This document shows, one piece after another, positions 1 to 64,000 of a stretch of DNA of 64,000 nucleotides. The DNA comes from Leptogorgia sarmentosa (taxonomy: Eukaryota). The stretch is taken from assembly GCA_964658305.1 (NCBI GenBank), contig OZ210885.1:19096001-19160000 (forward strand), read 5' to 3'. The translations under genes were made by a program, and so were the position numbers. Position 1 is the first letter of the stretch. Every line of letters starts with the position of its first letter. The notes under the pieces are model-generated. The model ran no database searches and was not told where the DNA came from. It saw nothing but the letters and a program-made list of their open reading frames with translations.

Positions 1-2943
1 TTACGTGGTTGCTTAAACAAAGAAAGTTTGTTCTTCTTAATTGTGTCATTTATGGACTTGGTACGTTTAACAAGGACATCTTCTACAAAAGCTTCGTACT
101 GTTGCTTTCCTGTCTTCTCGAGGTTGCACAATGACTCGGCTACAGATGGATCTGCGCAGTCACGACTATCAGCAGCCACCAACTCTGGAAAATCATCCAG
201 AAATGGATTTTTCTCTATCATACCTGAAAGCAACAGGATTCTCAGTGAGGCCTACTGCGCCACCAGAACTCTTCACAATTTTGTTCTCCTGCTCGTGAGC
301 CTGATCTAGTGGCATTGTTGAAAACTTGTGACTAGTTTTAGAAATAGCCCAGTGTCCATTCTCCTCAAACTCTCTTTTGATTGTGTCTGGCAGTGATCGC
401 ATATCTCTTAGATGCACTGGCAGCCATCTGGCGTAATTGATGTGGTCTAAGGCAAAGAAAAGTGGTATCAGGTTATCCAAGACGTCGACATACAATTTGA
501 AGTTTCGTTCTCTGTGGGCTCTCACAAACAACAATATCAGAGTCTGATAACGTAAGATCATGTTCCAAAACATGAAAGTTGGACTACTTTCCACCATCCT
601 CTCTTCCCACGTGTGCATGCTTTCATCACTTTCACCACTTTCCAAGAAAGCTTCTTTAGATTGTGAAGAGCAAGTAGTGTAGTCTGATGGGCATGTCTGA
701 AAAAATATGTCACAATGTTAGTTTGAAATTAAAGTATGTTGTCTAATTGAACAAAGTCATTGAAAATACCTGGTTCGTGTGAGGTGTGTCACTTTGAGAA
801 AGGATTCTGCAGTACCACTCGAAGCTATGTTAGCCTCCACAAGAGCTGTGGTCCACCCTGAACATTCAAGTAAATCCCCAAGAGTGTTCCATAGTGCCAT
901 TTCGATATGTAAGCCGCCAAACATGACCACGTACATATCTTCACCATGAGTTTCGGGCCATTTCCATTGCACCTGTTTTGCCAGTGCAAATAGAGGCTGG
1001 TCTAGTGCAATTACAGGAACCTGTCCAGGATTCAAGAAGGTTATTGCGTCCTTTAAAACAGTCATGCCGTGTTTTAACATTGCTGGAGAAGCTGCCTTTT
1101 CGTTAAAAAGGGGAAGAAGGGCGGTAACAGCCGGGTAAACCGTGGGAAGGGTGTCTCTGGACGAGTGGTATGATGACCAGGTCAAAGTGTCGTCAGAGTT
1201 CACACTTGGTTGGTTTAATTTGGTTAATGCATGCTCTACCCAACGATTTTCTTGTTCCAATTCCACGTTGACAACACTTTCCGTTGGCTCTACTACACGG
1301 TCTGGGATTATTGTGGTGTTGGCATTCATTTCTACTGGAAGAACTGTGGTATAAGAATCTGGTAGAGAGTGGCGTTCGTTACCTGAGGGTGGTATAGTTA
1401 GTTCTGGTCTATCCTGTCCTGGTTTCTCCTCTGATGGGAACTGAAAGATAGATATTCCCATTCCGTGGAATGATGATGTTGCTTTTGTCGACGAAGGGTT
1501 ATGGTCTAGGTTATCCAATGCGCCAACAGAAAAAATGCCATCCTTCAGACAGGCAGGTACAACGAGGCCATCTTCATTGAATCTCTCGCTGGCAGATGTG
1601 GCCAGTCAATCTTCAACCTGTAATACTCTATCATAGGACACACAGAGTCCCATTTGGTATAGCTTAGTTATGAGAGATTTGCTTCTTGTGGTCGTATGAA
1701 TATTCAATCCGATATACAATGGGAGAGGAGGCTCCCGCACGTGGCGCTTTGAACAGTAGATTTTGAGTTATTCTCCTTTTTCTTGGAATTAAACAGAATT
1801 GTTTGACTAATTGTTAAACATGATTGCGAGTCGTGTTTCTCTTGGTCCTTAAGGTTCGTCCCATTTATTATCATAGCGATAAGTGACTTTAAACTAGCTG
1901 GTACAGAATCTTCCTGGCATTTTGATGTAAAACTTCCAGAAAATTTAAATTGCTCTTCGTGGCAAAACATGTGCTGTCGGATAATGGAAGCAGCCTTTGC
2001 CATTATAGACGCATCGTCCATGAAATCTCTCTTTAATACTGCGTCTTTGAGCATATTTTTCATTCCTTCTTCAAAAACAATAATTGTATTCTTCCCATCG
2101 TTCTGTTCTTGGGCATCAAGTTTCTCTAAAAGAGCAGCTTTTAGCCTTGTTTTGTTCACCTGTTTTTCGATACCCAAATCTTTCAGTCTGTTCACATACA
2201 ACGAATGAAGTTCCGATAGAGTGAACACCAACGTACCATCATCGACTGCACTATTGATATATGAGAGCAGTTCTAACATTGCTCTAGACCTATTCATTTT
2301 TTCTTCATCACCCCTGTAAGAACTGTTATCAGTTTTCGACATATATGACCTATATCTGTTTCTGAACGTAGTAATACAAGACATGTGGTATTTTCCCTCA
2401 ATAGCGACTAGGTCTCCTCCTGCTATCCTTGATAAAAGAGCAAAATCTCCCAAAGTGGTCGCAATTTTTCTCACATTTTTGTCGGTTTCCAGTGTGGTAA
2501 AACTATGCAGTTTACCAGTGTTCCCTTCACAAAATATACAGTTTTGTAGAAGCTGCTTTCTGGCTACTTTACGTTTTGGAGTTTGTGTTTCATATTCATG
2601 AGTATCCTTTAACAAATTACAACTTTGTTGTTTGCGTTTGTTGCATTGCACTTTCAATAAATTTCAAATGACAGGATTTATGCCATACTGCTTTATTTGA
2701 AATTAAATCTTGAATGGTCGTGTTTTCATCAAGTTGAAAATGTGTAGGCAGTGCTGCTATTGAGCGAAACTCAGCTACATTTGTTAAAAAAGTGGAATAA
2801 ACCTCATTAGAGTCGAGCCATTGGGGTCCACTCAAAGGACACTTCAAAGCTTCAGGCTTGTCGTCTTGACAGATTGCACATCTGCTCCAATCGTAAGGCA
2901 TTTTTCTATCTTTGAATAAAATAGAAGATTTGCATAAAGGCAT
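1..2943 (-). pseudogene. Academ-type DDE transposase, fragmented by frameshifts, stops and a deletion
   Basis: Collinear ORF pieces 2943-2617, 2657-1704, 1518-757, 645-193 and <215. Motifs: Cys/His-rich N-terminus (CAICQ, WHKSC, CIFC, YHMSC), DNLDHNPSS, DQPLFALAK, GGLHIEM...SGW, FFALDHINYARW, DQAHEQENK. GT-AG intron at about 769-698. Confidence 0.75.
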
Positions 2944-3441
2944 ATGTTTTTCTCTAGAAAAATAATCAAGAAGTGTAATTCAATTAATTTTCTTGTTGAA
3001 GATCGCAGTGGGTGCGAAATATTTTGTTTAAGTACTTACTTTTTCAATAGAGAAGTATGATAGCCGCCATCTTGGAATAAGTTTTGACGGAGGGGGACTA
3101 GAACCCACAATTGACATACAACCCCAAATAACGCATTTAATGTTCAAAAATTATTTGTAATTTGTAGTAAACATACACAAAGAAGTCCAGCAAGTCGTAT
3201 TAAATAACTTTATTCATAACTTTTAAAGAAAACGTCTTTAATCACATAATACATTTTACTCACCACAGGTGACCCAGATCAAATATTGTTTTAAACTTTA
3301 AATGGGAAATAAACGGTGTAAAACTTATTTTTGTGATGGGCATCTAGGCTAACATTGCAAAGGAATACATAAGGAACATATTTGCCAATTTTCATGCTTT
3401 TGTCACTGCTGTCACGATTATTCTACTAAGCAACCAGACTA
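1..3441 (-). mobile_element. Academ (AcademX-like) DNA transposon, 5' part, degenerate; continues beyond the window start
   Basis: The minus strand begins TAGTCTGGTTGCTTAG at 3441, matching the TAG terminus typical of Academ, and is followed by a fragmented transposase. The other terminus and the TSD are outside the window. Confidence 0.7.
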
Positions 3442-5614
3442 ATATTTGAAAGGCTCTTATTTTGTGAGCCAGGGAAATTTGACTTTATCAAGAAATTCAA
3501 GGATGTGTATGAGCTGTGTATTATGTCTTTATGTAGCATTAAGCCTAATTTCTTTTAAGCATTTATCTCTGTTGAATAACTGCCCCTCTAATCAGAAATT
3601 TCACATTGTAGTGGCACATAATTTTAAATGTACAGTATTTAAGGCAGTAGACCAACATTGCAAGGTTATAGGATTTAACGAAAGCAGTCTGGATCAGAAA
3701 TACCTGAAACTCATTTGAAAGGCATAGAGCTTGCAATTTTGTTAAGTCAAGAGGTGATAACTAATGGCAAGGATAACCAATTACTATGAGATATTTTTGT
3801 ATCTGCGTAGCAGATATATTGCTATCGAGTTGTTAGCTGTTAACTGTTAGCTTGCAGCCAATCAGCGAATTCGTTAGTTAAATCTGATTCAATTTAGCCA
3901 ATAGACGACAACGTAACATTGAGATGACGTAATTCTCACTGAGCATCTCGCAAAACCGTACGCGTGAAGGTGTGTTTTCAGGCTACTAATATAGCGACTG
4001 ATATAGGGGCGAGCTAAAGAGTGGTGATGTGTTTGTCTGTTTGATCGTGGATTATGTTTCGCATCAATATCCAGATAAAAAGAAAATACAATGTTCGCAG
4101 CGACGAGTGACTTCAGTGAAATAGAGGTTAATTTATGAGCGTTTACGCCGTTTAGAACACTATTTATACTAAGGTAATTTATAAGTAAAAATATCATGAT
4201 GCAAATTGCAGACATTGGCATTGCTTTTAAAGATATTAATTAAAGAGGTTCGCTATGCAATTTAGATCATTAAAGCAAAAATATCATGACGCAATTTATA
4301 CGATTGAACACAGCGAATATTTAAGGTTATGAAGAGTTTAATGTCTTGACACAATTGCCCGTATATTTTCCCAACGATACTTTAGCGTGTCGGCACTGTC
4401 GCACTGACACACTGTACATGTTTGGACTGCCCGCGGTGTCATTGTGATCATGGAATATCTACTATATTTTGACGCTTCGCCATACAAAATGGTTGAAACA
4501 TTCAATCCCGGGAAAATAGATTTCGTAGCTTGTAATAAAACGGGTTTGTGCGTTTATTAAGCGCGAGACAAAACAAACGAAATCATATATAGTTTCAAGT
4601 ACATATAGTTTCTGTTTTGAAACCTATGCAATGCGCATGAATGGACGGAATATATTGTATATAAATATATTATTTTGATACGGTATTGAAAAGGGTAAAT
4701 TTGGTTTTTAGAGAGCCACATTTTTCACAAACAATCGCAAAGCGCTGTGTCTATTTCAAAGACGCAATAACATAAAATGATAAAATGTGATATCATATGT
4801 CGTCAAGTTTCAATTCCTTATGCAATTTGATATATGATCGCGGGAGTTCCGGAATGCGAGATAGTCATGAAAGCTTATATCAAGTATTGAATACGTCTCC
4901 GCACAGCCTCACGTCTTGAAAGGCACTGGCATTTGCGCTATTCGCCTATTCCCTAGCAGTAAGCCATTTTATACATGCAAGATCGCGTATTAGGGACAGA
5001 TAAGATGCGTGTATCGAAAAGCTGAAAACAAGTAAGACTTGATCATCAAGCTACACAGGCGCAGATACATGTACACTTTGTGTACCTATTTTTTACTATC
5101 CTATCACCGCTTGACGTAAGACAAGTTTAAGAATGTTTGCCTAATATATCCAGGTGATTGGCCAATATTTGGTAATTCTTTCTAGTTTTGATATATCCAT
5201 TCCATGGTACCTTTAACTTAATTTGGTTTGACCTTCAGAAAAAATTCCAGATTTAATTAGTTTTGAGAAAATTGTAGTAAATGATGTAGCTACTAACTAA
5301 ATTGAATGTGTGGATTTTAAACATGACTGTAAAAAGGTTAATTATTTAATTCAAACCGAAACAAAGAGGGTCCAATACTGGTAACAGACAGGAGTGATAC
5401 AAAATAGAGTGTGGTAGCAATATTGTCAACACTGGGACAGATACTGTCTTGCCTGGTCTTGTCACGTCAGATTTATTGACATTTTCCGAGGAGCGATTTT
5501 TACAATCAAGGCGCTTTACTCTGTGATTACTGCGTATTTATAATATTCAACGATAAATTTTATAATAAATTTTGATAACGTAAATTTTTAAAAAAATTCA
5601 AGCAAAAACGTGAA

Positions 5615-6105
5615 ATGGAGCAAACTTCGCCCAAAAAACAAAAAAAAACAACATGGTGCTCGGCTTTGAATTGTGGGAGCAACAAAAGAGACAATAAAGA
5701 ACTCTCTTTTTTCCGTTTTCCCAAAGATGTAAGCAGGTAAGCTTCAAGACTCGGGAAATTGCCTGACCATGCAAAGTATTGAAGATAATTGAACCTACAG
5801 AAATACAATATAGTGACAGGATACGTGCAGTAGTTTCGACGCTTTGTTTTGGTTTGTTTTAAAGGTGCAATGTAAAAATGGGTTGTCAACTGCCGACGGG
5901 AAGACTTTCACCGCTACAATAGAGAAAAACTTCATAAAAACATCCACCTTTGCAGCATTCACTTCGAAGAGGGAATGTTTGCAAATACCTCAAAAACAAG
6001 ATTAAATAATAGTGCGGTTCCAACCATTTTTGACGTGCCGAATCCTCCTCCGCGGATAGGCGTAAAGAGAAGACTAATATTTCAGCAAGAAACTCCACAA
6101 AGCGG
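5615..6105 (+). pseudogene. THAP zinc-finger exons (N-terminus of a P-element/THAP9-like transposase)
   Basis: Exon 5615-5736 encodes WCSALNC..FFRFPKD. After intron 5737-5864 the next exon encodes WVVNCRR...LCSIHF...AVPTIF, completing the C2CH signature and AVPTIF box. There is a frameshift just after the acceptor. Confidence 0.88.
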
Positions 6106-7669
6106 TAATTTAAATTCTAGTTTACCCTTATGTAAAAACCATGGAATGCAGAGTAATTCTTGTACAGTCTTTAGGTGAGAAAATTAAATGTAAAGAGACG
6201 GTGTGAAAGACTGTAAACAAAATGTAAACAAACCCTTTGTTTACATTACGTATCATCTCGACCAGCCATTTAAATTTCCCGCCTCGTTTTTTGGAAGGCC
6301 GAGTAGTGAGTTTAGGGGTAATATTTATTTAATCATGGTGATTCAACAAAAACTAACTACTAATTATACTAACTTTTATGTATGGTACATTTATACAAGA
6401 GTTTTCCCTACATAGGCAAAAAGCGAAAAATCAATACACTAGAAAGTTCAGGTAGACCATTTTCAGCAACACTCTATATATCTTTACTTTCACTTAATCC
6501 AGACTTTACAGGTGACAGTCATATCACAGAGAAACTCTGTGGTCATACTTTGTGCCATCCCTAAAGCAGTCTTGTGAAAATATGAAATCTGAGCTGACAA
6601 TTTGGGCAATTTATAAAAAGTATATTATCACAGAGTAAATATTCATTTCTACTTTGCAACATTATCACAAATCAATAAAACAATATACAACCTGGCATTG
6701 CCACTCAAAGTGCTTTCAAGACTCATTTCCATCATGATAAGTGGACAGATGTTCCCCTTTTCCCAAAGACATCATATTTTGTGTGTTCAAAACTTACCCT
6801 AAAAATATGAGTATGATTATTTTAATATTGTCACGAGACTGCTAATTAGGTCTATAACAACATGTACTGTAACATCAATAAATAATGCTCATTCTTTTAA
6901 TACTCATAGAAAGAAAAAGCCAACGCAACCACTGTGAAGAGAGTCCTCCAAATCATAGTAGCACTATAGAAAACGAAGGTAAAAAATTGTCACAAATTTA
7001 ACACATTTGTCTTGTGCAAGTAAAAAATTTAAATGTATATTTCTGAACAGGTATTTCTTTCTCCTTAGGAACCCCTGGCGATGTGTATATAGAAGATTTG
7101 CAATATGATGGAATTGAAGAAGGTAATAGTGAATTTTCTTTTTATATAAACACATAATATGAATATATAATTCCTTCACAACTAATGTATGCAGCAGGAG
7201 CAATGTGTGTAATAAACAATATTACCCTACACATAAGAATAAAACTCACCCATACCACAGTCTGTGCCCATAGAGTACATTTTATGTTATTATTTGTTGC
7301 AGGACCGCCTCGCCCATCTCATTATTCTTGCTATAACAACAGAGAAAGCAATGTAGCAACATATGCAGATGTACCCATTATTCATGAAGGTATACAACAT
7401 TCTGTCAGTATTGGGGCAATGTTTACAGGTTTCCCACACTATTCTGATCGAAGCATACAGCTCCTCCTTGATAAAAAAAAAGTATATGGCATTAGTTACA
7501 ATAAATAAGGCAAAACATTAATCATTCAGTATTACCTAACATGCACATATTATGTCTTATGCTAGATACGATATCCTCTCATGCACAATTTTCCAAAACA
7601 AAGACGACCAAAACAACAACATCACCCACCGCTACTAAGAAACGCTACCAAGCACATATGGCAAAACAA

Positions 7670-9094
7670 AGACTAGGGATCCAAGGATAGTGCAAAGTTT
7701 CTAAGGCATAGGTCAAGCGTCTAACTTTTCATGCGCCGAACCTAATGCAAATGAGCTCAAACAAAGAACTTGGCACATGAAAAGTTCGACGTTTGACCTA
7801 GGCCGTAGAAGACATTAAAATCATATTTTTTAAAAGAAAACTAAGGAAACATTGTTGACGTGATACGAGAAAATAATCACTATTTTATTGTCTGGAAGCA
7901 ACTGCCATCACAGCAGCGCGCATGTAAAGCAAATCAGATAAATCTCTGACCTCTGACCTTTTTGAAATTATATACACATCGTACTGAACAAATGATCTTA
8001 AATGAGATAAATCACAAAGTGGCACGCTACTTCTGCGTCTTAATAAAATATCCAGTTTATTCACAGTATCAGGCCAACGTTAAATTTACTTTTGTATGCT
8101 TATATGTGCCTTTAGTTCTTTTAGTATCGAAAATTCTGTAAATCCCCGGTATTTTCGCGTAAACAAACAGCCGAGGTTTAGTGATGCCGTCGACCAGTGT
8201 TGTCGAGTTTTATCGTCGCATTACAAAGCAACAAGGAGCAAGTGACTAAGTTTAATTGTAGTAAATCATTCTTTTGCATCAGGAGTACATTAGTAAATGA
8301 ATGGCAATACCGCGAGGCGACGAAGAGTCGGAGATGGCGAAAACAAACACGAAAGCTATAAATGCGAAAGCTCGCAAATATGTTGCCTATGATCATCAAC
8401 CAATTTTTAAAATATGTGACGAGTTCTACTGTGTTACACATCTTAGTTTGCCCAGTATTTACGAATTGTGATGGCAATGTCGGCCAACTAAATTTTTAAT
8501 ATAAATACGCATGGCGGCTGTAATGAGTAGCTATTTCAAATTGTCCATGACAAATACAAGTTTTCTACAGATAATGATAATAAATTCAAATCTCTAGATT
8601 CATTGCTGATATTTAAAGAACATTTTAACTGCTTTATCAACGCATTCAAACATGTTGGCCACAGTATATTATCATCATACTGAATTACTGATTCACGGCC
8701 CCACTCTTAGCGTCCGCCATATTGTGTAATTTCATTCCCCAGAAGTGCTGAGTTGCAATTTTTGCAAAAACTGAAATTCCGGAGGGGCGTCCGCCATTGT
8801 GTACTGTATTTCTGCGCTTCTTTGATCACATTTCACATCTAACAAACTTTCATATCAATGAGAACAACTGCAAATAATGATGAGCAATGATATATAACTG
8901 CAATCGAATCATTTTTATTCAAACATTTCAAGGATATCAGTCAAATACCGTGTTTCGCATGTCAGGAGAATTTGGGACGCTCCCCCCGGAGTTTACACTA
9001 TGAATGACTGAATGACTACATGACTGATGTGAATTTTTGCCACTCATCACAATACTGCAAAGTTTCTTTGACTAAAAACGACTTTGCACTAAAA
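7670..9094 (-). mobile_element. Non-autonomous Helentron-like (HINE/DINE-1-type) element inserted in the P-element gene
   Basis: The minus strand starts TTTTTAGTGCAAAGT, is followed by a TCAG/TCAT-like microsatellite, and ends with the inverted subterminal repeat AAACTTTGCACTA plus a small hairpin at about 7670-7700. It sits in an A/T run with no TSD, and P coding sequence resumes on both sides. Confidence 0.55.
7705..7804. mobile_element. Short PIF/Harbinger-type MITE
   Basis: TIRs GGCATAGGTCAAGCGTCTAACTTTTCATG / CATGAAAAGTTCGACGTTTGACCTAGGCC. TAA on the left; right TSD imperfect. Confidence 0.6.
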
Positions 9095-10369
9095 ACGACT
9101 ACAACGGCTTAGACAAGCACTGAACATGAAGAAAAAGAGACAACAACAACAAAACATCAGCAGGAAAATAGCACTGGATGCTCTACGAACCATGTTGCCA
9201 GAAAGAATGGTAAATTTCATCGATTCTCAAATAGACTTACATATGAAAAAAAACAACGGGAAAAGGTACATGCCAGAAATGAAATCATTTGCGCTGTCGT
9301 TGTACCACATAAGTGGCAAGGCATACAGATTAATCTCAAAATTTTTCAACCTACCCTCTAAGAGAAGTCTGTCAAACTGGATTTCTGACCTGCCCAAATG
9401 TCCAGGCTTAACCACAGCAGCTCTGAATGTGATAGAAGCAAAAGTAAAATGCATGAATAATGCAAGTAGACTTTGCACCATTTCAATGGATGAAATGTCA
9501 TTCAAAACATCCCTGCTATATGATTCAACTAGAGATGAGGTGGTTGGTGTCCAAGATTGAGGAAATGGAGAGTGCAGTAAAGATCTAGTAACATCTGCTG
9601 TTGTTTTCATGGCTCGAGGTATAACAGGAAACTGGAAACAGCCTCTTGGATACTATTTGGTGAACAAAACATGCCGAAGTGATGTCCTGGAGGAAAAATT
9701 AAAGAAAATGATTAATCAAGTAACATCAATAGGTCTGAAGGTTCATGCTGTTATATCTGACCTTGGATCAAACTTTGAAAAATTCTTAAATGACATGCAA
9801 ATTTCACCATCCAAGCCATGGTTCATTCACAATGGCAGGAAGATATTTTATATTTATGACCCACCACACTTGATCAAGGCAGTGAGGAATAACCTCTTAA
9901 AATATGACTTCCATTTTGGAAACAAAGTTGCTTGCTGGGAGGACATCCTAAAACTGTATGAAAGAGACAAAAAATTAACAATTAGATGTTGCCCAAAGCT
10001 AAGTGAGAGCCACATCAATTTGACAGGATTCAGCAAAATGAAAGTCAAGTATGCAGTCTCAATGCCTTACCTGCTGCTGCAGCTGGAACAGCGGAATTGA
10101 TATCAAACTTCGACAAGATTTTTGATTGCCTGAATAGCTCTTCTAAAAACGATCCCAAGTGTCACCGACAAGCAATTTCTGAAAAGTCAATCCACCACCA
10201 GTTCCTAAAAGACATGTTACAGTTCATCAAGTCCATTAAAGTTGTTAATAGAAACACACAGGAAGATGTCACCAACAAGCTGAAATGCTTGAAGGGTTTA
10301 TGCTTGACAATTAACAGTGTTCTATCACTTTGGTCCCAATTAAAAGAAGAGGAGTCCCTTGATTTTTAG
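9095..10369 (+). pseudogene. P-element (THAP9-like) transposase core, disrupted and 3'-truncated
   Basis: Motifs [68 protein letters not shown]. In-frame stop at about 9558-9560, a deletion near 10060, and no final catalytic-E region. Confidence 0.9.
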
Positions 10370-10734
10370 TGCAAAGTTTCAAAGAAACTTTGCAGTATTG
10401 TGATGAGTGGAACAGCGGAATTGATATCAAACTTCGACAAGATTTTTGATTGCCTGAATAGCTCTTCTAAAAACGATCCCAAGTGTCACCGACAAGCAAT
10501 TTCTGAAAAGTCAATCCACCACCAGTTCCTAAAAGACATGTTACAGTTCATCAAGTCCATTAAAGTTGTTAATAGAAACACACAGGAAGATGTCACCAAC
10601 AAGCTGAAATGCTTAAAGGGTTTATGCTTGACAATTAACAGTGTTCTATCACTTTGGTCCCAATTAAAAGAAGAGGAGTCCCTTGATTTTTAGTGCAAAG
10701 TTTCAAAGAAACTTTGCAGTATTGTGATGAGTGG
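10087..10734 (+). repeat. 324-bp near-perfect tandem duplication
   Basis: 10087-10410 is repeated at 10411-10734 with TGG microhomology at the junction, which explains the duplicated ORFs at 10097 and 10400. Confidence 0.97.
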
Positions 10735-11479
10735 GGAAGATTCACATCAGTCATTGAGTCATCGTGTAAACTCCGGGGGGTGAGTTCAAATTCTCCTGAT
10801 GTGCTAAACTCCGTAGTTGACTGATATCCTTGAAATGTTTGAACAAAAATGATTCGATTGCAGTTATATATCATTGCTCATCATTATTTGCAGTTGTTCT
10901 CATTGATATGAAAGTTTGTTAGATGTGAAATGTGATCAAACAAGCGCAGAAATACAGTACACAATGGCGGAGCCCCTCCGGAATTTCAGTTTTTGCAAAA
11001 ATTGCAACTCAGCACAATTCTGGGGAGTGAAATTACACAATATGGCGGACGCTAAGAGTGGGACCGTGAATCAGTAATTCACTATGAATGTATGATGATA
11101 ATATAATGTGGCCAACATGTTTGATTACGTTGATAAAGCAGTTAAAATGTTCTTTATATATCAGCAATGAATCTAAAGATTTGAATTTATTATCATCATT
11201 AGTAGAAAACTTGTATTTGGCTTGTCATGGACAATTTAAAATAGCTACTGCAGCCGCCGTGCGTATTATATTAAAAATTTAGTTGGCCGACATTCCCATC
11301 CCAATTCGTAAATAGCGGGCAAACTCAGTAGTGTAAAGACATAATTTTACAAGATAGCAACAAGATAGGCATAATTTTAAATCGGTTGATCATAGGCATT
11401 AGGCAACATATTTGCGAGCTTTTGCATTTATAGCTTTCGTGTTTGTTCTCGCTGTCTCCGACTCTTCGTCGCCTCGCGG
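10688..11479 (+). mobile_element. Second copy of the Helentron-like element, inverted relative to 8310-9094
   Basis: Starts TTTTAGTGCAAAGTTTCAAAGAAACTTTGCA. Reverse-complement similarity to 8310-9094 runs through the interval with scattered mismatches and indels. Confidence 0.75.
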
Positions 11480-12025
11480 CTTTGATTCAATCCGCTTCAA
11501 TCATCTCATGTGATTACTATTTTTGTGTCAGCAGAAGCTTTCATCCTTGTCTTGTATGTTTTCCCTCATACATTAGAGTAAAATGACTGCAATAAACATT
11601 ACAAACGTAATGTAATCGCGGTTGAGCGAATGATCGTTCGATCGTCGAGAGTTGTCCTCACACACTCCCATTTTCAAATATAAGTTATTAAAAAGCTCAA
11701 AGATACTTTTTAAATACAAAAAAGAAATCACTTACCGTTATTCTTGAAAAATCCGGCTGAAGTGTAGAGATCAGAAACGTAGTGTCTTTAAAAAACCCAT
11801 TTTTGTCCTTTCGAATCGTGTTTTTCCTATTTTTTTCATATAAAATCCTGCTATGGAACTGGCTGGGAAATTCTGCGTGGCACGTGGCGATGACATAGGC
11901 AGGACAAAACGCGTGACATAAAAATTCAGGTTATTTGTCGAGAGTTTCCTCTCTGTTATTCTTACTCTGTGATTAAGTAGACTACATGAAGTATAGCATG
12001 CGGACGGAGCGGGGGGACTGGAGAG

Positions 12026-12757
12026 GAACAAGATGGTGTCCAGATTATTACCACGAGCAGTTAAATGCAGTACTCACTGAGATATAATATAACTGGAGAG
12101 AGTGCACTCGACTTTTTTCATACAAAGGAGTGAAGCCAAAAACATGGCGGATTTTACCGTTTGCTGACGCCACTGGTTCCTATTTCTCACATAATTTCCA
12201 CTGGCCAACAGCGGTCTCATGTTTCCGACGACGATTTTTTCTCTATTTTTGTGAAAAAAGCCGAAATTTTCTTTTTATATTGAATCAAGACGAAAAGCCG
12301 AATTTTCGCACGGCTGAAACGGTTTCACAATCCTTATAAAAAAGCAGAGTTGTTTTCAACCAGAAAGGTAAATCTAATTCCTTTTTTATGCAAAAAATTG
12401 AATAAAATATTCTCTGAAAAGACTACCTTTCAAGTTTCAAATAAGATTTTCGAGCTCTGAATATCTGTGTCGCTACTTCTTCAGTCGTCTTGAAGGCAGC
12501 AAATGATATCAGAATGTCAAAAAAGGAAGAAAACCGAAAAATCCTTTGCAAAAACCAAAATATTTTCGCCAAAACAAATCTTTAATGGGCTGAAAGTTGT
12601 TGTGGTCAGTGGTGCTCCAATGAAAATTAGGAACCAGTGGCGTGGATTTGAATGAATCCACGCCATAATTTTGGCTTCACTTTTTGATGCCGTGCACTCT
12701 CTCCAGTATTTCTTTAGCTCAGTGGCAGTACTGCTCCGGCCTCCGCCATCTTGTTCA
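12026..12757. mobile_element. Degenerate foldback/MITE with long imperfect inverted arms
   Basis: Blocks GAACAAGATGG, GCAGTACT, ACTGGAGAGAGTGCAC, AGTGAAGCCAAAA and ACGCCACTGGTTCCTA (12026-12190) recur inverted at 12620-12757. True termini and TSD unresolved. Confidence 0.65.
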
Positions 12758-13657
12758 AGAGGCTGGGTACTAGTGCGCCCGCATCCTGCGCGGGTGCATT
12801 GGGGTGCGTGGGTAAAAATAGAAATTCAAGAACGCATTTAAAAGCCCCGTTTACACGAACAAATTTTATGTTGCAATTTTTATTTGTCCCATACCAATAA
12901 AACTTGTCACATGCGAAATTGTCACATTACATAAAAATTGCTTCGGTAGAAAGGGCCATTCGTGAATTCGAAATAAAACAAGATAATACTGTGTGCGTGG
13001 TGGTAACCACGTGGCGCTGGTTGTTGTTGACAATGTTGTTGACAATTTAACGGCTCGTTTATTACCAGATATTGATATTCGAATTTAAAAATAAAGGCAG
13101 AAAGTAGAACATGCTGACCCCAACGAGAATATTTTAGTGGACATGGTTCAGTCAAATCGCCTGTAGAAACATAAAAATTTATTACGGCACGGGTGAGAAA
13201 ATTATCGACAAACTAGCTCAGAGCTAGTTAGTGAAGACTTCACAACCAGATGATCTCAAAACACGGAAAAGGACTGGGACTAGCTTTCAGATAGAAATCC
13301 ATTTTTGGATTGAAACAATTGAATATCTCCCATAATATAATTTATTTTGATTTCATATTTTTGTCAGAGCTATAGTTCTCATAACCAAACATAATTACAA
13401 AATTTCAACTAGTTTCATACAGAGTAACGAAAGATATAATTGAGTGAATATAGAAAAATGGATTTCTATTCGGACAACCCTTTCTGAGCGCTGATTGGCT
13501 GAAACACGAACACAAGATCACCTGGAATAGAACAATACGAACAAACAAGCAAGGACGGTGCAAGGCAGGTAGGCGAATGGTCGTAGACAAATTCGTTTAA
13601 CTGTAACCACACGCTCTAAAACCAGTCTTGAAAGCACAAACAACATTACATTGCACA

Positions 13658-14901
13658 ATGGCTGAGGGGTACTATTACGCACCACAAACAAAGGTGGACT
13701 GGGCCTCTACTGGGGTATTTTCTCAATTCAAGCTATGGCGAAAGGAGGTCGAAAGAATCGTAGATGGTCCCCTTGCCTCATGGTCAGACAGAGTCAAGAT
13801 GAATCATATCTACATATGGGCAGGGGCCCATGCCAAGTCCTTGATAGAAGCACGAACAAGTGAAGATCCTGATATCCGCATCACGTCGCCATCCATGCTA
13901 CTAGATCAACTAGCTGTCTGTATTACTCACCCAACCTTCTTCAGGGAACAGAGGGAAGAGTTGTACAATGCACACCAAAAGCCAGATGAGAATACGACAT
14001 ACTTCTCACGTATAATGGACCTGTACAGACAAGCTGAGTTCCCAGAAAATGCTAGCTTTCTCGTAGTGGACAAGCTCATCCACGGGTGTGCGAACAGGGA
14101 CTGTAAGAAAAAACTGATGGCGAAAAATAAGAATATAACAACTAGGGAGTGTTTGGAGATAATGCGACGGTTTGAGTCGGTTGAAGCTACCATGAAAAAG
14201 CTAGGAAGTTCCAGTGATACGCAGATCGATGTTTCAAATGCTACTAATCCAACAAAAAAATCTCAGAAAAGTGGATCTAGATACAAGTCACAGACACAAA
14301 ACAGACAAATCAAATGAAACAAAGCCATGTATCTGGTGCAATAAGGGCCCACACCCTCGTGACAAGTGCCCAGCAAAGGATGCCACGTGTAACTTCTGCA
14401 GAAAGCAAGGACATTTCGAGAGAGCATGCCTCCAGAAGAAGACAAGAACGAAAGATATGGATGAGAAACAAAAGCGGTTACACAATGTTAAAGCGTCATC
14501 TGACGAAGAAAGCAGTGGCTATGAAGACAAATTTGATCTCAACCCAGTGAGCATAGATGCCGTGCGAAGTCGAAATGCACAGGAATTATTTGCGCAGGTA
14601 GTATTCAACACAAGTAAAGATGGCACCAAAGCCTTTACAGCAAAAGGCAAAGTTGACACGGGTGCCATGGTATCGTGCATGCCAGCCTCAATGCTCCCAA
14701 AGATCGGGCTCTCAAGCAATTATCTCACACCCAACGGCTCTGTCATTCGTGGAATGTCAGGAGCGGACCTCCAGAACTGTGGAACAATTGAATTCAACGT
14801 TAAGTGCAACAACATCGCAATGAAAGCGAGATTTTACGTGACTAGGCATGACTATGCTTTTATCCTTGGGTGGAATTTTGCAAAAGATTCAAGCTGGTGA
14901 C
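13658..14901 (+). pseudogene. Ty3/Gypsy gag-protease fragment, truncated by the Polinton
   Basis: Gag-like ORF with a frameshift, two zinc knuckles (CIWCNKGPHPRDKC, CNFCRKQGHFERAC), aspartic protease KVDTGA...ILG. Ends abruptly at the AGTAGT terminus at 14902. Confidence 0.85.
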
Positions 14902-14994
14902 AGTAGTTGTACTATACCGGCGATATAGCGCCTGGCCCCAGGCCCCGCTGCCCGGGGTCCCCGCGCGGCCAGGCGCTACATCTCCGATACAGAG

Positions 14995-15123
14995 CGTGGG
15001 GGGATATCACGCGGGGTATATTGCGTGGGGTATATTGCGTGGGGTATATTGCGTGGGGGATATTTTGCGTGGGGGATATTTTGCGTGGGGGATATTTTGC
15101 GTGGGGGATATTGCGTGGGATAT
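14995..15123 (+). repeat. Subterminal 14-16-bp tandem repeat GGG(G/T)ATATT(TT)GCGTGG in the Polinton TIR
   Basis: About eight copies are directly visible. Confidence 0.9.
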
Positions 15124-15534
15124 CATGTGTGTTTTTATTAATCAACAATATTTTATTTACAAAGTGTTTTCCTTTACAAAGTGTTTTCAAAAAGATAACT
15201 TTTTATTTAGTAATGTTTTTGACTTTTTCTTTAGCTTCTTCTTTTTTATTTGCCGGGTAGAATGTAGTGTATTTTAACCATGGTTTTTTGTTTATTTCTT
15301 TTTCTGCTTCTTCTTTTGATTGAGCCAGTTCTTCTTTTGATGGTAGTTCATCTCTTCTTGGTACCGAGTAGAATGCGGTGTATTTACCAGACCCATTGGC
15401 TCTGTTTCCAAATATTGATATGTTTTTTCCGTATTTTGTATTATGTTTTTGTTCGCAATTTATTTTGTGTATTGTAATTTTATAGACTTTACACAACCCG
15501 CGGTACCTCCTGCACAGAATTGTCTGACCACGAG

Positions 15535-15680
15535 CAATCCCGAGTGTAATCCCGAACCCGAGAGTAATCCCGAATCCGAGAGTGATCCCGAACCTGAGCC
15601 CGAGAGTGATCCCGAACCCGAGCCCGAGAGTGATCCCGAACCCGAGTCCGAGAGTGATCCTGAGAGTGATCCTGAGAGTG
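15535..15680 (+). repeat. Minisatellite encoding EPESDP-type acidic repeats in a probable spliced Polinton ORF
   Basis: Repeats of GAGAGTGATCCCGAACCC. The ORF 15443-15856 has a possible splice acceptor (TTTATAG) near 15485. Confidence 0.8.
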
Positions 15681-16427
15681 TTGATGTTGGGGCTAACGTT
15701 CGCATCATTAGAAGCCCCCTTTCACCTGACTCGGGACTAAACACCCCAGAATTTAGCGCAATTAGTTTCGAGAGTCTCGATGTTGCCAGGGACATCCCAG
15801 ATTGGGATGAAGAAAGTTTCAACGAAGATATGAACATTATTGAAAACATTAATTGATGATTATATGTAATCATTTATGATGTAATTAAATTTTTATTTTA
15901 AAATGTTGTTGTTGTTGCTACATATACAAGTTTTGAGTGTTTAAATAACTTTGAATAAATGTTACAAGCCTTACGTCGGATATTGTCTAAAACAAGTCTC
16001 CCTACAAAGCCGATCTTATAACAATTTACTCTAAAACGTTTTTGAGTTAGTTCCAAACAGAATGACCTCTTGTGTAAAACAGGAACGGAGATGGTTCTTT
16101 TCATCAAGGACAGATTTTAGGATTTCCTTCTCTCTTTTGTTTTTACATTTCGGGAAATAAAACCATAGTTGTCTTTCATAATATCTTTTACCACACGTAA
16201 TTTTGCTATGTTGTTATCGCAACACACGGGTTGTGGTTGCTCTGTTTCGTGAAACGCAGTCATCGCGTTTTCGTAAATGTGCCTTTCGTCTTCACTGCAT
16301 GTGAAATGACAACTCGGTTGTTGTGTGCAGAACCATTCCCATTTTCGGTTGTACCAGCAGGTAGTTTATGTAAGCATTCCATTATTGCGGTGTGATTTTA
16401 CCTTATGTGTTCTTCCCTTTTATAAAA

Positions 16428-16552
16428 CATTTACGTGCGGTTATTTACGTGCGATTATTGACGTGCAGTTATTTATGTGCGATTATTGACGTGCAGTTAT
16501 TTATGTGCGATTATTGACGTGCAGTTATTTATGTGTGGTTATTTACCTGTGG
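16428..16552 (+). repeat. 14-bp tandem repeat ATT(T/G)A(C/T)GTGC(GA/AG)TT
   Basis: About eight or nine copies upstream of pPolB. Confidence 0.85.
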
Positions 16553-16662
16553 TTTGTGAGTATATAAATGCTGTGAGTTTTTGTTCATGTGAGTATATGA
16601 ATGCTGTGAAAGTAAGTTTTTTGTTCAATGAGTATGGAGCGTGATGAGTGGCAGTGGGAAGG

Positions 16663-19600
16663 TTGTACTTACATAATATAACCACTATGATGTTATTACG
16701 TCAATGCCTGCATTTTTAAGTCGTTCTTATTTCTGCCACATGTGCAGAAAACCTTATGATCATACAACGGATCATTTATGCGATAGTATGTGCAAAATGT
16801 GTCGTGGTTTAGATTGTTCTTGGATTGATCCAAGAAGTTGTACGGATTGTAAAAGGATATTTAAGAGTCAAGCGTGTTATGACTGGCATAAGGAGCCTAT
16901 AGGAAATGGTCAGTCTGTATGCCGGCAAGTGGAAAAGTGTTTAAAATGCGGAAAATCAATGAGAATTCACCATTTACCGGATCACCTATCCCAAAAAACA
17001 AAATGCAGAACGTGCGGGGAGCTTGCTGATGATAAGGATGTACATTATTGTTACATGAAAAAACCTGCGGAAAAAGAGGGGGAGAAGGAAAGCTACGACC
17101 AGTTGTTCTTTTTTGACTATGAGTGTCGGCAAGAAGATGGAATTCACGAACCAAATCTATGCATTGTGCAAAATGAAATGGGGGATGAATGGAGTTTTTC
17201 TGGAGAAAATACAAATTTGGATTTTTGTAAATGGTTGTTTACAAAAGAGCATAAGAATTGCGTGTTCCTAGCTCATAACTTTCAGGGGTATGACGGATAT
17301 TTTATTCAAAATTATTTGAGCGGAAATGGAGTAAAGTACGACGTTATCATGAGCGGAGCCAAGATTATAACACTAACAGTTCCTATGCTCAACATACGAT
17401 TCATTGACTCGTTAAATTTTATTCCTATGGGTCTTGCTAAATTTCCAAAGACATTTGGATTGGATGAATTACATAAAGGATATTTTCCTCATTTGTTTAA
17501 TAAGAAAGAAAGTGAGAATTATATTGGACCTATTCCGTGCGAACCGTACTATAATCCGAATGAAATGAGTCCAGAAAATCGTAAAGCATTCCAAAAATGG
17601 CATAAAGAGCAAAGAGACAATAATGTCGTGTTTGATTTTGTTAAAGAGATTACCAAGTACTGTAGATCCGATGTGGATATTTTGAGACGTAGTTGTATGG
17701 AGTTTCGTGAATTGTTTCGGGATAGTACTGGAATTGATCCGTTCGAGAAATGTTTAACGATTGCTAGTGCATGTCAATTGGTTTACCGTACCAATTTTTT
17801 AAAAGAGAACACAATCGCAATTTTAAATTCCGATCGACATCTAAAAGTAAAGCAATCCAACACAGCTATAAAGTGGCTGTCGTATATGTCCGAGAAAAAG
17901 GGTATTTGCATTGAACATGTGAGGAATGGTGGCAAGAAGCGTGTTGGCAAGTATTCCTTGGACGGGTATCATGAAGAATCGAACACAGCATATGAGTTTC
18001 AGGGATGTCTCTGGCATGGTGAGTAAAGTTTTTTTGTGAATGTAAGATATTTGCTTTTTTCTTAACTATGTTATTTTTAGGGTGTTTAACCTGCTATGCT
18101 CGCGATACTGTCAATCCAGTAAATGGGAAAACTATGCAAGATCTTTACGAAGGCACAATAGAGAAAAATTGTTATCTTAAAGAGCTGGGGTTTAATGTTG
18201 TGGAAATGTGGGAATGTGATTTAAAGAAAAAGTTGGATGAAAATGAAGAAATGCGTCGCTACTTTGAAGAGCATAATCTTGTTGACCCACTCCAACCACG
18301 TGATGCATTTTTTGGTGGTCGTACAAACGCCGCAAAGCTATTTCACAAATGTGTGGACGGAGAGAAAATAAAATATGTGGATTTTACAAGTTTGTATCCT
18401 TGGTGTAACAAGTCAACGAGAATGGTGGTAGGACACCCGGAAATTATCACCGAAAATTTTCAGGACATTTCAGCATACTTTGGTCTTATAAAATGTACCG
18501 TGTTACCACCCCGAGGATTGTTTCACCCTGTTTTACCTTATCGTACTCCCGGTAAATTAACCTTCCCATTATGCAAAGCGTGTGTTGATACCGCTAACCA
18601 AACCACATGCACCCACTCGGATGAGGAGAGAGCTATTCTTGGTACGTGGTGTCATGTGGAGTTACTAAAGGCAATAGCAAAAGGGTACCAAATTCTACGA
18701 CTACATGAGGTGTGGCATTTTCCCAACCAATCCAACGAGTTATTTAAAGACTATGTGGACACCTTTTTAAAGATCAAACAGGAAGCCAGCGGTTACCCGA
18801 AAGATCGCACAACACCCGAACAGAAGCAAGCATACGTTGCTGAATATTTGGAGCATGAAGGAATTGTACTGGATCCGGAAAAGATTACACACAATCCTGG
18901 TTTGCGCACTTTAGCCAAACTCATGCTAAACTCGTTTTGGGGTAAGTAATATATTGCTTTTCATATTTATAATATTGTTGGGTAATTGTATTTTTTGTTT
19001 AGGTAAATTTGGACAGCGCGGAAATTTAGGCAAAACAGAAATGATAACGGAACTGCAAAAGTACTTTGACCTTTTGACCTCCGACGAATTTGAAGTGTCC
19101 AATGCCCGAATAGTTAGCGATAACATGATTGAGGTACAATATAAGAGCGTTGGTGATTTTGAGGAACCAAACAGCAAAGCGAATGTGGTTGTTGCTGCTT
19201 TTACCATGGCGTACGCCCGTCTGAAACTTTACGGTTTATTGGACATGCTACAGGAACGCGTACTTTACTACGATACGGATTCAGTTATATATGTGTCAAA
19301 GCCCAGTGAACCAGAACCACCTTTAGGAAATTATCTCGGTGATTTAACCAACAAGTTAGACGGAGATCACATTACTACGTTTGTATCGGGAGGACCAAAG
19401 AATTACGCATATCATACAGCCAAAGGAAAGTCAGAAACAAAAGTACGGGGAATTACTTTGAATCATACAACACTGCAAAAGATAAACCCTGACGTTAGTC
19501 GCTCGCTTGTGTACTTACATACAGAGTGTAATGCTGAAGCGAAAGTCACGATCAATATTCCTTTTAAAATTACGAGAAATAAAAAGGAAAAAAACATTGT

Positions 19601-19688
19601 AACAAAAAAGATGAAAAAGGATTATCGGATTGTATACGACAAACGTGTTATTAAAGACAATTATGAAACATTACCCTATGGGTTTTAA
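16663..19688 (+). CDS. Protein-primed family B DNA polymerase (pPolB), 5'-truncated; exons ~16663-18018, 18081-18941, 19003-19688
   Basis: ExoI FFDYE, ExoII AHNFQGYDG, ExoIII YCRSDV, FFGGRT, motif A YVDFTSLYP, motif B KLMLNSFW|GKFGQ, motif C YYDTDS, PKNY. Two phase-1 GT-AG introns (18019-18080, 18942-19002) restore the frame. Confidence 0.95.
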
Positions 19689-19739
19689 TGTAAATATATT
19701 TTATTAAACATTGTTTTTGAACACAGTACCCTATGGGTT

Positions 19740-20141
19740 TTAATGTAAATATATTTTATTAAACATTTTTGAACACCATCTATTGTCTCTCTTTTGATAA
19801 CATGTGTCGGTACTTTTCTGGACACTTTCCCCCAAAACCCCGTCGTTTAAACTTTGATCCCCATACTTTGCAATTGTCCGCCTTAGTTGTTCACATTCAG
19901 GATGAGAATTGACAGCCAAGGTGTAGTAGTTATCTTTCCAGTGAATTTGTTCCCTCTTTATCATGTGATGAAATAGCTGAGGAATAGAGTAGAAACCCTC
20001 GAAGAAGGTATGTATGTCATCATCTCCATTTACGTAATGTACACCACCAGTTGTTTTGTTGGTAATAACAAAGTATTCTCCGTCACAGAAACACATTTTT
20101 GTAAATGAAGTAGGTAAACAAGTTCTCTCTTCATATATCAT
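19740..20141 (-). CDS. Hypothetical Polinton accessory protein
   Basis: 133-aa ATG-initiated ORF convergent with pPolB; no motif recognised. Confidence 0.4.
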   Translation of the reverse strand: MIYEERTCLPTSFTKMCFCDGEYFVITNKTTGGVHYVNGDDDIHTFFEGFYSIPQLFHHMIKREQIHWKDNYYTLAVNSHPECEQLRRTIAKYGDQSLNDGVLGESVQKSTDTCYQKRDNRWCSKMFNKIYLH

Positions 20142-20218
20142 ATTTACGTGCGTTTTTTACTTGTGGTTTTTACCTGAGGTTTTTCATATAAGTAGGCGTA
20201 ATGTAAATGATAAAACCC

Positions 20219-20595
20219 ATGTCAAATCCTCGTATGAGGATTTGTTTATAGTATGGAGGCGGATACGTCCCGAAACGTTTGGACACGTGATGGGTTTTCT
20301 GACAGCAGTACATTTACAGGATCTTAGCGAAAATAAAACGCGTTATGTAGTACGACTTACAGTTCCAGTTTTGAAAAACATTAATTTATCAAAGTACAAA
20401 AGAGAAAAATCCATTTTGGATAATTACACGCTGGTACGAAGTACCGTACACCGATTTTTGCATCGCTATGTGTGTCGTCGCTTAGACCTTGTACTATGCT
20501 ATTGTTACATTATCGAGATATGTCATTGGGACATTTGCAAAAAGATGGAGAATATTGGAACGAGTGCAAACTACTGCACGTTATTTGTACTATAA
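20219..20595 (+). CDS. Hypothetical Polinton accessory protein (start uncertain)
   Basis: Open frame directly upstream of the ATPase with a Cys-rich C-terminus. Confidence 0.3.
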
Positions 20596-20640
20596 AATAC
20601 GCTACTATAATGGATTTAGAATATAAGACACATTGACGTG

Positions 20641-21267
20641 ATGGATGTGAGGTTCAAAGTACCTTCTAATTTTTACGTGTCGGGACAAAGTCAAAGCGGA
20701 AAATCATTTTTGGTTCGTAAATTACTACAACATTCAAACGAATTATTTAACCCTGTTCCTACAAAGATCATTTATTGTTATGGGGAGTATCAGAAAGAGT
20801 TTGAAGAACTACAAAATGTGGATTTGGTCGAAGGATTTCCGTCAAATTTGGATGAGTTAACCCAAGGACATGACAATTCTATTGTGGTATTGGATGATCT
20901 TATGGGAGAATGTTCAAAAGATCAACATGTTTCCGATTTATTTACGCGTGGTTCTCACCATAAAGGCATTTCTGTATTATATCTCACACAGAACCTATTT
21001 CCACCGGGAAAATTACCAAGAACAATTAGCTCAAATTGTCATTACATTTTTGTGTTCAAAAATGCACGTGATTCTCTTGGGATTGGAACACTAGCTAAAC
21101 AAATGTATCCTAGACAAAGCAATTTTTTGGTGGATTCCTTTCAAGATGCTACGAAACAACCACATAGTTATTTACTTATTGATTGTCATCCACAAACTCC
21201 GGAAAATATACGATTACGTACAAATATTTTACCGGGAGAAAGACAAATTGTGTATATAAAGAAGTAA
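20641..21267 (+). CDS. A32/FtsK-like genome packaging ATPase (Polinton)
   Basis: Walker A GQSQSGKS, Walker B IVVLDD, LFTRGSHH, YLTQNLF, YLLID, RLRTNI. Confidence 0.93.
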   Translation: MDVRFKVPSNFYVSGQSQSGKSFLVRKLLQHSNELFNPVPTKIIYCYGEYQKEFEELQNVDLVEGFPSNLDELTQGHDNSIVVLDDLMGECSKDQHVSDLFTRGSHHKGISVLYLTQNLFPPGKLPRTISSNCHYIFVFKNARDSLGIGTLAKQMYPRQSNFLVDSFQDATKQPHSYLLIDCHPQTPENIRLRTNILPGERQIVYIKK

Positions 21268-21310
21268 AAACAAAACATACATTCATTTGTGTGATACGTT
21301 GTGTACGATA

Positions 21311-21988
21311 ATGACATTGAGAAACATTACCGTATTTGTTACCGGTGGCACAAAGAAATTAACATTAAATGAACCCTTTTTAACACGAAATGGTACTACA
21401 ATACAACTAAAACGAGCAGCAGTCTTTTGGAAGTTCAAAAATGTTACATCTACAAATAATAAATACACTGTTGATAGTAGTGAAAAAGAAATCGGTGTGG
21501 GGTATTGGGATTTTGAACTCATTAAAGAGCGGTTGAAAGTGGATAAAATCAATCTTACTGCAAACATACACGATAATATGTGTGATATCGAAAATGAAAA
21601 TGATAAACCCGTAAACTTAAAAAACCTCGGAGAACTATTGGGATTTCCTGCTGATACAACCATACCTCAAAATACAGTTGCCAGATCACCAAAAGCAGTT
21701 GACGTTAATCGCGGATTAAGATACCTAAAGGTTACATGTGATCTTGCAAATCCACTTAAAAATGTTGGCACAGACGGAAACACAAACATTGCCTATTTAC
21801 TCATTCCTCCTGGTACACATTTAAACTCCACCGTTTCCGGTTTTAACGAAAATCATCCCGTGGTTTCTGTTAAGGAAGACATTGTTACCGAAATGACGTT
21901 TACCGTAAACCCAAACATAAATATTGCTGTGAATGTTGACGTGCTTCTTAATCTTGTTGTGAATGGTATACATATGGAACACACTTAG
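21311..21988 (+). CDS. Putative Polinton minor capsid (penton-like) protein
   Basis: Beta-strand-rich ORF with LGELLGF and LRYLKVTCDL...VG..G motifs resembling Polinton pentons; located after the ATPase. Confidence 0.55.
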   Translation: MTLRNITVFVTGGTKKLTLNEPFLTRNGTTIQLKRAAVFWKFKNVTSTNNKYTVDSSEKEIGVGYWDFELIKERLKVDKINLTANIHDNMCDIENENDKPVNLKNLGELLGFPADTTIPQNTVARSPKAVDVNRGLRYLKVTCDLANPLKNVGTDGNTNIAYLLIPPGTHLNSTVSGFNENHPVVSVKEDIVTEMTFTVNPNINIAVNVDVLLNLVVNGIHMEHT

Positions 21989-22009
21989 TGGATGTTAGTC
22001 ATTTATAGG

Positions 22010-22315
22010 ATGTCTTCGTATGTGAAAAGAACCCTACCGCTCCTTCAAACATTAGCAACATCAAAACCGGCTTTGCGAAACGCTATTCTTCAACACGCTC
22101 CCTCGGATTTGATAAAAGCTATTTCCGAAATTATTTTAAACGTACTTAAAGGGGCTATAAAAATATCCCCAAAGCAAAAGAAACGTTTGGCTTGCTACAA
22201 AAACAAGCTTCGCAAACTATCGAGTAACAGAGTATCAGAAAAAGTAAAAAGAAGGTTCCTTACACAAAAAGGTGGTGGTGCTGTTTTAGCGTCAATACTT
22301 ACTGGACGGTCATGA
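22010..22315 (+). CDS. Small basic conserved Polinton protein
   Basis: LIKAISEIILNVLKG...KNKLRKL...LTQKGGG, a pattern I recognise from Maverick small ORFs; QKGG resembles an adenain-type cleavage site. Confidence 0.65.
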   Translation: MSSYVKRTLPLLQTLATSKPALRNAILQHAPSDLIKAISEIILNVLKGAIKISPKQKKRLACYKNKLRKLSSNRVSEKVKRRFLTQKGGGAVLASILTGRS

Positions 22316-22678
22316 AACGTATCGTTTTGATTCCTGAAGAAAAGCTTATGCAATATGAACAACAAAAAGGAGGTGGAACACACCCATATATAAATATTAC
22401 ACCCTACACACCCAATACAGGGTGGTCTACGTCGCAGTATGGTTATCAGACGATATTATTGTCCGAGGAATTCCAAAGACTATGAGAACTCAAGCTGGGG
22501 CCCTATTGGAACGACTAAAAGCAAGACCAGACGTTATTTCCTGGGATGATATGGCTCAAGTCAAAATAGATGGAGTTTTTATACCGAAATCAAATATCTC
22601 TGATTTGATCTCCAATGCTATGAGATCACGCAAAAACTTTAATCCTATAGCCTCACAAGAATTTTTTAACGTATTAAG

Positions 22679-25600
22679 TGTCGAACGTTTATAAAAATGT
22701 TCATTTATTAAATACCTTTGACACCTCGGCTATCACACTGATGAATGAAAAATATAACCTAGTTTTATATATGTAAGGAAAAATGAGCCTGCTATCTAAC
22801 TGTTCATCTACATCCTTCGTTGTTACATAAAGAGTTAACGTTCATACTAATATGTATATATATAGATATATAATGGTGTATAATAACTATTAATAATATA
22901 ATGATGATAATGTTCTGATATCAACAAACCTATAATGTTCTGAACTACTATTTTTTTATAAATAAACTTTGTTCTATAATGTTAATTAAATGTTTCTTCA
23001 ATGTTCACACTACATAATCTTGGTATCTTCTATTTGGTTTGGAAACTCTTCCGGATCTTGTTACAACTTGACCTGGTGGTTTTATGGGTGTTGGGATTGA
23101 TGCTGTTGGAATTGATGGTGCTTGTTGTGGAACTTCGTAATTTTCATCAGGAACCGTATTACTGTAGGGTGGTTTGATACTGGTTGTGGAGAACTCTCAG
23201 ATGGTGTGCTTCCATCTGGTTCGTCAGGTTCTTCTTTGATATCAAAATATGGTTCTGGTACAGCAAGCAAATGTCTTCGATTTCTTCTATACTCTTTTCC
23301 ATTTGATTCGACTATGTACGACCGTGGTTCCTTTGCTACCTGCTTAACTACGCCAATCTTATCATATCCTTTCACCGTTTGCATTCTAACAATTTGATTC
23401 GCTTTTAAAGTTCCAAGTGTCTTTGCACTTTTGTCGTAATAGGTCTTCTGTTCCTTCCGTTTCCTACGTTTCCTTTGTGACACTTGTTTGCATGGAATGA
23501 CGTTTGGTTTAAGAAGTTTATTTGACATCGGTGGAACTGTTCGAGTTCTTCTTGACATAAGGCGCTGTGCAGGTGAACCAAGACTATAGGCGTATTTCTT
23601 CGGTTTAACAACCCCAGTATAGGATCAGATCCATCCCTCTTTGATTTTTCTAATAGCTTCTTGGCTTGTTTTACTGCATTCTCTGCGAGACCATTCGATT
23701 GAGGATACGTTGGGCTACTGGTTACTTGCTTAAAACTCCAATCTTTCGCAAATAACTTGAATTCTTCACTCACAAACTGGGTGCCATTGTCAGTCATCAG
23801 CAATTCTGGAACACTGTGAACCGCAAAATCTATGTAACTGTTCGATATACACACGACGCAGACTTTCTGGGACGACCACTCTTTGGCTTTTTAGAATTAC
23901 ACCGTTATCAATCACCAACTCATCTCTTACTGAAAAATATTCCGCTATTCACGCGGTTCTTCTCGGTACTTCGCAGGCCAACCGCTTCGAATGACTTGAA
24001 CTAATTTCTGCATGGTCGGATCTGTAGAGGTAATTTTCCTTAACTCTTTCATTCTTGTAGGTGATATGGATTCAACCGACATAACTTCAAACTCGTCGTG
24101 GTTCTCTTGATCGGGTTTCTCATTAATATAGGCACGTGATAGGGTATCTGCCACGAATAGATCACTTCCTTTCTTATAGACAAATTCCAGGTCATATCGC
24201 TGAAGTTGCAGAAGCATCCGTTGGAGTCTTGCTGGAGCTACGTGTAGAGGTTTCTTCACAATCGTGATGAGGGGTTTATGATCAGTTTCTATTACGACTT
24301 TGTTGCCATATGTGAAATCATAAAACTTTGTGCAGGCGAAAACTGCAGCCAACAATTCCTTCTCAATTTGTGCATACCGACTTTCCGTTTCGGTCATCAC
24401 ACGAGAAGCATACACCACTGGAGAACTGTCTTGAAGACAAACTGCTCCTAAACCACTCTTGGAAGCATCGACGGATAAGACAACTTGTCTCGCAGGATTG
24501 AAGAACTTTAGCACTGGAGGATTGCTGATTTCTTTCTTTAGCTTCTCGAAAGCCACTTGATAATGTACATCCCAGGACCACTTTGTGTCTTTGTTCAGCA
24601 ACTGGCGGAGTAGAGCCGTTTTTTCACTGAAATTATCGATGAATTTATGCAGGTAATTCACCATTCCAAGAAATCTTTGTAAAGCGTTTGGACCATCAGG
24701 AGCTGGCATTTCTTTGATTGCTTTTATCTTGTCTTCATCTGGCTTGAGACCATCTTTGGTGAACTGGTGCCCAACGTATGAAACACTTTCAAGTCGGAAC
24801 TTGCACTTCTTTTTACTTAGCTTGAGGTTAACTTCCTTTGCTCTCTGCAATACTTTCTCGAGATTATAATCGTGCTCAGCAATGTCACGTCCCCAAACTA
24901 GTATGTCGTCAACAATAATCTCACAAGGGTAGCCGGTGAACAACTGTTCCATTGTTCTTTGAAATACTTCTGATGCTGTTTTTTTACCAAACGGCATTCG
25001 CAGATATCTATATCTTCCAAATGGTGTACCAAATGTGGTCAGCATCGATGACTTCTCGTCTAGCATAATCTGCCAAAATCCAGATTTTGCATCTAAGGTA
25101 GAAAATACTGTGGCATCTGGCATACGAGCAGCAACACTTTCGACTGTTCTCATTGGATAATGAGATCTCTTCAAAGCTAGATTCAGGTTTCATGGATCTA
25201 GACAAATGTGCGTTTCGCCATTTTTCTTTCGTGTAGCTACCATCTGCGATACCCACTCAGTTGGCTCTGACACTGGGGAGATTACCCTCTTCTCCACCAT
25301 GTTGTCAAGCTCTTTTTTCACATTTTTTTCCATTGTGATTGGTATTTTGCGTGGTGGGTTTATTACGGGTGTTACGTTGCTGTCAACTTTCATGGAGTAA
25401 ACGACTGGTAATTCCCCAAGGTTGTCATCGAAAAGATGTTTGTGCTTCTCCATAACCCTGTCTCTAAACTCGCCGCTTGCTTGAACTTCGTGAATGCGTT
25501 CGTTTAGCTTAATGAGATTCGTTTTCAACGAATCCTCTAAGCCAAAAAGTGATGCGACAGGCTTATCCACGATCTGAAATTCTAACCTATGTATTGTTCA

Positions 25601-26960
25601 ATCAATATGACAATTCATCTCTACAGTACCCAGCGTTGAAAATGTATAGCCCCCATAAGCTACCAACTCTACTGACTTTGATTTATTAATAATTTCACCG
25701 TCTTTGACCCTTTCAAATAAACCAAGTGCCATCACATTGCATCTTGCCCCTGTATCAATTTTTAGTTCCGCGTTATGACCATTGATTTTAGTTGGACAAT
25801 AAATTTCTTTGTTATTGTGCACCACCTGTGGACCTTCAATTGTCTCAATAATATATAATTCTTTATCCCTTCCTTCGGGGGAATACTTAGGTGCTAGTAT
25901 TTCATCAACGCGAGGCTTTCTATGCGACCCTGACGCTTTTGAAATTCTGATAGGACCTTTTTGGTAACCTTTTGCAGAATAACACATTTTTTTGAAATGA
26001 TTTGGCTTCCCGCAACCATGACACTGTTTTCCAAATGCAGGACATGCTTGTTTATCTGCTCTATGCTCGCCCCCGCAACTTTTGCAACTTAGTATGGTCG
26101 ATTGCTTTCTTAATGACTTTTTGGGTTTAATGTAATTTACATCTTGTTTGTCTGACTCACGTTTTGAAAGTTGTTTACCATAGTCTTCTGATAATTCGTT
26201 TAACTGACAAATTTGAACCGCTTTGTCTAGTGTGAGTGCTCTTTCTTTTAGTAACTGCTTTCGAACCCTGTCCGATATAATACCACACACTATTTTGTCA
26301 CGAATAAATTCATCTTTCATTGTGCCGTATTCACATGTATCGGCTAATATACGGAGATCTGAAACATAAGATTGAATAGACTCACCGTCTCTCTGGTTTC
26401 TTACGTTAAACTTGTGTCTTTCCATAATTACATTCCCTTGCGGATTGCAGATTTCTTTAAACTTTCGTTTGAGGACTTCAATGCTTTCTTTCGTCTCTGC
26501 CGGTGTGATTATTTCATTTTCTTCATTGCGTACAGCCGGTGAATACACAAACGATCTTTCCTTTTCAATCGCTTCTCTGCCAGCAATATTAAGCATGATG
26601 TACGCCTTCGTCTTTTCCGTTTTGTCATGATGAGCTGCTGCCAAGAATATATCCAATTCTAGCTCAAACCGACACCAATTTTCTGCCACGTTTCCCTCGA
26701 AGCTCAATGGTTCGGGTTTTCTAAACGAGTCTGCCATTTCGTCGCATTTCTAGCTATAAGCTTATTTCGGAGATAGATATCAATGTTAAAGTATTTAGGT
26801 GGAATATCCCACACCTGACACCATGTCGAACGTTTATAAAAATGTTCATTTATTAATTGATATCTTCGACACCTCGGCTATCACACTGATGAATGAAAAA
26901 TATAACCTAGTTTTATATATGTAAGGAAAACGGAGCCCGCTATCTAACTGTTCATCTACA
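22679..26960 (-). mobile_element. Ty3/Gypsy LTR retrotransposon with both LTRs, defective
   Basis: TG...CA LTRs at 22679-22812 and 26824-26960, 5-bp TSD TTAAG (22674-22678 and 26961-26965), PBS TGGTGTCAGGTGTGGGA resembling a tRNA-Leu 3' end. Confidence 0.97.
23000..26737 (-). pseudogene. Gypsy gag-pol: zinc knuckles, protease, RT, RNase H, partial integrase
   Basis: KIDTGA, LDAKSGFWQI, IVDD, VDASKSGLG, ADTLSRA, TDNGTQF, SNGLAE. In-frame stops at 25598 and 25190, and a deletion of the integrase N-terminus near 23850-23940. Confidence 0.93.
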
Positions 26961-27285
26961 TTAAGTAAATTAAATGTACCTAGAGATCTTGTAAGAAACG
27001 AAGAATCCATGAATAAACGTAAAAAACCCTTAACACAAAAGGAGGATTTACAGGACCATTTATGGCAATCACAGACACACTTTTTGACGTAATGGGTAAA
27101 AAGGTAGTTCCCCCATTGGTAATTCCGATTATATTGCCATAGGTCATCCATAATTCTCGGTGACTTTTATACCAATTTGTGGACAGTTGAGTATTTAACC
27201 AATGCACTTTAACCAATAATTATTTTAAATAAATTAGGATTAATAAACTTCCATTTAAAATTACTTATATTTGTGTCATGTTTAG

Positions 27286-27802
27286 ACTAGGCTCAATGAG
27301 GAACAAAAAGAAATTGTGACAACTATTATCAACCTAACATCAGCAAAAAGTGCAGAGGAATTTATCAATATTGCATTACCTCAGCTTCAATCAAGTGGTA
27401 TCATTGACAAACAATCATTTATTGATGCAGTTTTGGAAAATTTTACAGAAATGCTTCCTGGTCCACACATCCATGCAAGGGACTATGGCGTAAGGCTTTA
27501 TCATATGCTAAGGAAAAGTAAACAACCTGTTACAAAGTTTTTGTCAGGTTTTTGTGTTCTCTGTCCCCACAGTATGACAGTGGAAAGATGCGTGTCAACA
27601 TACAACATTCACAACCTGAGAACAGCAACAAAGGAAAAGACACTAAATAATAGACTATTAATTCATTGGAATGGAGTGCCAACATCAGATTTTGACCGCA
27701 GATCAATGGTGCAAGAATTTCTACAGAAGAGAGGTGAATGCATGTTCCTAATCTCAGTTCATATGTCGAACGTGATTTTGTAAAGAAGTTTTTTAGTTCA
27801 TA
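27286..27802 (+). pseudogene. C-terminal (dimerisation-like) fragment of a hAT/ZNF862-KIAA1586-type transposase
   Basis: PHSMTVERCVSTYN...LR...LNNRLLIHWN...FD parallels PHSADCERVISLYN in the hAT ORF near 62190. Confidence 0.6.
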
Positions 27803-27845
27803 ATGCAGATTATTGTGAATCATGATAGAATGATAGATTGCTAAT

Positions 27846-30800
27846 TGTTTTGGAGACTGCCTGTCGCCCAGGCAGTATTCAAGGGGAAGCACAAAGAATG
27901 AAAGAACTCACACGACACAATTTAATCTCTCACAGTTTTTTACAATCCTTTCTCTTTAAAAACCTCAAAAACAACAACCCCCACCCCCCTGTAATCCCCA
28001 AAAGCACATGTAAATAACAATCCCCAATTGGCTATAATAAACAATAAATTAGTGCGGTCACTTCCGTCCATAATATTTACGTTAGTAATTTGATTAGTAA
28101 TGAACACAACAAAGGTTGACAACACCGAGAGGCCAGTTTCCACGGTTCTTGTTGTCCGACTTTATGATCACTACTTCGCCTACTTCTACCTTGAACTTCT
28201 TATGCTCGTGCTTTAGGTTGTGACGCTCCCTTAAAGCATTAAGATATTCCTTGGACCATCTTTTCAATAATGCCTCCTTGCACAACTTGAGGTACTTCGC
28301 TCTCTTCCGGAGACTCGGCTCATCTTCGCGCCATGCTTCATTTTCGGGTATCAAGATCGATCATTGATGTAGGAAAGATGATGGCATTAAAACCGGCAAC
28401 TGGATGTCGTCCTCAACGTAGCTTAATGGCCTTCGATTAATCTGCGTTTCGACGTCTAGAATGACTTCACTCAGCTCATTAAAGTTGAGATTGGCTCCCC
28501 CAATCGCCTTGTACATAGCTTGTTTGACCACCTCAATGAGGCGTTTAAACTGCCCGCCCCACCAGGGTGCCCAAGACAAATTGAATTGCCACTGAATCTC
28601 GAAATCTTGCAAATATCCCTGAAGTCGCTCGTCCTTTCTTAGGTTTCGGATCCAGTTTGCTGCTTTAATAAAGGTTCCTCCGTTATCCGAGTAAATCTTC
28701 CTCGGCCTCTCGCGTCGGGCTATAAATCGCTTGAGACATGGTATGAAGTTCGTAGTTTCAAGGCTTGGCAGAAGCTCAAAATGAACCGTTCGGATGAGAC
28801 TGCAGGAAAACAATGCCAAGTAGGCTTTCCCTTGCAGGTGGAAACCTCGCTTGTGGTAGATTGGTCCTGCAAAATCAACTCCGATCACCTCGAACGCTGT
28901 GTCACCACTTACTCGGTCATTTGGTAAAGCTCCTGGGGGTGGTGGATCAAGGGGTGTTGCCTGGAATTTCTTGCATCCCCAGCAACCGCTTCTCACCTTT
29001 GGAACCCAGTACCGCTCTCTAACGGCCGCCATAGTCAGTCCAACGACACCGTGAATTGTCTCGCGATGTACTCCCTCAATTAGCTTACATGTGAACAGCT
29101 CGTCTGTCGGTAGATATATCGGATATCTTCCCTCGATTCGGCCCCCACATACGATGAACCCTCTGTCATTCAGCTGGAGGTTGAGCTCCTTGCGATGTTG
29201 CTCAAAAATTGGTGTTGACTGGTTGCTTTGTTGCACTCTTCGTATCCAACGACCCTTTGCTTCCTCGATCTCTTCCACTGTTAGAGGGCTGCACCTCTTC
29301 TCGCCCTCTTTGCAGTTGTTCACGAATCTTCATACCCACGCAGCTACCCGGATAGCCCTTCTGAGGTTGTGCCTTTCTAATACTCTCTCCAGCTCGTCAG
29401 GACAGGTTTGGTTTTGGGTCACGGCAACTAGCTCTCGGACAACTTCCGCTTCGGATTGGACAGTTGGGTTTGTCACAAGGTTATCTGGCCACTTGCTGTG
29501 ATCCGCCAGCCAGTCAGGCCCGCTCCACCAAAGGGTTGTTAGGTCTCCCCCTCGGCTTGCCAAGTCGGCGGGGTTCTCGGACGTTGGAACATGTCTCCAT
29601 TGGATTTCTGGGTGTTGATTGATCTTGCTTACACGATTTGAGACAAACTGCTTATACTGCCCATTACCCTGGATCCAGTGGAGGGCCACTGTGCTGTCTA
29701 ACCAGGCGTAGGTGTGGGGATTTGGTAAGTAATCCGATGCATTTCTGACGTTGATGAGGAGATTTGTGGCCATATGGGCGGAAATAAGCTCCAGCCGCGG
29801 AATGGTGAGCCCCTGTTTGGCAAGTCGGCTTTTAGCTGTTACGAGGCGCTGGGTAATTCCTGATGACTGTCGGACAACAGAGTAAACCGCTGCTCCAACA
29901 CCTTTAGTGCTTGCATCACCAAACGCATGCAACTTTAGGGACAGGACAGGTTCTCGATAACCGACAATGGAACGGGGTGCGAAAACTTCTGATGGGAGGT
30001 TCTCTTTCCAGCAATACCATCGATAACTTAATGACTTACTCAGCTTTGCGTCCCATAGAAACTTCTCACTGCAAGATCTGCTTTCCTTGCAAGGTAAGGG
30101 GTGAAACAAACCCAAGTGGATCGTACACTTGAGCCAACTTTCTTAGTACTTCTCGTTTCGTTTGCGACGTTCCGTCATTTAGAATTACCACAGACAACCG
30201 ATCACTGACTTTATTCCAGGGCAGACCCAGGATCTTAGATTCGCACAACTTTGTTCCAAGTTGTTGTTTAGCCAGGGTCTCTTCACCGTCAGATCCGCCG
30301 ATTGCACCACCATCTTCAAGCTCGGAAGCATTTGAGTTAAACTTATGGAGGGTAAATTTTGCACCACTAAAAATATCAATCGATTTTTCCTTTTTTTCTT
30401 CCGCTTGTTCGACTGTTTGTGCTCCACTAATTACGTCATCAACATACATGCATCTCTTAAGCTCTGCAACAATTTCTGGCATCTTGCTTTTCCATGTTTC
30501 CAGGTGTTGTTCAATCACCCCCCCCAAGGAGAAACGGGGATGATGTAAGCCCGAACAAGGCCCGTGTAAATCTAAAGACTACTGTGTCAGTGTGTTCGTC
30601 ACACCTCCAATGGAAGCGGAGGGCATCTCGTTCTTGCATTTTAATTCGAATCTGTAAAAAGGCCTTCTCAATGTCGCGGCATAGAGCCACTGGAAAGGAG
30701 CGATGGCGGACCAGGACGTCCCACAACTTGTTTTGGAGCGGCGGCCCAGGATACAGACATTCGTTCAAAGATTCGATGGCAAGAGCAGATGATTTCCTGG

Positions 30801-33112
30801 CCAGGAAAGCCCTATCTCATACCATCCTTCGGGACTTCGGACAAGTTGTTCTTTAAACTCATCATAAACCGATCCTTGATCATGCCCTGCTGTATCAGCA
30901 AGGCCGAGTACGTCCAGACGACATAAGTCCTCATAGTCATGTTGGGTTGTCTGAGTCAGCAACATATGGTGGTGATCGAATTCTTTAACTGGGGACATGA
31001 TGAACCATCCCAGCTTTGTAAGTTCCGCGATGGGTTCACCCTCTTTCCCGACCCGTGGGCGATTCTCGGTTTTAATTCTAGCATACTCTCCCGCTCCCAG
31101 AACAACATGTACTGGTAACTGGGACTTTACATCATTATCATGGATATGTACGCCTTCAAGATGTGGGTAAGTATCAACTAGGACCTTGTATTGAGGGTAT
31201 TCGATTAACAATAGTTCACTCTTATTTACTTTGATCAAGTCCACTTGCATGCTGAACTCCCCGTCAACCGATTGTATCACCGTTTCATATGTCTCCAGGC
31301 GCTCCAACTTACTACTCATAAGCATCTCAACCTGCCGTGATCTTACGTTGGCAGGTTTCTGGTTTAGGAGACTGACCAGTTTGGCTGATGCATATGAGCT
31401 TCCAGCTCCCGAATCCACCAGGGCTCTGCAGGTCAACCCGTTCACCTTCACAGTCACAATCGGGATGTTCCTTCACAATCGGGAATGTTCCTTCACCATC
31501 CTTTGTCGCCGTCATCAGTTTCTTCTCCTCGTTCGGTTGATCACAGACCAATGTATGGTGCCGTCGTTCACAGTTCTGACACGACAGCTTGCTGTTACAA
31601 TCTGCAGCTCGATGACCTTCGCCCGTACAATTAAAACAGAGACGCTGTTTAGCTAGTATTTATTTCCATTCCTTGACATTCAACAAGGAATCAACCTTTG
31701 CATTAAATAGTTTGTTGTCACGGCCAAGAGGACGGGTTTCCTTTTTTACCGAATCGATGGGGTTTCTTCGAGTCCATAAATTCAGGGCCTCAACCAGCCT
31801 GGTATAGTCCCAGGTTTCCCATGCTGGATCTGTCCGAACCAAATCGCTTCGTATTCCAGCTAACTTATCCATGGTCATCGCAACATTGCCATTTATCTGT
31901 TGTAGCTTGCCCATTGTCTCTAACGACTGTACGCAATAGGAAAGCTTCTCACTAAATTCATGGACTTTTTCGGCATTTGCATCGCCAATGTAAGGTAACT
32001 CCAGGATTTTCTTCGTATAAGCTTTCATGATTTCAGACTCCTTTCCATATTTTGCTTCTAAAATCCTTTTTGCCCGATTGTAACCTTAATTTGTGAAGGG
32101 TAAAGCTCCGATAGTTGGTTTGACCCTTCTATCCAGTAACTCTCGCAAATACGAAAACTTTGTCACATTTGATACGCTCGACTTGTCAATCGTTTCTTGG
32201 AACTGATTCCAAAACCGAGGCCAGTCTTGATATGTTCCATTGAACTTTGTTATTACGAGTTTTGGCAGCTTGGCTTCAACCCTCGGACTCATCCTTGAAC
32301 TTGATGTTTCCCCTTCAACTTGTTGTCGCTCACTTTCCCCTAACTGCGCTTTATAATGAATTTCAAAGAGCTCTTTCTCAAAATCGAGTTGATCTTTCCT
32401 GCTCCTAGCTTTGGTATGTTCATTAGCTTCAGCGATCCAATTTTGCAATTTATATACGTCAATGTCAGCCTGACCGATGGTATTTTCTATCGCGTCCGCC
32501 CATCCCGAAATAGTGTCGACCTCCTCACCGATTGTGATTTTTAATTCCTCTACTATTCGTTTGGAACTATCTGCTTCACCTACCAGAACTTGTAACGCTG
32601 CGCAGTGTCTTTCGATACGTTGTTGGTTGTTCGAAGCGAGAATTTTCTCAGTTTTCCCTTGGGTTATCGCAATGTGTTTTATTTTCGTCTCCAGCTCTCG
32701 CTGTGCTTCCTCAAGTTCAGCCCTTTTAGCTTCCATGTTAACAGCGAATTCTTGCTCTTGATCGAGCCTTTTCACAAATCCCGTCGGAGCTGCCACGTTT
32801 TGGAGACTGCCTGTCGCCCAGGCAGTATTCAAGGTGAAGCACAAAGAATGAAAGAACTCACATGACACAATTGAATCTCTCATAGTTTTTTACAATCCTT
32901 TCTCATTAAAAACCTCAAAAACAACAACCCCCACCCCCCTGTAATCCCCAAAAGCACATGTAAATAACAATCCCTGATTGGCTATAATAAACAATAAATT
33001 AGTGCGGTCACTTCCGTCCATAATATTTACGTTAGTAATTTGATTAGTAATGAACACAACAAAGGTTAGTGATTAATCGCGTTATTAGGTTAGTGCCCTG
33101 TTAGTTCCGACA
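27846..33112 (-). mobile_element. BEL/Pao LTR retrotransposon, defective
   Basis: Direct repeats 27846-28117 and 32796-33067; the right LTR probably extends to CA at 33112. A PBS-like TGGCAGCTCCGACGGGA adjoins the 5' LTR. A deletion fuses the integrase end to a truncated 3' LTR. TSD not clean. Confidence 0.92.
28118..32736 (-). pseudogene. BEL/Pao gag-pol polyprotein with multiple frameshifts
   Basis: DUF1759-like KLPKLVITKFNG..WPRFW, protease LVDSGA, RT DIEKAFLQI and YVDD, RNase H LHAFGDAS and TIPRLEL, integrase GVDFAGP and SDNG, C-terminal WPLG. Confidence 0.93.
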
Positions 33113-33344
33113 ATTGCATGTAACATTATACATGTAGTGGTATTTGGATTTACATGTTTTATAACTTCTGTTTGTTAACACATTAAAATTTCTCTACATA
33201 AATTATGGTATCATGTGCCTTGTTGGTTAAACCAGGTGCACATCTATACCTGTCCAGGTCCCTCTCCAACCTTTCGAGGTCCCCCTTAAAATATTTCCCC
33301 CCCTAAAATATTTCCCCCCCCCAGTTGCGGATCCTTAAGAGGCC

Positions 33345-34110
33345 CTGGAATGGCTTCCATTAGACCAAACAACTTTAGACCTTCCATGAATTCCTTAAGA
33401 TATAACAATCTTTTGCCAACAATGTTAATTACCATAGTTCCAATAATGTCATCTTTATGGTCTTCATATATTATGCCAGTGTAACCTCTGTCAATAATAA
33501 GGTCTGTGTGTGCAATGATGTTGTTCTCCACGCTGTTTAGAATTTCTTGGTCATGACCCGTCAGATCATCATGATTCAGATTAGCAACATCAACATTTGG
33601 ATCCACAATCATCTTGAATACATTTTCGTGCAGAAACCGTGGTGGAGGGCCACCTTGTGCAATTGATGTAGCTACGATTTCACCACATGATCTGAACTGC
33701 CCATTATGGATTTTGTAAATAGAATCAACAGGAGCACCATTGGGAAACGTAATAGTTCCCATGTCAGAAATTGCTTTGGTTAGACATTCCTTGGACATGG
33801 CACCAGAATCAATTCCCCTTTCAGCAACACATTTGACTCGTAAAATCTTATTTGGAGAGGTTTTCTTGCATGCTCGCTGCCATAACAACAACAGTCGTTG
33901 AAATGTTATCCCTCTTTGGAACAATCAACTCTGGGATGTCAGTAAATTCAGTTGAATCTACATTGATACCTTTGCCACTTTCAAAAACATCTGGTACATG
34001 TACTTCAAATGTAGGTTGACAATTACTGTCTGCAAATTCCAGTTCTGGCAACAATTTCGTCATTCATGGTCTGGTTTGCAATGTCGGTTGTGCTGCAGCC
34101 TGAATCACTT
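33345..34110 (-). pseudogene. G2E3-like HECT N-lobe relic
   Basis: ERGIDSGAMSKE and FRSCGEIVATSIAQGGPPPRFL...FMEGLKLFGL parallel motifs of the HECT gene at 55631-58897. Frameshifted and lacking the catalytic C-lobe. Confidence 0.75.
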
Positions 34111-35115
34111 TCAAGCGAGCAAGGGGGGGGGGGGGTATCAGCTGCAGTTTACAGTACACAAGTATCAGTAAATAAACAGAAATTAGTAAGCAGGGTAGTA
34201 GCTCAGTAAGGCAATTAATAATTTTAAGGTATATGTTAATTTTTTAAAAATTTTCTCATACTGTACTGTACCTATTGGACTAGAGCTACATGTGCCACTA
34301 ATAGCTGGGGACAGAGGTGACTGCAACAATTGTCGAACTACAAAAATAATGACATGTAAGCTTGTTGTACTACAAATTGAATTTATGTGATGCAACCCCC
34401 ATACCCAACGTGTACCTCTTTCGCTTTTCTCTTTTCTGCCATACAATATTTACTTGAACCTGTTTGGGTTAATATTGATGGGTTCCTATCAGAAGCCATC
34501 AAATTATAGACCCCCCTATTCGTCCATAATTTCCATTTACGCCATTATAAACCACCCTAGCCCCTCAATACAGGATTTGATGTCGTTCCCTCAATACAGG
34601 ATTTGATATCTTTCCTGGTTTTGTGCAAACTGAAAGTCATTGATCGCCCGATGTTGTAGTACAATATGCAAAATAAAATTAATTATATTTATACACAATA
34701 AACAACTGTACAATAGTTATACTGATCAGTCAATGAATATGGTTATTTGAATTACCTGTCGCTCCACAGTTCTGTCAAAAATTTGCTTCATCGTGTGCTT
34801 TATTCCCACACGAATGACAAAACATGTCGAAAATCTAAATGAATCTAAAGGTCTCTACATACTAAATAAGTAAGTCAAATACCACAACAGGTGTGACGCG
34901 AAATTTGACCTGCGAAATTTATGACTATTGTAGTTCTGCACGATTGCCATCCGGTCAGAAATTTTGCAATCCTTCGAACTGGGATACATATGGACTGTTT
35001 TCAAGTCGTAGTTTCTGAAATATTTTTGTAAAAATGGCCTTTAATACTGCATCAAGTGGTAAGTAACCCTAGCTGCGCTGGAATTGAAGGGCTGGTCTCT
35101 ACTAGTTGATACTAA

Positions 35116-35828
35116 ATGACATATCGCCATTCATTTGAGATGAAATTACACCCTGAACTGATCATGTCAGATAAGAATAAAACTATCACTGCTGAATACA
35201 ACTCTGAGGATGATCATGTGTACAACTATGCCTGTGTTCGATTGAGCTTTGGTATGTTGTTATGCAACTTCTCTGACGCAGTGCGCGAGGGTGATGGAGA
35301 GAGAATAATACGTTGCTGACAACCACCCAGAATATGCATATGGTGCATTACATCTTATTGTCAATGTAAATGCCATGCTTACTCCACATCAGGCACATGG
35401 CCTTGTGTGGAAAAGAACAGTAAATAACAGAGGAATTCCTGGCTCCAACATATCACTAGACTTAAGGATGGAGCACATTGTCCACTTGCTCAAAAAATGA
35501 TATCAAATCTTGGTGTGAATCTTACACCTGATGCTTCCTTGAGATGTAGTAGAGCTATTTGGCCTGTAGAGCAGATGCAAAAAGCCATTGTTGATAAATT
35601 GGGTTGTCATTCACCATATGGGAAGCATACAGTCTGTCATTCAGAAAAGCACTTTGAGTTGATTGTGCAAGAATTCATTTAAAAGAGGTCTTTCAATCAA
35701 AACAAGATCGCCATGAATACCACCATTTCCAGGTTTCAACAGAAACTTAATATGCGAGCTGGATTATGTACAATTAAACAAATGGATTACTTGCCATAAA
35801 CAACAGTGGAAGAAGAGTGGACACTAAA
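35116..35828 (+). pseudogene. AcademH/DUF6589-like transposase C-terminal relic
   Basis: DHVYNYA..FSDAVREGDGERIIRC, YAY, W.RTVNNRG.PGSNISLDLRMEH; broken by stops and frameshifts. Confidence 0.7.
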
Positions 35829-36099
35829 AGGTGATGAAAAGAGTTAAAGTAAGTACATATTTATTAAGGCAATATTTGGGGGGGGGGGGGGGAGGGGGAA
35901 ACAAGTAAATTGCACACATGTTTTGATAGTGGTCAGCATAATGAGGGGGGTGGACGGATTCAATTACTATTACTTAAATTATTTAACCTCCCATACCCAT
36001 TTACTGTACAGTTACCTTCCCTTTGCCCAATTCATGCAAGCATTTTTGTGCGCTGACCTTTCAACTTCCCATGATTAGGTTATGATCAGTCATACAATG

Positions 36100-39000
36100 C
36101 AAATTTTCTGACCTGTATTTCATTACAACTACTGTAATTATCATTCCATGTAACTTCATCATCCGATATCTCTTCCTGATAAGATATGCGCTCTGCTTAA
36201 TGTATCGGTCAGGGTTATTTCAGATACCTTGAAGCAGATCGGTCCTTTGGCACATAATTTTCACAAAATAAACAAGTCCCAAACTAGATCTAACCCTAAC
36301 CGTAGCATTCTAACGCTAACCACTAAAAACAATTCCAGAGAGTAAGAAAAATCAAAGAAAGTTTTTTCAGAAAGTAAGTGGTCTTTCAGCAAAAACATGC
36401 AGAACCGTTCCCGAATTTGCTTAGGTTTTTCGCACGCAGTGCCCTTGCCAAACGCGCCAACAGCAGGCTCATCGAAGTCACCAGAAACAAACATTTTTAT
36501 AGTAACACAAAAACATAGATAATAAGGACTGGAAATAATCTGTTCAAGGTATCTGAAATAGCCCTAACCTAATGTATCGGCCAACTCCATTTGTATTCCT
36601 CTGCAATAAATGATTTTCACATCACACAATTGCATCCTTAACAGCATATGTTGTAACCGCTTAGGGGTTTTATGTAACTCCTTCTTCACAATTCCCTCCA
36701 ACAGCTTGTGATCCGATTGAACAGTCACCATCCGCCTGTACGTATACTGATGAAATTTCTCTAGACCATACACAACGGACAACAGCCCTTTTTCAATCTG
36801 AGCATGTTGTTTTTTAGTTTCGGAAGCACCATCTTGAGTCAAAACTTCTCTTAATCCTGTTCCCGAGGCATCGCACTGCATTGTTAACTCCTTCTCCGCT
36901 TCATAATACTTTAGCACCGGAGCCCTCGTTACCAACTCTTTGATCTTTTCACAGGCCTGATTATGTACGTCTAACCAGGTCCACTCTGCATCCTTGACCG
37001 TTACTTTCCGTAAAGGCTCACAGACGTCGCTTAGCACAAGAATTTGCTGAGATAATTCACGAACCCCACCGGTTGGCGAACACCTGCAACATTAGTTGGC
37101 TTTGGCATTTCTAAAATGGCTTTAATCTTTTCTGGATCAGGGTTTAATCCCTGTCTGTTAATCTGTGCCCACTGAACGGCACTTCATTCTTTTTAAATTG
37201 AACTCTCTCGTTGTTCAATTTAACATTTTGCTCCTCACATCTCTTCATGAGTGCTCGCACTTTCTCATCATGATCCAAGACTGCCTCTTCATCACTTTTG
37301 CCTACACCAAACACCGATATGTCGTCATGAATGGCTATGACCCCTGGTAGACCTTCCACAACTTGTTGTTGACATCTTTGAAATTCCTCCGGTACTGATG
37401 CCAATCCGAACGATAATCTCAGCTACCAAAATCTACCAAAATCTACCATATGGTGTGTTGAACATTGTCAGAAAACTGCTCTTGTCATCCAACTCAATAT
37501 GCCAAAAGCCATTGTGGACATCAAATGTGCTAAACACTCTAGCGCGAGTTATCTCGGGAAACACTTCGGCACTCGTCGGGATCGGATAGAAACTTCTTTT
37601 CAACACTTCATCTTTGAAGTTTCTCTTTCACTAGATCTTTAGGATCTATGCAGATTTGTAGATTGCCATTTGGTTTTTGTACTACTGTCATACTCGACAC
37701 ACAAGGTGTTGGACTTGTGACTTCCTTCAGAATACCCAACTGTTCTAGTTGAGACAACTCATCTTTAAGCTGCTTCTTGAGTGCTACAGGAACTCTCCTT
37801 GGAAGATGGACGATGATTCCACAAACCTACCTCGGGTTACTGGACCATTTAATCACTAATCTCCCTCAAGCCATGCTATTACTTATAATTATATTTTCAT
37901 ATTTAACTTCTATAAGACCCATTTCCTGGGCAATGCTACTTCCCAACAATGGTACACAGGACACGTCATATATACTTTGTAATATTTATGAGTTTTTGGA
38001 TTCATCACAGAGATCTGACATTGACCTATTGGCTTAACAATTGGTTTGTTGTACATAGACAAAATTTTGTCCGTTTCTTGAAGCTTGCACGAACCAATAG
38101 AACTTTCCAGGAATTTCGCTGGTATGATGTTACATGTTGCCCCACAATCTAACTGGAATTTCACAGATTGATTTCCAACGTTTAGTGTGGCAAAGATGTG
38201 TTACAGCATGCACTTCTAATAGAGGTACATAATCTATGTTCGCTATCTTAACGCTATTGCTAGCGTTAACATTTGATTGTTAATGTTTTGTAAAACATTG
38301 TGCGGCAACGTGATTAAACTTATTACAATTTAAACACCTTTTTCCAAACACCAGACACTTCTGTTTATTTCTTTCATGCCGTTTCCCACAGAATCTACAT
38401 ACTATGAACCCTTGCTCTGCTTTCTCTGCCTTGCCCTCCCGGCTGTCTCTAGATTTACCTTCTCACCAGTTCGATTTTACACTATGCAGTTCATCTTCAT
38501 TAATTCGCTAGGTTTCACGGCCCTGTATAGTGTTTTTTCATTCTTTAGCAAGTTCTGAAGCTCGACATGCTTGTATGCACTTGTTTAAATCTAAATTTGC
38601 ATCTTTTAGTAAACTCTCGCAAATTATAATCACAAATACACAAACAATGCGGTCACTTAACAAGGTATCTGAAATTGCACGTAGCTGCTAGCATTTTTAT
38701 CTCAGTAACAAATTTCTCTATCGACTTGTCGCTTCCTTGCACTTGTGTAAAGAATTTATAGCGCTCCACAGTCTTGTTTTTACTAGGCCCAGAACAATCT
38801 TCGAGGCCTTTCAGTATGTCCTCAACTGTCCGTTCTTCATCACTACTTTCAAAGTTTATTGCATTGCAAATAATCCGACCTTTGCTTCCGATAAGATAAA
38901 GTACAAGTTTTACCTTAGTGGATCCTTGTTGACTGGCCATCACTACCTTCAAATATAACTCTATTTCTTCTTTCCATCGTCGCCAGGTCTGTGGCAAGTC

Positions 39001-39246
39001 ATTTGAATCAAAGTCCGTTTGTCCAGGCAGTTTTAGTTGTATCATTCTAGCTTCCCCCAAGCAGCTTTCTTGCTCGTCGACATCGTATAATTTGCTTTAG
39101 ATTTTAACTCCTGACACCATGTTCAAAGTGTCATTATTTTCAAGTTTTTATTCATTGAACTTCCCTGTACATATGTCCTCACACTTCTCACATGCAGCCT
39201 TTATACAATATACAATTACATTATGGTAATGTTTGCAAACATTACA
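36100..39246 (-). mobile_element. Highly degenerate Gypsy element (gag-PR-RT-RNase H, 5' LTR and PBS; boundaries approximate)
   Basis: PBS TGGTGTCAGGAGT next to an LTR end at 39120. Fragments ERYKFF, LDCGATCN, IHDDI, QCDASGTGL, AQIEK, ADTL|SRA. No integrase or 3' LTR seen. Confidence 0.85.
36207..36569. mobile_element. Mutator-like MITE inserted in the Gypsy RNase H
   Basis: TIR GGT(C/T)AGGG(T/C)TATTTCAGATACCTTGAA with 9-bp TSD TAATGTATC (36198-36206 and 36570-36578). It splits the ADTLSRA motif. Confidence 0.85.
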
Positions 39247-40099
39247 TCCTGTCACACAGAGAACTTTAAAAACACCATCCAATCAGAAAACAGAGTCAGA
39301 ATTTGACCCTAATTTAAACTGATTGGCACAGTGCAATCAAACAATTTCCTCTTTCAACCAGAGGTTTATTTTTCCCTTTGCCATTTGCCCCGAAAATAAG
39401 GAAAATAAACCTCTGGAACCAGGGTAACAAAACTCTAGCCTTTGTTCATTTACAAACATAGCAAACCAGGAAATTGTTAGATTTTGGTTATTTTGTCATA
39501 TTTGATATGTTTCGGTTTTCAATAATGTAAACAAAGTGTCTAAAAAATTATAGTATGGTCCAGGGTGCATTCCATGTAGGTTTTGCGGAAGATCTTCGGC
39601 GCAAGGTTTGGATTGCTGGCGCACAAACACGTTGAGGCTGGCGCACAATTTTCGAATTTCAGTGGTTGGCGCAGCATCGCATATGTCCTTCAAAAATTTT
39701 TACTGCAGTAGTAGCTGAATGTGGTTATAAGTCGCTAATGTGTAAAATTTGTTGAAAGTTCAAAACAGTGTCAAATAGATGACTCAAGTATAAATTTAGA
39801 TTTTTGGCACTGATCTCAAAAGTAACACGGACGGACTGACACTGTCGGTCCGTGTTATGCACCTATCAATGTAAATCCCGCGGGGGGGCGGTGCGGGCAA
39901 AGGGTGGGGATTTGACAAAAAAATGAAATTTTAGGTCAAATTCCCGCGGGCTGGGAGATGGACATAGATCAAATGTGTCAAAAATCCCCATATGGGGGAC
40001 AGATTAAATTTAAATTCTAATAACAAAATACTTCTGAAAATATGAACAAGAGTATATATTAAAATGTATTAACAAGAACGTCTCAAATGTGTTTTGAAT

Positions 40100-40660
40100 A
40101 ATTGACCATAACGAAAAAGATGGCGGATGTACATTTTACCAGAATACACTGCGGTCAGAAATCGTTCAGAAAAGCGAATGGACGTCTTTTGAAGGCCAGG
40201 CGTAAGGCAGGAGGTTAATTCCTTCGTTGTGCTAAAGCTACATTTACACACAGCGATTTGTCGGGCTGATTTTGGTAAACAATTGGTGCCTTTTTTCGAC
40301 ATATTGCGATTTAAACCGTTCAATTAAAGCCGAACCCTCTCTCGTCTGTTTATATTATAGGTTTCTGCGTACAAAAAGTTTTCAACAATTTTACAACGGA
40401 AGAAAAATTGTTGAATCGTGAGAAAAATCTGTAGTTTTCTACAGATTTTTCTTCCGATTTTGTGAATCAGGTCACAAGCATTAACGATAGGTTAATTACA
40501 TAGGGCGAGCAAAATCGGGCCGACAAATCGCTGTGTGTAAACGTAGCTTAACATTTCTCATCATTAGGTTATTTCGTGTCATTTTTATTTAGTCATTTAC
40601 TGTTGATGCAATCATTCTGGTAAAATGTACATGCCGCCATCTCTTGTATTATGGTCAATT
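40100..40660. repeat. Inverted-repeat MITE in the 3' region of the Zator-like element
   Basis: AATTGACCATAA..AGATGGCGG.ATGTACATTTTACCAGAAT at 40100-40145 is inverted at 40616-40660. Confidence 0.7.
40236..40548. mobile_element. PIF/Harbinger-type MITE
   Basis: TIR AGCTAC(A/G)TTTACACACAGCGATTTGTCGG; TAA TSD on both sides. Confidence 0.85.
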
Positions 40661-40885
40661 GACTTTGCCAGCTTTCAACACAGTTTGGGCAAAGCCATAT
40701 ACGTGCATCATCAGAGGTGATACCAACAAACACAACTGTCACAACATTTCCAATCCACTTCTTAATTTGCTTTCTACTTCTGGGGACTCATCCATGTTAA
40801 ATGTACTTATTCTACAACAATTATATAATAACAAGAACATCTCAAATTAAATAATTAACTTTGCTTAACTTTGTGCTTTGAATAA

Positions 40886-43800
40886 TTAACTTTGCCAGCT
40901 TTCAACACAGTTTGGGCAAAGCCATTGTCTGCAAATATGTGCATCATCAGAGGTGATCCCGACACAAGGCATATGATGCCAACCAACGCAACTGTCACAA
41001 CATATCCAATCCACTTCTTCGCCTTCTACTTCTGGGGGCTCATCCATTTTGCATGTACTACAACGACTTTCCAATGACTGCTTTCCTTTGTTTTTATCCT
41101 GGTTCTTTCGCTTCGTTGGTTGCTTCCTGCCACGTTTTTCCTCTTGTCGTTTTCCACTTTTTGCTCTTCTTGTCTCGGCAGCCTTTGCCACACCTCTCTT
41201 ACGATTCTCAGCAACGGTTTTCAGATGGTCAAACCACATTTTGGTTTCATCATACGGCAACAAGACTTTTTCAGAAACTTCTAGGATTCTGTTCTCATCA
41301 GGTACATCAAGATGGCAATTGAACTCATTTAAGATGACTTGGGATGGTGGTTCCAGTTGAATATCCTTACCTTGTGAAACCTGTTGCCATAGGTCGTCAA
41401 CCTTGTAATAATGGCCTGAACACTTTTCTTTGCAATCTTTACACTCACTCCAATCATAACGCCTCTTCGGATCTGGGGCAGGAAGTGGTAAGAATGACAG
41501 AGGAGGACCATTTGGATACCACCTGGGTTCTTCAGCGGGTGCACCTTGTTGGCAAAGTGGATGGATACAGTTCGGTTGGTAACAACAAGTGAGACAAAAG
41601 ATGTACTTGGCAGGGACGTTTTTCTTTAAATGTCTCTTTCGCAAATCCCAGATGCGCTTTACTTTGCTATATTCGTTTGGGTGGTCTTCCTTCAATTTTT
41701 CTTTCTGAGCAAGAGTCCCTTTCAAGTATGTAATCACAAAGCCATTCTCATTCTGATAGTTCGTACTATCCGCTCCCCGAAAAAGGTTAATTTCTGTTCC
41801 AGCGCAAGGTGCCTTGTCAACTCTTGATAAGTAGACCTCGATTGCGGAGCTCAGGTTCTCACGAAGCACCTCTTCGTTAATCTTTCCACCACTACTCAAG
41901 CAAGACCCATTTAGCGTTGAAGGAATGAACAAGTTTGCGTGAGCAAGAGCCAAGCATCCATTTTGTAACTCCACTCTATTCCTATAACTGGCCCCACTAT
42001 TCCTTGAGGTAACCAGAAGCATTCGGCTTTTAGTATTCAAATGCCTGACAGTCCACCAATACTGGACTTCGATGTGCGATGGCCCTTCGTCGTAACTCCC
42101 ATCGACTCTGACACACTCGACTTCCTTTCGTTTTCCGGTAAAAGGGTTAATAAATGCCGCTCTTACTTCTTCCTTTTTTTCAAGCATTTCGAGGTCGCCA
42201 AAATGCTGGGCAGCGTTTTTCCCAAAAAGTAATGGGGCTTTTACAATTCCTGCGCAAATCTCGCTGGTTTTCTTGGTCCCCGAAAAGTTATATGAAGTTG
42301 TTTGAAGATTCGATGGGTATTTGTTGACATAGTCCGTTCTGGTTGTAATGTGTTCACTTCCCTTCACGCAAAGGGTGGCATGTAATTTGTGCGTCGCCAT
42401 GGTGTCGAGCCTAAAACCAGCTTGATCGTCCCTTCCAATATTAACAATATTAGAACCATCTTCGTACTGGAGTTTGTCAAGACCAGCATATAGTGATGAA
42501 CTCCAGTGCTGATCCGGATTGTAGCGAACATTAAACCCTTTTCTTGCTCTCTTAGAAACAACCTTTGCCAACCCATGGTATCGTGCAGCAGACCGTCTCC
42601 TTTTGTTTCGTGCACAACACAACTGAACTACAGACCCATATGAAATGGTACGACCATATTTTTCCTCTAAATGTTCTTTAATTCTTCGAAATGTTGTTTT
42701 TTTCTTTGTTTTTCGGTTGCCATCAAAAGTTAATATACCGGTACGTCTCCAAGCATCCGCTCCTGCACCACATTGTCTCACAAAATCCTCGATTTCCTTT
42801 CCTATACCGGGGCAATCCGAAATAATTTTTCCTACTTTCTTACTTCGCCTTCGTTTCAAAAAACGTGATTCTGCTAACCGTTTCTTTATTTGTCGCACAC
42901 ATTTGCGTCGAATAGAAGACCTTCTTTTTAAAATTAGCAGTTTTCCTTGCTCATCCATTGGACTTTTAATTCCTTTAGCCCATATTTCTGCTTCACTAGA
43001 TGCAGAGTCAGAAGTATCTGCATAAATGTCAGTGGTGTCATCAGAATCAATCTGGTCATCATTATGTTTATGTTCCGTGGAGAGGAAGGCTTGTCTCGAT
43101 TGTTCAATAAGCTCTATTTCTTGCACTGAAAATCCCAACGATGGTAGTTGCCTAATGAAATCCAGAAGTTTATCATACCCTTTATGGGAATTATTAGTTG
43201 GCAGATTCATCTCTCTTTCAAAGTAGAACCAGTTTAAATCGCATTTGCGAAGCACGTCGGAAAGTTCTTGTAAATTCGTATGTAATAAATCTGCGTCCCA
43301 ATTCTGTTGGTACGGCACTCCAACGCGAACAGAATCTGAATCCAGCGAGTAATGCCGTCTTTTTTGTTCTGCAATGTCAAATTCTGGTGTTTGGTTAGAC
43401 TGCAGACGTCCTGTAAAATCCGTATTGTCTGTGTCTGTCTCGCTGGTACTATCTTCGCTTTCACTTGTCTCAAATATTCCAAACGATTGCAGCAAAATCT
43501 TGTCTTTAACGTGAGCAATATTTTCAATAGCATCCTTGATCGCACAGGCTTCCTCCATTGCTTGCTCAACTTTTGTTTTCCTGTCACTCATGTCACAAAA
43601 ACCGTAAAGTGTTTTTGCCTTGGAATTTGAAATACCAGATGACTTTACCACAGCATACTTCAGACGTTCTCGCTCACTTTCCGATTCGGCCAAATTCAAA
43701 AGTTTCTTAACTTCATCCTTCGATAATTCTTGATGCTTTGTTTTGTTGGTGTTTATTTCTGATATTAATGCCTGGATGACATTTAGGTTTTCTGATTTGA

Positions 43801-44149
43801 ATTTTTTCATCACGTACAAGCGAAATGTCCCTTCTTTAAGCGAACCCACTCCGACAACTGCTAGAGGCATTTGTAACAATTTTCTACGAGCTTGAAAAGA
43901 CTTGTACTTGACATGTGGACTACACAACTTGAAAGCATCTGAAAGCTTTAGAATTCCTTTTTCTATAATTTCCTTTCCTACTTTGATCATCCCCTCACAT
44001 TCTGTACATGGTTTCTTGTGACGATGCGCGCAAACAATTGACCTGGCATGCAAATATTCAGGAAGTGTCAAACCTTCAAATTTTGAAACGTATATGTTTT
44101 CTTTAAGCAAATCATTAGTTGATAAACAATGTAATTTCTGTTGTTCCAT
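40886..44149 (-). CDS. Zator/TP36-like DDE transposase with C-terminal PHD finger, 1087 aa, uninterrupted
   Basis: Candidate triad GRDDQAG / RVDGSYDEGP / SGASYRNRVE resembles Zator DDKA / DGGPDENP / PGxSAxNxVE. Cys-rich region, then C4HC3 PHD CSTC...WICCDSCVGWHHMPC...WLCPNC. Confidence 0.8.
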   Translation of the reverse strand: MEQQKLHCLSTNDLLKENIYVSKFEGLTLPEYLHARSIVCAHRHKKPCTECEGMIKVGKEIIEKGILKLSDAFKLCSPHVKYKSFQARRKLLQMPLAVVGVGSLKEGTFRLYVMKKFKSENLNVIQALISEINTNKTKHQELSKDEVKKLLNLAESESERERLKYAVVKSSGISNSKAKTLYGFCDMSDRKTKVEQAMEEACAIKDAIENIAHVKDKILLQSFGIFETSESEDSTSETDTDNTDFTGRLQSNQTPEFDIAEQKRRHYSLDSDSVRVGVPYQQNWDADLLHTNLQELSDVLRKCDLNWFYFEREMNLPTNNSHKGYDKLLDFIRQLPSLGFSVQEIELIEQSRQAFLSTEHKHNDDQIDSDDTTDIYADTSDSASSEAEIWAKGIKSPMDEQGKLLILKRRSSIRRKCVRQIKKRLAESRFLKRRRSKKVGKIISDCPGIGKEIEDFVRQCGAGADAWRRTGILTFDGNRKTKKKTTFRRIKEHLEEKYGRTISYGSVVQLCCARNKRRRSAARYHGLAKVVSKRARKGFNVRYNPDQHWSSSLYAGLDKLQYEDGSNIVNIGRDDQAGFRLDTMATHKLHATLCVKGSEHITTRTDYVNKYPSNLQTTSYNFSGTKKTSEICAGIVKAPLLFGKNAAQHFGDLEMLEKKEEVRAAFINPFTGKRKEVECVRVDGSYDEGPSHIEVQYWWTVRHLNTKSRMLLVTSRNSGASYRNRVELQNGCLALAHANLFIPSTLNGSCLSSGGKINEEVLRENLSSAIEVYLSRVDKAPCAGTEINLFRGADSTNYQNENGFVITYLKGTLAQKEKLKEDHPNEYSKVKRIWDLRKRHLKKNVPAKYIFCLTCCYQPNCIHPLCQQGAPAEEPRWYPNGPPLSFLPLPAPDPKRRYDWSECKDCKEKCSGHYYKVDDLWQQVSQGKDIQLEPPSQVILNEFNCHLDVPDENRILEVSEKVLLPYDETKMWFDHLKTVAENRKRGVAKAAETRRAKSGKRQEEKRGRKQPTKRKNQDKNKGKQSLESRCSTCKMDEPPEVEGEEVDWICCDSCVGWHHMPCVGITSDDAHICRQWLCPNCVESWQS

Positions 44150-44169
44150 GTAAATGTTGATTATTTCGG

Positions 44170-44206
44170 GATCCCCTCTTCCTGAAGAAGAGGGGATCTC
44201 TAAAAA
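44170..44206 (-). promoter_or_regulatory. U-run/stop plus 12-bp stem-loop between the two Zator-like genes; candidate recoding or splice signal
   Basis: The minus strand reads GCTTTTTAG A GATCCCCTCTTC TTCAG GAAGAGGGGATC. The -1 frame is open into the transposase ATG. Confidence 0.55.
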
Positions 44207-46866
44207 GCCTGGCTTGAAGTAAGAGGGCTTGAGGGAGGAGACTCAGGAGAGATTATCAGAGTATCGCCGCTGGAATTTGATTCAAGATCTACTTGGTCTG
44301 GACGGACTACTGTGTCATTACCAGGATTATCAACGTTCATGTCAGGAGTCTGTATTAACATGGTACTTTCACTGGAATACGACTCACAGCTTACTTTCTC
44401 GGCAGGAATTAATGTGGCTTCACTTGAAACATGATCAGCTCTCGTATGTAAACCTACATCCAAATTAATAATTCCACCAGTTGACGATTTTGGTGGTTGA
44501 CCAGCACTTGATGTTAGTGTAGATTCGTTGCCTTGCTTTGGGATGCATTGCTTGAAAAGACTTGCAACATCTGACGCTTCTTTGACCTTTTTCTGAGGTG
44601 CACTGTCCGCCTTTTTGGTCTGCTTGCGTTTACCATACCACGTCGACTTTGATTCTTTTTTTTGGAAAGCCGCTAATAGCTTCTCATTTTCACGTTTTTC
44701 ACGCATAAGGACTCTTATACTATTTGACAATTCATCACACAGCTTGAAATCTTTCACTAATTTGGCTTTCTCTATTCTTGATTGCTTGATCTTGAGATGT
44801 TCTTCAATTTTACTGAGAAGGCTTTCGAGGTGTGATATCTCTCTTTGCCTTTCATCTTTGTCTACCTTTGCTCTTTTATTGCCTTCATCACTACTATTTT
44901 CACTGCTACTGGCACAACTTTTGGACCTGGAATATCCTTTCTTGAATAGGTAACCACTTTCTCGCACATGTTGTTTTGCTTTTGCGTACAGCTCGCCTAA
45001 ATGAGAAATAAAGTCAACATAATATATCTGATTTATTCCATATTTTAATCAATTCATTATGTGTTCAATGTGTTACAGCAATAGAGTGTAAATACTGAGC
45101 TTGTACCTATTGTATATCGTTGAAACGCCAAGGTATAAAGCTAGTATAAATGCTTCATGCAAATTACCAAATTTTGTGCTGACTTATAAAACTGATATCA
45201 AGTGTCTCATGACTTACCTCTCTGCAACAAAAGAGATGGTTCCTTCATCACTAAGTTTACTGATGCGTCATTAACAGCAATCTCATATTCATTCTTCGGA
45301 AGGTTATATATTTTAGCCTTCTCTTTTACTTTCAATTCCTCTCCAGTTTCAGTACTACCAGCTATTTCCTACAACGAAATATGACACTATCCATTATTTA
45401 ATAATTGTAGTCTCAAATTGTACACCATGTATGGTAAATCAATGACTATAAAACCTTTTTAGTGGTAATAACTTTTTTCATTGTTTTATTTGAAAGAGCA
45501 TGAAAAAATAAGCCGATTGGCCGTTTACTGTAATACATTTTAGTTGCAAAGTTGTTGACTTAGCACAACTTGTGACTTGTGACGTCACAAGTTGGATAAG
45601 TAGGTTTATTGCATTCAAAACTGAGCATAAGTCAGTTATTATATAATACTCAAAGTCCATGACGTTTTGCATACAGATACAACATGACGGGACGCATTGA
45701 AAAACGTTTCTGGTTTTTCTTGCCAAGATAACACTGTCATTCCCAGGCCCCTTATGGAATTTCTTAAAGGTGATATATTTATCCACGTGTGCATTTTTTC
45801 GAATTATTTTTTACTCAGTAAACCTTAGACATCTGTAGGTATCCATAGTAGACCCACTTCAGATATTATGTTATTCAAATCAATATCCAGTATACGGCGG
45901 TTTTATAGAAATCGTACGAGGGTCCTGGGAACGACAGTGTTACCTTGGCAACAAGACTTGAAATGTCTCAGCTCGTCATGTTGTACCTGTATGCAAAATG
46001 TCATTGAGTTTGAGGTAATAATAACTGACTTATGCTCACTTTTGTATGCAATAAACATACTTAACACAAGTTGTGCTGAGTCAGCAATTCATATTTTGCA
46101 AATAACTAAACTAAAAGACATAGTGTAAAAGTAAACAGTCAATCGTCTTATTTTTTGTGCTCTTTCAAATAAAACAATAAAAAAAATTTAGTTCCAATGT
46201 CATTTAATTAAAAACCTAATTCAACTATCAAACCAGCTACTACAGTATACAAATATTTTAATAGTAACATATAAGCAAAAATGACAAATTTACCTGTTCA
46301 TTTGGGCACCTTAAATCAAGAGTGCCTGTTTCAAAGGTTAACCTCTTCTGCTTATGATCATTGACATGGGTTGGGTTTGCAACTTTGTTTACTCTGACAG
46401 CCTCAAATCCATCAGCCAACAAAAAACATGTGTTGTTTGGGAAAGCACTAAAAACATCTTCATCATCAATAACAGATTCATCTTCTAACATAACTTTCAC
46501 GTTTTCTGCTTCACATTTGAGAGATAGCTTTGCTTTTCCTATTTATATAGTAAAACAAGCAAACAATATAAAATAAAAAAACTTTACCATCAAAACAAAT
46601 CCTTGACCTTACTTATTATATACATGTAGCTATCATTGAATATTCAGTTGAATGTTCTGCTTTAATATTTAATAAAAACAACGAATACATGTAATCAATG
46701 ATGCTGATGTTGCAATGGAAACTAATAATATCAATATCTATAAAACTATTCAAACAAAATGTACATATTTAATAATACCTTTAACTTTTAATTCCTCTAG
46801 CGTACTTGCAGTAATGCAGAATTTTTGATTATTCACACTCTTAACTTTAAAAATTTTGGAAGCCAT
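44200..46866 (-). CDS. Four-exon accessory gene, 426 aa: CIDE-N-like domain, NAB NCD2-like segment, coiled coil, Ser/Pro-rich tail
   Basis: Exons 46866-46779, 46538-46294, 45368-45218 and 44996-44200 all have GT-AG junctions with consistent phases (1,0,1) and total 1281 nt with no internal stop. Confidence 0.8.
45480..46178. repeat. Diverged foldback element in intron 2 of the accessory gene
   Basis: ATTGTTTTATTTGAAAGAGCA, AGCACAACTTGTG, TGAGCATAAGTCAGTTATTA and CAACATGACG recur as reverse complements at 45920-46178. Confidence 0.8.
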
Positions 46867-48021
46867 GAGACAATTTTACTATTAAAAAATATAGCGAAAA
46901 GAAAAATGTTCTGTGAATATCTTGATGCAAATATAGGCAATTTATTACTGACATTATCTATTCCATAAATATACATATTTCAATACACAAATGTCAATAC
47001 AAAAGGACGAATTTTCAGAAAACTTAATTACAGCTTTAAGAACTAAATAGATACACCGAATCGTAAGATGTAATTGGATTTTTTAACTCACCTATTCAAT
47101 CCAAAGTTGAAGATTTTCAACAAACAACGTCAAAGGTCTAACGACATTTAATACGACAACGTGCGAAAATCCAATATGACTTCCGCTTGCGCCTACTGTA
47201 AGGTTGTCCAGCTGACCACAAAATTTCGAATTCCGGTCAAACTTCCCCACCCCCGGAGCCATATTGTTGTTCAAATTCCCGAGGGACGGGAACAGTACTG
47301 AAGTCAAACCCCCACCCCTTGCCCGCACCGCCCCCCCGCGGGATTTACATTGATAGGTGCATTACTTTGAGATCAGTGCCCAAAATCTAAATTTATACTT
47401 GGCCCTTGGGTCACCTATTTTCACCTGTAAACAAAAAAAAGTGCTGTAAATTAATGAAAACTAAATGCAGCACTTGTTCCAAAGCAGCAAAAACGTTTTT
47501 CCATACAAAAAAAGAAGCTAAAAGCGTTATACATTACGCATAATACACGCATCCAAGATGATTACATAATCAGACCATTAAAGTCCGAAATCGGATGACT
47601 GACCGGCAACAGTGGTAAGTCTTAGTGTCATACGAAATTACGAATCATAAAAGTCTAATAATAATTTGATAAATGCGAAATCTATTTTTGCTTTTTGCTA
47701 TCCTGCTCAACAATAGAGTTTGAGTATAGTGATGTAACAGTGGATGTAGGATATATGTAAACAAAAACAACCTTGTGGCTTTTCCTCTAGCCCTCGATTA
47801 GTTGAAGTGCATACATAGTTGATAACCAAATTGTTTCCAGTTTGGGAGTACTTACTACTAAGACAGACCACTGAGAAGTGCTTCTGAGAATCCGGGGTAA
47901 ATTGACGGGCTATCTCAAGCTCAAACAGATTGCATAAGGTCATAACAACCAATTGTTTTTTCTGACAACTATTTATACTTCGTATGTGTTACAATTCATT
48001 CTGGTTTAACAGTTTTTAGCC

Positions 48022-51000
48022 ATGGAGCACATTTGTGCTGTTTGTTCGGAAGAGATAGGCATTGCGCATACATGCAGCACCTGTAACAAGTTTGTCCACA
48101 TCATTTGTGGTATCCCAGAAGGAGAAGAAGGCTTTGGTCAAAAAGTGAAATGCAACAACTGCGTTCAAAAAGGTATGGTGGCAACGTCAATTCTGTAGTA
48201 TTAACTAATATTCATCTATTTAACATAAAACCAGGTTGACGCTATTATTATTCAAAACTACATATTATATTCACAGCTACAATTGAGAGAGATCAACCAT
48301 CACATCCGTCGGCGAAAATTGCAAAAGCACCATTAAAAAGAAAGTTAAGTTCGGATTGGAAAAAAGGAGATGTCGTTGAGCACCCTGTTCCAGAGAAAAT
48401 CAGGAAGATAAACGAAAATTATGTTTGCCTGGAATGCTTTGAGAGATCGTTTGATGGAAAATTTGAGGGTAAAAATGCAAGTATTTGCAGAATAAATCCA
48501 TCTACCATCAATCGGCATAAAACCAGATGGCACACCAACGCCAACAACCAGTCCTGTACTGTAGTTCCTTCTAGTGCTCCCGATGTCCGAAAGTTGTATG
48601 CAAGATACGGTAAAGCGGTCGTTCCGAAGGATAGAAATAGACCTCAAGCGACCACAAGTTCTTGTCAGTCAACCAGCCAAAAAACGTTGCTGTCCTTCTG
48701 TAAAACCACTAGAGATCCGAATGAACCAACTAACCAAGGAATTAATAAAAATTTCAAGAAAATGACAGCGATAGCAAAAGCCAGCAGTGATTCATCTGAG
48801 TCAAATAACAAAGGATTCGAAGGAACTACTCGAGTTCTGAAGATGTAACGAAAACCAACATAGATTCAACTGGATCAAAGAGCCAAGCAAATATCGACGA
48901 CGTAATGAAAGCCATATCTAGCTTGTCTTTAAAGGTCGAAGACTTTGGTAAACGACACTCAAGTTTGGAACAACTCGTGGCAGAAGATAATGACGTCCTA
49001 AAGTCCCTAACGGCAATGCGAACTGCAAGCAATATCCATCAGTTGGCTGAGGCATCCGAATACCTGGAATTTTTTTATAATCAAGAATCGGACACTGCAT
49101 TGTTGCGTTGCAACCCTTGCTTTAAGATGCAAATAACGGCCAGGCCTACACTTAAGAACTTATCCCCGTTCCAAGCCCAAAGAATCATCAATTCTTGTGG
49201 AAGTGGGACACTTGGCACCGGAAAAATCTTCAGCAAGGACGTCACTCGACTTCTGGTGGAGGGACACAACCAAATCTGGTACAGGCAGAAGAAGTTGTGT
49301 ATTGACCACATGTGTTTACTGGGCGACGGTAGCAAATTACACAAGAAGGCTATGGAAGCTTTTAGAAAAGAAGAAGAAAGGGAGAAAAGAAGATCAACCG
49401 CGACAAGCAACATATTCCGAGCGGCAATTGTTGATTTGAAGCTAGGTGCAGCAGCCAGACATTTCGAGACTCTGATCTCCTTTTTGTCGTGTTGCTCAGT
49501 CGATATTGGAAATATTGGACATGGTCGAAATAATTTCAACGATATTCTTTCCTGCTTGGAGAAGTCAGTGAACCGACGAATCGATTCGTGGTTAAACGAG
49601 CCTCTACCCTCAACGTTACTACCACCGCATTTCTGGGCCACAATCGATAAAGCCACACCATCGCGTACGACGAATCAAGCCGTCCTTGTTGTAGCTCGGA
49701 ACGAGGTTGGAATTCCCTGTCCAATCCCTGTTGCTGCTCCGCAAGTCTATAAAGATTTCGCGCCAGCTACATATGACGCTATGGCAGAACTTATGATCAA
49801 ATCAATTAAGGACAACTTTTCGAAAGATGTTCTCTCAAGGCTTTGTGGCGTAGCGGCCGATGGTCCGTACCAAGCCGCAGGATTCCGGGAAAGTCTTTTA
49901 CAACAGCTGGGAATCGAAGACTCTGACAATGGTCAACTTTCACTTCCTGTGACGTGGGATGCAGCTCATCTTCTTAATCTTGGAGTACTCGAGGTAAAGG
50001 ACCAAAGTCCGAGTAGTGATCATTTCAAAACATTCTTGAAGAGGTGTAATGTTTTTAACAACATTCTTGCAAATGGAAAGGGCTTTGCTTTTCTGCAACT
50101 CGTTGACAAAGACGTAAGAAGACCAGTTGCTTATGCTACGCTAAGATTCGCTAGTTCATCGTACGAACAGTGGATTAAAATTGAAAAAAGCTACAGCGCA
50201 TTGTCGAAGGCGTTCGATAAACTGTATCCAAATCGAGCAGAAGATGAACAGTACCAGTACATGATCGCTGGGTCAGATTTTATTGCTGACCTGTTGTCAT
50301 TCCTCGACATATTAAAGCCAATTGTTGATTTGATGTTGAGAGTCCAGTCGCTCGACATGCCTATTTGGAAACTCAAACTTTGGTGGCCTCAAGTTAAAGC
50401 TAAACTGGAAAAGGCTGCAAACGGCGATGCCAGCTCCTTTCCGCGACTTCAAGAAGTTGGAGCAGCGATTAACCCTGGCGATCATTACCAAGGCGTGGAA
50501 CTTCTTGATGGGTGGTTGGTAAAAAATCAAGGTAGTGGAGAAGGACGCAGAGGAACTCTCAACTGGACGCAGCGAGAAGAAATGGAAATTGAGGAAGACC
50601 GCTTGCGATTAGCAGCTGATCTAATGAACGCTCTTGATAGAAGAGTTCAGCCTATTCTTCACGATCGCTGTTTGTCGACACTACAAGTGTTTGATGCCTC
50701 GGCCCTTGTAGCTCTACACTGCGGAAGATGGTGTTTTGCAAATGGCTGTGCCGGATGGAGAATACGAAACATATGGTGTGGAAGAATGTCGAAAGGTATT
50801 GGCTGTTGTTTCAAAAATGCCCCACATTATCAAATCTGGGATGGATTTTGATCCGCGTTTGGCATTTCGATTCATGGAAAAGATCAAGAAAGCTGTCAAG
50901 ATTGGTATCTGGGATGGACTGTGTTTAGATTGGTTTGCACTTGCTGAAGGCACTACTTCGTTACCAATGAACATTAAGCTGACATCGTTACAGCTTGTCG

Positions 51001-51482
51001 AGACAACAACACTTGACATGTTTTTTAAATTAAGATTCGTAAGTGGAAAAGAGTTCACCGTTCGCCTGCAAGAGCAACAGTTTTACAGATCGTTTTATTC
51101 TAACAAAGATGTCTACAACGTTGCAACGCTGTCATCATGTGCTCTTCTAGATATAGTGCTAGCGAAAGGAGGGCCTGAAGCAATTGCCGAGAGTTTCTAC
51201 AATTGCATGAGAGCTCAGCAACAGTCCGGTGGGCAATCAAATGAAAACCTTGCAAAAAGAACCAAGCTCAACTGGTGTTTACCTCCATTGAAGAAATGTG
51301 ATGGCATCATCAGAGAAGGCATCAGCTTGTTCTTTACAGGAGATGGTCCGGAAGGTGTGTTGAAACCTCACCGGAGTAATTATATGCACTCCAGCCGCGC
51401 TAAGGAGTATGTGGTGTCCAAAGTCGTCGATCGATTGGATGCAGAGCCAGGTCGTTGTCCTTTCCTGGCTGATCAGGAATAA
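48022..51482 (+). pseudogene. Divergent hAT-like transposase with N-terminal zinc fingers; two frameshifts
   Basis: Exon 48022-48172 (CAVC..CSTC..HIIC..CNNC), intron, exon from 48277 with BED-like CLEC..RHKTRWH. Core WATIDKAT, AADGPY, WDAAHLLNL, EAIAESFY. Frameshifts near 48820 and 50730. Confidence 0.75.
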
Positions 51483-52909
51483 CCTCGCAGATTGAGGAGT
51501 TTATTATGTTTATAAGTATGTACAGTAACTGGCGATTGAATGCCTTTAATGTTAAAAATGCACTGGGATTGAAGTTTGTTAAACAATAACTATAAAGTAT
51601 TAAAAATGATAGATCAAGGTTAAGATATTACTGTGAGATCACAACTAAGTACCATGCTGTAACTCAGTACCATGCTGTAAGCCTGTAACTCCTGTATGAT
51701 GCAGATTTTCAGCACGCAGCTCCAATAAATATTTTAGTTGTTTCAGGTATTTTAGTAACTTTAATGTTTGTCAGCAGAGCATGACTCTACTGCTTATCTT
51801 GTATAATTCCTCTATGAATTTTGAATAATTACAAAAAAGAAATGTCATAGTTGATGACTTGTGTTCGCGCATAAAGGTGCAGTAACTAAGTAACTTCTGT
51901 AACTTGTGATACAAGTCATACAACACTAACGACATTCATCATTGGTCAGCAGGGAAAAACTTTCGGTTTCCTATCAGCTGCACGCCTTTTAGGCGCTTCA
52001 GCAGGATTAAACTATTCAAACAACTAACTAATGAAAAAATCTTGGTGGGGGGTATCCCGTATCCGTGTAAGCCGGAAGGCTGGGACCGGCGCACAACTTA
52101 GCATAACTTGGCCCACGGCAACACAACTTGAAATCATCTTCAGCAAGAGGTTTACACGGAATGCACCCTGGAGTATGGTTTTACATTGAAAGGTGGTGGA
52201 AAGAACTTCATCATCGTCTTGAGATACATTTCAAGCAGCAGTTCCACAGAATTTGATGAACGGTATTGTGACTCTGATGATCAAACTGATAGGTATGTAA
52301 TTTCATTTGTAGTTAGTCAACACTTACGTATTTAATACAGCCTTAACTACACAAAAGGATTCAATTCATAACCTGAGTGTCGTACTGTATTATGACATTA
52401 AAGGTGGAAGCCTTGTATGAGGGTGAGATTTTCAAAGCCAGTATTCCTTCACAGTACATTATTCTGTTGTGCCTGTCATGGAACTACATAATTTTCACAT
52501 GAATGAATAGATAAAAACTTTATTGGAACCCTTAACTCTGAAAGAAACAATTCCCAGCCACAAATTCATTATAACAAATTAAATTAAAATAAATAAATCC
52601 ATAATTTCATCATTATTAATTTACTATTTAAAAGTTGCTTTAGAAAGGATTTTCATCAGTGCAGTAAGATTGTACTTGTTAGTTAAAGGCCTACACTCAA
52701 ATCCTTATTTATTAACTTCAAAATACCATATACTGTTTTTTTCGTGCCAAAGTTACTTGTCTTTATATTTTTGTGGCTGTATTAGCGCCAGGTGCATTTT
52801 ACCTTCCACAATGACTGCTAAACCTGACCATGACAGGAGATATAGATATTCTTGTTTATAATATAGATACTGCGAATCCAATTGATAAATTACGGTGGCC
52901 CATAAGGGC

Positions 52910-53162
52910 CACACATTCTCCGTAGAAACATGCACCTTCTCCGTGCAAACACGATGTTATTTCAAGGAAATGAATCTTCTCCGTGGAAATTTGACTTTGT
53001 TCTGTCAAAAATGACCTCTTCTCCGTGCAAGCACATAGATTTTCCACAGAAATACTGAGTTTTTCCCCGGAAATACTTGTAGTGGCCCTAACGGGGCACC
53101 TCTTCTCCGTGGAAATACACAGCTTCTCCGCAGAAACACGCGTCTTCTCTGTGCAAACACGT
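52910..53162 (+). repeat. Iterated CTTCTCCGT(G/A)(C/G)AAA motif within the TIR (mirrored at about 59073-59325)
   Basis: Roughly ten degenerate copies; candidate transposase-binding sites. Confidence 0.75.
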
Positions 53163-53416
53163 GCCTATTCTGACTTTAATTTTAAAATAATTAAAGCCTC
53201 ATAAATATATATTCATAATTTATGCGACGGGGGGATGGGTACCTTTCAAAAATGGATCGATATGATTACAATGTTACATGTTTGTCGGTTGTAAACACGT
53301 GGTAAGCAGTATACCCAAAAAATTTTTATTCAAAGCTATGAAATTGTGCATACAATGCGGAGAGCGTGTTGGGCAAGTTGTGCTCGTACGAAGTTGAATT
53401 AAGAGTTGTAAATATA

Positions 53417-55376
53417 ATGGATGCGGACATTCAACGAACAAATTGCGAGAATTGTCAGGCAGAGATTTTCAATAATTATAACTATTGCAACAAATGTGGA
53501 AGTAGAGTCAACACAGTTGAATCTGGTAAGTTCATAAATTTTTTTGAAAAATAAATTTGTGTTATCTTTATTCAGTCATTTATTCCTGATGCTCTCAAAG
53601 CAATTACATGGAGCATTTTTTTTTTGTTATGGTCAAGCTACTGGTGACCAGTAAAATGTGTACCTTTGCCTGTGGTCCTTCATAAATTTTTGCTACAAAA
53701 AATATTAGTCAAAATTAAAACTAACGTGGCATTGCCACAAATTGCAATAAATTTGTAAAAGTCACCATTTTTATTGATATTTACTCCAATTTTATTACTA
53801 TTGACAGGAGATGAAGAGGTGTTTATTCGACAGTACTTTCATCGTGGTTTTTCATTTGATGTTATATTAGATTTTTTAAGCAAACATCATGGAGTATCCA
53901 TGAGCATGCGCACACTCAAAAGGAGACTTCAAAAGTATGGCCTGAAGAGAAGAAACTGTAACACAGATGAGGAAACAGTACGAAATCTTGTTAGGATGGA
54001 GATGGCTAATGCAGGACAACAGTCTGGCTACCGTACTATTTGGCATGCACTTCGACTCATTCATAACATACATCCACCAAGAAAATTGGTTGCCGAAATT
54101 CTACGGGAGCTGGATCCTGAAGCAAGTAATGCACGCAGGTCTAGAAGGTTAAAGAGGAGAAAATACTTGTCCCCAGGTCCAAATTATTGTTGGCATGTAG
54201 ATGGTGAGTTTGAAATTGTTTCAAAAGCTGTTTGAAATTGTCAGTGCTGGCTTAGGTATTTGGAATTGTAGTATACATCACACCCCACAATGACCATTTA
54301 TTGCTTTTCTTCCACTGGCATTTACTCACCAATGGCTTCATTTTCATGATTTATTTTTTATCAGTAGATTCTCCTGAATGTAGTATCCCAATATTTGTTG
54401 AACAAAAATGTTTCTCTGAGTTTAAGCTCCAGTATAATTGCATCCTCAGCCCTGATTACACAAAATGACCATGTGAAAATGAGGCCATTAGGTATGATTC
54501 AACAAAGGCTATGGTTGTCAGTTGTTGCCCACTGAGTAATGACAGTAATTATTAGCACCCCCAAAAAGGTGCCCCCAAAAGTTAATTCAGTATGATTCTG
54601 TTAAAATAGGTTACGACAAATTGAAACCATATGGGTTTCCGATACATGGGGCCATTGATGGCTACAGTCGTAAAGTACTATGGATGGAAGTAGTCAGAAC
54701 CAACAACTCGCCTCATGTTCCCGCACGACTTTTCCTCGATGCTGTCAAGCAATTAAACGGATGCCCCACTCTGCTAAGGACAGATTGTGGGTCAGAGAAT
54801 GGGATAATGGCAGCGATTCAATGTTATTTCCGGGCAGAGGCACTTGACCAGTTTGCTGGGGAAAGTGCACACAAATATGGAACTTCCACAAGCAACCAAA
54901 GGATTGAGAATTGGTGGTCCCATTTCAGAAAAATGAGATCCCATTGGTGGATCAATTTCTTCAAGGACATGTGTAGCTCTGGTGTGCTTGATGTCAGCAA
55001 TGATGTTCAAAAAGAGTGTCTATGGTTTTGCTTTTATCACATTTTAGATGCAGATATTAAGAAAACCGTAGCAGCTTGGAATTCACACCACATCAGACCA
55101 TCAAGACATGACTGTGTTTCTGGGTCTCCAGACATACTTTTTTATCTGCCTGAGCGGTCAGGGGCTATTGATAATTTGCAAATAGTTCAGGAAGCCAAAA
55201 TAGTTGAAATGGAACTTTGTCACGAGATTAATCGGGAAGATAATGTTGAGGAAAATGACTACCAAGAGTACTTTCACTACCTGATGGAAAATGAAAGAAT
55301 GCAATATCCCACGAGCCCAGAGGAAGCGTTTGATGTTTATCAGCACCTGATGAATATAGCAGAACCTCGACTATAA
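53417..55376 (+). CDS. IS3EU-like integrase-core DDE transposase, 423 aa; exons 53417-53525, 53808-54203, 54610-55376
   Basis: Zinc ribbon, HTH-like SMRTLKRRLQKYGL, GPNYCWHVDG|YDKLKPYGFPIHGAIDGYSR, RTDCGSEN, NQRIENWW, WNSHHIR. Phases consistent and no stops. Confidence 0.92.
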
Positions 55377-55630
55377 TCCTTTATCATGGACCATATCAGC
55401 AAAGCATACATTGTACAAAGTTATCATTTATTGTTATAACTATCAAAGAAAGGTCTGAAAATGGACAGTGTTATTCACAAAATGTTCTTTCCATTCTTGT
55501 TTTTAGTAACAAAAGAATACTTATAGTCTACCAGTAGTTGAAATCTTGAATGTCAAATTGAAGAAAAAACACCATCCCTTATCATATTTACTGAATCAAA
55601 TTTCGAACAAGCAAATCAGTATACTTATAT

Positions 55631-58600
55631 TCACAGATTTCCAAAGCCAACACCTTCTACCATAGCAGAGTCAATATACATATTAAATTCTTCTGGCCCA
55701 GTGGTGTGAACAGGGAAAGTGATACTTAGATCACAGGTCGATGATGTCGGTCTGCATTTACATGTAGCAGGGCAACCATGCTTAAATTTTACTGTGATCC
55801 CTTCGGGGAGACCCAGTGGAGGTACTGCATTTGACCCAGTGATAAACTGAAGCAATTTCGGCAGACACGTTTCCTGGTTTGCTACAGCATAAAATAAATA
55901 AAACTCTAACATTAATGTCAAGTTGCATTATTCATCAAAATGAAATGTAATTATAGTAGAATCAAAATGTACCTTTATATGCAAAAAACTTACCAGAGTA
56001 CTTGCATTCTTCTATGTAATCACTGAAATACTTGTAGATGTTGATTTCAATTTCCTTCATGTTAGAGCCATCTTCACTGAACTCACCATGCATGTTTTGC
56101 AAAAAGGTTTCCGCATTAACTGCAAAAATACTTGATTTTGCAAATACCGGTTCCAGTAACTTAGCATTCTCTTTAATGCTTTGAAGAATTCCAAATGCAT
56201 GTAATCCTTCGATCATTTGGTCCAACATTGGCATTTTGGCAGAAAAGTCAAACATTACAATTGACCTACAATATTAATGAAGTTTGTCATCATGTATTGT
56301 TTTACACCTACTGTACCTGTGTGGGGTATCTAATGTTTGGCAGCAAATTAAAGTCTCAATTGGGGTTTATTTACAGTTTACACATAATCATATAGCAATT
56401 TATTCATTACCCAGCATGGTAAATAATCACCACAGATGGAAAGGTTTTTTTTAACTTAATTTCAAACTGCTTGCAATTTACCTTACAATTGACTCCATGT
56501 TGTTGAAGCTTTCTCTCGATGGGACTCCCCTGTAGCCAACTTTCTCCAGAACGTCAAGTACATTCTCAGAAAGCAGGGTGTCTCTGAATGTTGCTTCATC
56601 TTTACAGTTATGTAACTAGAAGTAAATAAATCATATATCAAGTATTATCTATGAGCTTCCGGCAATGAACTAATTGTTACAGGCTACAATACTCATGTTT
56701 CACTCAACAAAGTATATATACTTTAAAACATCAAGTAGCAGATAAAGTCATATACCTTTTCTATGGTTCTCTTTAGACAAACGTCTTTAACAATATCATG
56801 TGCATCATCAGCCGTAATGCTTGCAACACCATGCACAATATATTGAAATGATGATCGGTTAAGTAGAGCAGGGGCTGGACCACCTTGAACAACCGAGCTT
56901 GCCATAAGTTCTCCCACCACTTTAAATTCTCCCTTTGCAAGGGCAGCCATGTTAGAAACAGGAAATCCATCATGAAACAGTTTCCTACCCATTTGTTCCA
57001 GTGCTTCTGTTGTGAAAATAAAATCCAGTTAATTTACCAGTAAATCAAAGAAAAAATCAACAAGCATCACAAGTTCTACTCACTACCTAAATGATACATA
57101 TGGATAAAGGCATTTCGAGGCCCTTTGCCATGAAATTACTGTGGAGGGCCTTTGCTCAAAATGTCGAATCTGTTTCAACCCTAACCCCAACATATAACAG
57201 CTGTAGAGAGTAAACATAAACAGTATACTGTACCTGAAAAAAATTCCCTTCTGGGACCGCCGTCATCAACAGCTGGTTCCCCAATGAATGTTAATTTCAG
57301 CTTGCTATTTTGGTTGAATTTTTTTCTTCTTATAAGGCGCTCACGTGCATCAACATAATCCTCGTACGCGTATTTTCTCCTGATAGAGATTCTATTGACT
57401 TTTTCTGTGTCAACATGTTGATGAAGACCCAAGATAATTTGCTTGATTTTTTCCAATGGTATACAACTTCCATCATCATCTATTGTTGTACTGACAGGGG
57501 ATTTCTCCATGACTGATTCATCTTGCTCATTTAGCATCTCTGACTGTAAATCAATGTGCACAATACCAACAGGATCAAACTGATCTGCACAAGCATCGGC
57601 ATGTGACTCAATATCATGTATGGGAAAGTCCAAGTAGCAAGTTGGACATCTTGCTTTGGGCTCACAAGACTGATTGGGTATTGTATCTGCAGAAACATTA
57701 GTTTCTAAAAAAGAAACGATGGATGTCTGGGTTTCACTTCCCATTCCTTGTACCGGTACTGACAAGATTTCTTCATCTTCTTCAATCTCATCTATATCGA
57801 CATAAAATTTCAGTTCCATTTCATGTTTTCGAAGGCATTCTAATTTGCATAGATGTAGTGACATTTTGGAGTAAGGTTTTCCCAAATCCTCTTTATAAGC
57901 TTTCAGCGAAAAAAAATCTGAGGACCCCGGTAAGAGATTCACTTCTGTGTTGTCTGGATAGAGAAGAACATATTCATTGATATTTCCATTGAATGAACGA
58001 AAATGTTTGCAGTGTTTATTAAGTGCTGCTTGGAGTAAACCCTTTGTATTGATACTTGTGTCGACAGCAATTGGAAGGGTCCTTCCTTTTAGTAACTTTA
58101 AACAAGAGTCGGCTTCGCTAAACTCCTTTATGCCCACTTGAATTTTTACTTTTTCAACAGTATTAGCTTTAGCCTTGCTGGACTTTGATTTCTTGAGTGG
58201 TAAAGTTGATACTCTCTTGGTCTCTTTTCGCTTTCGGAATTCTTGATAGGTTAAGGAATTATGTTGCCTGGTTTCTGGACTTGCGAGAGAACTTGAACTC
58301 GGAGCTGAAGCAGATTGAGCTGCATGAGATTGACCTTTAATTAATGAATATATAGGAATAGATTTATATAGAATTTCTATATATTTTATTTTTAGAATCC
58401 AACACAATAGATTTATAAATAGTAAAATATTAATATTATATTATTAAGCAAAACCTAAGCAGCTTATATTACATATTACCTAGCTTACCTAGCTATAGTT
58501 ACGAAAATATATTTTCAATAGTTGAAAGTTTGATTTAGGCCATGGAAGCACCGCTTTGATACACAGATATTATATATACCAATTTTGGAAATTATAAATA

Positions 58601-58897
58601 AAAATATGCAATTCTTTACTCCACAATACTACAATAGTACCCCTTACTATTTTGTGTGAATAAGTGGATAGACAAATTGGAGGTTAAATATAGTACTGAG
58701 TCAATTTGAGATAAACTGATAGCTGATTCTTCAGACGACCGGAGTATTATTACTAATTTAAATATTTGCACACATGCTTTCAGAAAATATATAAATAAAA
58801 CATAAATACACTTACTGTTTACGAACATTCCTCCGCAATGCGGACAAAAATTGCTCTCATCCCCAACACGCTCTCCGCATTGTATGCACAATTTCAT
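55631..58897 (-). CDS. HECT-domain (G2E3-like) E3 ubiquitin ligase, 696 aa; exons 58897-58816, 58334-57234, 57006-56756, 56615-56482, 56265-55994, 55881-55631
   Basis: All junctions are GT-AG with consistent phases, total 2091 nt. Zinc ribbon CIQC..CPHC, UBZ-like CPTC..IESHADAC, FIGEPAVDDGGPRREFF, LLQFITGS..VPPLG, catalytic PTSSTC, terminal GFG. Confidence 0.9.
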
Positions 58898-59437
58898 AGC
58901 TTTGAATAAAAATTTTTTGGGTATACTGCTTACCACGTGTTTACAACCGACAAACGTGTAACATTGTAATCATATCGATCCATTTTTGAAAGGTACCCAT
59001 CCCCCCGTCGCATAAATTATGAATATATAATTATGAGGCTTTAATTATTTTAAAATTAAAGTCAGAATAGGCACGTGTTTGCACAGAGAAGACGTGTGTT
59101 TCTGCGGAGAAGCAGTGTATTTCCACGGAGAAGAGGTGCCCCGTTAGGGCCACTACAAGTATTTCCGGGGAAAAACTCAGTATTTCTGTGGAAAATCTAT
59201 GTGCTTGCACGGAGAAGAGGTCATTTTTGACAGAACAAAGTCAAATTTCCACGGAGAAGATTCATTTCCTTGAAATAACATCGTGTTTGCACGGAGAAGG
59301 TGCATGTTTCTACGGAGAATGCGTGGCCCTTATGGGCCACCGTAATAAATTGATACTGTTCTCATTTTTGTTATGTATACTTGGAAGATTTGGTCTGGGC
59401 TGGCCAGGGTGTTAGGTGTGTCGGTATGAAGGGTGCT

Positions 59438-59940
59438 CAGTGGCATATCGCTACCACTGGGGGTCACTGCTATTCGGCCACTTCTGTCCCCCCCCCCCTT
59501 GCTCCACTAAAAATACTAAAATAGGCTGCATGTACGATCTCCTCTTTGCAATCGCAATCTCCATTTGTTAATATACATTTTTTAATTATCATTCCAAAGA
59601 ATCCTGAACACAAATAATATTTGCATTTTATTGAAAATATACTAAAATCCCCATCCGTACAAACGTTGTCAATTTGGACTGTGAATACCCTATGCAAAGT
59701 TCAGTTTCGTGCATCTTTGCACGTTTTCGTTTGACTTTCAAGCCTGCAGCGTTGTTTTTCATAAAATTATAACATAATAACATTAATGAGCAACTCAGCT
59801 TTCAATCTGCCTGTTGTTCACAATTGAATTTCTTAGAATTGTGCTGTCAAATTTTTTATAGTAATTTTTGTCGGGGGCCCCTAAAGCTGCGAGGGGTTTT
59901 CTGTCACTTGACACCCTGACATCCCTTTGTTATGCCACTG
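59438..59940. mobile_element. hAT-type MITE
   Basis: TIR CAGTGGCATA / TATGCCACTG. 8-bp TSD AGGGTGCT, whose right copy is displaced to 63266-63273 by the next element. Confidence 0.8.
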
Positions 59941-60460
59941 AGGGTCATACCTAATTTTAGTGTGCAGTGATAACCAATTTGTGCAGTGATAAAAGTAAAA
60001 TGTGCAGTGATAAAATGCTAAATGTGCAGCAATAAATTTTTAGAAGCAGTGACCTAAAAAATTGAACGATAAAACAAGTAACAGTGAAACATTACAAATA
60101 TAGAGCATGATAAATTTATAATCACGATATATAAAGATGTAAACCAATGTAAACAAAGAAAAATATGGTGTTTCCACTTTCCACTTTCTATCATGAAGAA
60201 AGGGAAATTTCAGGAAATGGAAATTTAAGATATTGTCGGTTGCAACTTTTTGCAACAAAGGACAAACAGTCAAACAGTAGCGGAAAGGAAGTTACAGACA
60301 AGCCATATAGTTGCATTATTGCAATAATTATTGCCCATTTCCACATGAAACGTCATTATTTGTGGAGAACTATTTGCGCTGATCACTCCACAACTGTTCA
60401 CCCTTAGTTGCCAGCGACGGTAACACCATGTGGTAACACCGAAGAACAGAATTTATTAAA

Positions 60461-62864
60461 ATGTCTGATGCAAAACAGCGAAAGATTGAAAGTTTTATAC
60501 CATTAAAATCAGTGGATGCACATTCATCAAAGCAACGACAGCTTAACAACCAACAGATTGAACAAAATGGCCCAGAATTAGCCACTACGTCCACAGAGCC
60601 TACATCTAGGACTTCTAGTAATAGCACTGCCAGTGGAGAATCTAACGATGAAATGGACGAAGATTTTGCAACATATCCCAGTAGTTCTGACAGTGGTCGC
60701 AATTTTGTCGCTTCTGTACCCACAGCATTGGCATCTGAGCTAACAGAAACACAATTGTCATTTGTGAAACCGGATGCGTCCAAATCATTTGCCTCTCATA
60801 AAGACTATTCTATTCAGCCTGTGGCAGGACAGAAACGGAAACGTGTTTTTTGTGTCGTATGTTCAGCAAATCCTGCTATTGTGAAGCGTGCGTGTTACAG
60901 GGGAAGGGTGCCGCCAATTTGTCAACCCGGAGGGACAGAAGCAAGAGAGAAAACAGTTCAAGAACACTTACAGAGCATTGCGCACCAGGAATGTCTCAAA
61001 GCAGAACGCTTAAAAAAACTCTCAGCTGTAGAAAAATCTCAATCTGTGCCACTGGAAAAAATGTTTAGTTCACAGCGTCAGCGGCTGGCCAATAAAATTG
61101 GATCATTGATACTTCATGTATACAATGATGCAAAATGCTTAACGTCGTCTGCCTTTTCCTGGCCGTCAAGGGTAATTGCTGCAAAAATGGCATACGAGTT
61201 TGATTACAACAAACCATTTAAACCGTACAGCCCTTCTAATTTTGACCTGCAGTACATTAGACCTCCAGTTGTGCAGGAACTTTTACAGACCATAGTGTCA
61301 GCTGATTTACCAAGAATTGAGAAAGAAATTGATTCATGCATTGCTGCATCTTTTCGTTGCGATGCATCTATGGACCAAACACAAAAAGGTAATGAATACA
61401 TGCTTCTCAATATCATAAAGAACGATGGGAAAAGGGATCTAAAATTTATTGGTATTGGGCATGTGACAGAACCAGGTGCACCTGGTCATCTGCAAGCACT
61501 TAAATCAGGTGCAGCTGATACTGTTGGCTTAGACAAAGTACTCAAAGTAGTCAATCATCTATCAACTGATGGGGAAAGTAAGAATACTGGGCATTCATCT
61601 GCAAATGCATATAAAGATTTGTGTAAGACTGTTCCAGAAATTGATCATTCGGTAAAGAAGTTATCTGGAATTGCTACATTTTTCCACACCTCAGCAAAGC
61701 GTACCACTGATTTAGAGAAAGTTGGGGAAAAAGAAGGACTAACTGTACGTCGCATTCTGAAATACTTTGAAGTCCGATGGTCAGAGTTTACTGCTGCTCT
61801 TCTTGATTCTATTTTGTGTTCTTGGTGCCGTGTGGAGGCTAACTTATATGTTACTGACCACAGACTGTTTAGTGCTGTAAGAAATGAATCCATTTTGGCA
61901 ATAAAACAGTTTATGGACCAAAGACTTAAAGTTGATAAAAATGCCTCAAAAGCGTTCACCTCTTTCACCAAATTCACAGCAAACGAAGATGATATAAGAG
62001 ATATCCATCACTCTATTGCTCCTGACCTCAGTTTGGGAAATTTGGCTATTCAATTTCAGGAGTTGCAAGACTGTGATGAGATACCAAAAGAAAATCCTCA
62101 CACAGTCCTACAGAGCATTGTGAAAGGAGATCAAGAACATTACTATGAAAATGTTTCTGTTGTTCTTGGCTGCATTCTAGCATGTAAGCCACATTCTGCC
62201 GACTGTGAAAGAGTCATTTCATTGTACAACAAAGTAAAATCAACATGTAGATCATCCTTGAAACCAGGGGCGTAGCCAGCCCTACAAAAGTGAGGGGGTC
62301 CATTCATCCAGTAGATCATATAGAGCTATACTGCGCATACAAATATGTCCAAACGTATTTCATATATTTTAGGCGGGGATGTTATGAACTTGAAAATAAC
62401 AAATGTTTCACAAGTGCACCATAAACCAAACAGCCTAATGTGTGTATATTAATCAAATAATATATTAATCAAATGTTGGGAATCCAATGGTGATTAGCCT
62501 ATGAGGAGGCGTATCCTTATATCCGCTTTTTTACTTGATTTTGAAGGAATTGAAAGACATGTTTTGAATAAAAGTGGGGGGGTCCGGACCCCCCCATTCC
62601 CCCCCGTGGCTACGCCCCTGCTTGAAACGTCAAACTATGAGCGACTACCTCTACATAAACATGAATATGCCACCTCTCTCTGAGTTTGATCCAAGACCTG
62701 CAACTTTGCAATGGATGAATGAGAAGGACCATAGGACAAGAAATATTCCGAAAGCAGGAGAGCAAGATTGGTTCAGCAACGTTTTCCAGCAAGATAACAA
62801 CTTTGATAATCCAGAACTAGCTCAAGGGAAAGCGGACGAAAAGCCAATAAAACGAACGTTTTAG
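60461..62864 (+). pseudogene. hAT transposase interrupted by a MITE, with apparent in-frame deletions
   Basis: CVVC..HLQSIAH, RCDASMD, STDGE, FEVRWSEF, PHSADCERVIS. The frame continues SLK|RQTMSDYLYINMN after removing the MITE. The CxxH region appears deleted. Confidence 0.85.
62265..62620. mobile_element. hAT-type MITE
   Basis: TIR CAGGGGCGTAGCCA / TGGCTACGCCCCTG with perfect 8-bp TSD CTTGAAAC. Confidence 0.95.
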
Positions 62865-63327
62865 GCAATTGTCCCAAAGAATTTGTTCATTGTACATTAC
62901 AAGCCTGTAAAAAGGCTTCTGTGTTGAACTGTGACAACATTTAACTATATCAAACTAAAATGTATCTGGACATTGTTATAACATACTATAGATTTGAACG
63001 ATATTGACTAGGAATTGAAATAAAATTAGCAAGTGACAATCTACAATGATAGGTAAAGGTTTATAGCCTATAGCTCTATAGATCTATAGCCTCCTCAGAA
63101 ATGTTAACATCATGTAAAAAGTCGATTTTGCTATCACTAAATACTAAAAGTAGCCTCTTTTATTTTTAAATTTCATAAGGTCGCGGACAGAAATTTTCAT
63201 TAAAGGCATGGTAACTTTGCGCCAAAATGTGCAGTGATAAAAATTTCTTAAAATTAGGTATGCTGAGGGTGCTCAAGTGTCAGGTTGGATTCTTTCTCAG
63301 CATTCCAAATAACAACTTAATTATGTA

Positions 63328-64000
63328 CAGTGGAACCCTGTTAATATGGTCACCAACGGGACGAAATAATATAGCCGTATTAACAATTAACAATTAAATT
63401 TCAATTATGACGTCATTAAAGCTATGTTTATTCTTAAATCACAATAACACCCATACCCAACCCTAAATATCAATTAATCACTAAACATTATAAAGTTCTC
63501 AAAGGTTTCACTAATTTTGAAGAAACAGTGTTAGGATTTCGTAAAATAATCTGTGACTTTCGATTGGTTGTTCCTTTTCTGAAGCCAAAATCACTTTCGA
63601 AAGTTCGTTTGCCGTAGTAATGTCTCCATTTGACTGTAAATACTGCAAAGCGTCTTCAAGGTTTGTTATAGCTTCCTTATATGAGGTAACCTTTAATGTC
63701 GGAATGAAAATTCCTTCCTCATCATCAGCACCATTTGCGTTGGTGTCATCGTCGCTGTCGTTGATATCAACAGCTGATTGATTCACGTCTAAACCTCTGA
63801 AGAAACTGTCTTCCCAATTATCTGGTAATTCTTGGAACAGTGGTGGGTCATAGCAGCCAGAAACTGCTTCTTTAATGCTCATAGCATCTACATCACTTGC
63901 ATGTTGGGCTATGTCTTTGATGCTCGTGACTTTGGTCTGAAGTTCAGCGAAAGAGTCAACAGCACTGTTCTTCGGCTCGATGGCGTTAACTTCACCTGCA
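63328..64000 (-). mobile_element. 3' end of a Tc1/mariner pogo/Tigger-like element
   Basis: TA|CAGTGGAACCC terminus. The minus-strand ORF has an acidic tract, SYKEAITNLEDALQYL and a frameshifted QSKVTDYF, typical of Tigger C-termini. Confidence 0.7.

Follow-up and report, generated by a model that had tools for sequence, protein, structure and literature searches.

The window, a stretch of 64,000 nucleotides of Leptogorgia sarmentosa DNA, contains a complete DNA transposon of approximately 7.5 kb (39858-47361). Its features are best explained, and probably correctly, by an autonomous two-ORF DDE transposon of the cut-and-paste type which belongs to a large animal family and makes use of -1 ribosomal frameshifting. 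One spliced mRNA is likely to yield an abundant protein, ORF A, together with smaller amounts of a fusion, about 1,530 amino acids long, of ORF A and the transposase. ORF A probably doubles as the N-terminal part of the transposase, because a conserved -1 frameshift-type signal couples the two ORFs and the transposase lacks a conserved start.

Structure of the transposon and its family

The element is bounded by terminal inverted repeats (TIRs) of 58 bp, one starting with TGCACC at the 3' end of its genes (39858..39915) and one at the promoter side (47304..47361), which are 96.6% identical. Target-site duplications of the sequence TTA flank it on the left (39855..39857) and on the right (47362..47364), and the flanking DNA forms a long palindrome again once a single TTA is removed. 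Matching TWA duplications (TTA or TAA) were present outside both TIRs in all six two-ended copies (window, L003, L006, L009, L048 and L053), and TIRs of about 58 bp with a TGC(A/G)C start were found in six complete copies and at five further right ends. The window copy has itself received insertions: a high-copy MITE-like sequence with nested inverted repeats, very high depth and many different flanks lies downstream of the transposase (40100..40661), and a palindromic MITE-like sequence lies within intron 2 of ORF A (45470..46188).

The family comprises approximately 1,600 clusters. The ORF A core was located upstream on the same strand in all 21 loci (about 17 of them distinct) where the N-terminal part of the transposase was present and upstream sequence extended over 600 nt or more, which rules out a one-off capture of ORF A. 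Together with the termini and duplications of the six complete copies, these loci bear out the earlier suggestion that ORF A and the transposase are consistently enclosed in one two-ORF element. No relative was found in a viral collection.

The ORF A gene and its domains

ORF A is encoded on the minus strand by four exons separated by GT..AG introns, which together give a stop-free protein of 426 amino acids. Exon 1 (46779..46866) comprises the ATG and the first part of a CIDE-N domain with a basic patch, and exon 2 (46294..46538) the second part with an acidic patch, followed by a linker. The first half of an NCD2 domain is encoded by exon 3 (45218..45368) and its second half by exon 4 (44200..44996), which continues with a basic linker, an antiparallel coiled coil (approximately 44859-44626) and a low-complexity tail; the stop codon, TAG (44200..44202), directly follows the predicted slippery site. 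This splice form was one among 15 open GT/AG combinations enumerated and was preferred because relatives match it. In L006 the positions and phases of all three introns agree with those of the window copy, and L002, which lacks introns 1 and 3, reads in frame, confirming the four-exon gene proposed in the sequence-only reading. As for the proposed introns in RNA, intron 3 was seen as a contig joint, 221 nt being skipped in contigs from four of four runs (all from one study, the RNA status of the runs being guessed), whereas splicing of intron 2 (runs X1 and X2) and of intron 1 (X2 only) was deduced from depth arithmetic and not observed as a joint. Purifying selection acts on the domains of ORF A (pN 0.20-0.29, pS 0.75-0.82).

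The likeness to CIDE-N and NCD2, previously recognised as residue patterns, proved to be real homology, Pfam cut-offs being passed in the window copy or in relatives. Exon 1 matched positions 2-28 of PF02017 with 17.3 bits and exon 2, colinearly, positions 28-69 with 25.5 bits (cut-off 23.5). The domain of L002 scored 59.6 bits against the same model and found its best PDB matches in ICAD/DFF45 (E 7e-7); in Paramuricea clavata the annotation of one ORF A copy (P0269) reads DFF45-like. Both the basic and the acidic patch are retained in the window sequence. Since CIDE domains form charge-complementary filaments (PMC8647176), self-assembly of this CIDE-N is plausible by analogy with CIDE biology. 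Exon 3 alone remained under the cut-off for NCD2 (PF04905; 12.9 bits, E 0.12), but the cut-off of 25 was passed by four of the six relatives with an uninterrupted frame (27.5-33.6 bits; the other two scored 16.2 and 20.4). A family profile matched the NCD2 of NAB1 (PDB 2yuf) with E 2e-9, covering residues 64-132 of 2yuf only. The NCD2 assignment rests on sequence profiles because Foldseek returned nothing at E 0.001 or better for the model of the ORF A core (pLDDT 89), and 2yuf was absent among the matches listed. ORF A thus shares true homology with DFF45/DFF40/CIDE proteins and with NAB1/NAB2, but it is a transposon protein: neither a nuclease nor a CIDE-C domain was detected in it, and NCD1, the EGR-binding domain, had no Pfam match in the four window exons or in the scanned upstream ORFs of relatives.

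The CIDE-N domain was found in six loci only (window, L002, L003, L006, L014 and L019). A different ubiquitin-like domain takes its place in L004/L005, L009/L015, L053 and L079; it was called ubiquitin-like (PB1-like) from language-model neighbours scoring 0.83-0.92, and it showed no significant mutual alignment with the CIDE modules (hhalign 3%). A SAM-like module in L045 was indicated by one weak match (E 0.47). On the transposase tree neither N-terminal module formed one clade, and for this reason no order of the swaps is claimed; each required two changes, which was not better than shuffles (46 and 53 of 500). As judged from the sequences, the core of ORF A is NCD2 plus coiled coil, with CIDE-N as one option among N-terminal modules.

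It might be thought that ORF A is mainly a host-directed effector whose CIDE-N binds DFF40/DFF45 and damps apoptotic DNA cleavage, or whose NCD2 mimics NAB corepressors. Such a role would be compatible with frameshifting, and it would suit both the ICAD/DFF45 matches and the role of NCD2 in NAB2, where it acts as a repression domain (PMC8230482). We nevertheless consider it unlikely, given the replacement of CIDE-N in several copies and the failure of Pfam to detect NCD1 in any scanned piece. The earlier idea that the element engages the apoptotic nuclease is weakened in particular, because CIDE-N does not belong to the conserved core.

The transposase

The transposase frame (40886..44209), also on the minus strand, is in -1 register relative to ORF A and runs on from the slippery site through 1,107 open codons; its first ATG, at 44149, is not conserved. 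Three modules were recognised, all on the minus strand. An RNase H-like DDE core (41969..42430) contains the candidate catalytic residues D574 or D575, D683 and E727 (numbered from ATG 44149), which are conserved at 95% or more in 84 sequences. A homeodomain-like three-helix bundle (41195..41347) is indicated by Pfam Homeodomain matches in 7 of 31 homologues, by the helices of the model and by homeodomain rows with Z 6.2-6.8. A C-terminal PHD finger (40907..41062) matched PF00628 just under the cut-off (E 1e-4), was found in 22 of 31 homologues and had PHD matches in the PDB.

The model of the DDE core matched the catalytic domains of Metnase and Mos1 with Z 7.0-7.1 (172 residues aligned, rmsd 3.7-3.8). 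The top catalytic-domain rows, Metnase, Mos1 and Sleeping Beauty (Z 6.7-7.1), were level with integrases and under the comfort level of Z 8, and a Foldseek search with the transposase model had no match reaching E 0.001. The modelled RNase H-like fold and the conserved D-D-E point to an ITm-type DDE enzyme.

The junction between the two ORFs

The last sense nucleotides of ORF A read N-NNU-UUU, with G-GAU-UUU as the commonest form; a stop codon and then a strong hairpin come next. In the window the predicted slippery heptamer is G-GCU-UUU (44203..44209, minus strand), where relatives have G-GAU-UUU, A-AAU-UUU or G-GGU-UUU. The RNA hairpin predicted to stimulate frameshifting (44170..44198, minus strand) begins 4 nt after the slippery site and has at least 12 bp and -23 kcal/mol; it was the strongest of 390 element windows tested and was equalled in stability by none of 200 shuffles (z -5.2).

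The same order recurs in the family, with the transposase in the -1 frame in 17 of the 21 loci where both frames are defined. Of 22 junction heptamers 7 were G-GAU-UUU, 4 A-AAU-UUU and 3 G-GGU-UUU, and a stop codon followed within two codons in 19; the heptamers were selected by visual inspection around the predicted start, at loci related to each other, so that these counts are not independent. Twelve of 16 ORFs had an in-frame NNT-TTT pair no more than two codons from the ORF A stop, compared to 0.4% per codon elsewhere, and Phe was among the last four residues of 75 of 150 independent ORF A representatives (about 13 expected). Eighteen of the 22 junctions had a hairpin in the top 5% of control windows, with differing base pairs at the same offsets. 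L007 and the fully intact L008 have heptamer and stop and no local hairpin, and the hairpins of L019 and L036 were unremarkable. RNAalifold found no consensus structure on a MAFFT alignment of the junctions because loop lengths vary, and per-sequence folds were used instead; an Rfam search gave chance-level matches only. Synonymous divergence was low over the first 20 codons (pS 0.24 and 0.43 versus 0.6-0.8 elsewhere, at only 14 sites).

The transposase has no conserved start codon. Counted from the heptamer, the -1 frame stays open for 1,102-1,111 codons in the four intact copies (window, L002, L006 and L008), whose first ATG is codon 20, 20, 51 and 44, respectively; in other copies it falls at codons 73-114. 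The transposase Met of the window aligns with other residues inside a conserved stretch. Translation from the window ATG, which lies 51 nt past the stop, could yield an almost complete transposase. RNA-like contigs span the junction without gaps and spliced L002 is continuous from ORF A through the whole transposase. A contig over both ORFs does not prove a single transcript.

The sequence features of -1 frameshifting, namely an in-register slippery site at an ORF overlap, a 3' structure (expected 5-9 nt downstream) and a startless -1 ORF, were found together, with the exception of L007/L008 and of 8 of the 22 heptamers. The latter, including that of the window, are non-canonical (not of the X-XXY-YYZ, G-GA or G-GG types), so that single-tRNA slippage at the stop must be invoked there. 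According to PMC5009743, G_GAU_UUU with a required stop operates in an umbravirus and G_GGU_UUU is highly shifty.

Could the two ORFs be expressed without frameshifting? The transposase might be a separate protein, made by termination-reinitiation, leaky scanning or from a non-AUG start near the hairpin, with ORF A as an accessory acting in trans only. Stop and hairpin adjoin, L002 shares the window's ATG 51 nt past the stop, and a search of proteins of 323-2,000 aa yielded no fusion, a weak test because frameshifts are not modelled by gene callers. We regard separate synthesis as improbable, however: that ATG is not conserved, coding conservation reaches up to the U-run, and the fixed -1 frame, the conserved U-UUU and the C-terminal Phe would be left unexplained.

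Alternative splicing, in which a 3' splice site in the U-rich terminal part of ORF A would join a transposase exon to upstream ORF A exons, seems very unlikely. It is true that TTTTTAG in the window and L002 is a plausible acceptor of compatible phase, that in the window the phase-1 donor of either exon 1 or exon 3 could be joined to it in frame, and that seven joints of the RNA contigs lie beyond those listed. Yet the stop is TAG in 7, TAA in 10 and TGA in 5 of the 22 junctions, five have no AG within 12 nt, the AG offsets vary in phase, and contigs run unspliced over the junction; a splice acceptor was judged unlikely on the first three grounds. RNA polymerase slippage on the T run, adding a base in a minority of transcripts and fusing the ORFs in the RNA, is the least credible reading, for although the run is invariant at 4-6 nt and such slippage is known in an IS630 element (PMC5009743), the runs are short, no indel occurred near 44200 among the rows listed (ten more lie beyond the listing, and contigs drop rare variants), and a hairpin at ribosome spacing with an adjacent stop fits translation better.

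Comparison with known systems

Zator elements, in the description by Bao and colleagues of 2009, reportedly have a single ORF and short TIRs with 5'-GG. They prefer TWA targets. Measured against that description, the window family is distinct in its two ORFs, introns, TIRs of about 58 bp starting with TGC, and a 1,100-aa transposase with homeodomain-like and PHD modules. The sequence-only reading called the element Zator-like, which is reasonable in that a 3-bp target-site duplication fits (PMC10045372), but the element is no more than a candidate member, and both termini and gene number differ: the TIRs start with TGC(A/G)C instead of 5'-GG, and ORF A accompanies the transposase in 21 of 21 loci. 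The 3-bp duplication and the predicted ITm-type fold are also points of likeness to the prokaryotic ISAzo13/TP36, and by eye the transposase resembles ISAzo13 proteins in a DG..G-like second-Asp motif and a G.S..N..E motif before the Glu. In hhalign ISAzo13 reached 2.4% (E 0.02) and IS630 0.5%, neither significant, in a comparison that covered ISAzo13 and IS630; hmmsearch gave a best E of about 1e-3 in tiny databases, likewise not significant. PF07592 was not matched among the 25 of 32 families listed.

In IS3, IS1, IS5 and IS630 an upstream regulatory ORF is joined to a -1 frame catalytic ORF by OrfA/OrfAB frameshifting (PMC5009743; PMC5771124). The predicted arrangement here is alike, but the window element is eukaryotic and spliced, its ORF A consists of a ubiquitin-like module, NCD2 and a coiled coil where OrfA is an HTH protein, and its transposase part seems to have kept DNA- and chromatin-binding modules of its own. 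The predicted heptamer-stop-hairpin layout, known in the window from sequence alone, also resembles that of retroviral and LTR-retrotransposon gag-pol and of umbraviruses, where it gives an abundant self-assembling protein and a rare enzyme fusion (PMC5009743). In contrast to gag-pol, the window element has no reverse transcriptase, protease or capsid fold and is a cut-and-paste DNA element with TIRs and target-site duplications.

Harbinger and EnSpm are two-gene eukaryotic DNA transposons as well. Kolobok (KolX) and other lineages also have an accessory protein beside the DDE transposase (PMC9587614). The accessory genes of all these, unlike the predicted fusion, are described as encoding separate proteins, and our searches turned up none that contains NCD2 or CIDE-N. 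The sole case of frameshifting in a eukaryotic DNA transposon given in the available part of PMC5009743 is TBE of Oxytricha; the TBE preprint makes no mention of frameshifting.

A model for expression and its implications

In the frameshifting model ribosomes very probably pause at the hairpin while the stop codon occupies the A site, and a minority of them shift backwards by one nucleotide. Head-to-tail polymerisation of the N-terminal ubiquitin-like module, which is CIDE-N in the window and a PB1-like relative in other copies, would then bring free ORF A and the fusion into one assembly. Assembly through the NCD2/basic segment and the coiled coil would keep the transposase in a nuclear scaffold and cap its dose, a step modelled on the action of OrfA on OrfAB in IS3-family elements; polymerisation and scaffold together have, in our view, an even chance of being right. 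The PHD finger would contribute chromatin targeting. More speculatively, an interchangeable polymerising domain (CIDE-N, PB1-like or possibly SAM) may turn ORF A into a nuclear filament or condensate onto which the frameshift-made fusion is loaded at fixed stoichiometry, in a gag-pol-like manner. We hold it possible, though doubtful, that this characterises a widespread, undescribed animal lineage of superfamily level, with which the NCD2 of host NAB corepressors was perhaps exchanged.

The usual assumption for cut-and-paste transposases of eukaryotes is that translation starts at an AUG of their own or that splicing produces them. If the frameshift reading is true, dose control in the style of IS3 or gag-pol enters eukaryotic DNA transposons, and animal nuclear genomes would supply many natural frameshift signals that can be tested in reporters. 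Annotation of the family would change, because gene callers split and truncate the transposase and have labelled ORF A DFF45-like. Anyone expressing the enzyme would have to add about 440 aa to the visible ORF to obtain the true transposase. In our sources NCD2 is otherwise linked with NAB proteins; it gains approximately 1,600 mobile relatives, which raise the question of its biochemical role and origin.

Structure of the element and its surroundings

The element is 7,504 bp long and carries two ORFs on the minus strand, the transposase (40886..44209) and, upstream of it, ORF A (44200..46866). Its terminal inverted repeats (TIRs; 39858-39915 and 47304-47361) are 58 bp long, 96.6% identical and start with TGCACC. 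TTA is present at both outer ends, and since removal of the element together with one TTA restores an older palindrome, of which the flanks are the two arms, the target site duplication (TSD) is 3 bp. The insertion target was one arm of a small palindromic MITE-like element (flanks 39785-39857 and 47362-47401); two more MITE-like insertions lie within the element (40100-40661 and 45470-46188). Each of the six copies with both ends, this one among them, starts its TIRs with TGC(A/G)C and has a TWA duplication that matches on the two sides.

The named relatives of the transposase come from octocorals and one stony coral. Modelling gives the transposase an RNase H-like core spanning roughly residues 565-790 (counted from ATG 44149), in which D574/D575, D683 and E727 are conserved; after it come a homeodomain-like bundle and then a PHD finger. 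The modelled core aligned with the catalytic domains of Metnase, Mos1 and Sleeping Beauty at Z 6.7-7.1, level with integrases. About 230-250 nt downstream of the PHD-coding 3' end lies a decayed duplicate of it (40640-41060), and a similar duplication (92% identity) occurs in the related loci L001 and L002. At locus L079 (G002:C10:257000-271000), which has a TGCACC-type end, and in protein P0205, an internal deletion has joined the 5' part of ORF A to the PHD-coding end; these copies are likely non-autonomous derivatives.

The sequence-only reading had called the element Zator-like. Zator was reportedly described by Bao et al. 2009 with GG termini and one ORF, whereas the present element has TGCACC termini and two ORFs. 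Its 3-bp TSD agrees with that of Zator (PMC10045372), and the transposase matched ISAzo13 proteins slightly better than IS630, but neither match was significant; for that reason the element is termed Zator-like and not assigned to Zator. The family may already have been curated in Repbase or Dfam, or described in subscription journals.

The window is dense in transposable elements. An adjoining transposase-like gene (48025-51482, plus strand) has a Cys-rich first exon, long ORFs interrupted by frame changes near 48810-48850 and 50712-50851, and no notable Pfam match. Decayed ORFs at 16677-21988 (plus strand) resemble, by eye, a protein-primed DNA polymerase and a packaging ATPase of the Polinton/Maverick type. 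Remnants at 193-2663, 9093-10100, 13607-38200, 53759-58440 and 60437-62275 look by eye like Academ, P/THAP, Gypsy and BEL retrotransposons, an integrase-core gene with HECT-like neighbours and a hAT-like ORF.

Gene structure and domains of ORF A

ORF A is a real gene. Among 15 open GT/AG exon combinations, the four-exon, 426-aa version proposed earlier was borne out: all three introns agree in position and phase with those of the genomic relative L006, and L002, which lacks introns 1 and 3, has an uninterrupted frame. L001, otherwise 99.9% identical to L002, retains intron 3. Between the window and L002, the CIDE, NCD2 and coiled-coil parts differ far more at the synonymous level than in amino-acid sequence. 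Intron 3 was absent from contigs, presumed to derive from RNA, in all four runs examined (four of ten listed, these four being from one study). For the other introns the evidence comes from depth. Because 195 unlisted contig letters exactly match the exon 2 depth in sequencing run X1 and the first exon 2 bin in run X2, intron 2 appears to be spliced in both, and the remaining X2 depth fits splicing of intron 1.

The suggested likeness to CIDE-N, the domain of DFF40/DFF45/CIDE proteins, held in profile searches. The domain is divided colinearly between exons 1 and 2; exon 2 alone exceeds the Pfam cut-off, and L002 scores 59.6 bits and matches ICAD/DFF45. The NCD2 proposal is supported by sequence profiles. 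Window exon 3 alone gave a weak Pfam match (E 0.12), while four of six relatives with an uninterrupted frame exceeded the cut-off, the family profile found the NAB1 NCD2 structure 2yuf (E 2e-9), and in a protein atlas the ORF A core adjoins an NCD2-bearing sponge cluster and NAB homologues. In the AlphaFold model (pLDDT 89) the NCD2 part is helical and the basic linker disordered, and there is a long helical hairpin as well; Foldseek with the core model returned no significant match.

The coiled-coil turn (44859-44626) resembles a UVR-type hairpin and weakly matches Clp ATPase subunit 6lsy (E 0.21). Some 10-20 residues before the stop, the low-complexity tails of ORF A (44230-44250) and its relatives keep a D-T-(L/I)-I-L motif, possibly a linear binding motif. 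P0269, a Paramuricea clavata homologue, is annotated 'DNA fragmentation factor subunit alpha-like', probably a misannotation.

ORF A as a component of the family

A transposase alignment search yielded 52 metagenome loci and two genome-record loci. The ORF A core lay upstream in all 21 of these 54 (about 17 distinct) that contained the transposase N-terminus and at least 600 nt upstream. The expected association of gene, transposase and TIRs across copies is thus found, and a one-off capture is ruled out. The core profile matched 1,599 clusters at 50% identity, 924 with E <=1e-10, these being sequence clusters regardless of genomic setting.

The N-terminal module varies. It is CIDE-N in six loci and a different domain in L004/L005, L009/L015, L053, L079 and P0205, whose nearest family-named atlas neighbours are ubiquitin-like (e.g. 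GRHL1-C, TDP-43-N, PB1 and Par3-N); the segment of L045 is weakly SAM-like. PB1 and SAM folds self-associate head to tail. So do CIDE domains (PMC8647176, accessible part).

The animal-type elements L053, L054, L078 and L079 sit in genome records labelled archaeon or bacterium, most likely as host DNA contaminating these assemblies. An extra ORF ahead of ORF A (L004:216-1082), with a weak TNP-like RNase H match (E 0.085), may belong to another element.

The junction between ORF A and the transposase

The junction carries a conserved signal. Both frames could be defined at 21 loci; at 17 of them the transposase frame is -1 relative to ORF A, and the other four are decayed copies. We compared 22 junctions, after setting aside L001 and L005 as duplicates, L015 and L049 as decayed, and any locus lacking cover. 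All 22 end ORF A in N-NNU-UUU, the motif used as anchor in choosing them: G-GAU-UUU in seven, A-AAU-UUU in four, G-GGU-UUU in three and others in eight, including G-GCU-UUU in the window (44203..44209). In 19 of 22 the heptamer is followed by a stop no more than two codons on (44200..44202 in the window). When ORF ends were the anchor, NNT-TTT lay within two codons of the stop in 12 of 16, against 0.4% per codon elsewhere. Phe occurs among the final four residues of 75 out of 150 representatives from an independent protein set, where about 13 would be expected; many of those without it look truncated or decayed.

A predicted hairpin starts about 4-10 nt 3' of the heptamer (44170..44198 in the window; -23 kcal/mol, z -5.2). 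Its base pairs differ between copies, and at 18 of the 22 junctions it ranks in the top 5% relative to control windows; it is weak in L019 and L036, and none was found in L007 or L008. The latter (L007:588-700; L008:1512-1620) have G-GAU-UUU and a stop without a local hairpin, and the -1 frame of L008 is intact; the stimulator there could be distal or a protein.

A splice acceptor at the junction is argued against, since the stop may be TAG, TAA or TGA and five of the 22 have no nearby AG; RNA-like contigs span the junction without gaps. The first ATG of the transposase frame is not conserved, and in the four intact copies the -1 frame spans 1,102-1,111 codons from the heptamer. On sequence grounds a -1 frameshift is strongly implied, with a predicted fusion of 426 + 1,105 = 1,531 aa. 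The accessible part of PMC5009743 states that G_GGU_UUU is highly shifty, that G_GAU_UUU needs a stop downstream, and that OrfA/OrfAB frameshifting occurs in IS1, IS3, IS5 and IS630. It also provided the sole eukaryotic DNA-transposon precedent we found, Oxytricha TBE (PMC5009743); the accessible part of a TBE preprint does not mention frameshifting. Judged by their listings, the other frameshift papers were mostly on bacterial IS, besides two unrelated ones.

In the openly accessible literature we found no account of CIDE-N in a Zator transposon or of PHD in a Zator transposase, and no paper combining NCD2, NAB1 and NAB2 with structure. CIDE-N and NCD2 were not found among the papers listed in related searches.

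Possible function of ORF A

ORF A might act mainly on the host, through the apoptotic-nuclease or repressor pathways first suggested; NCD2 is a repression domain in NAB2 (PMC8230482, accessible part). CIDE-N can be replaced among copies, and Pfam detected no NCD1 in the window exons or the relatives' upstream ORFs, which makes this reading less likely. We favour a role within the transposon, suggested by the kinds of domain present and by the parallels with IS3 and gag-pol. Translation would usually end at 44202, giving free ORF A, while a minority of ribosomes would slip and produce the ORF A-transposase fusion. Its ubiquitin-like head would let ORF A polymerise and recruit this fusion, and the ORF A assembly may thereby both set the dose of transposase and build a scaffold.

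What the first reader, a model, noticed from the sequence alone, without database searches (positions are those of the whole stretch)
52891..59344. Intact IS3EU-like transposon encoding a complete HECT E3 ubiquitin ligase
Seen: a perfect TSD, ~99% identical TIRs, an intact three-exon DDE transposase, and a convergent intact six-exon 696-aa gene with a zinc ribbon, a UBZ-like finger and a HECT domain that keeps the catalytic Cys (PTSSTC) and the terminal Phe. Known: IS3EU elements have TAY..RTA ends, 6-bp TSDs and a second, poorly characterised protein. Inference: the element may bring its own ubiquitination enzyme, for example to degrade silencing factors, modify chromatin or turn over the transposase. 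Many 'G2E3-like' gene models in aquatic animals could then be transposon genes.
Basis: partly seen in the sequence, partly recalled or inferred. Interest (0 to 1): 0.82.

Follow-up and report, generated by a model that had tools for sequence, protein, structure and literature searches.

The report
IS3EU transposon with own ubiquitin ligase
This is an intact animal cut-and-paste transposon that carries, facing its transposase gene, a second gene for a predicted ubiquitin ligase which has travelled with the transposase in many related elements, and the ligase domain of the vertebrate heterochromatin gene G2E3 may descend from this transposon gene family.

Summary
Observation confirmed: a 6,454-bp IS3EU/GingerRoot element with TACGG..CCGTA ends, a 6-bp TSD, 483-bp TIRs, an open three-exon transposase and a convergent open six-exon 696-aa HECT gene (zinc ribbon, ubiquitin-like domain, UBZ-like finger, catalytic Cys). 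The HECT gene belongs to the element. A convergent IS3EU transposase follows it in 9 of 14 informative families, and five complete elements with perfect TSDs carry both genes. dN/dS between families is 0.05-0.28, the Cys is kept in 88 of 91 sequences, and HECT and transposase distances co-vary (rho 0.83). A ligase-dead derivative still spread to three sites, so the ligase is not needed in cis. Both genes begin with a zinc ribbon in or beside the TIR. Mammalian G2E3's HECT scores 181 bits against this family's profile versus 88 for the best solved HECT, and nests among PHD-less members, but the AU test did not reject a position outside them (p 0.16). Activity, expression and substrate are untested. 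This scan noted the same gene pair earlier on other DNA (six notes). My searches found no paper on it; Repbase entries were not visible.

The parts
52885..52890 (.). Left target-site duplication, 6 bp (ATAAAT)
52891..53373 (+). Left TIR, 483 bp, begins TACGG; holds about seven copies of a short subterminal repeat (likely transposase binding sites) and the likely promoter of the transposase gene
   Evidence: binding and promoter roles are inference
53338..53397 (+). 19-codon upstream ORF: the first 12 codons of the HECT gene copied in the left TIR, stopping 19 bp before the transposase ATG
53417..53525 (+). Transposase exon 1 (CxxC-x10-CxxC zinc ribbon)
53808..54203 (+). Transposase exon 2 (weak HTH-type matches, first catalytic Asp168)
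54610..55376 (+). Transposase exon 3 (integrase-like core, Asp227, Glu268, stop)
55377..55630 (.). 254-bp spacer between the two convergent stop codons; one AATAAA on the minus strand at 55432
55631..55881 (-). HECT exon 6: C-lobe with catalytic Cys663 (55733-55735) and Phe693
55994..56265 (-). HECT exon 5
56482..56615 (-). HECT exon 4
56756..57006 (-). HECT exon 3
57234..58334 (-). HECT exon 2: basic helix, ubiquitin-like domain, acidic linker, UBZ-like finger, start of the HECT N-lobe
57589..57648 (-). UBZ-like finger (CPxC-x11-HAxxC); other relatives carry a CUE or UIM match
   Evidence: UBZ4-type reading is recalled
57826..58158 (-). Ubiquitin-like (beta-grasp) domain
   Evidence: AlphaFold pLDDT 94-98, Foldseek and VIA-align
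58816..58897 (-). HECT exon 1 (zinc ribbon); its first 12 codons lie inside the right TIR
58862..59344 (-). Right TIR, 483 bp, ends CCGTA; likely promoter of the HECT gene
   Evidence: promoter role is inference
59345..59350 (.). Right target-site duplication (ATAAAT)

Best explanation
This is an intact two-gene IS3EU/GingerRoot DNA transposon whose second gene encodes a predicted active HECT ubiquitin ligase that has been inherited with the transposase and likely serves transposition itself, most likely by ubiquitinating the transposase or proteins at the transposition site. Shown: ends, TSD, two open spliced frames, HECT and ubiquitin-like folds, co-mobilisation in relatives, purifying selection, co-varying gene distances. 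Inferred: the two TIR copies act as twin inward promoters, so both proteins are made together. Inferred: the shared zinc ribbon and the ubiquitin-like domain bring the ligase to the transposase or the element ends, and the UBZ-like finger holds it on ubiquitinated chromatin or on the growing chain. Inferred: ubiquitin passes through Cys663 to mark the spent transposase complex for removal so that the 6-bp gaps can be repaired, or to cap transposase levels. It would act in trans. I put the element identity and 'own gene' at about 0.95, catalytic activity at about 0.8, and this substrate class at about 0.45.
For: Anatomy. Convergent transposase downstream in 19 of 27 loci with at least 3 kb downstream, 9 of 14 families, against 2 of 21 loci upstream. 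Perfect 6-bp TSDs around HECT plus transposase in L042, L051, L053, L055 and L064. Catalytic Cys in 33 of 35 locus C-lobes and 55 of 56 protein C-lobes; dN/dS 0.05-0.28 between families where dS was finite. Mantel rho 0.83, P 0.0001, 13 elements, with the same sub-groups in both trees. Fungal TET cargo, by contrast, clusters by host and moves between transposon superfamilies (PMC12730594 passages). In L035 both proteins begin with an identical TIR-encoded zinc ribbon. HECT fold of the 36%-identical homologue P0002, top hit HUWE1 E 2.6e-12. Ubiquitin-binding-type modules recur in relatives (UBZ-like, CUE, UIM).
Against: L051, L052 and L053 share a 1.6-kb deletion of the ligase 5' part and a frameshift, yet sit at three different sites, so the ligase is not needed in cis. 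Five of 14 informative families lack the convergent arrangement: two have a transposase in another position, two have only 3.0-3.3 kb downstream, one is bacterial. Two close pairs gave weaker constraint (dN/dS 0.48 and 0.67). The Mantel value is driven partly by two large clades, and co-inheritance follows from linkage alone. Rust-fungus IS3EU elements carry an alpha-kinase opposite the transposase, so a HECT is not universal in the superfamily.
Confidence: 0.45

Rival explanations
1. The ligase is an anti-silencing or chromatin-opening factor: it ubiquitinates host histones or silencing proteins so that the element stays transcribed or its target stays accessible.
For: Its closest host relative G2E3 is described as a HECT-type ligase that mono-ubiquitinates H3K14, with loss of the mark on mutating the catalytic cysteine (PMC12920882 passage). 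Fungal IS3EU carry TET/JBP genes proposed to help escape silencing. Action in trans fits L051-L053.
Against: HECT distances follow the transposase across deep splits, unlike TET cargo, which follows the host. The window protein lacks G2E3's PHD/RING part, and another paper places G2E3's H3K14 activity beside its PHF7-like RING (PMC13061254 passage).
Confidence: 0.3
2. The protein is a non-catalytic adaptor or ubiquitin reader that keeps the HECT fold but does not transfer ubiquitin.
For: The family is divergent: full-length homologues score only 35-48 bits on Pfam HECT, and solved HECTs reach at most 88 bits on the family profile.
Against: Cys kept in 88 of 91 sequences and the terminal Phe in 85 of 91; complete predicted HECT fold.
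Confidence: 0.12
3. The HECT gene is a recently captured host G2E3-like gene riding as a neutral passenger, as Selaginella GingerRoots carry host gene fragments.
For: GingerRoot elements carry host gene fragments with introns (PMC6839031 passage). Ligase-dead copies can spread.
Against: Those captures are fragments, whereas this gene is whole, under purifying selection, in a fixed position in 10 families and co-diverged with the transposase. Marin 2010 lists no G2E3 in the cnidarian ancestor.
Confidence: 0.05

Closest known systems
IS3EU/GingerRoot superfamily (Repbase; Kojima and Bao 2023, PMC10045372; Cerbin et al. 2019, PMC6839031)
   Same: TA..TA termini, 6-bp TSD, and transposase core motifs matching IS3EU-1_HM, IS3EU-5_DR and coral AD_GR-003 by eye in the paper's alignment.
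   Different: Neither main text mentions HECT or ubiquitin. TIRs here are 483 bp against 100-150 bp in clubmoss GingerRoot. Repbase names such as IS3EU-1_CGi_2p imply an annotated second protein whose description I could not see.
Rust-fungus IS3EU with alpha-kinase and TET/JBP genes (PMC12730594)
   Same: TAYGG..CCRTA ends, 6-bp TSD, and a second enzyme gene in opposite orientation to the transposase.
   Different: The opposing gene is an alpha-kinase there and a HECT ligase here; there is no TET gene here.
Vertebrate G2E3 (P0196, Nannospalax galili)
   Same: Its HECT domain belongs to the same divergent HECT family: 181 bits on the family profile, 213 bits pairwise to P0160.
   Different: G2E3 has a PHF7-like PHD/RING N-terminus instead of zinc ribbon, ubiquitin-like domain and UBZ, its aligned C-lobe stops before the family's terminal GFG, and it is only 18% identical to the window HECT.
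Canonical HECT ligases (NEDD4/Rsp5, E6AP, HUWE1, UBR5)
   Same: Bilobed HECT fold, catalytic Cys, Phe near the C-terminus.
   Different: Only 13-20% identity in fold alignments; the N-terminal module set is not theirs; the window's clade adds an H-x-C-x3-C-x-C motif just before the catalytic Cys.

Membership tests
IS3EU/GingerRoot | TA..TA termini (TAYGG..CCRTA) with TIRs | tested here: met
   TACGG..CCGTA, 483-bp TIR; definition
IS3EU/GingerRoot | 6-bp target-site duplication | tested here: met
   ATAAAT on both sides; paralogous flank copies join across the element within a few bases
IS3EU/GingerRoot | Integrase-like DDE transposase of the IS3EU/GingerRoot lineage, without an HHCC motif | tested here: met
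   Pfam rva_4 E 1.5e-23; D168, D227, E268; core motifs match the Repbase IS3EU rows by eye. No tree with Repbase sequences was built.
IS3EU/GingerRoot | Evidence of mobility of the two-gene unit | tested here: met
   In relatives, one family at four sites with different perfect TSDs and a second family with one. For this copy only the intact TSD and 99% TIRs.
HECT E3 ligase | HECT domain by profile and fold | tested here: met
   Pfam cut-off passed by exon 6; 67 PDB sequences hit by the family profile, the 60 shown all HECT ligases; fold of homologue P0002
HECT E3 ligase | Catalytic Cys in the C-lobe and Phe about four residues from the end | tested here: met
   Cys663 and Phe693; conservation
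HECT E3 ligase | Forms a ubiquitin thioester and transfers ubiquitin | not testable with these tools
   needs an in vitro assay
RAD18-type UBZ finger | CxxC-x11-HxxxC finger that binds ubiquitin | tested here: inconclusive
   Pattern invariant in 32 of 32 rows; no Pfam UBZ hit in the window protein, only sub-threshold hits in relatives; binding untested
G2E3 orthologue | PHF7-like PHD/RING N-terminus joined to HECT | tested here: not met
   No PHD match in any exon, while P0196 has it
G2E3 HECT derived from the IS3EU HECT family | G2E3 nested inside transposon-type HECTs on a rooted tree | tested here: inconclusive
   Nested with 100/99 and 96/86 support, but AU test p 0.156; outgroup was four bacterial HECT-like proteins; none of its seven closest relatives has a shown transposase neighbour

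The most novel reading that the evidence does not exclude
Animal IS3EU/GingerRoot transposons are built as symmetric two-enzyme units in which the TIR supplies promoter and zinc-ribbon start to both a transposase and a dedicated HECT ligase; most multi-copy 'G2E3-like' gene models in corals, molluscs, tunicates and fish are these transposon genes, and vertebrate G2E3, the H3K14 ubiquitin ligase of heterochromatin, arose by fusing a domesticated IS3EU HECT to a PHF7-like PHD/RING module.
Probability: 0.5. Interest if true: 0.85.

Novelty: new variant of a known kind. Interest (0 to 1): 0.66.

Why it matters
It names the little-studied second protein of animal IS3EU elements and gives a DNA transposon a dedicated ubiquitin-writing enzyme, which can be tested with a two-plasmid transposition assay. 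It warns that 'G2E3-like' expansions in coral, mollusc, tunicate and fish annotations are probably transposon copies and not host ligase families. It also offers an origin for the late-appearing HECT domain of G2E3 (Marin 2010), which would be a domestication of a transposon's helper gene into the host's heterochromatin machinery.

Tried and rejected
No whole genome is held for the window, so copy number in the source genome is unknown. No RNA holder was listed; runs X9-X11 gave no cover of the element interior, which says nothing about expression. Contig depths were not used as copy numbers. Viral-contig scans with the transposase, the HECT alignment and P0160 found nothing, so no genomic context was obtained for the G2E3-side clade. 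The prokaryote scan gave one distant chlamydial HECT-like gene without a transposase. Rfam gave two weak matches far below threshold. The ESM Atlas gave only unnamed eukaryote clusters for the ubiquitin-like region. The Cys labels printed came from a faulty pattern and were replaced by the aligned count. A first IQ-TREE run timed out. The AU test did not reject G2E3 outside the family. Kojima's 2019 review and Wang et al. 2017 were not held. Rejected: chance neighbourhood (2 of 21 upstream control), recent neutral capture, and G2E3 orthology of the window gene.
Full report
Observation. The element spans 52891-59344, begins TACGG, ends CCGTA and is flanked by ATAAAT on both sides. The TIRs are 483 bp with 5 mismatches. 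Three exons give a 423-aa transposase and six exons on the other strand a 696-aa protein, all seven introns GT-AG and neither frame interrupted. Transposase exon 3 matches Pfam rva_4 (E 1.5e-23), HECT exon 6 passes the HECT cut-off, and HECT exon 1 passes a zinc-ribbon cut-off. Contigs from six of the eight runs laid join 52889 to 59353 with 8 other letters between. They differ from the flanks at many positions, so they are copies of a repeat that the element landed in, not the empty allele; they still place the boundaries within a few bases. Runs X4, X5 and X6 of a second study hold near-identical pieces of both genes, and X7 (another organism label) holds about 95%-identical pieces of both, on separate contigs. 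No RNA run was listed. The host is probably an anthozoan, inferred only from the closest named homologues, Paramuricea (44%) and Acropora (36%).

Class of element. Kojima and Bao define IS3EU by TA..TA termini and 6-bp TSDs and join it with GingerRoot (PMC10045372, passages). In their supplementary alignment (part 12 of 18 read) the cores of IS3EU-1_HM, IS3EU-5_DR and coral AD_GR-003 carry the same motifs as the window transposase around D168, D227 and E268. This was a comparison by eye.

The second protein. AlphaFold on exon 2 with 32 sequences gave a confident domain at model residues 59-169 (pLDDT 94-98) that matches ubiquitin-like folds (Foldseek: Ring1B C-terminal domain and UBL domains near E 1e-3; VIA-align best Z 9.8, rmsd 3.0 over 87 residues, many tied rows). 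A C-P-x-C...H-A-x-x-C finger is invariant in 32 of 32 rows. Some relatives carry CUE or UIM matches, which points to a ubiquitin-binding slot; reading the finger as RAD18-type UBZ is my recall. The full-length homologue P0002 folds as a complete HECT (mean pLDDT 85; top hit HUWE1, E 2.6e-12). The spliced window protein itself was not folded. The catalytic Cys is present in 33 of 35 locus C-lobes and 55 of 56 protein C-lobes, the terminal Phe in 33 of 35 and 52 of 56. The family is large: 2,782 representatives at 50% identity with E up to 0.001.

Is the ligase part of the element? A metagenome scan with the exon-2 alignment confirmed 128 matches and returned the best 79 loci; a prokaryote scan added one. 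Of these 80, 27 have at least 3 kb downstream of the HECT motif, and 19 of the 27 have a convergent IS3EU transposase; at 4 kb it is 14 of 19. Collapsed to families it is 9 of 14 and 6 of 8; ten families show it at any length, and only 2 of 21 loci with 4.5 kb upstream have a transposase on that side. The misses are the L058 family and L068 (transposase pieces in another arrangement), L038 and L062 (only 3.0-3.3 kb available) and the bacterial L080. Complete TATGG..CCATA elements holding both genes have perfect 6-bp TSDs at L042, L051, L053 and L055 (one family, four sites) and at L064; L043 and L045 have both ends without a matching TSD. dN/dS for the HECT gene between families was 0.05-0.28 where dS was finite (Nei-Gojobori, mostly near saturation), two close pairs gave 0.48 and 0.67, and the transposase gave 0.07. 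Over 13 elements with both genes, HECT and transposase distances correlate (Mantel rho 0.83, P 0.0001) and both trees split the same two clades and several of the same pairs; L033 was left out for short cover. Linkage alone gives this pattern, so it shows old co-inheritance and not physical interaction.

Result against a strict need. L051, L052 and L053 have different flanks but share a 1.6-kb deletion of the ligase 5' part and one frameshift. A ligase-dead derivative therefore moved at least three times; the ligase is dispensable in cis and, if needed, works in trans.

Symmetry. The HECT ATG and 11 further codons lie inside the right TIR; the left TIR holds the same 12 codons as a 19-codon upstream ORF in front of the transposase. 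In this clade both genes start with the same kind of zinc ribbon, and in L035 the two proteins share an identical 37-residue start encoded by the 122-bp inverted ends of the contig (the contig ends there, so the full TIR is unseen). I infer that the TIR supplies twin promoters and, ancestrally, the first exon of both genes.

'G2E3-like' models. NCBI models named G2E3-like or uncharacterised fall in this family in corals, Mytilus, Lingula, Anneissia, Branchiostoma, Clavelina and several fish (20 proteins looked up by cluster). Clusters at 90% identity contain four Cololabis models on four different large contigs and at least four Clavelina loci on different contigs, and one cluster spans Acropora, Montipora and Porites. 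This is what transposon copies look like, but I could not fetch the DNA around these named models.

G2E3 itself. Marin 2010 (PMC2837046, passages) found G2E3 to be one of only two HECT subfamilies that appear after the chordate-echinoderm split. A search with one locus C-lobe returned mole-rat G2E3, P0196, whose N-terminus is PHF7-like. Its HECT scores 181 bits on the 84-sequence family profile against at most 88 for any solved HECT. Pairwise it scores 213 bits to P0160 and 61 to a single exon of the TSD-bounded L051, against 19.9 to the best solved HECT. In a 37-row tree rooted on four chlamydial HECT-like proteins, G2E3 lies in an eight-row clade (100/99) whose other members lack a PHD-like Cys-rich start; P0100, P0143 and P0081 in it have the transposon-type ubiquitin-like domain. 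The AU test did not reject G2E3 as sister to the whole family (p 0.156), the outgroup is distant, and none of the seven neighbours has a shown transposase. Shared ancestry is firm; direction is likely but unproven. A research highlight describes G2E3 as the HECT-type H3K14 ligase of pericentromeric heterochromatin (PMC12920882, passage), while the E3-ome paper stresses its PHF7-like RING (PMC13061254, passage).

Mechanism. I favour a ligase that acts on the transposition machinery (0.45) over an anti-silencing ligase (0.3), a non-catalytic adaptor (0.12) or a passenger (0.05). The deciding argument is that it tracks the transposase and shares its promoter and N-terminal tag, whereas fungal TET cargo tracks the host and hops between superfamilies (PMC12730594, passages). 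That paper also reports an alpha-kinase opposite the transposase in rust IS3EU, so the opposing slot holds a protein-modifying enzyme in both kingdoms. No binding or activity was shown here.

Literature and novelty. Searches: IS3EU (62 papers, 40 listed); IS3EU plus ubiquitin ligase (0); HECT, transposon, transposase, terminal inverted repeats (9); G2E3, HECT, transpos (4); DNA transposon, encodes, E3 ubiquitin ligase, HECT, Repbase (2); G2E3, PHF7, HECT (6). By listing none addresses this. HECT and ubiquitin have no occurrence in the main texts of PMC10045372, PMC12730594, PMC11934779 and PMC6839031 (term searches; section 21 and the abstract of the last were read). PMC13015453 and PMC11394658 were seen as passages. 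Repbase entry texts, Kojima's 2019 review, subscription papers and most supplements were not seen and could already note the HECT. This scan recorded the same gene pair in six earlier notes on other genomes; a word search for a G2E3 domestication note found none. Verdict: real, a new variant of a known kind, interest 0.66.

Noticed in passing
window 33349-33918 (-): A second HECT N-lobe piece of the same family (188 bits on the family profile, 25% identical to the element's), with no C-lobe and no IS3EU transposase found in the window near it; it abuts a direct repeat at 32797-33067, so it may be a decayed element cut by an LTR retrotransposon.
   Followed up: partly
window 55745-55765 (-): An H-x-C-x3-C-x-C motif directly before the catalytic PTSSTC, present in 11 of 35 locus C-lobes, all of the window's clade; it could be a metal site beside the active site.
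   Followed up: partly
window 57056-57098: A very high-copy short repeat inside HECT intron 2 (summed contig depth far above the rest in several runs); no Rfam match.
   Followed up: partly
window 52660-52890 and 59351-59850: The element is inserted in a multi-copy repeat whose other copies join across the site.
   Followed up: partly
run X10, record covering window 59154-59348: A contig with 195 bp of the TIR end but other sequence on both sides, suggesting a short derivative or a sister element at another site.
   Followed up: no
window 39785-47401: Another inverted-repeat-bounded element of about 7.6 kb with a 1,118-aa ORF (40886-44242, -) ending in a PHD finger and a 282-aa ORF.
   Followed up: no
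window 16677-21988: ORFs that read like a broken protein-primed DNA polymerase B, a packaging-type ATPase and a small structural protein, i.e. a Polinton-like remnant; labels are from recalled motifs.
   Followed up: no
window 8305-11484, 22705-26961, 27847-33067, 48240-51482, 60437-62275: Further mobile elements: an inverted-repeat element with P-like transposase pieces, a Gypsy-like and a BEL-like LTR element between direct repeats, and two hAT-like ORF sets; labels are from recalled motifs.
   Followed up: no
proteins P0160/P0241 and the P0002 cluster: HECT domains 99% identical between Larimichthys and Scomber, and one 90% cluster across Acropora, Montipora and Porites, hint at horizontal transfer of these elements.
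   Followed up: no
L064:3998-4525 and proteins P0116, P0119, P0216: Elements of the other transposase clade have a different N-terminal module in front of the HECT, not matched by the window clade's ubiquitin-like profile.
   Followed up: no
L083-L104: 15 of 401 genomes of a chlamydial phylum sample encode HECT-like domains above the Pfam cut-off; used here only as outgroup.
   Followed up: partly
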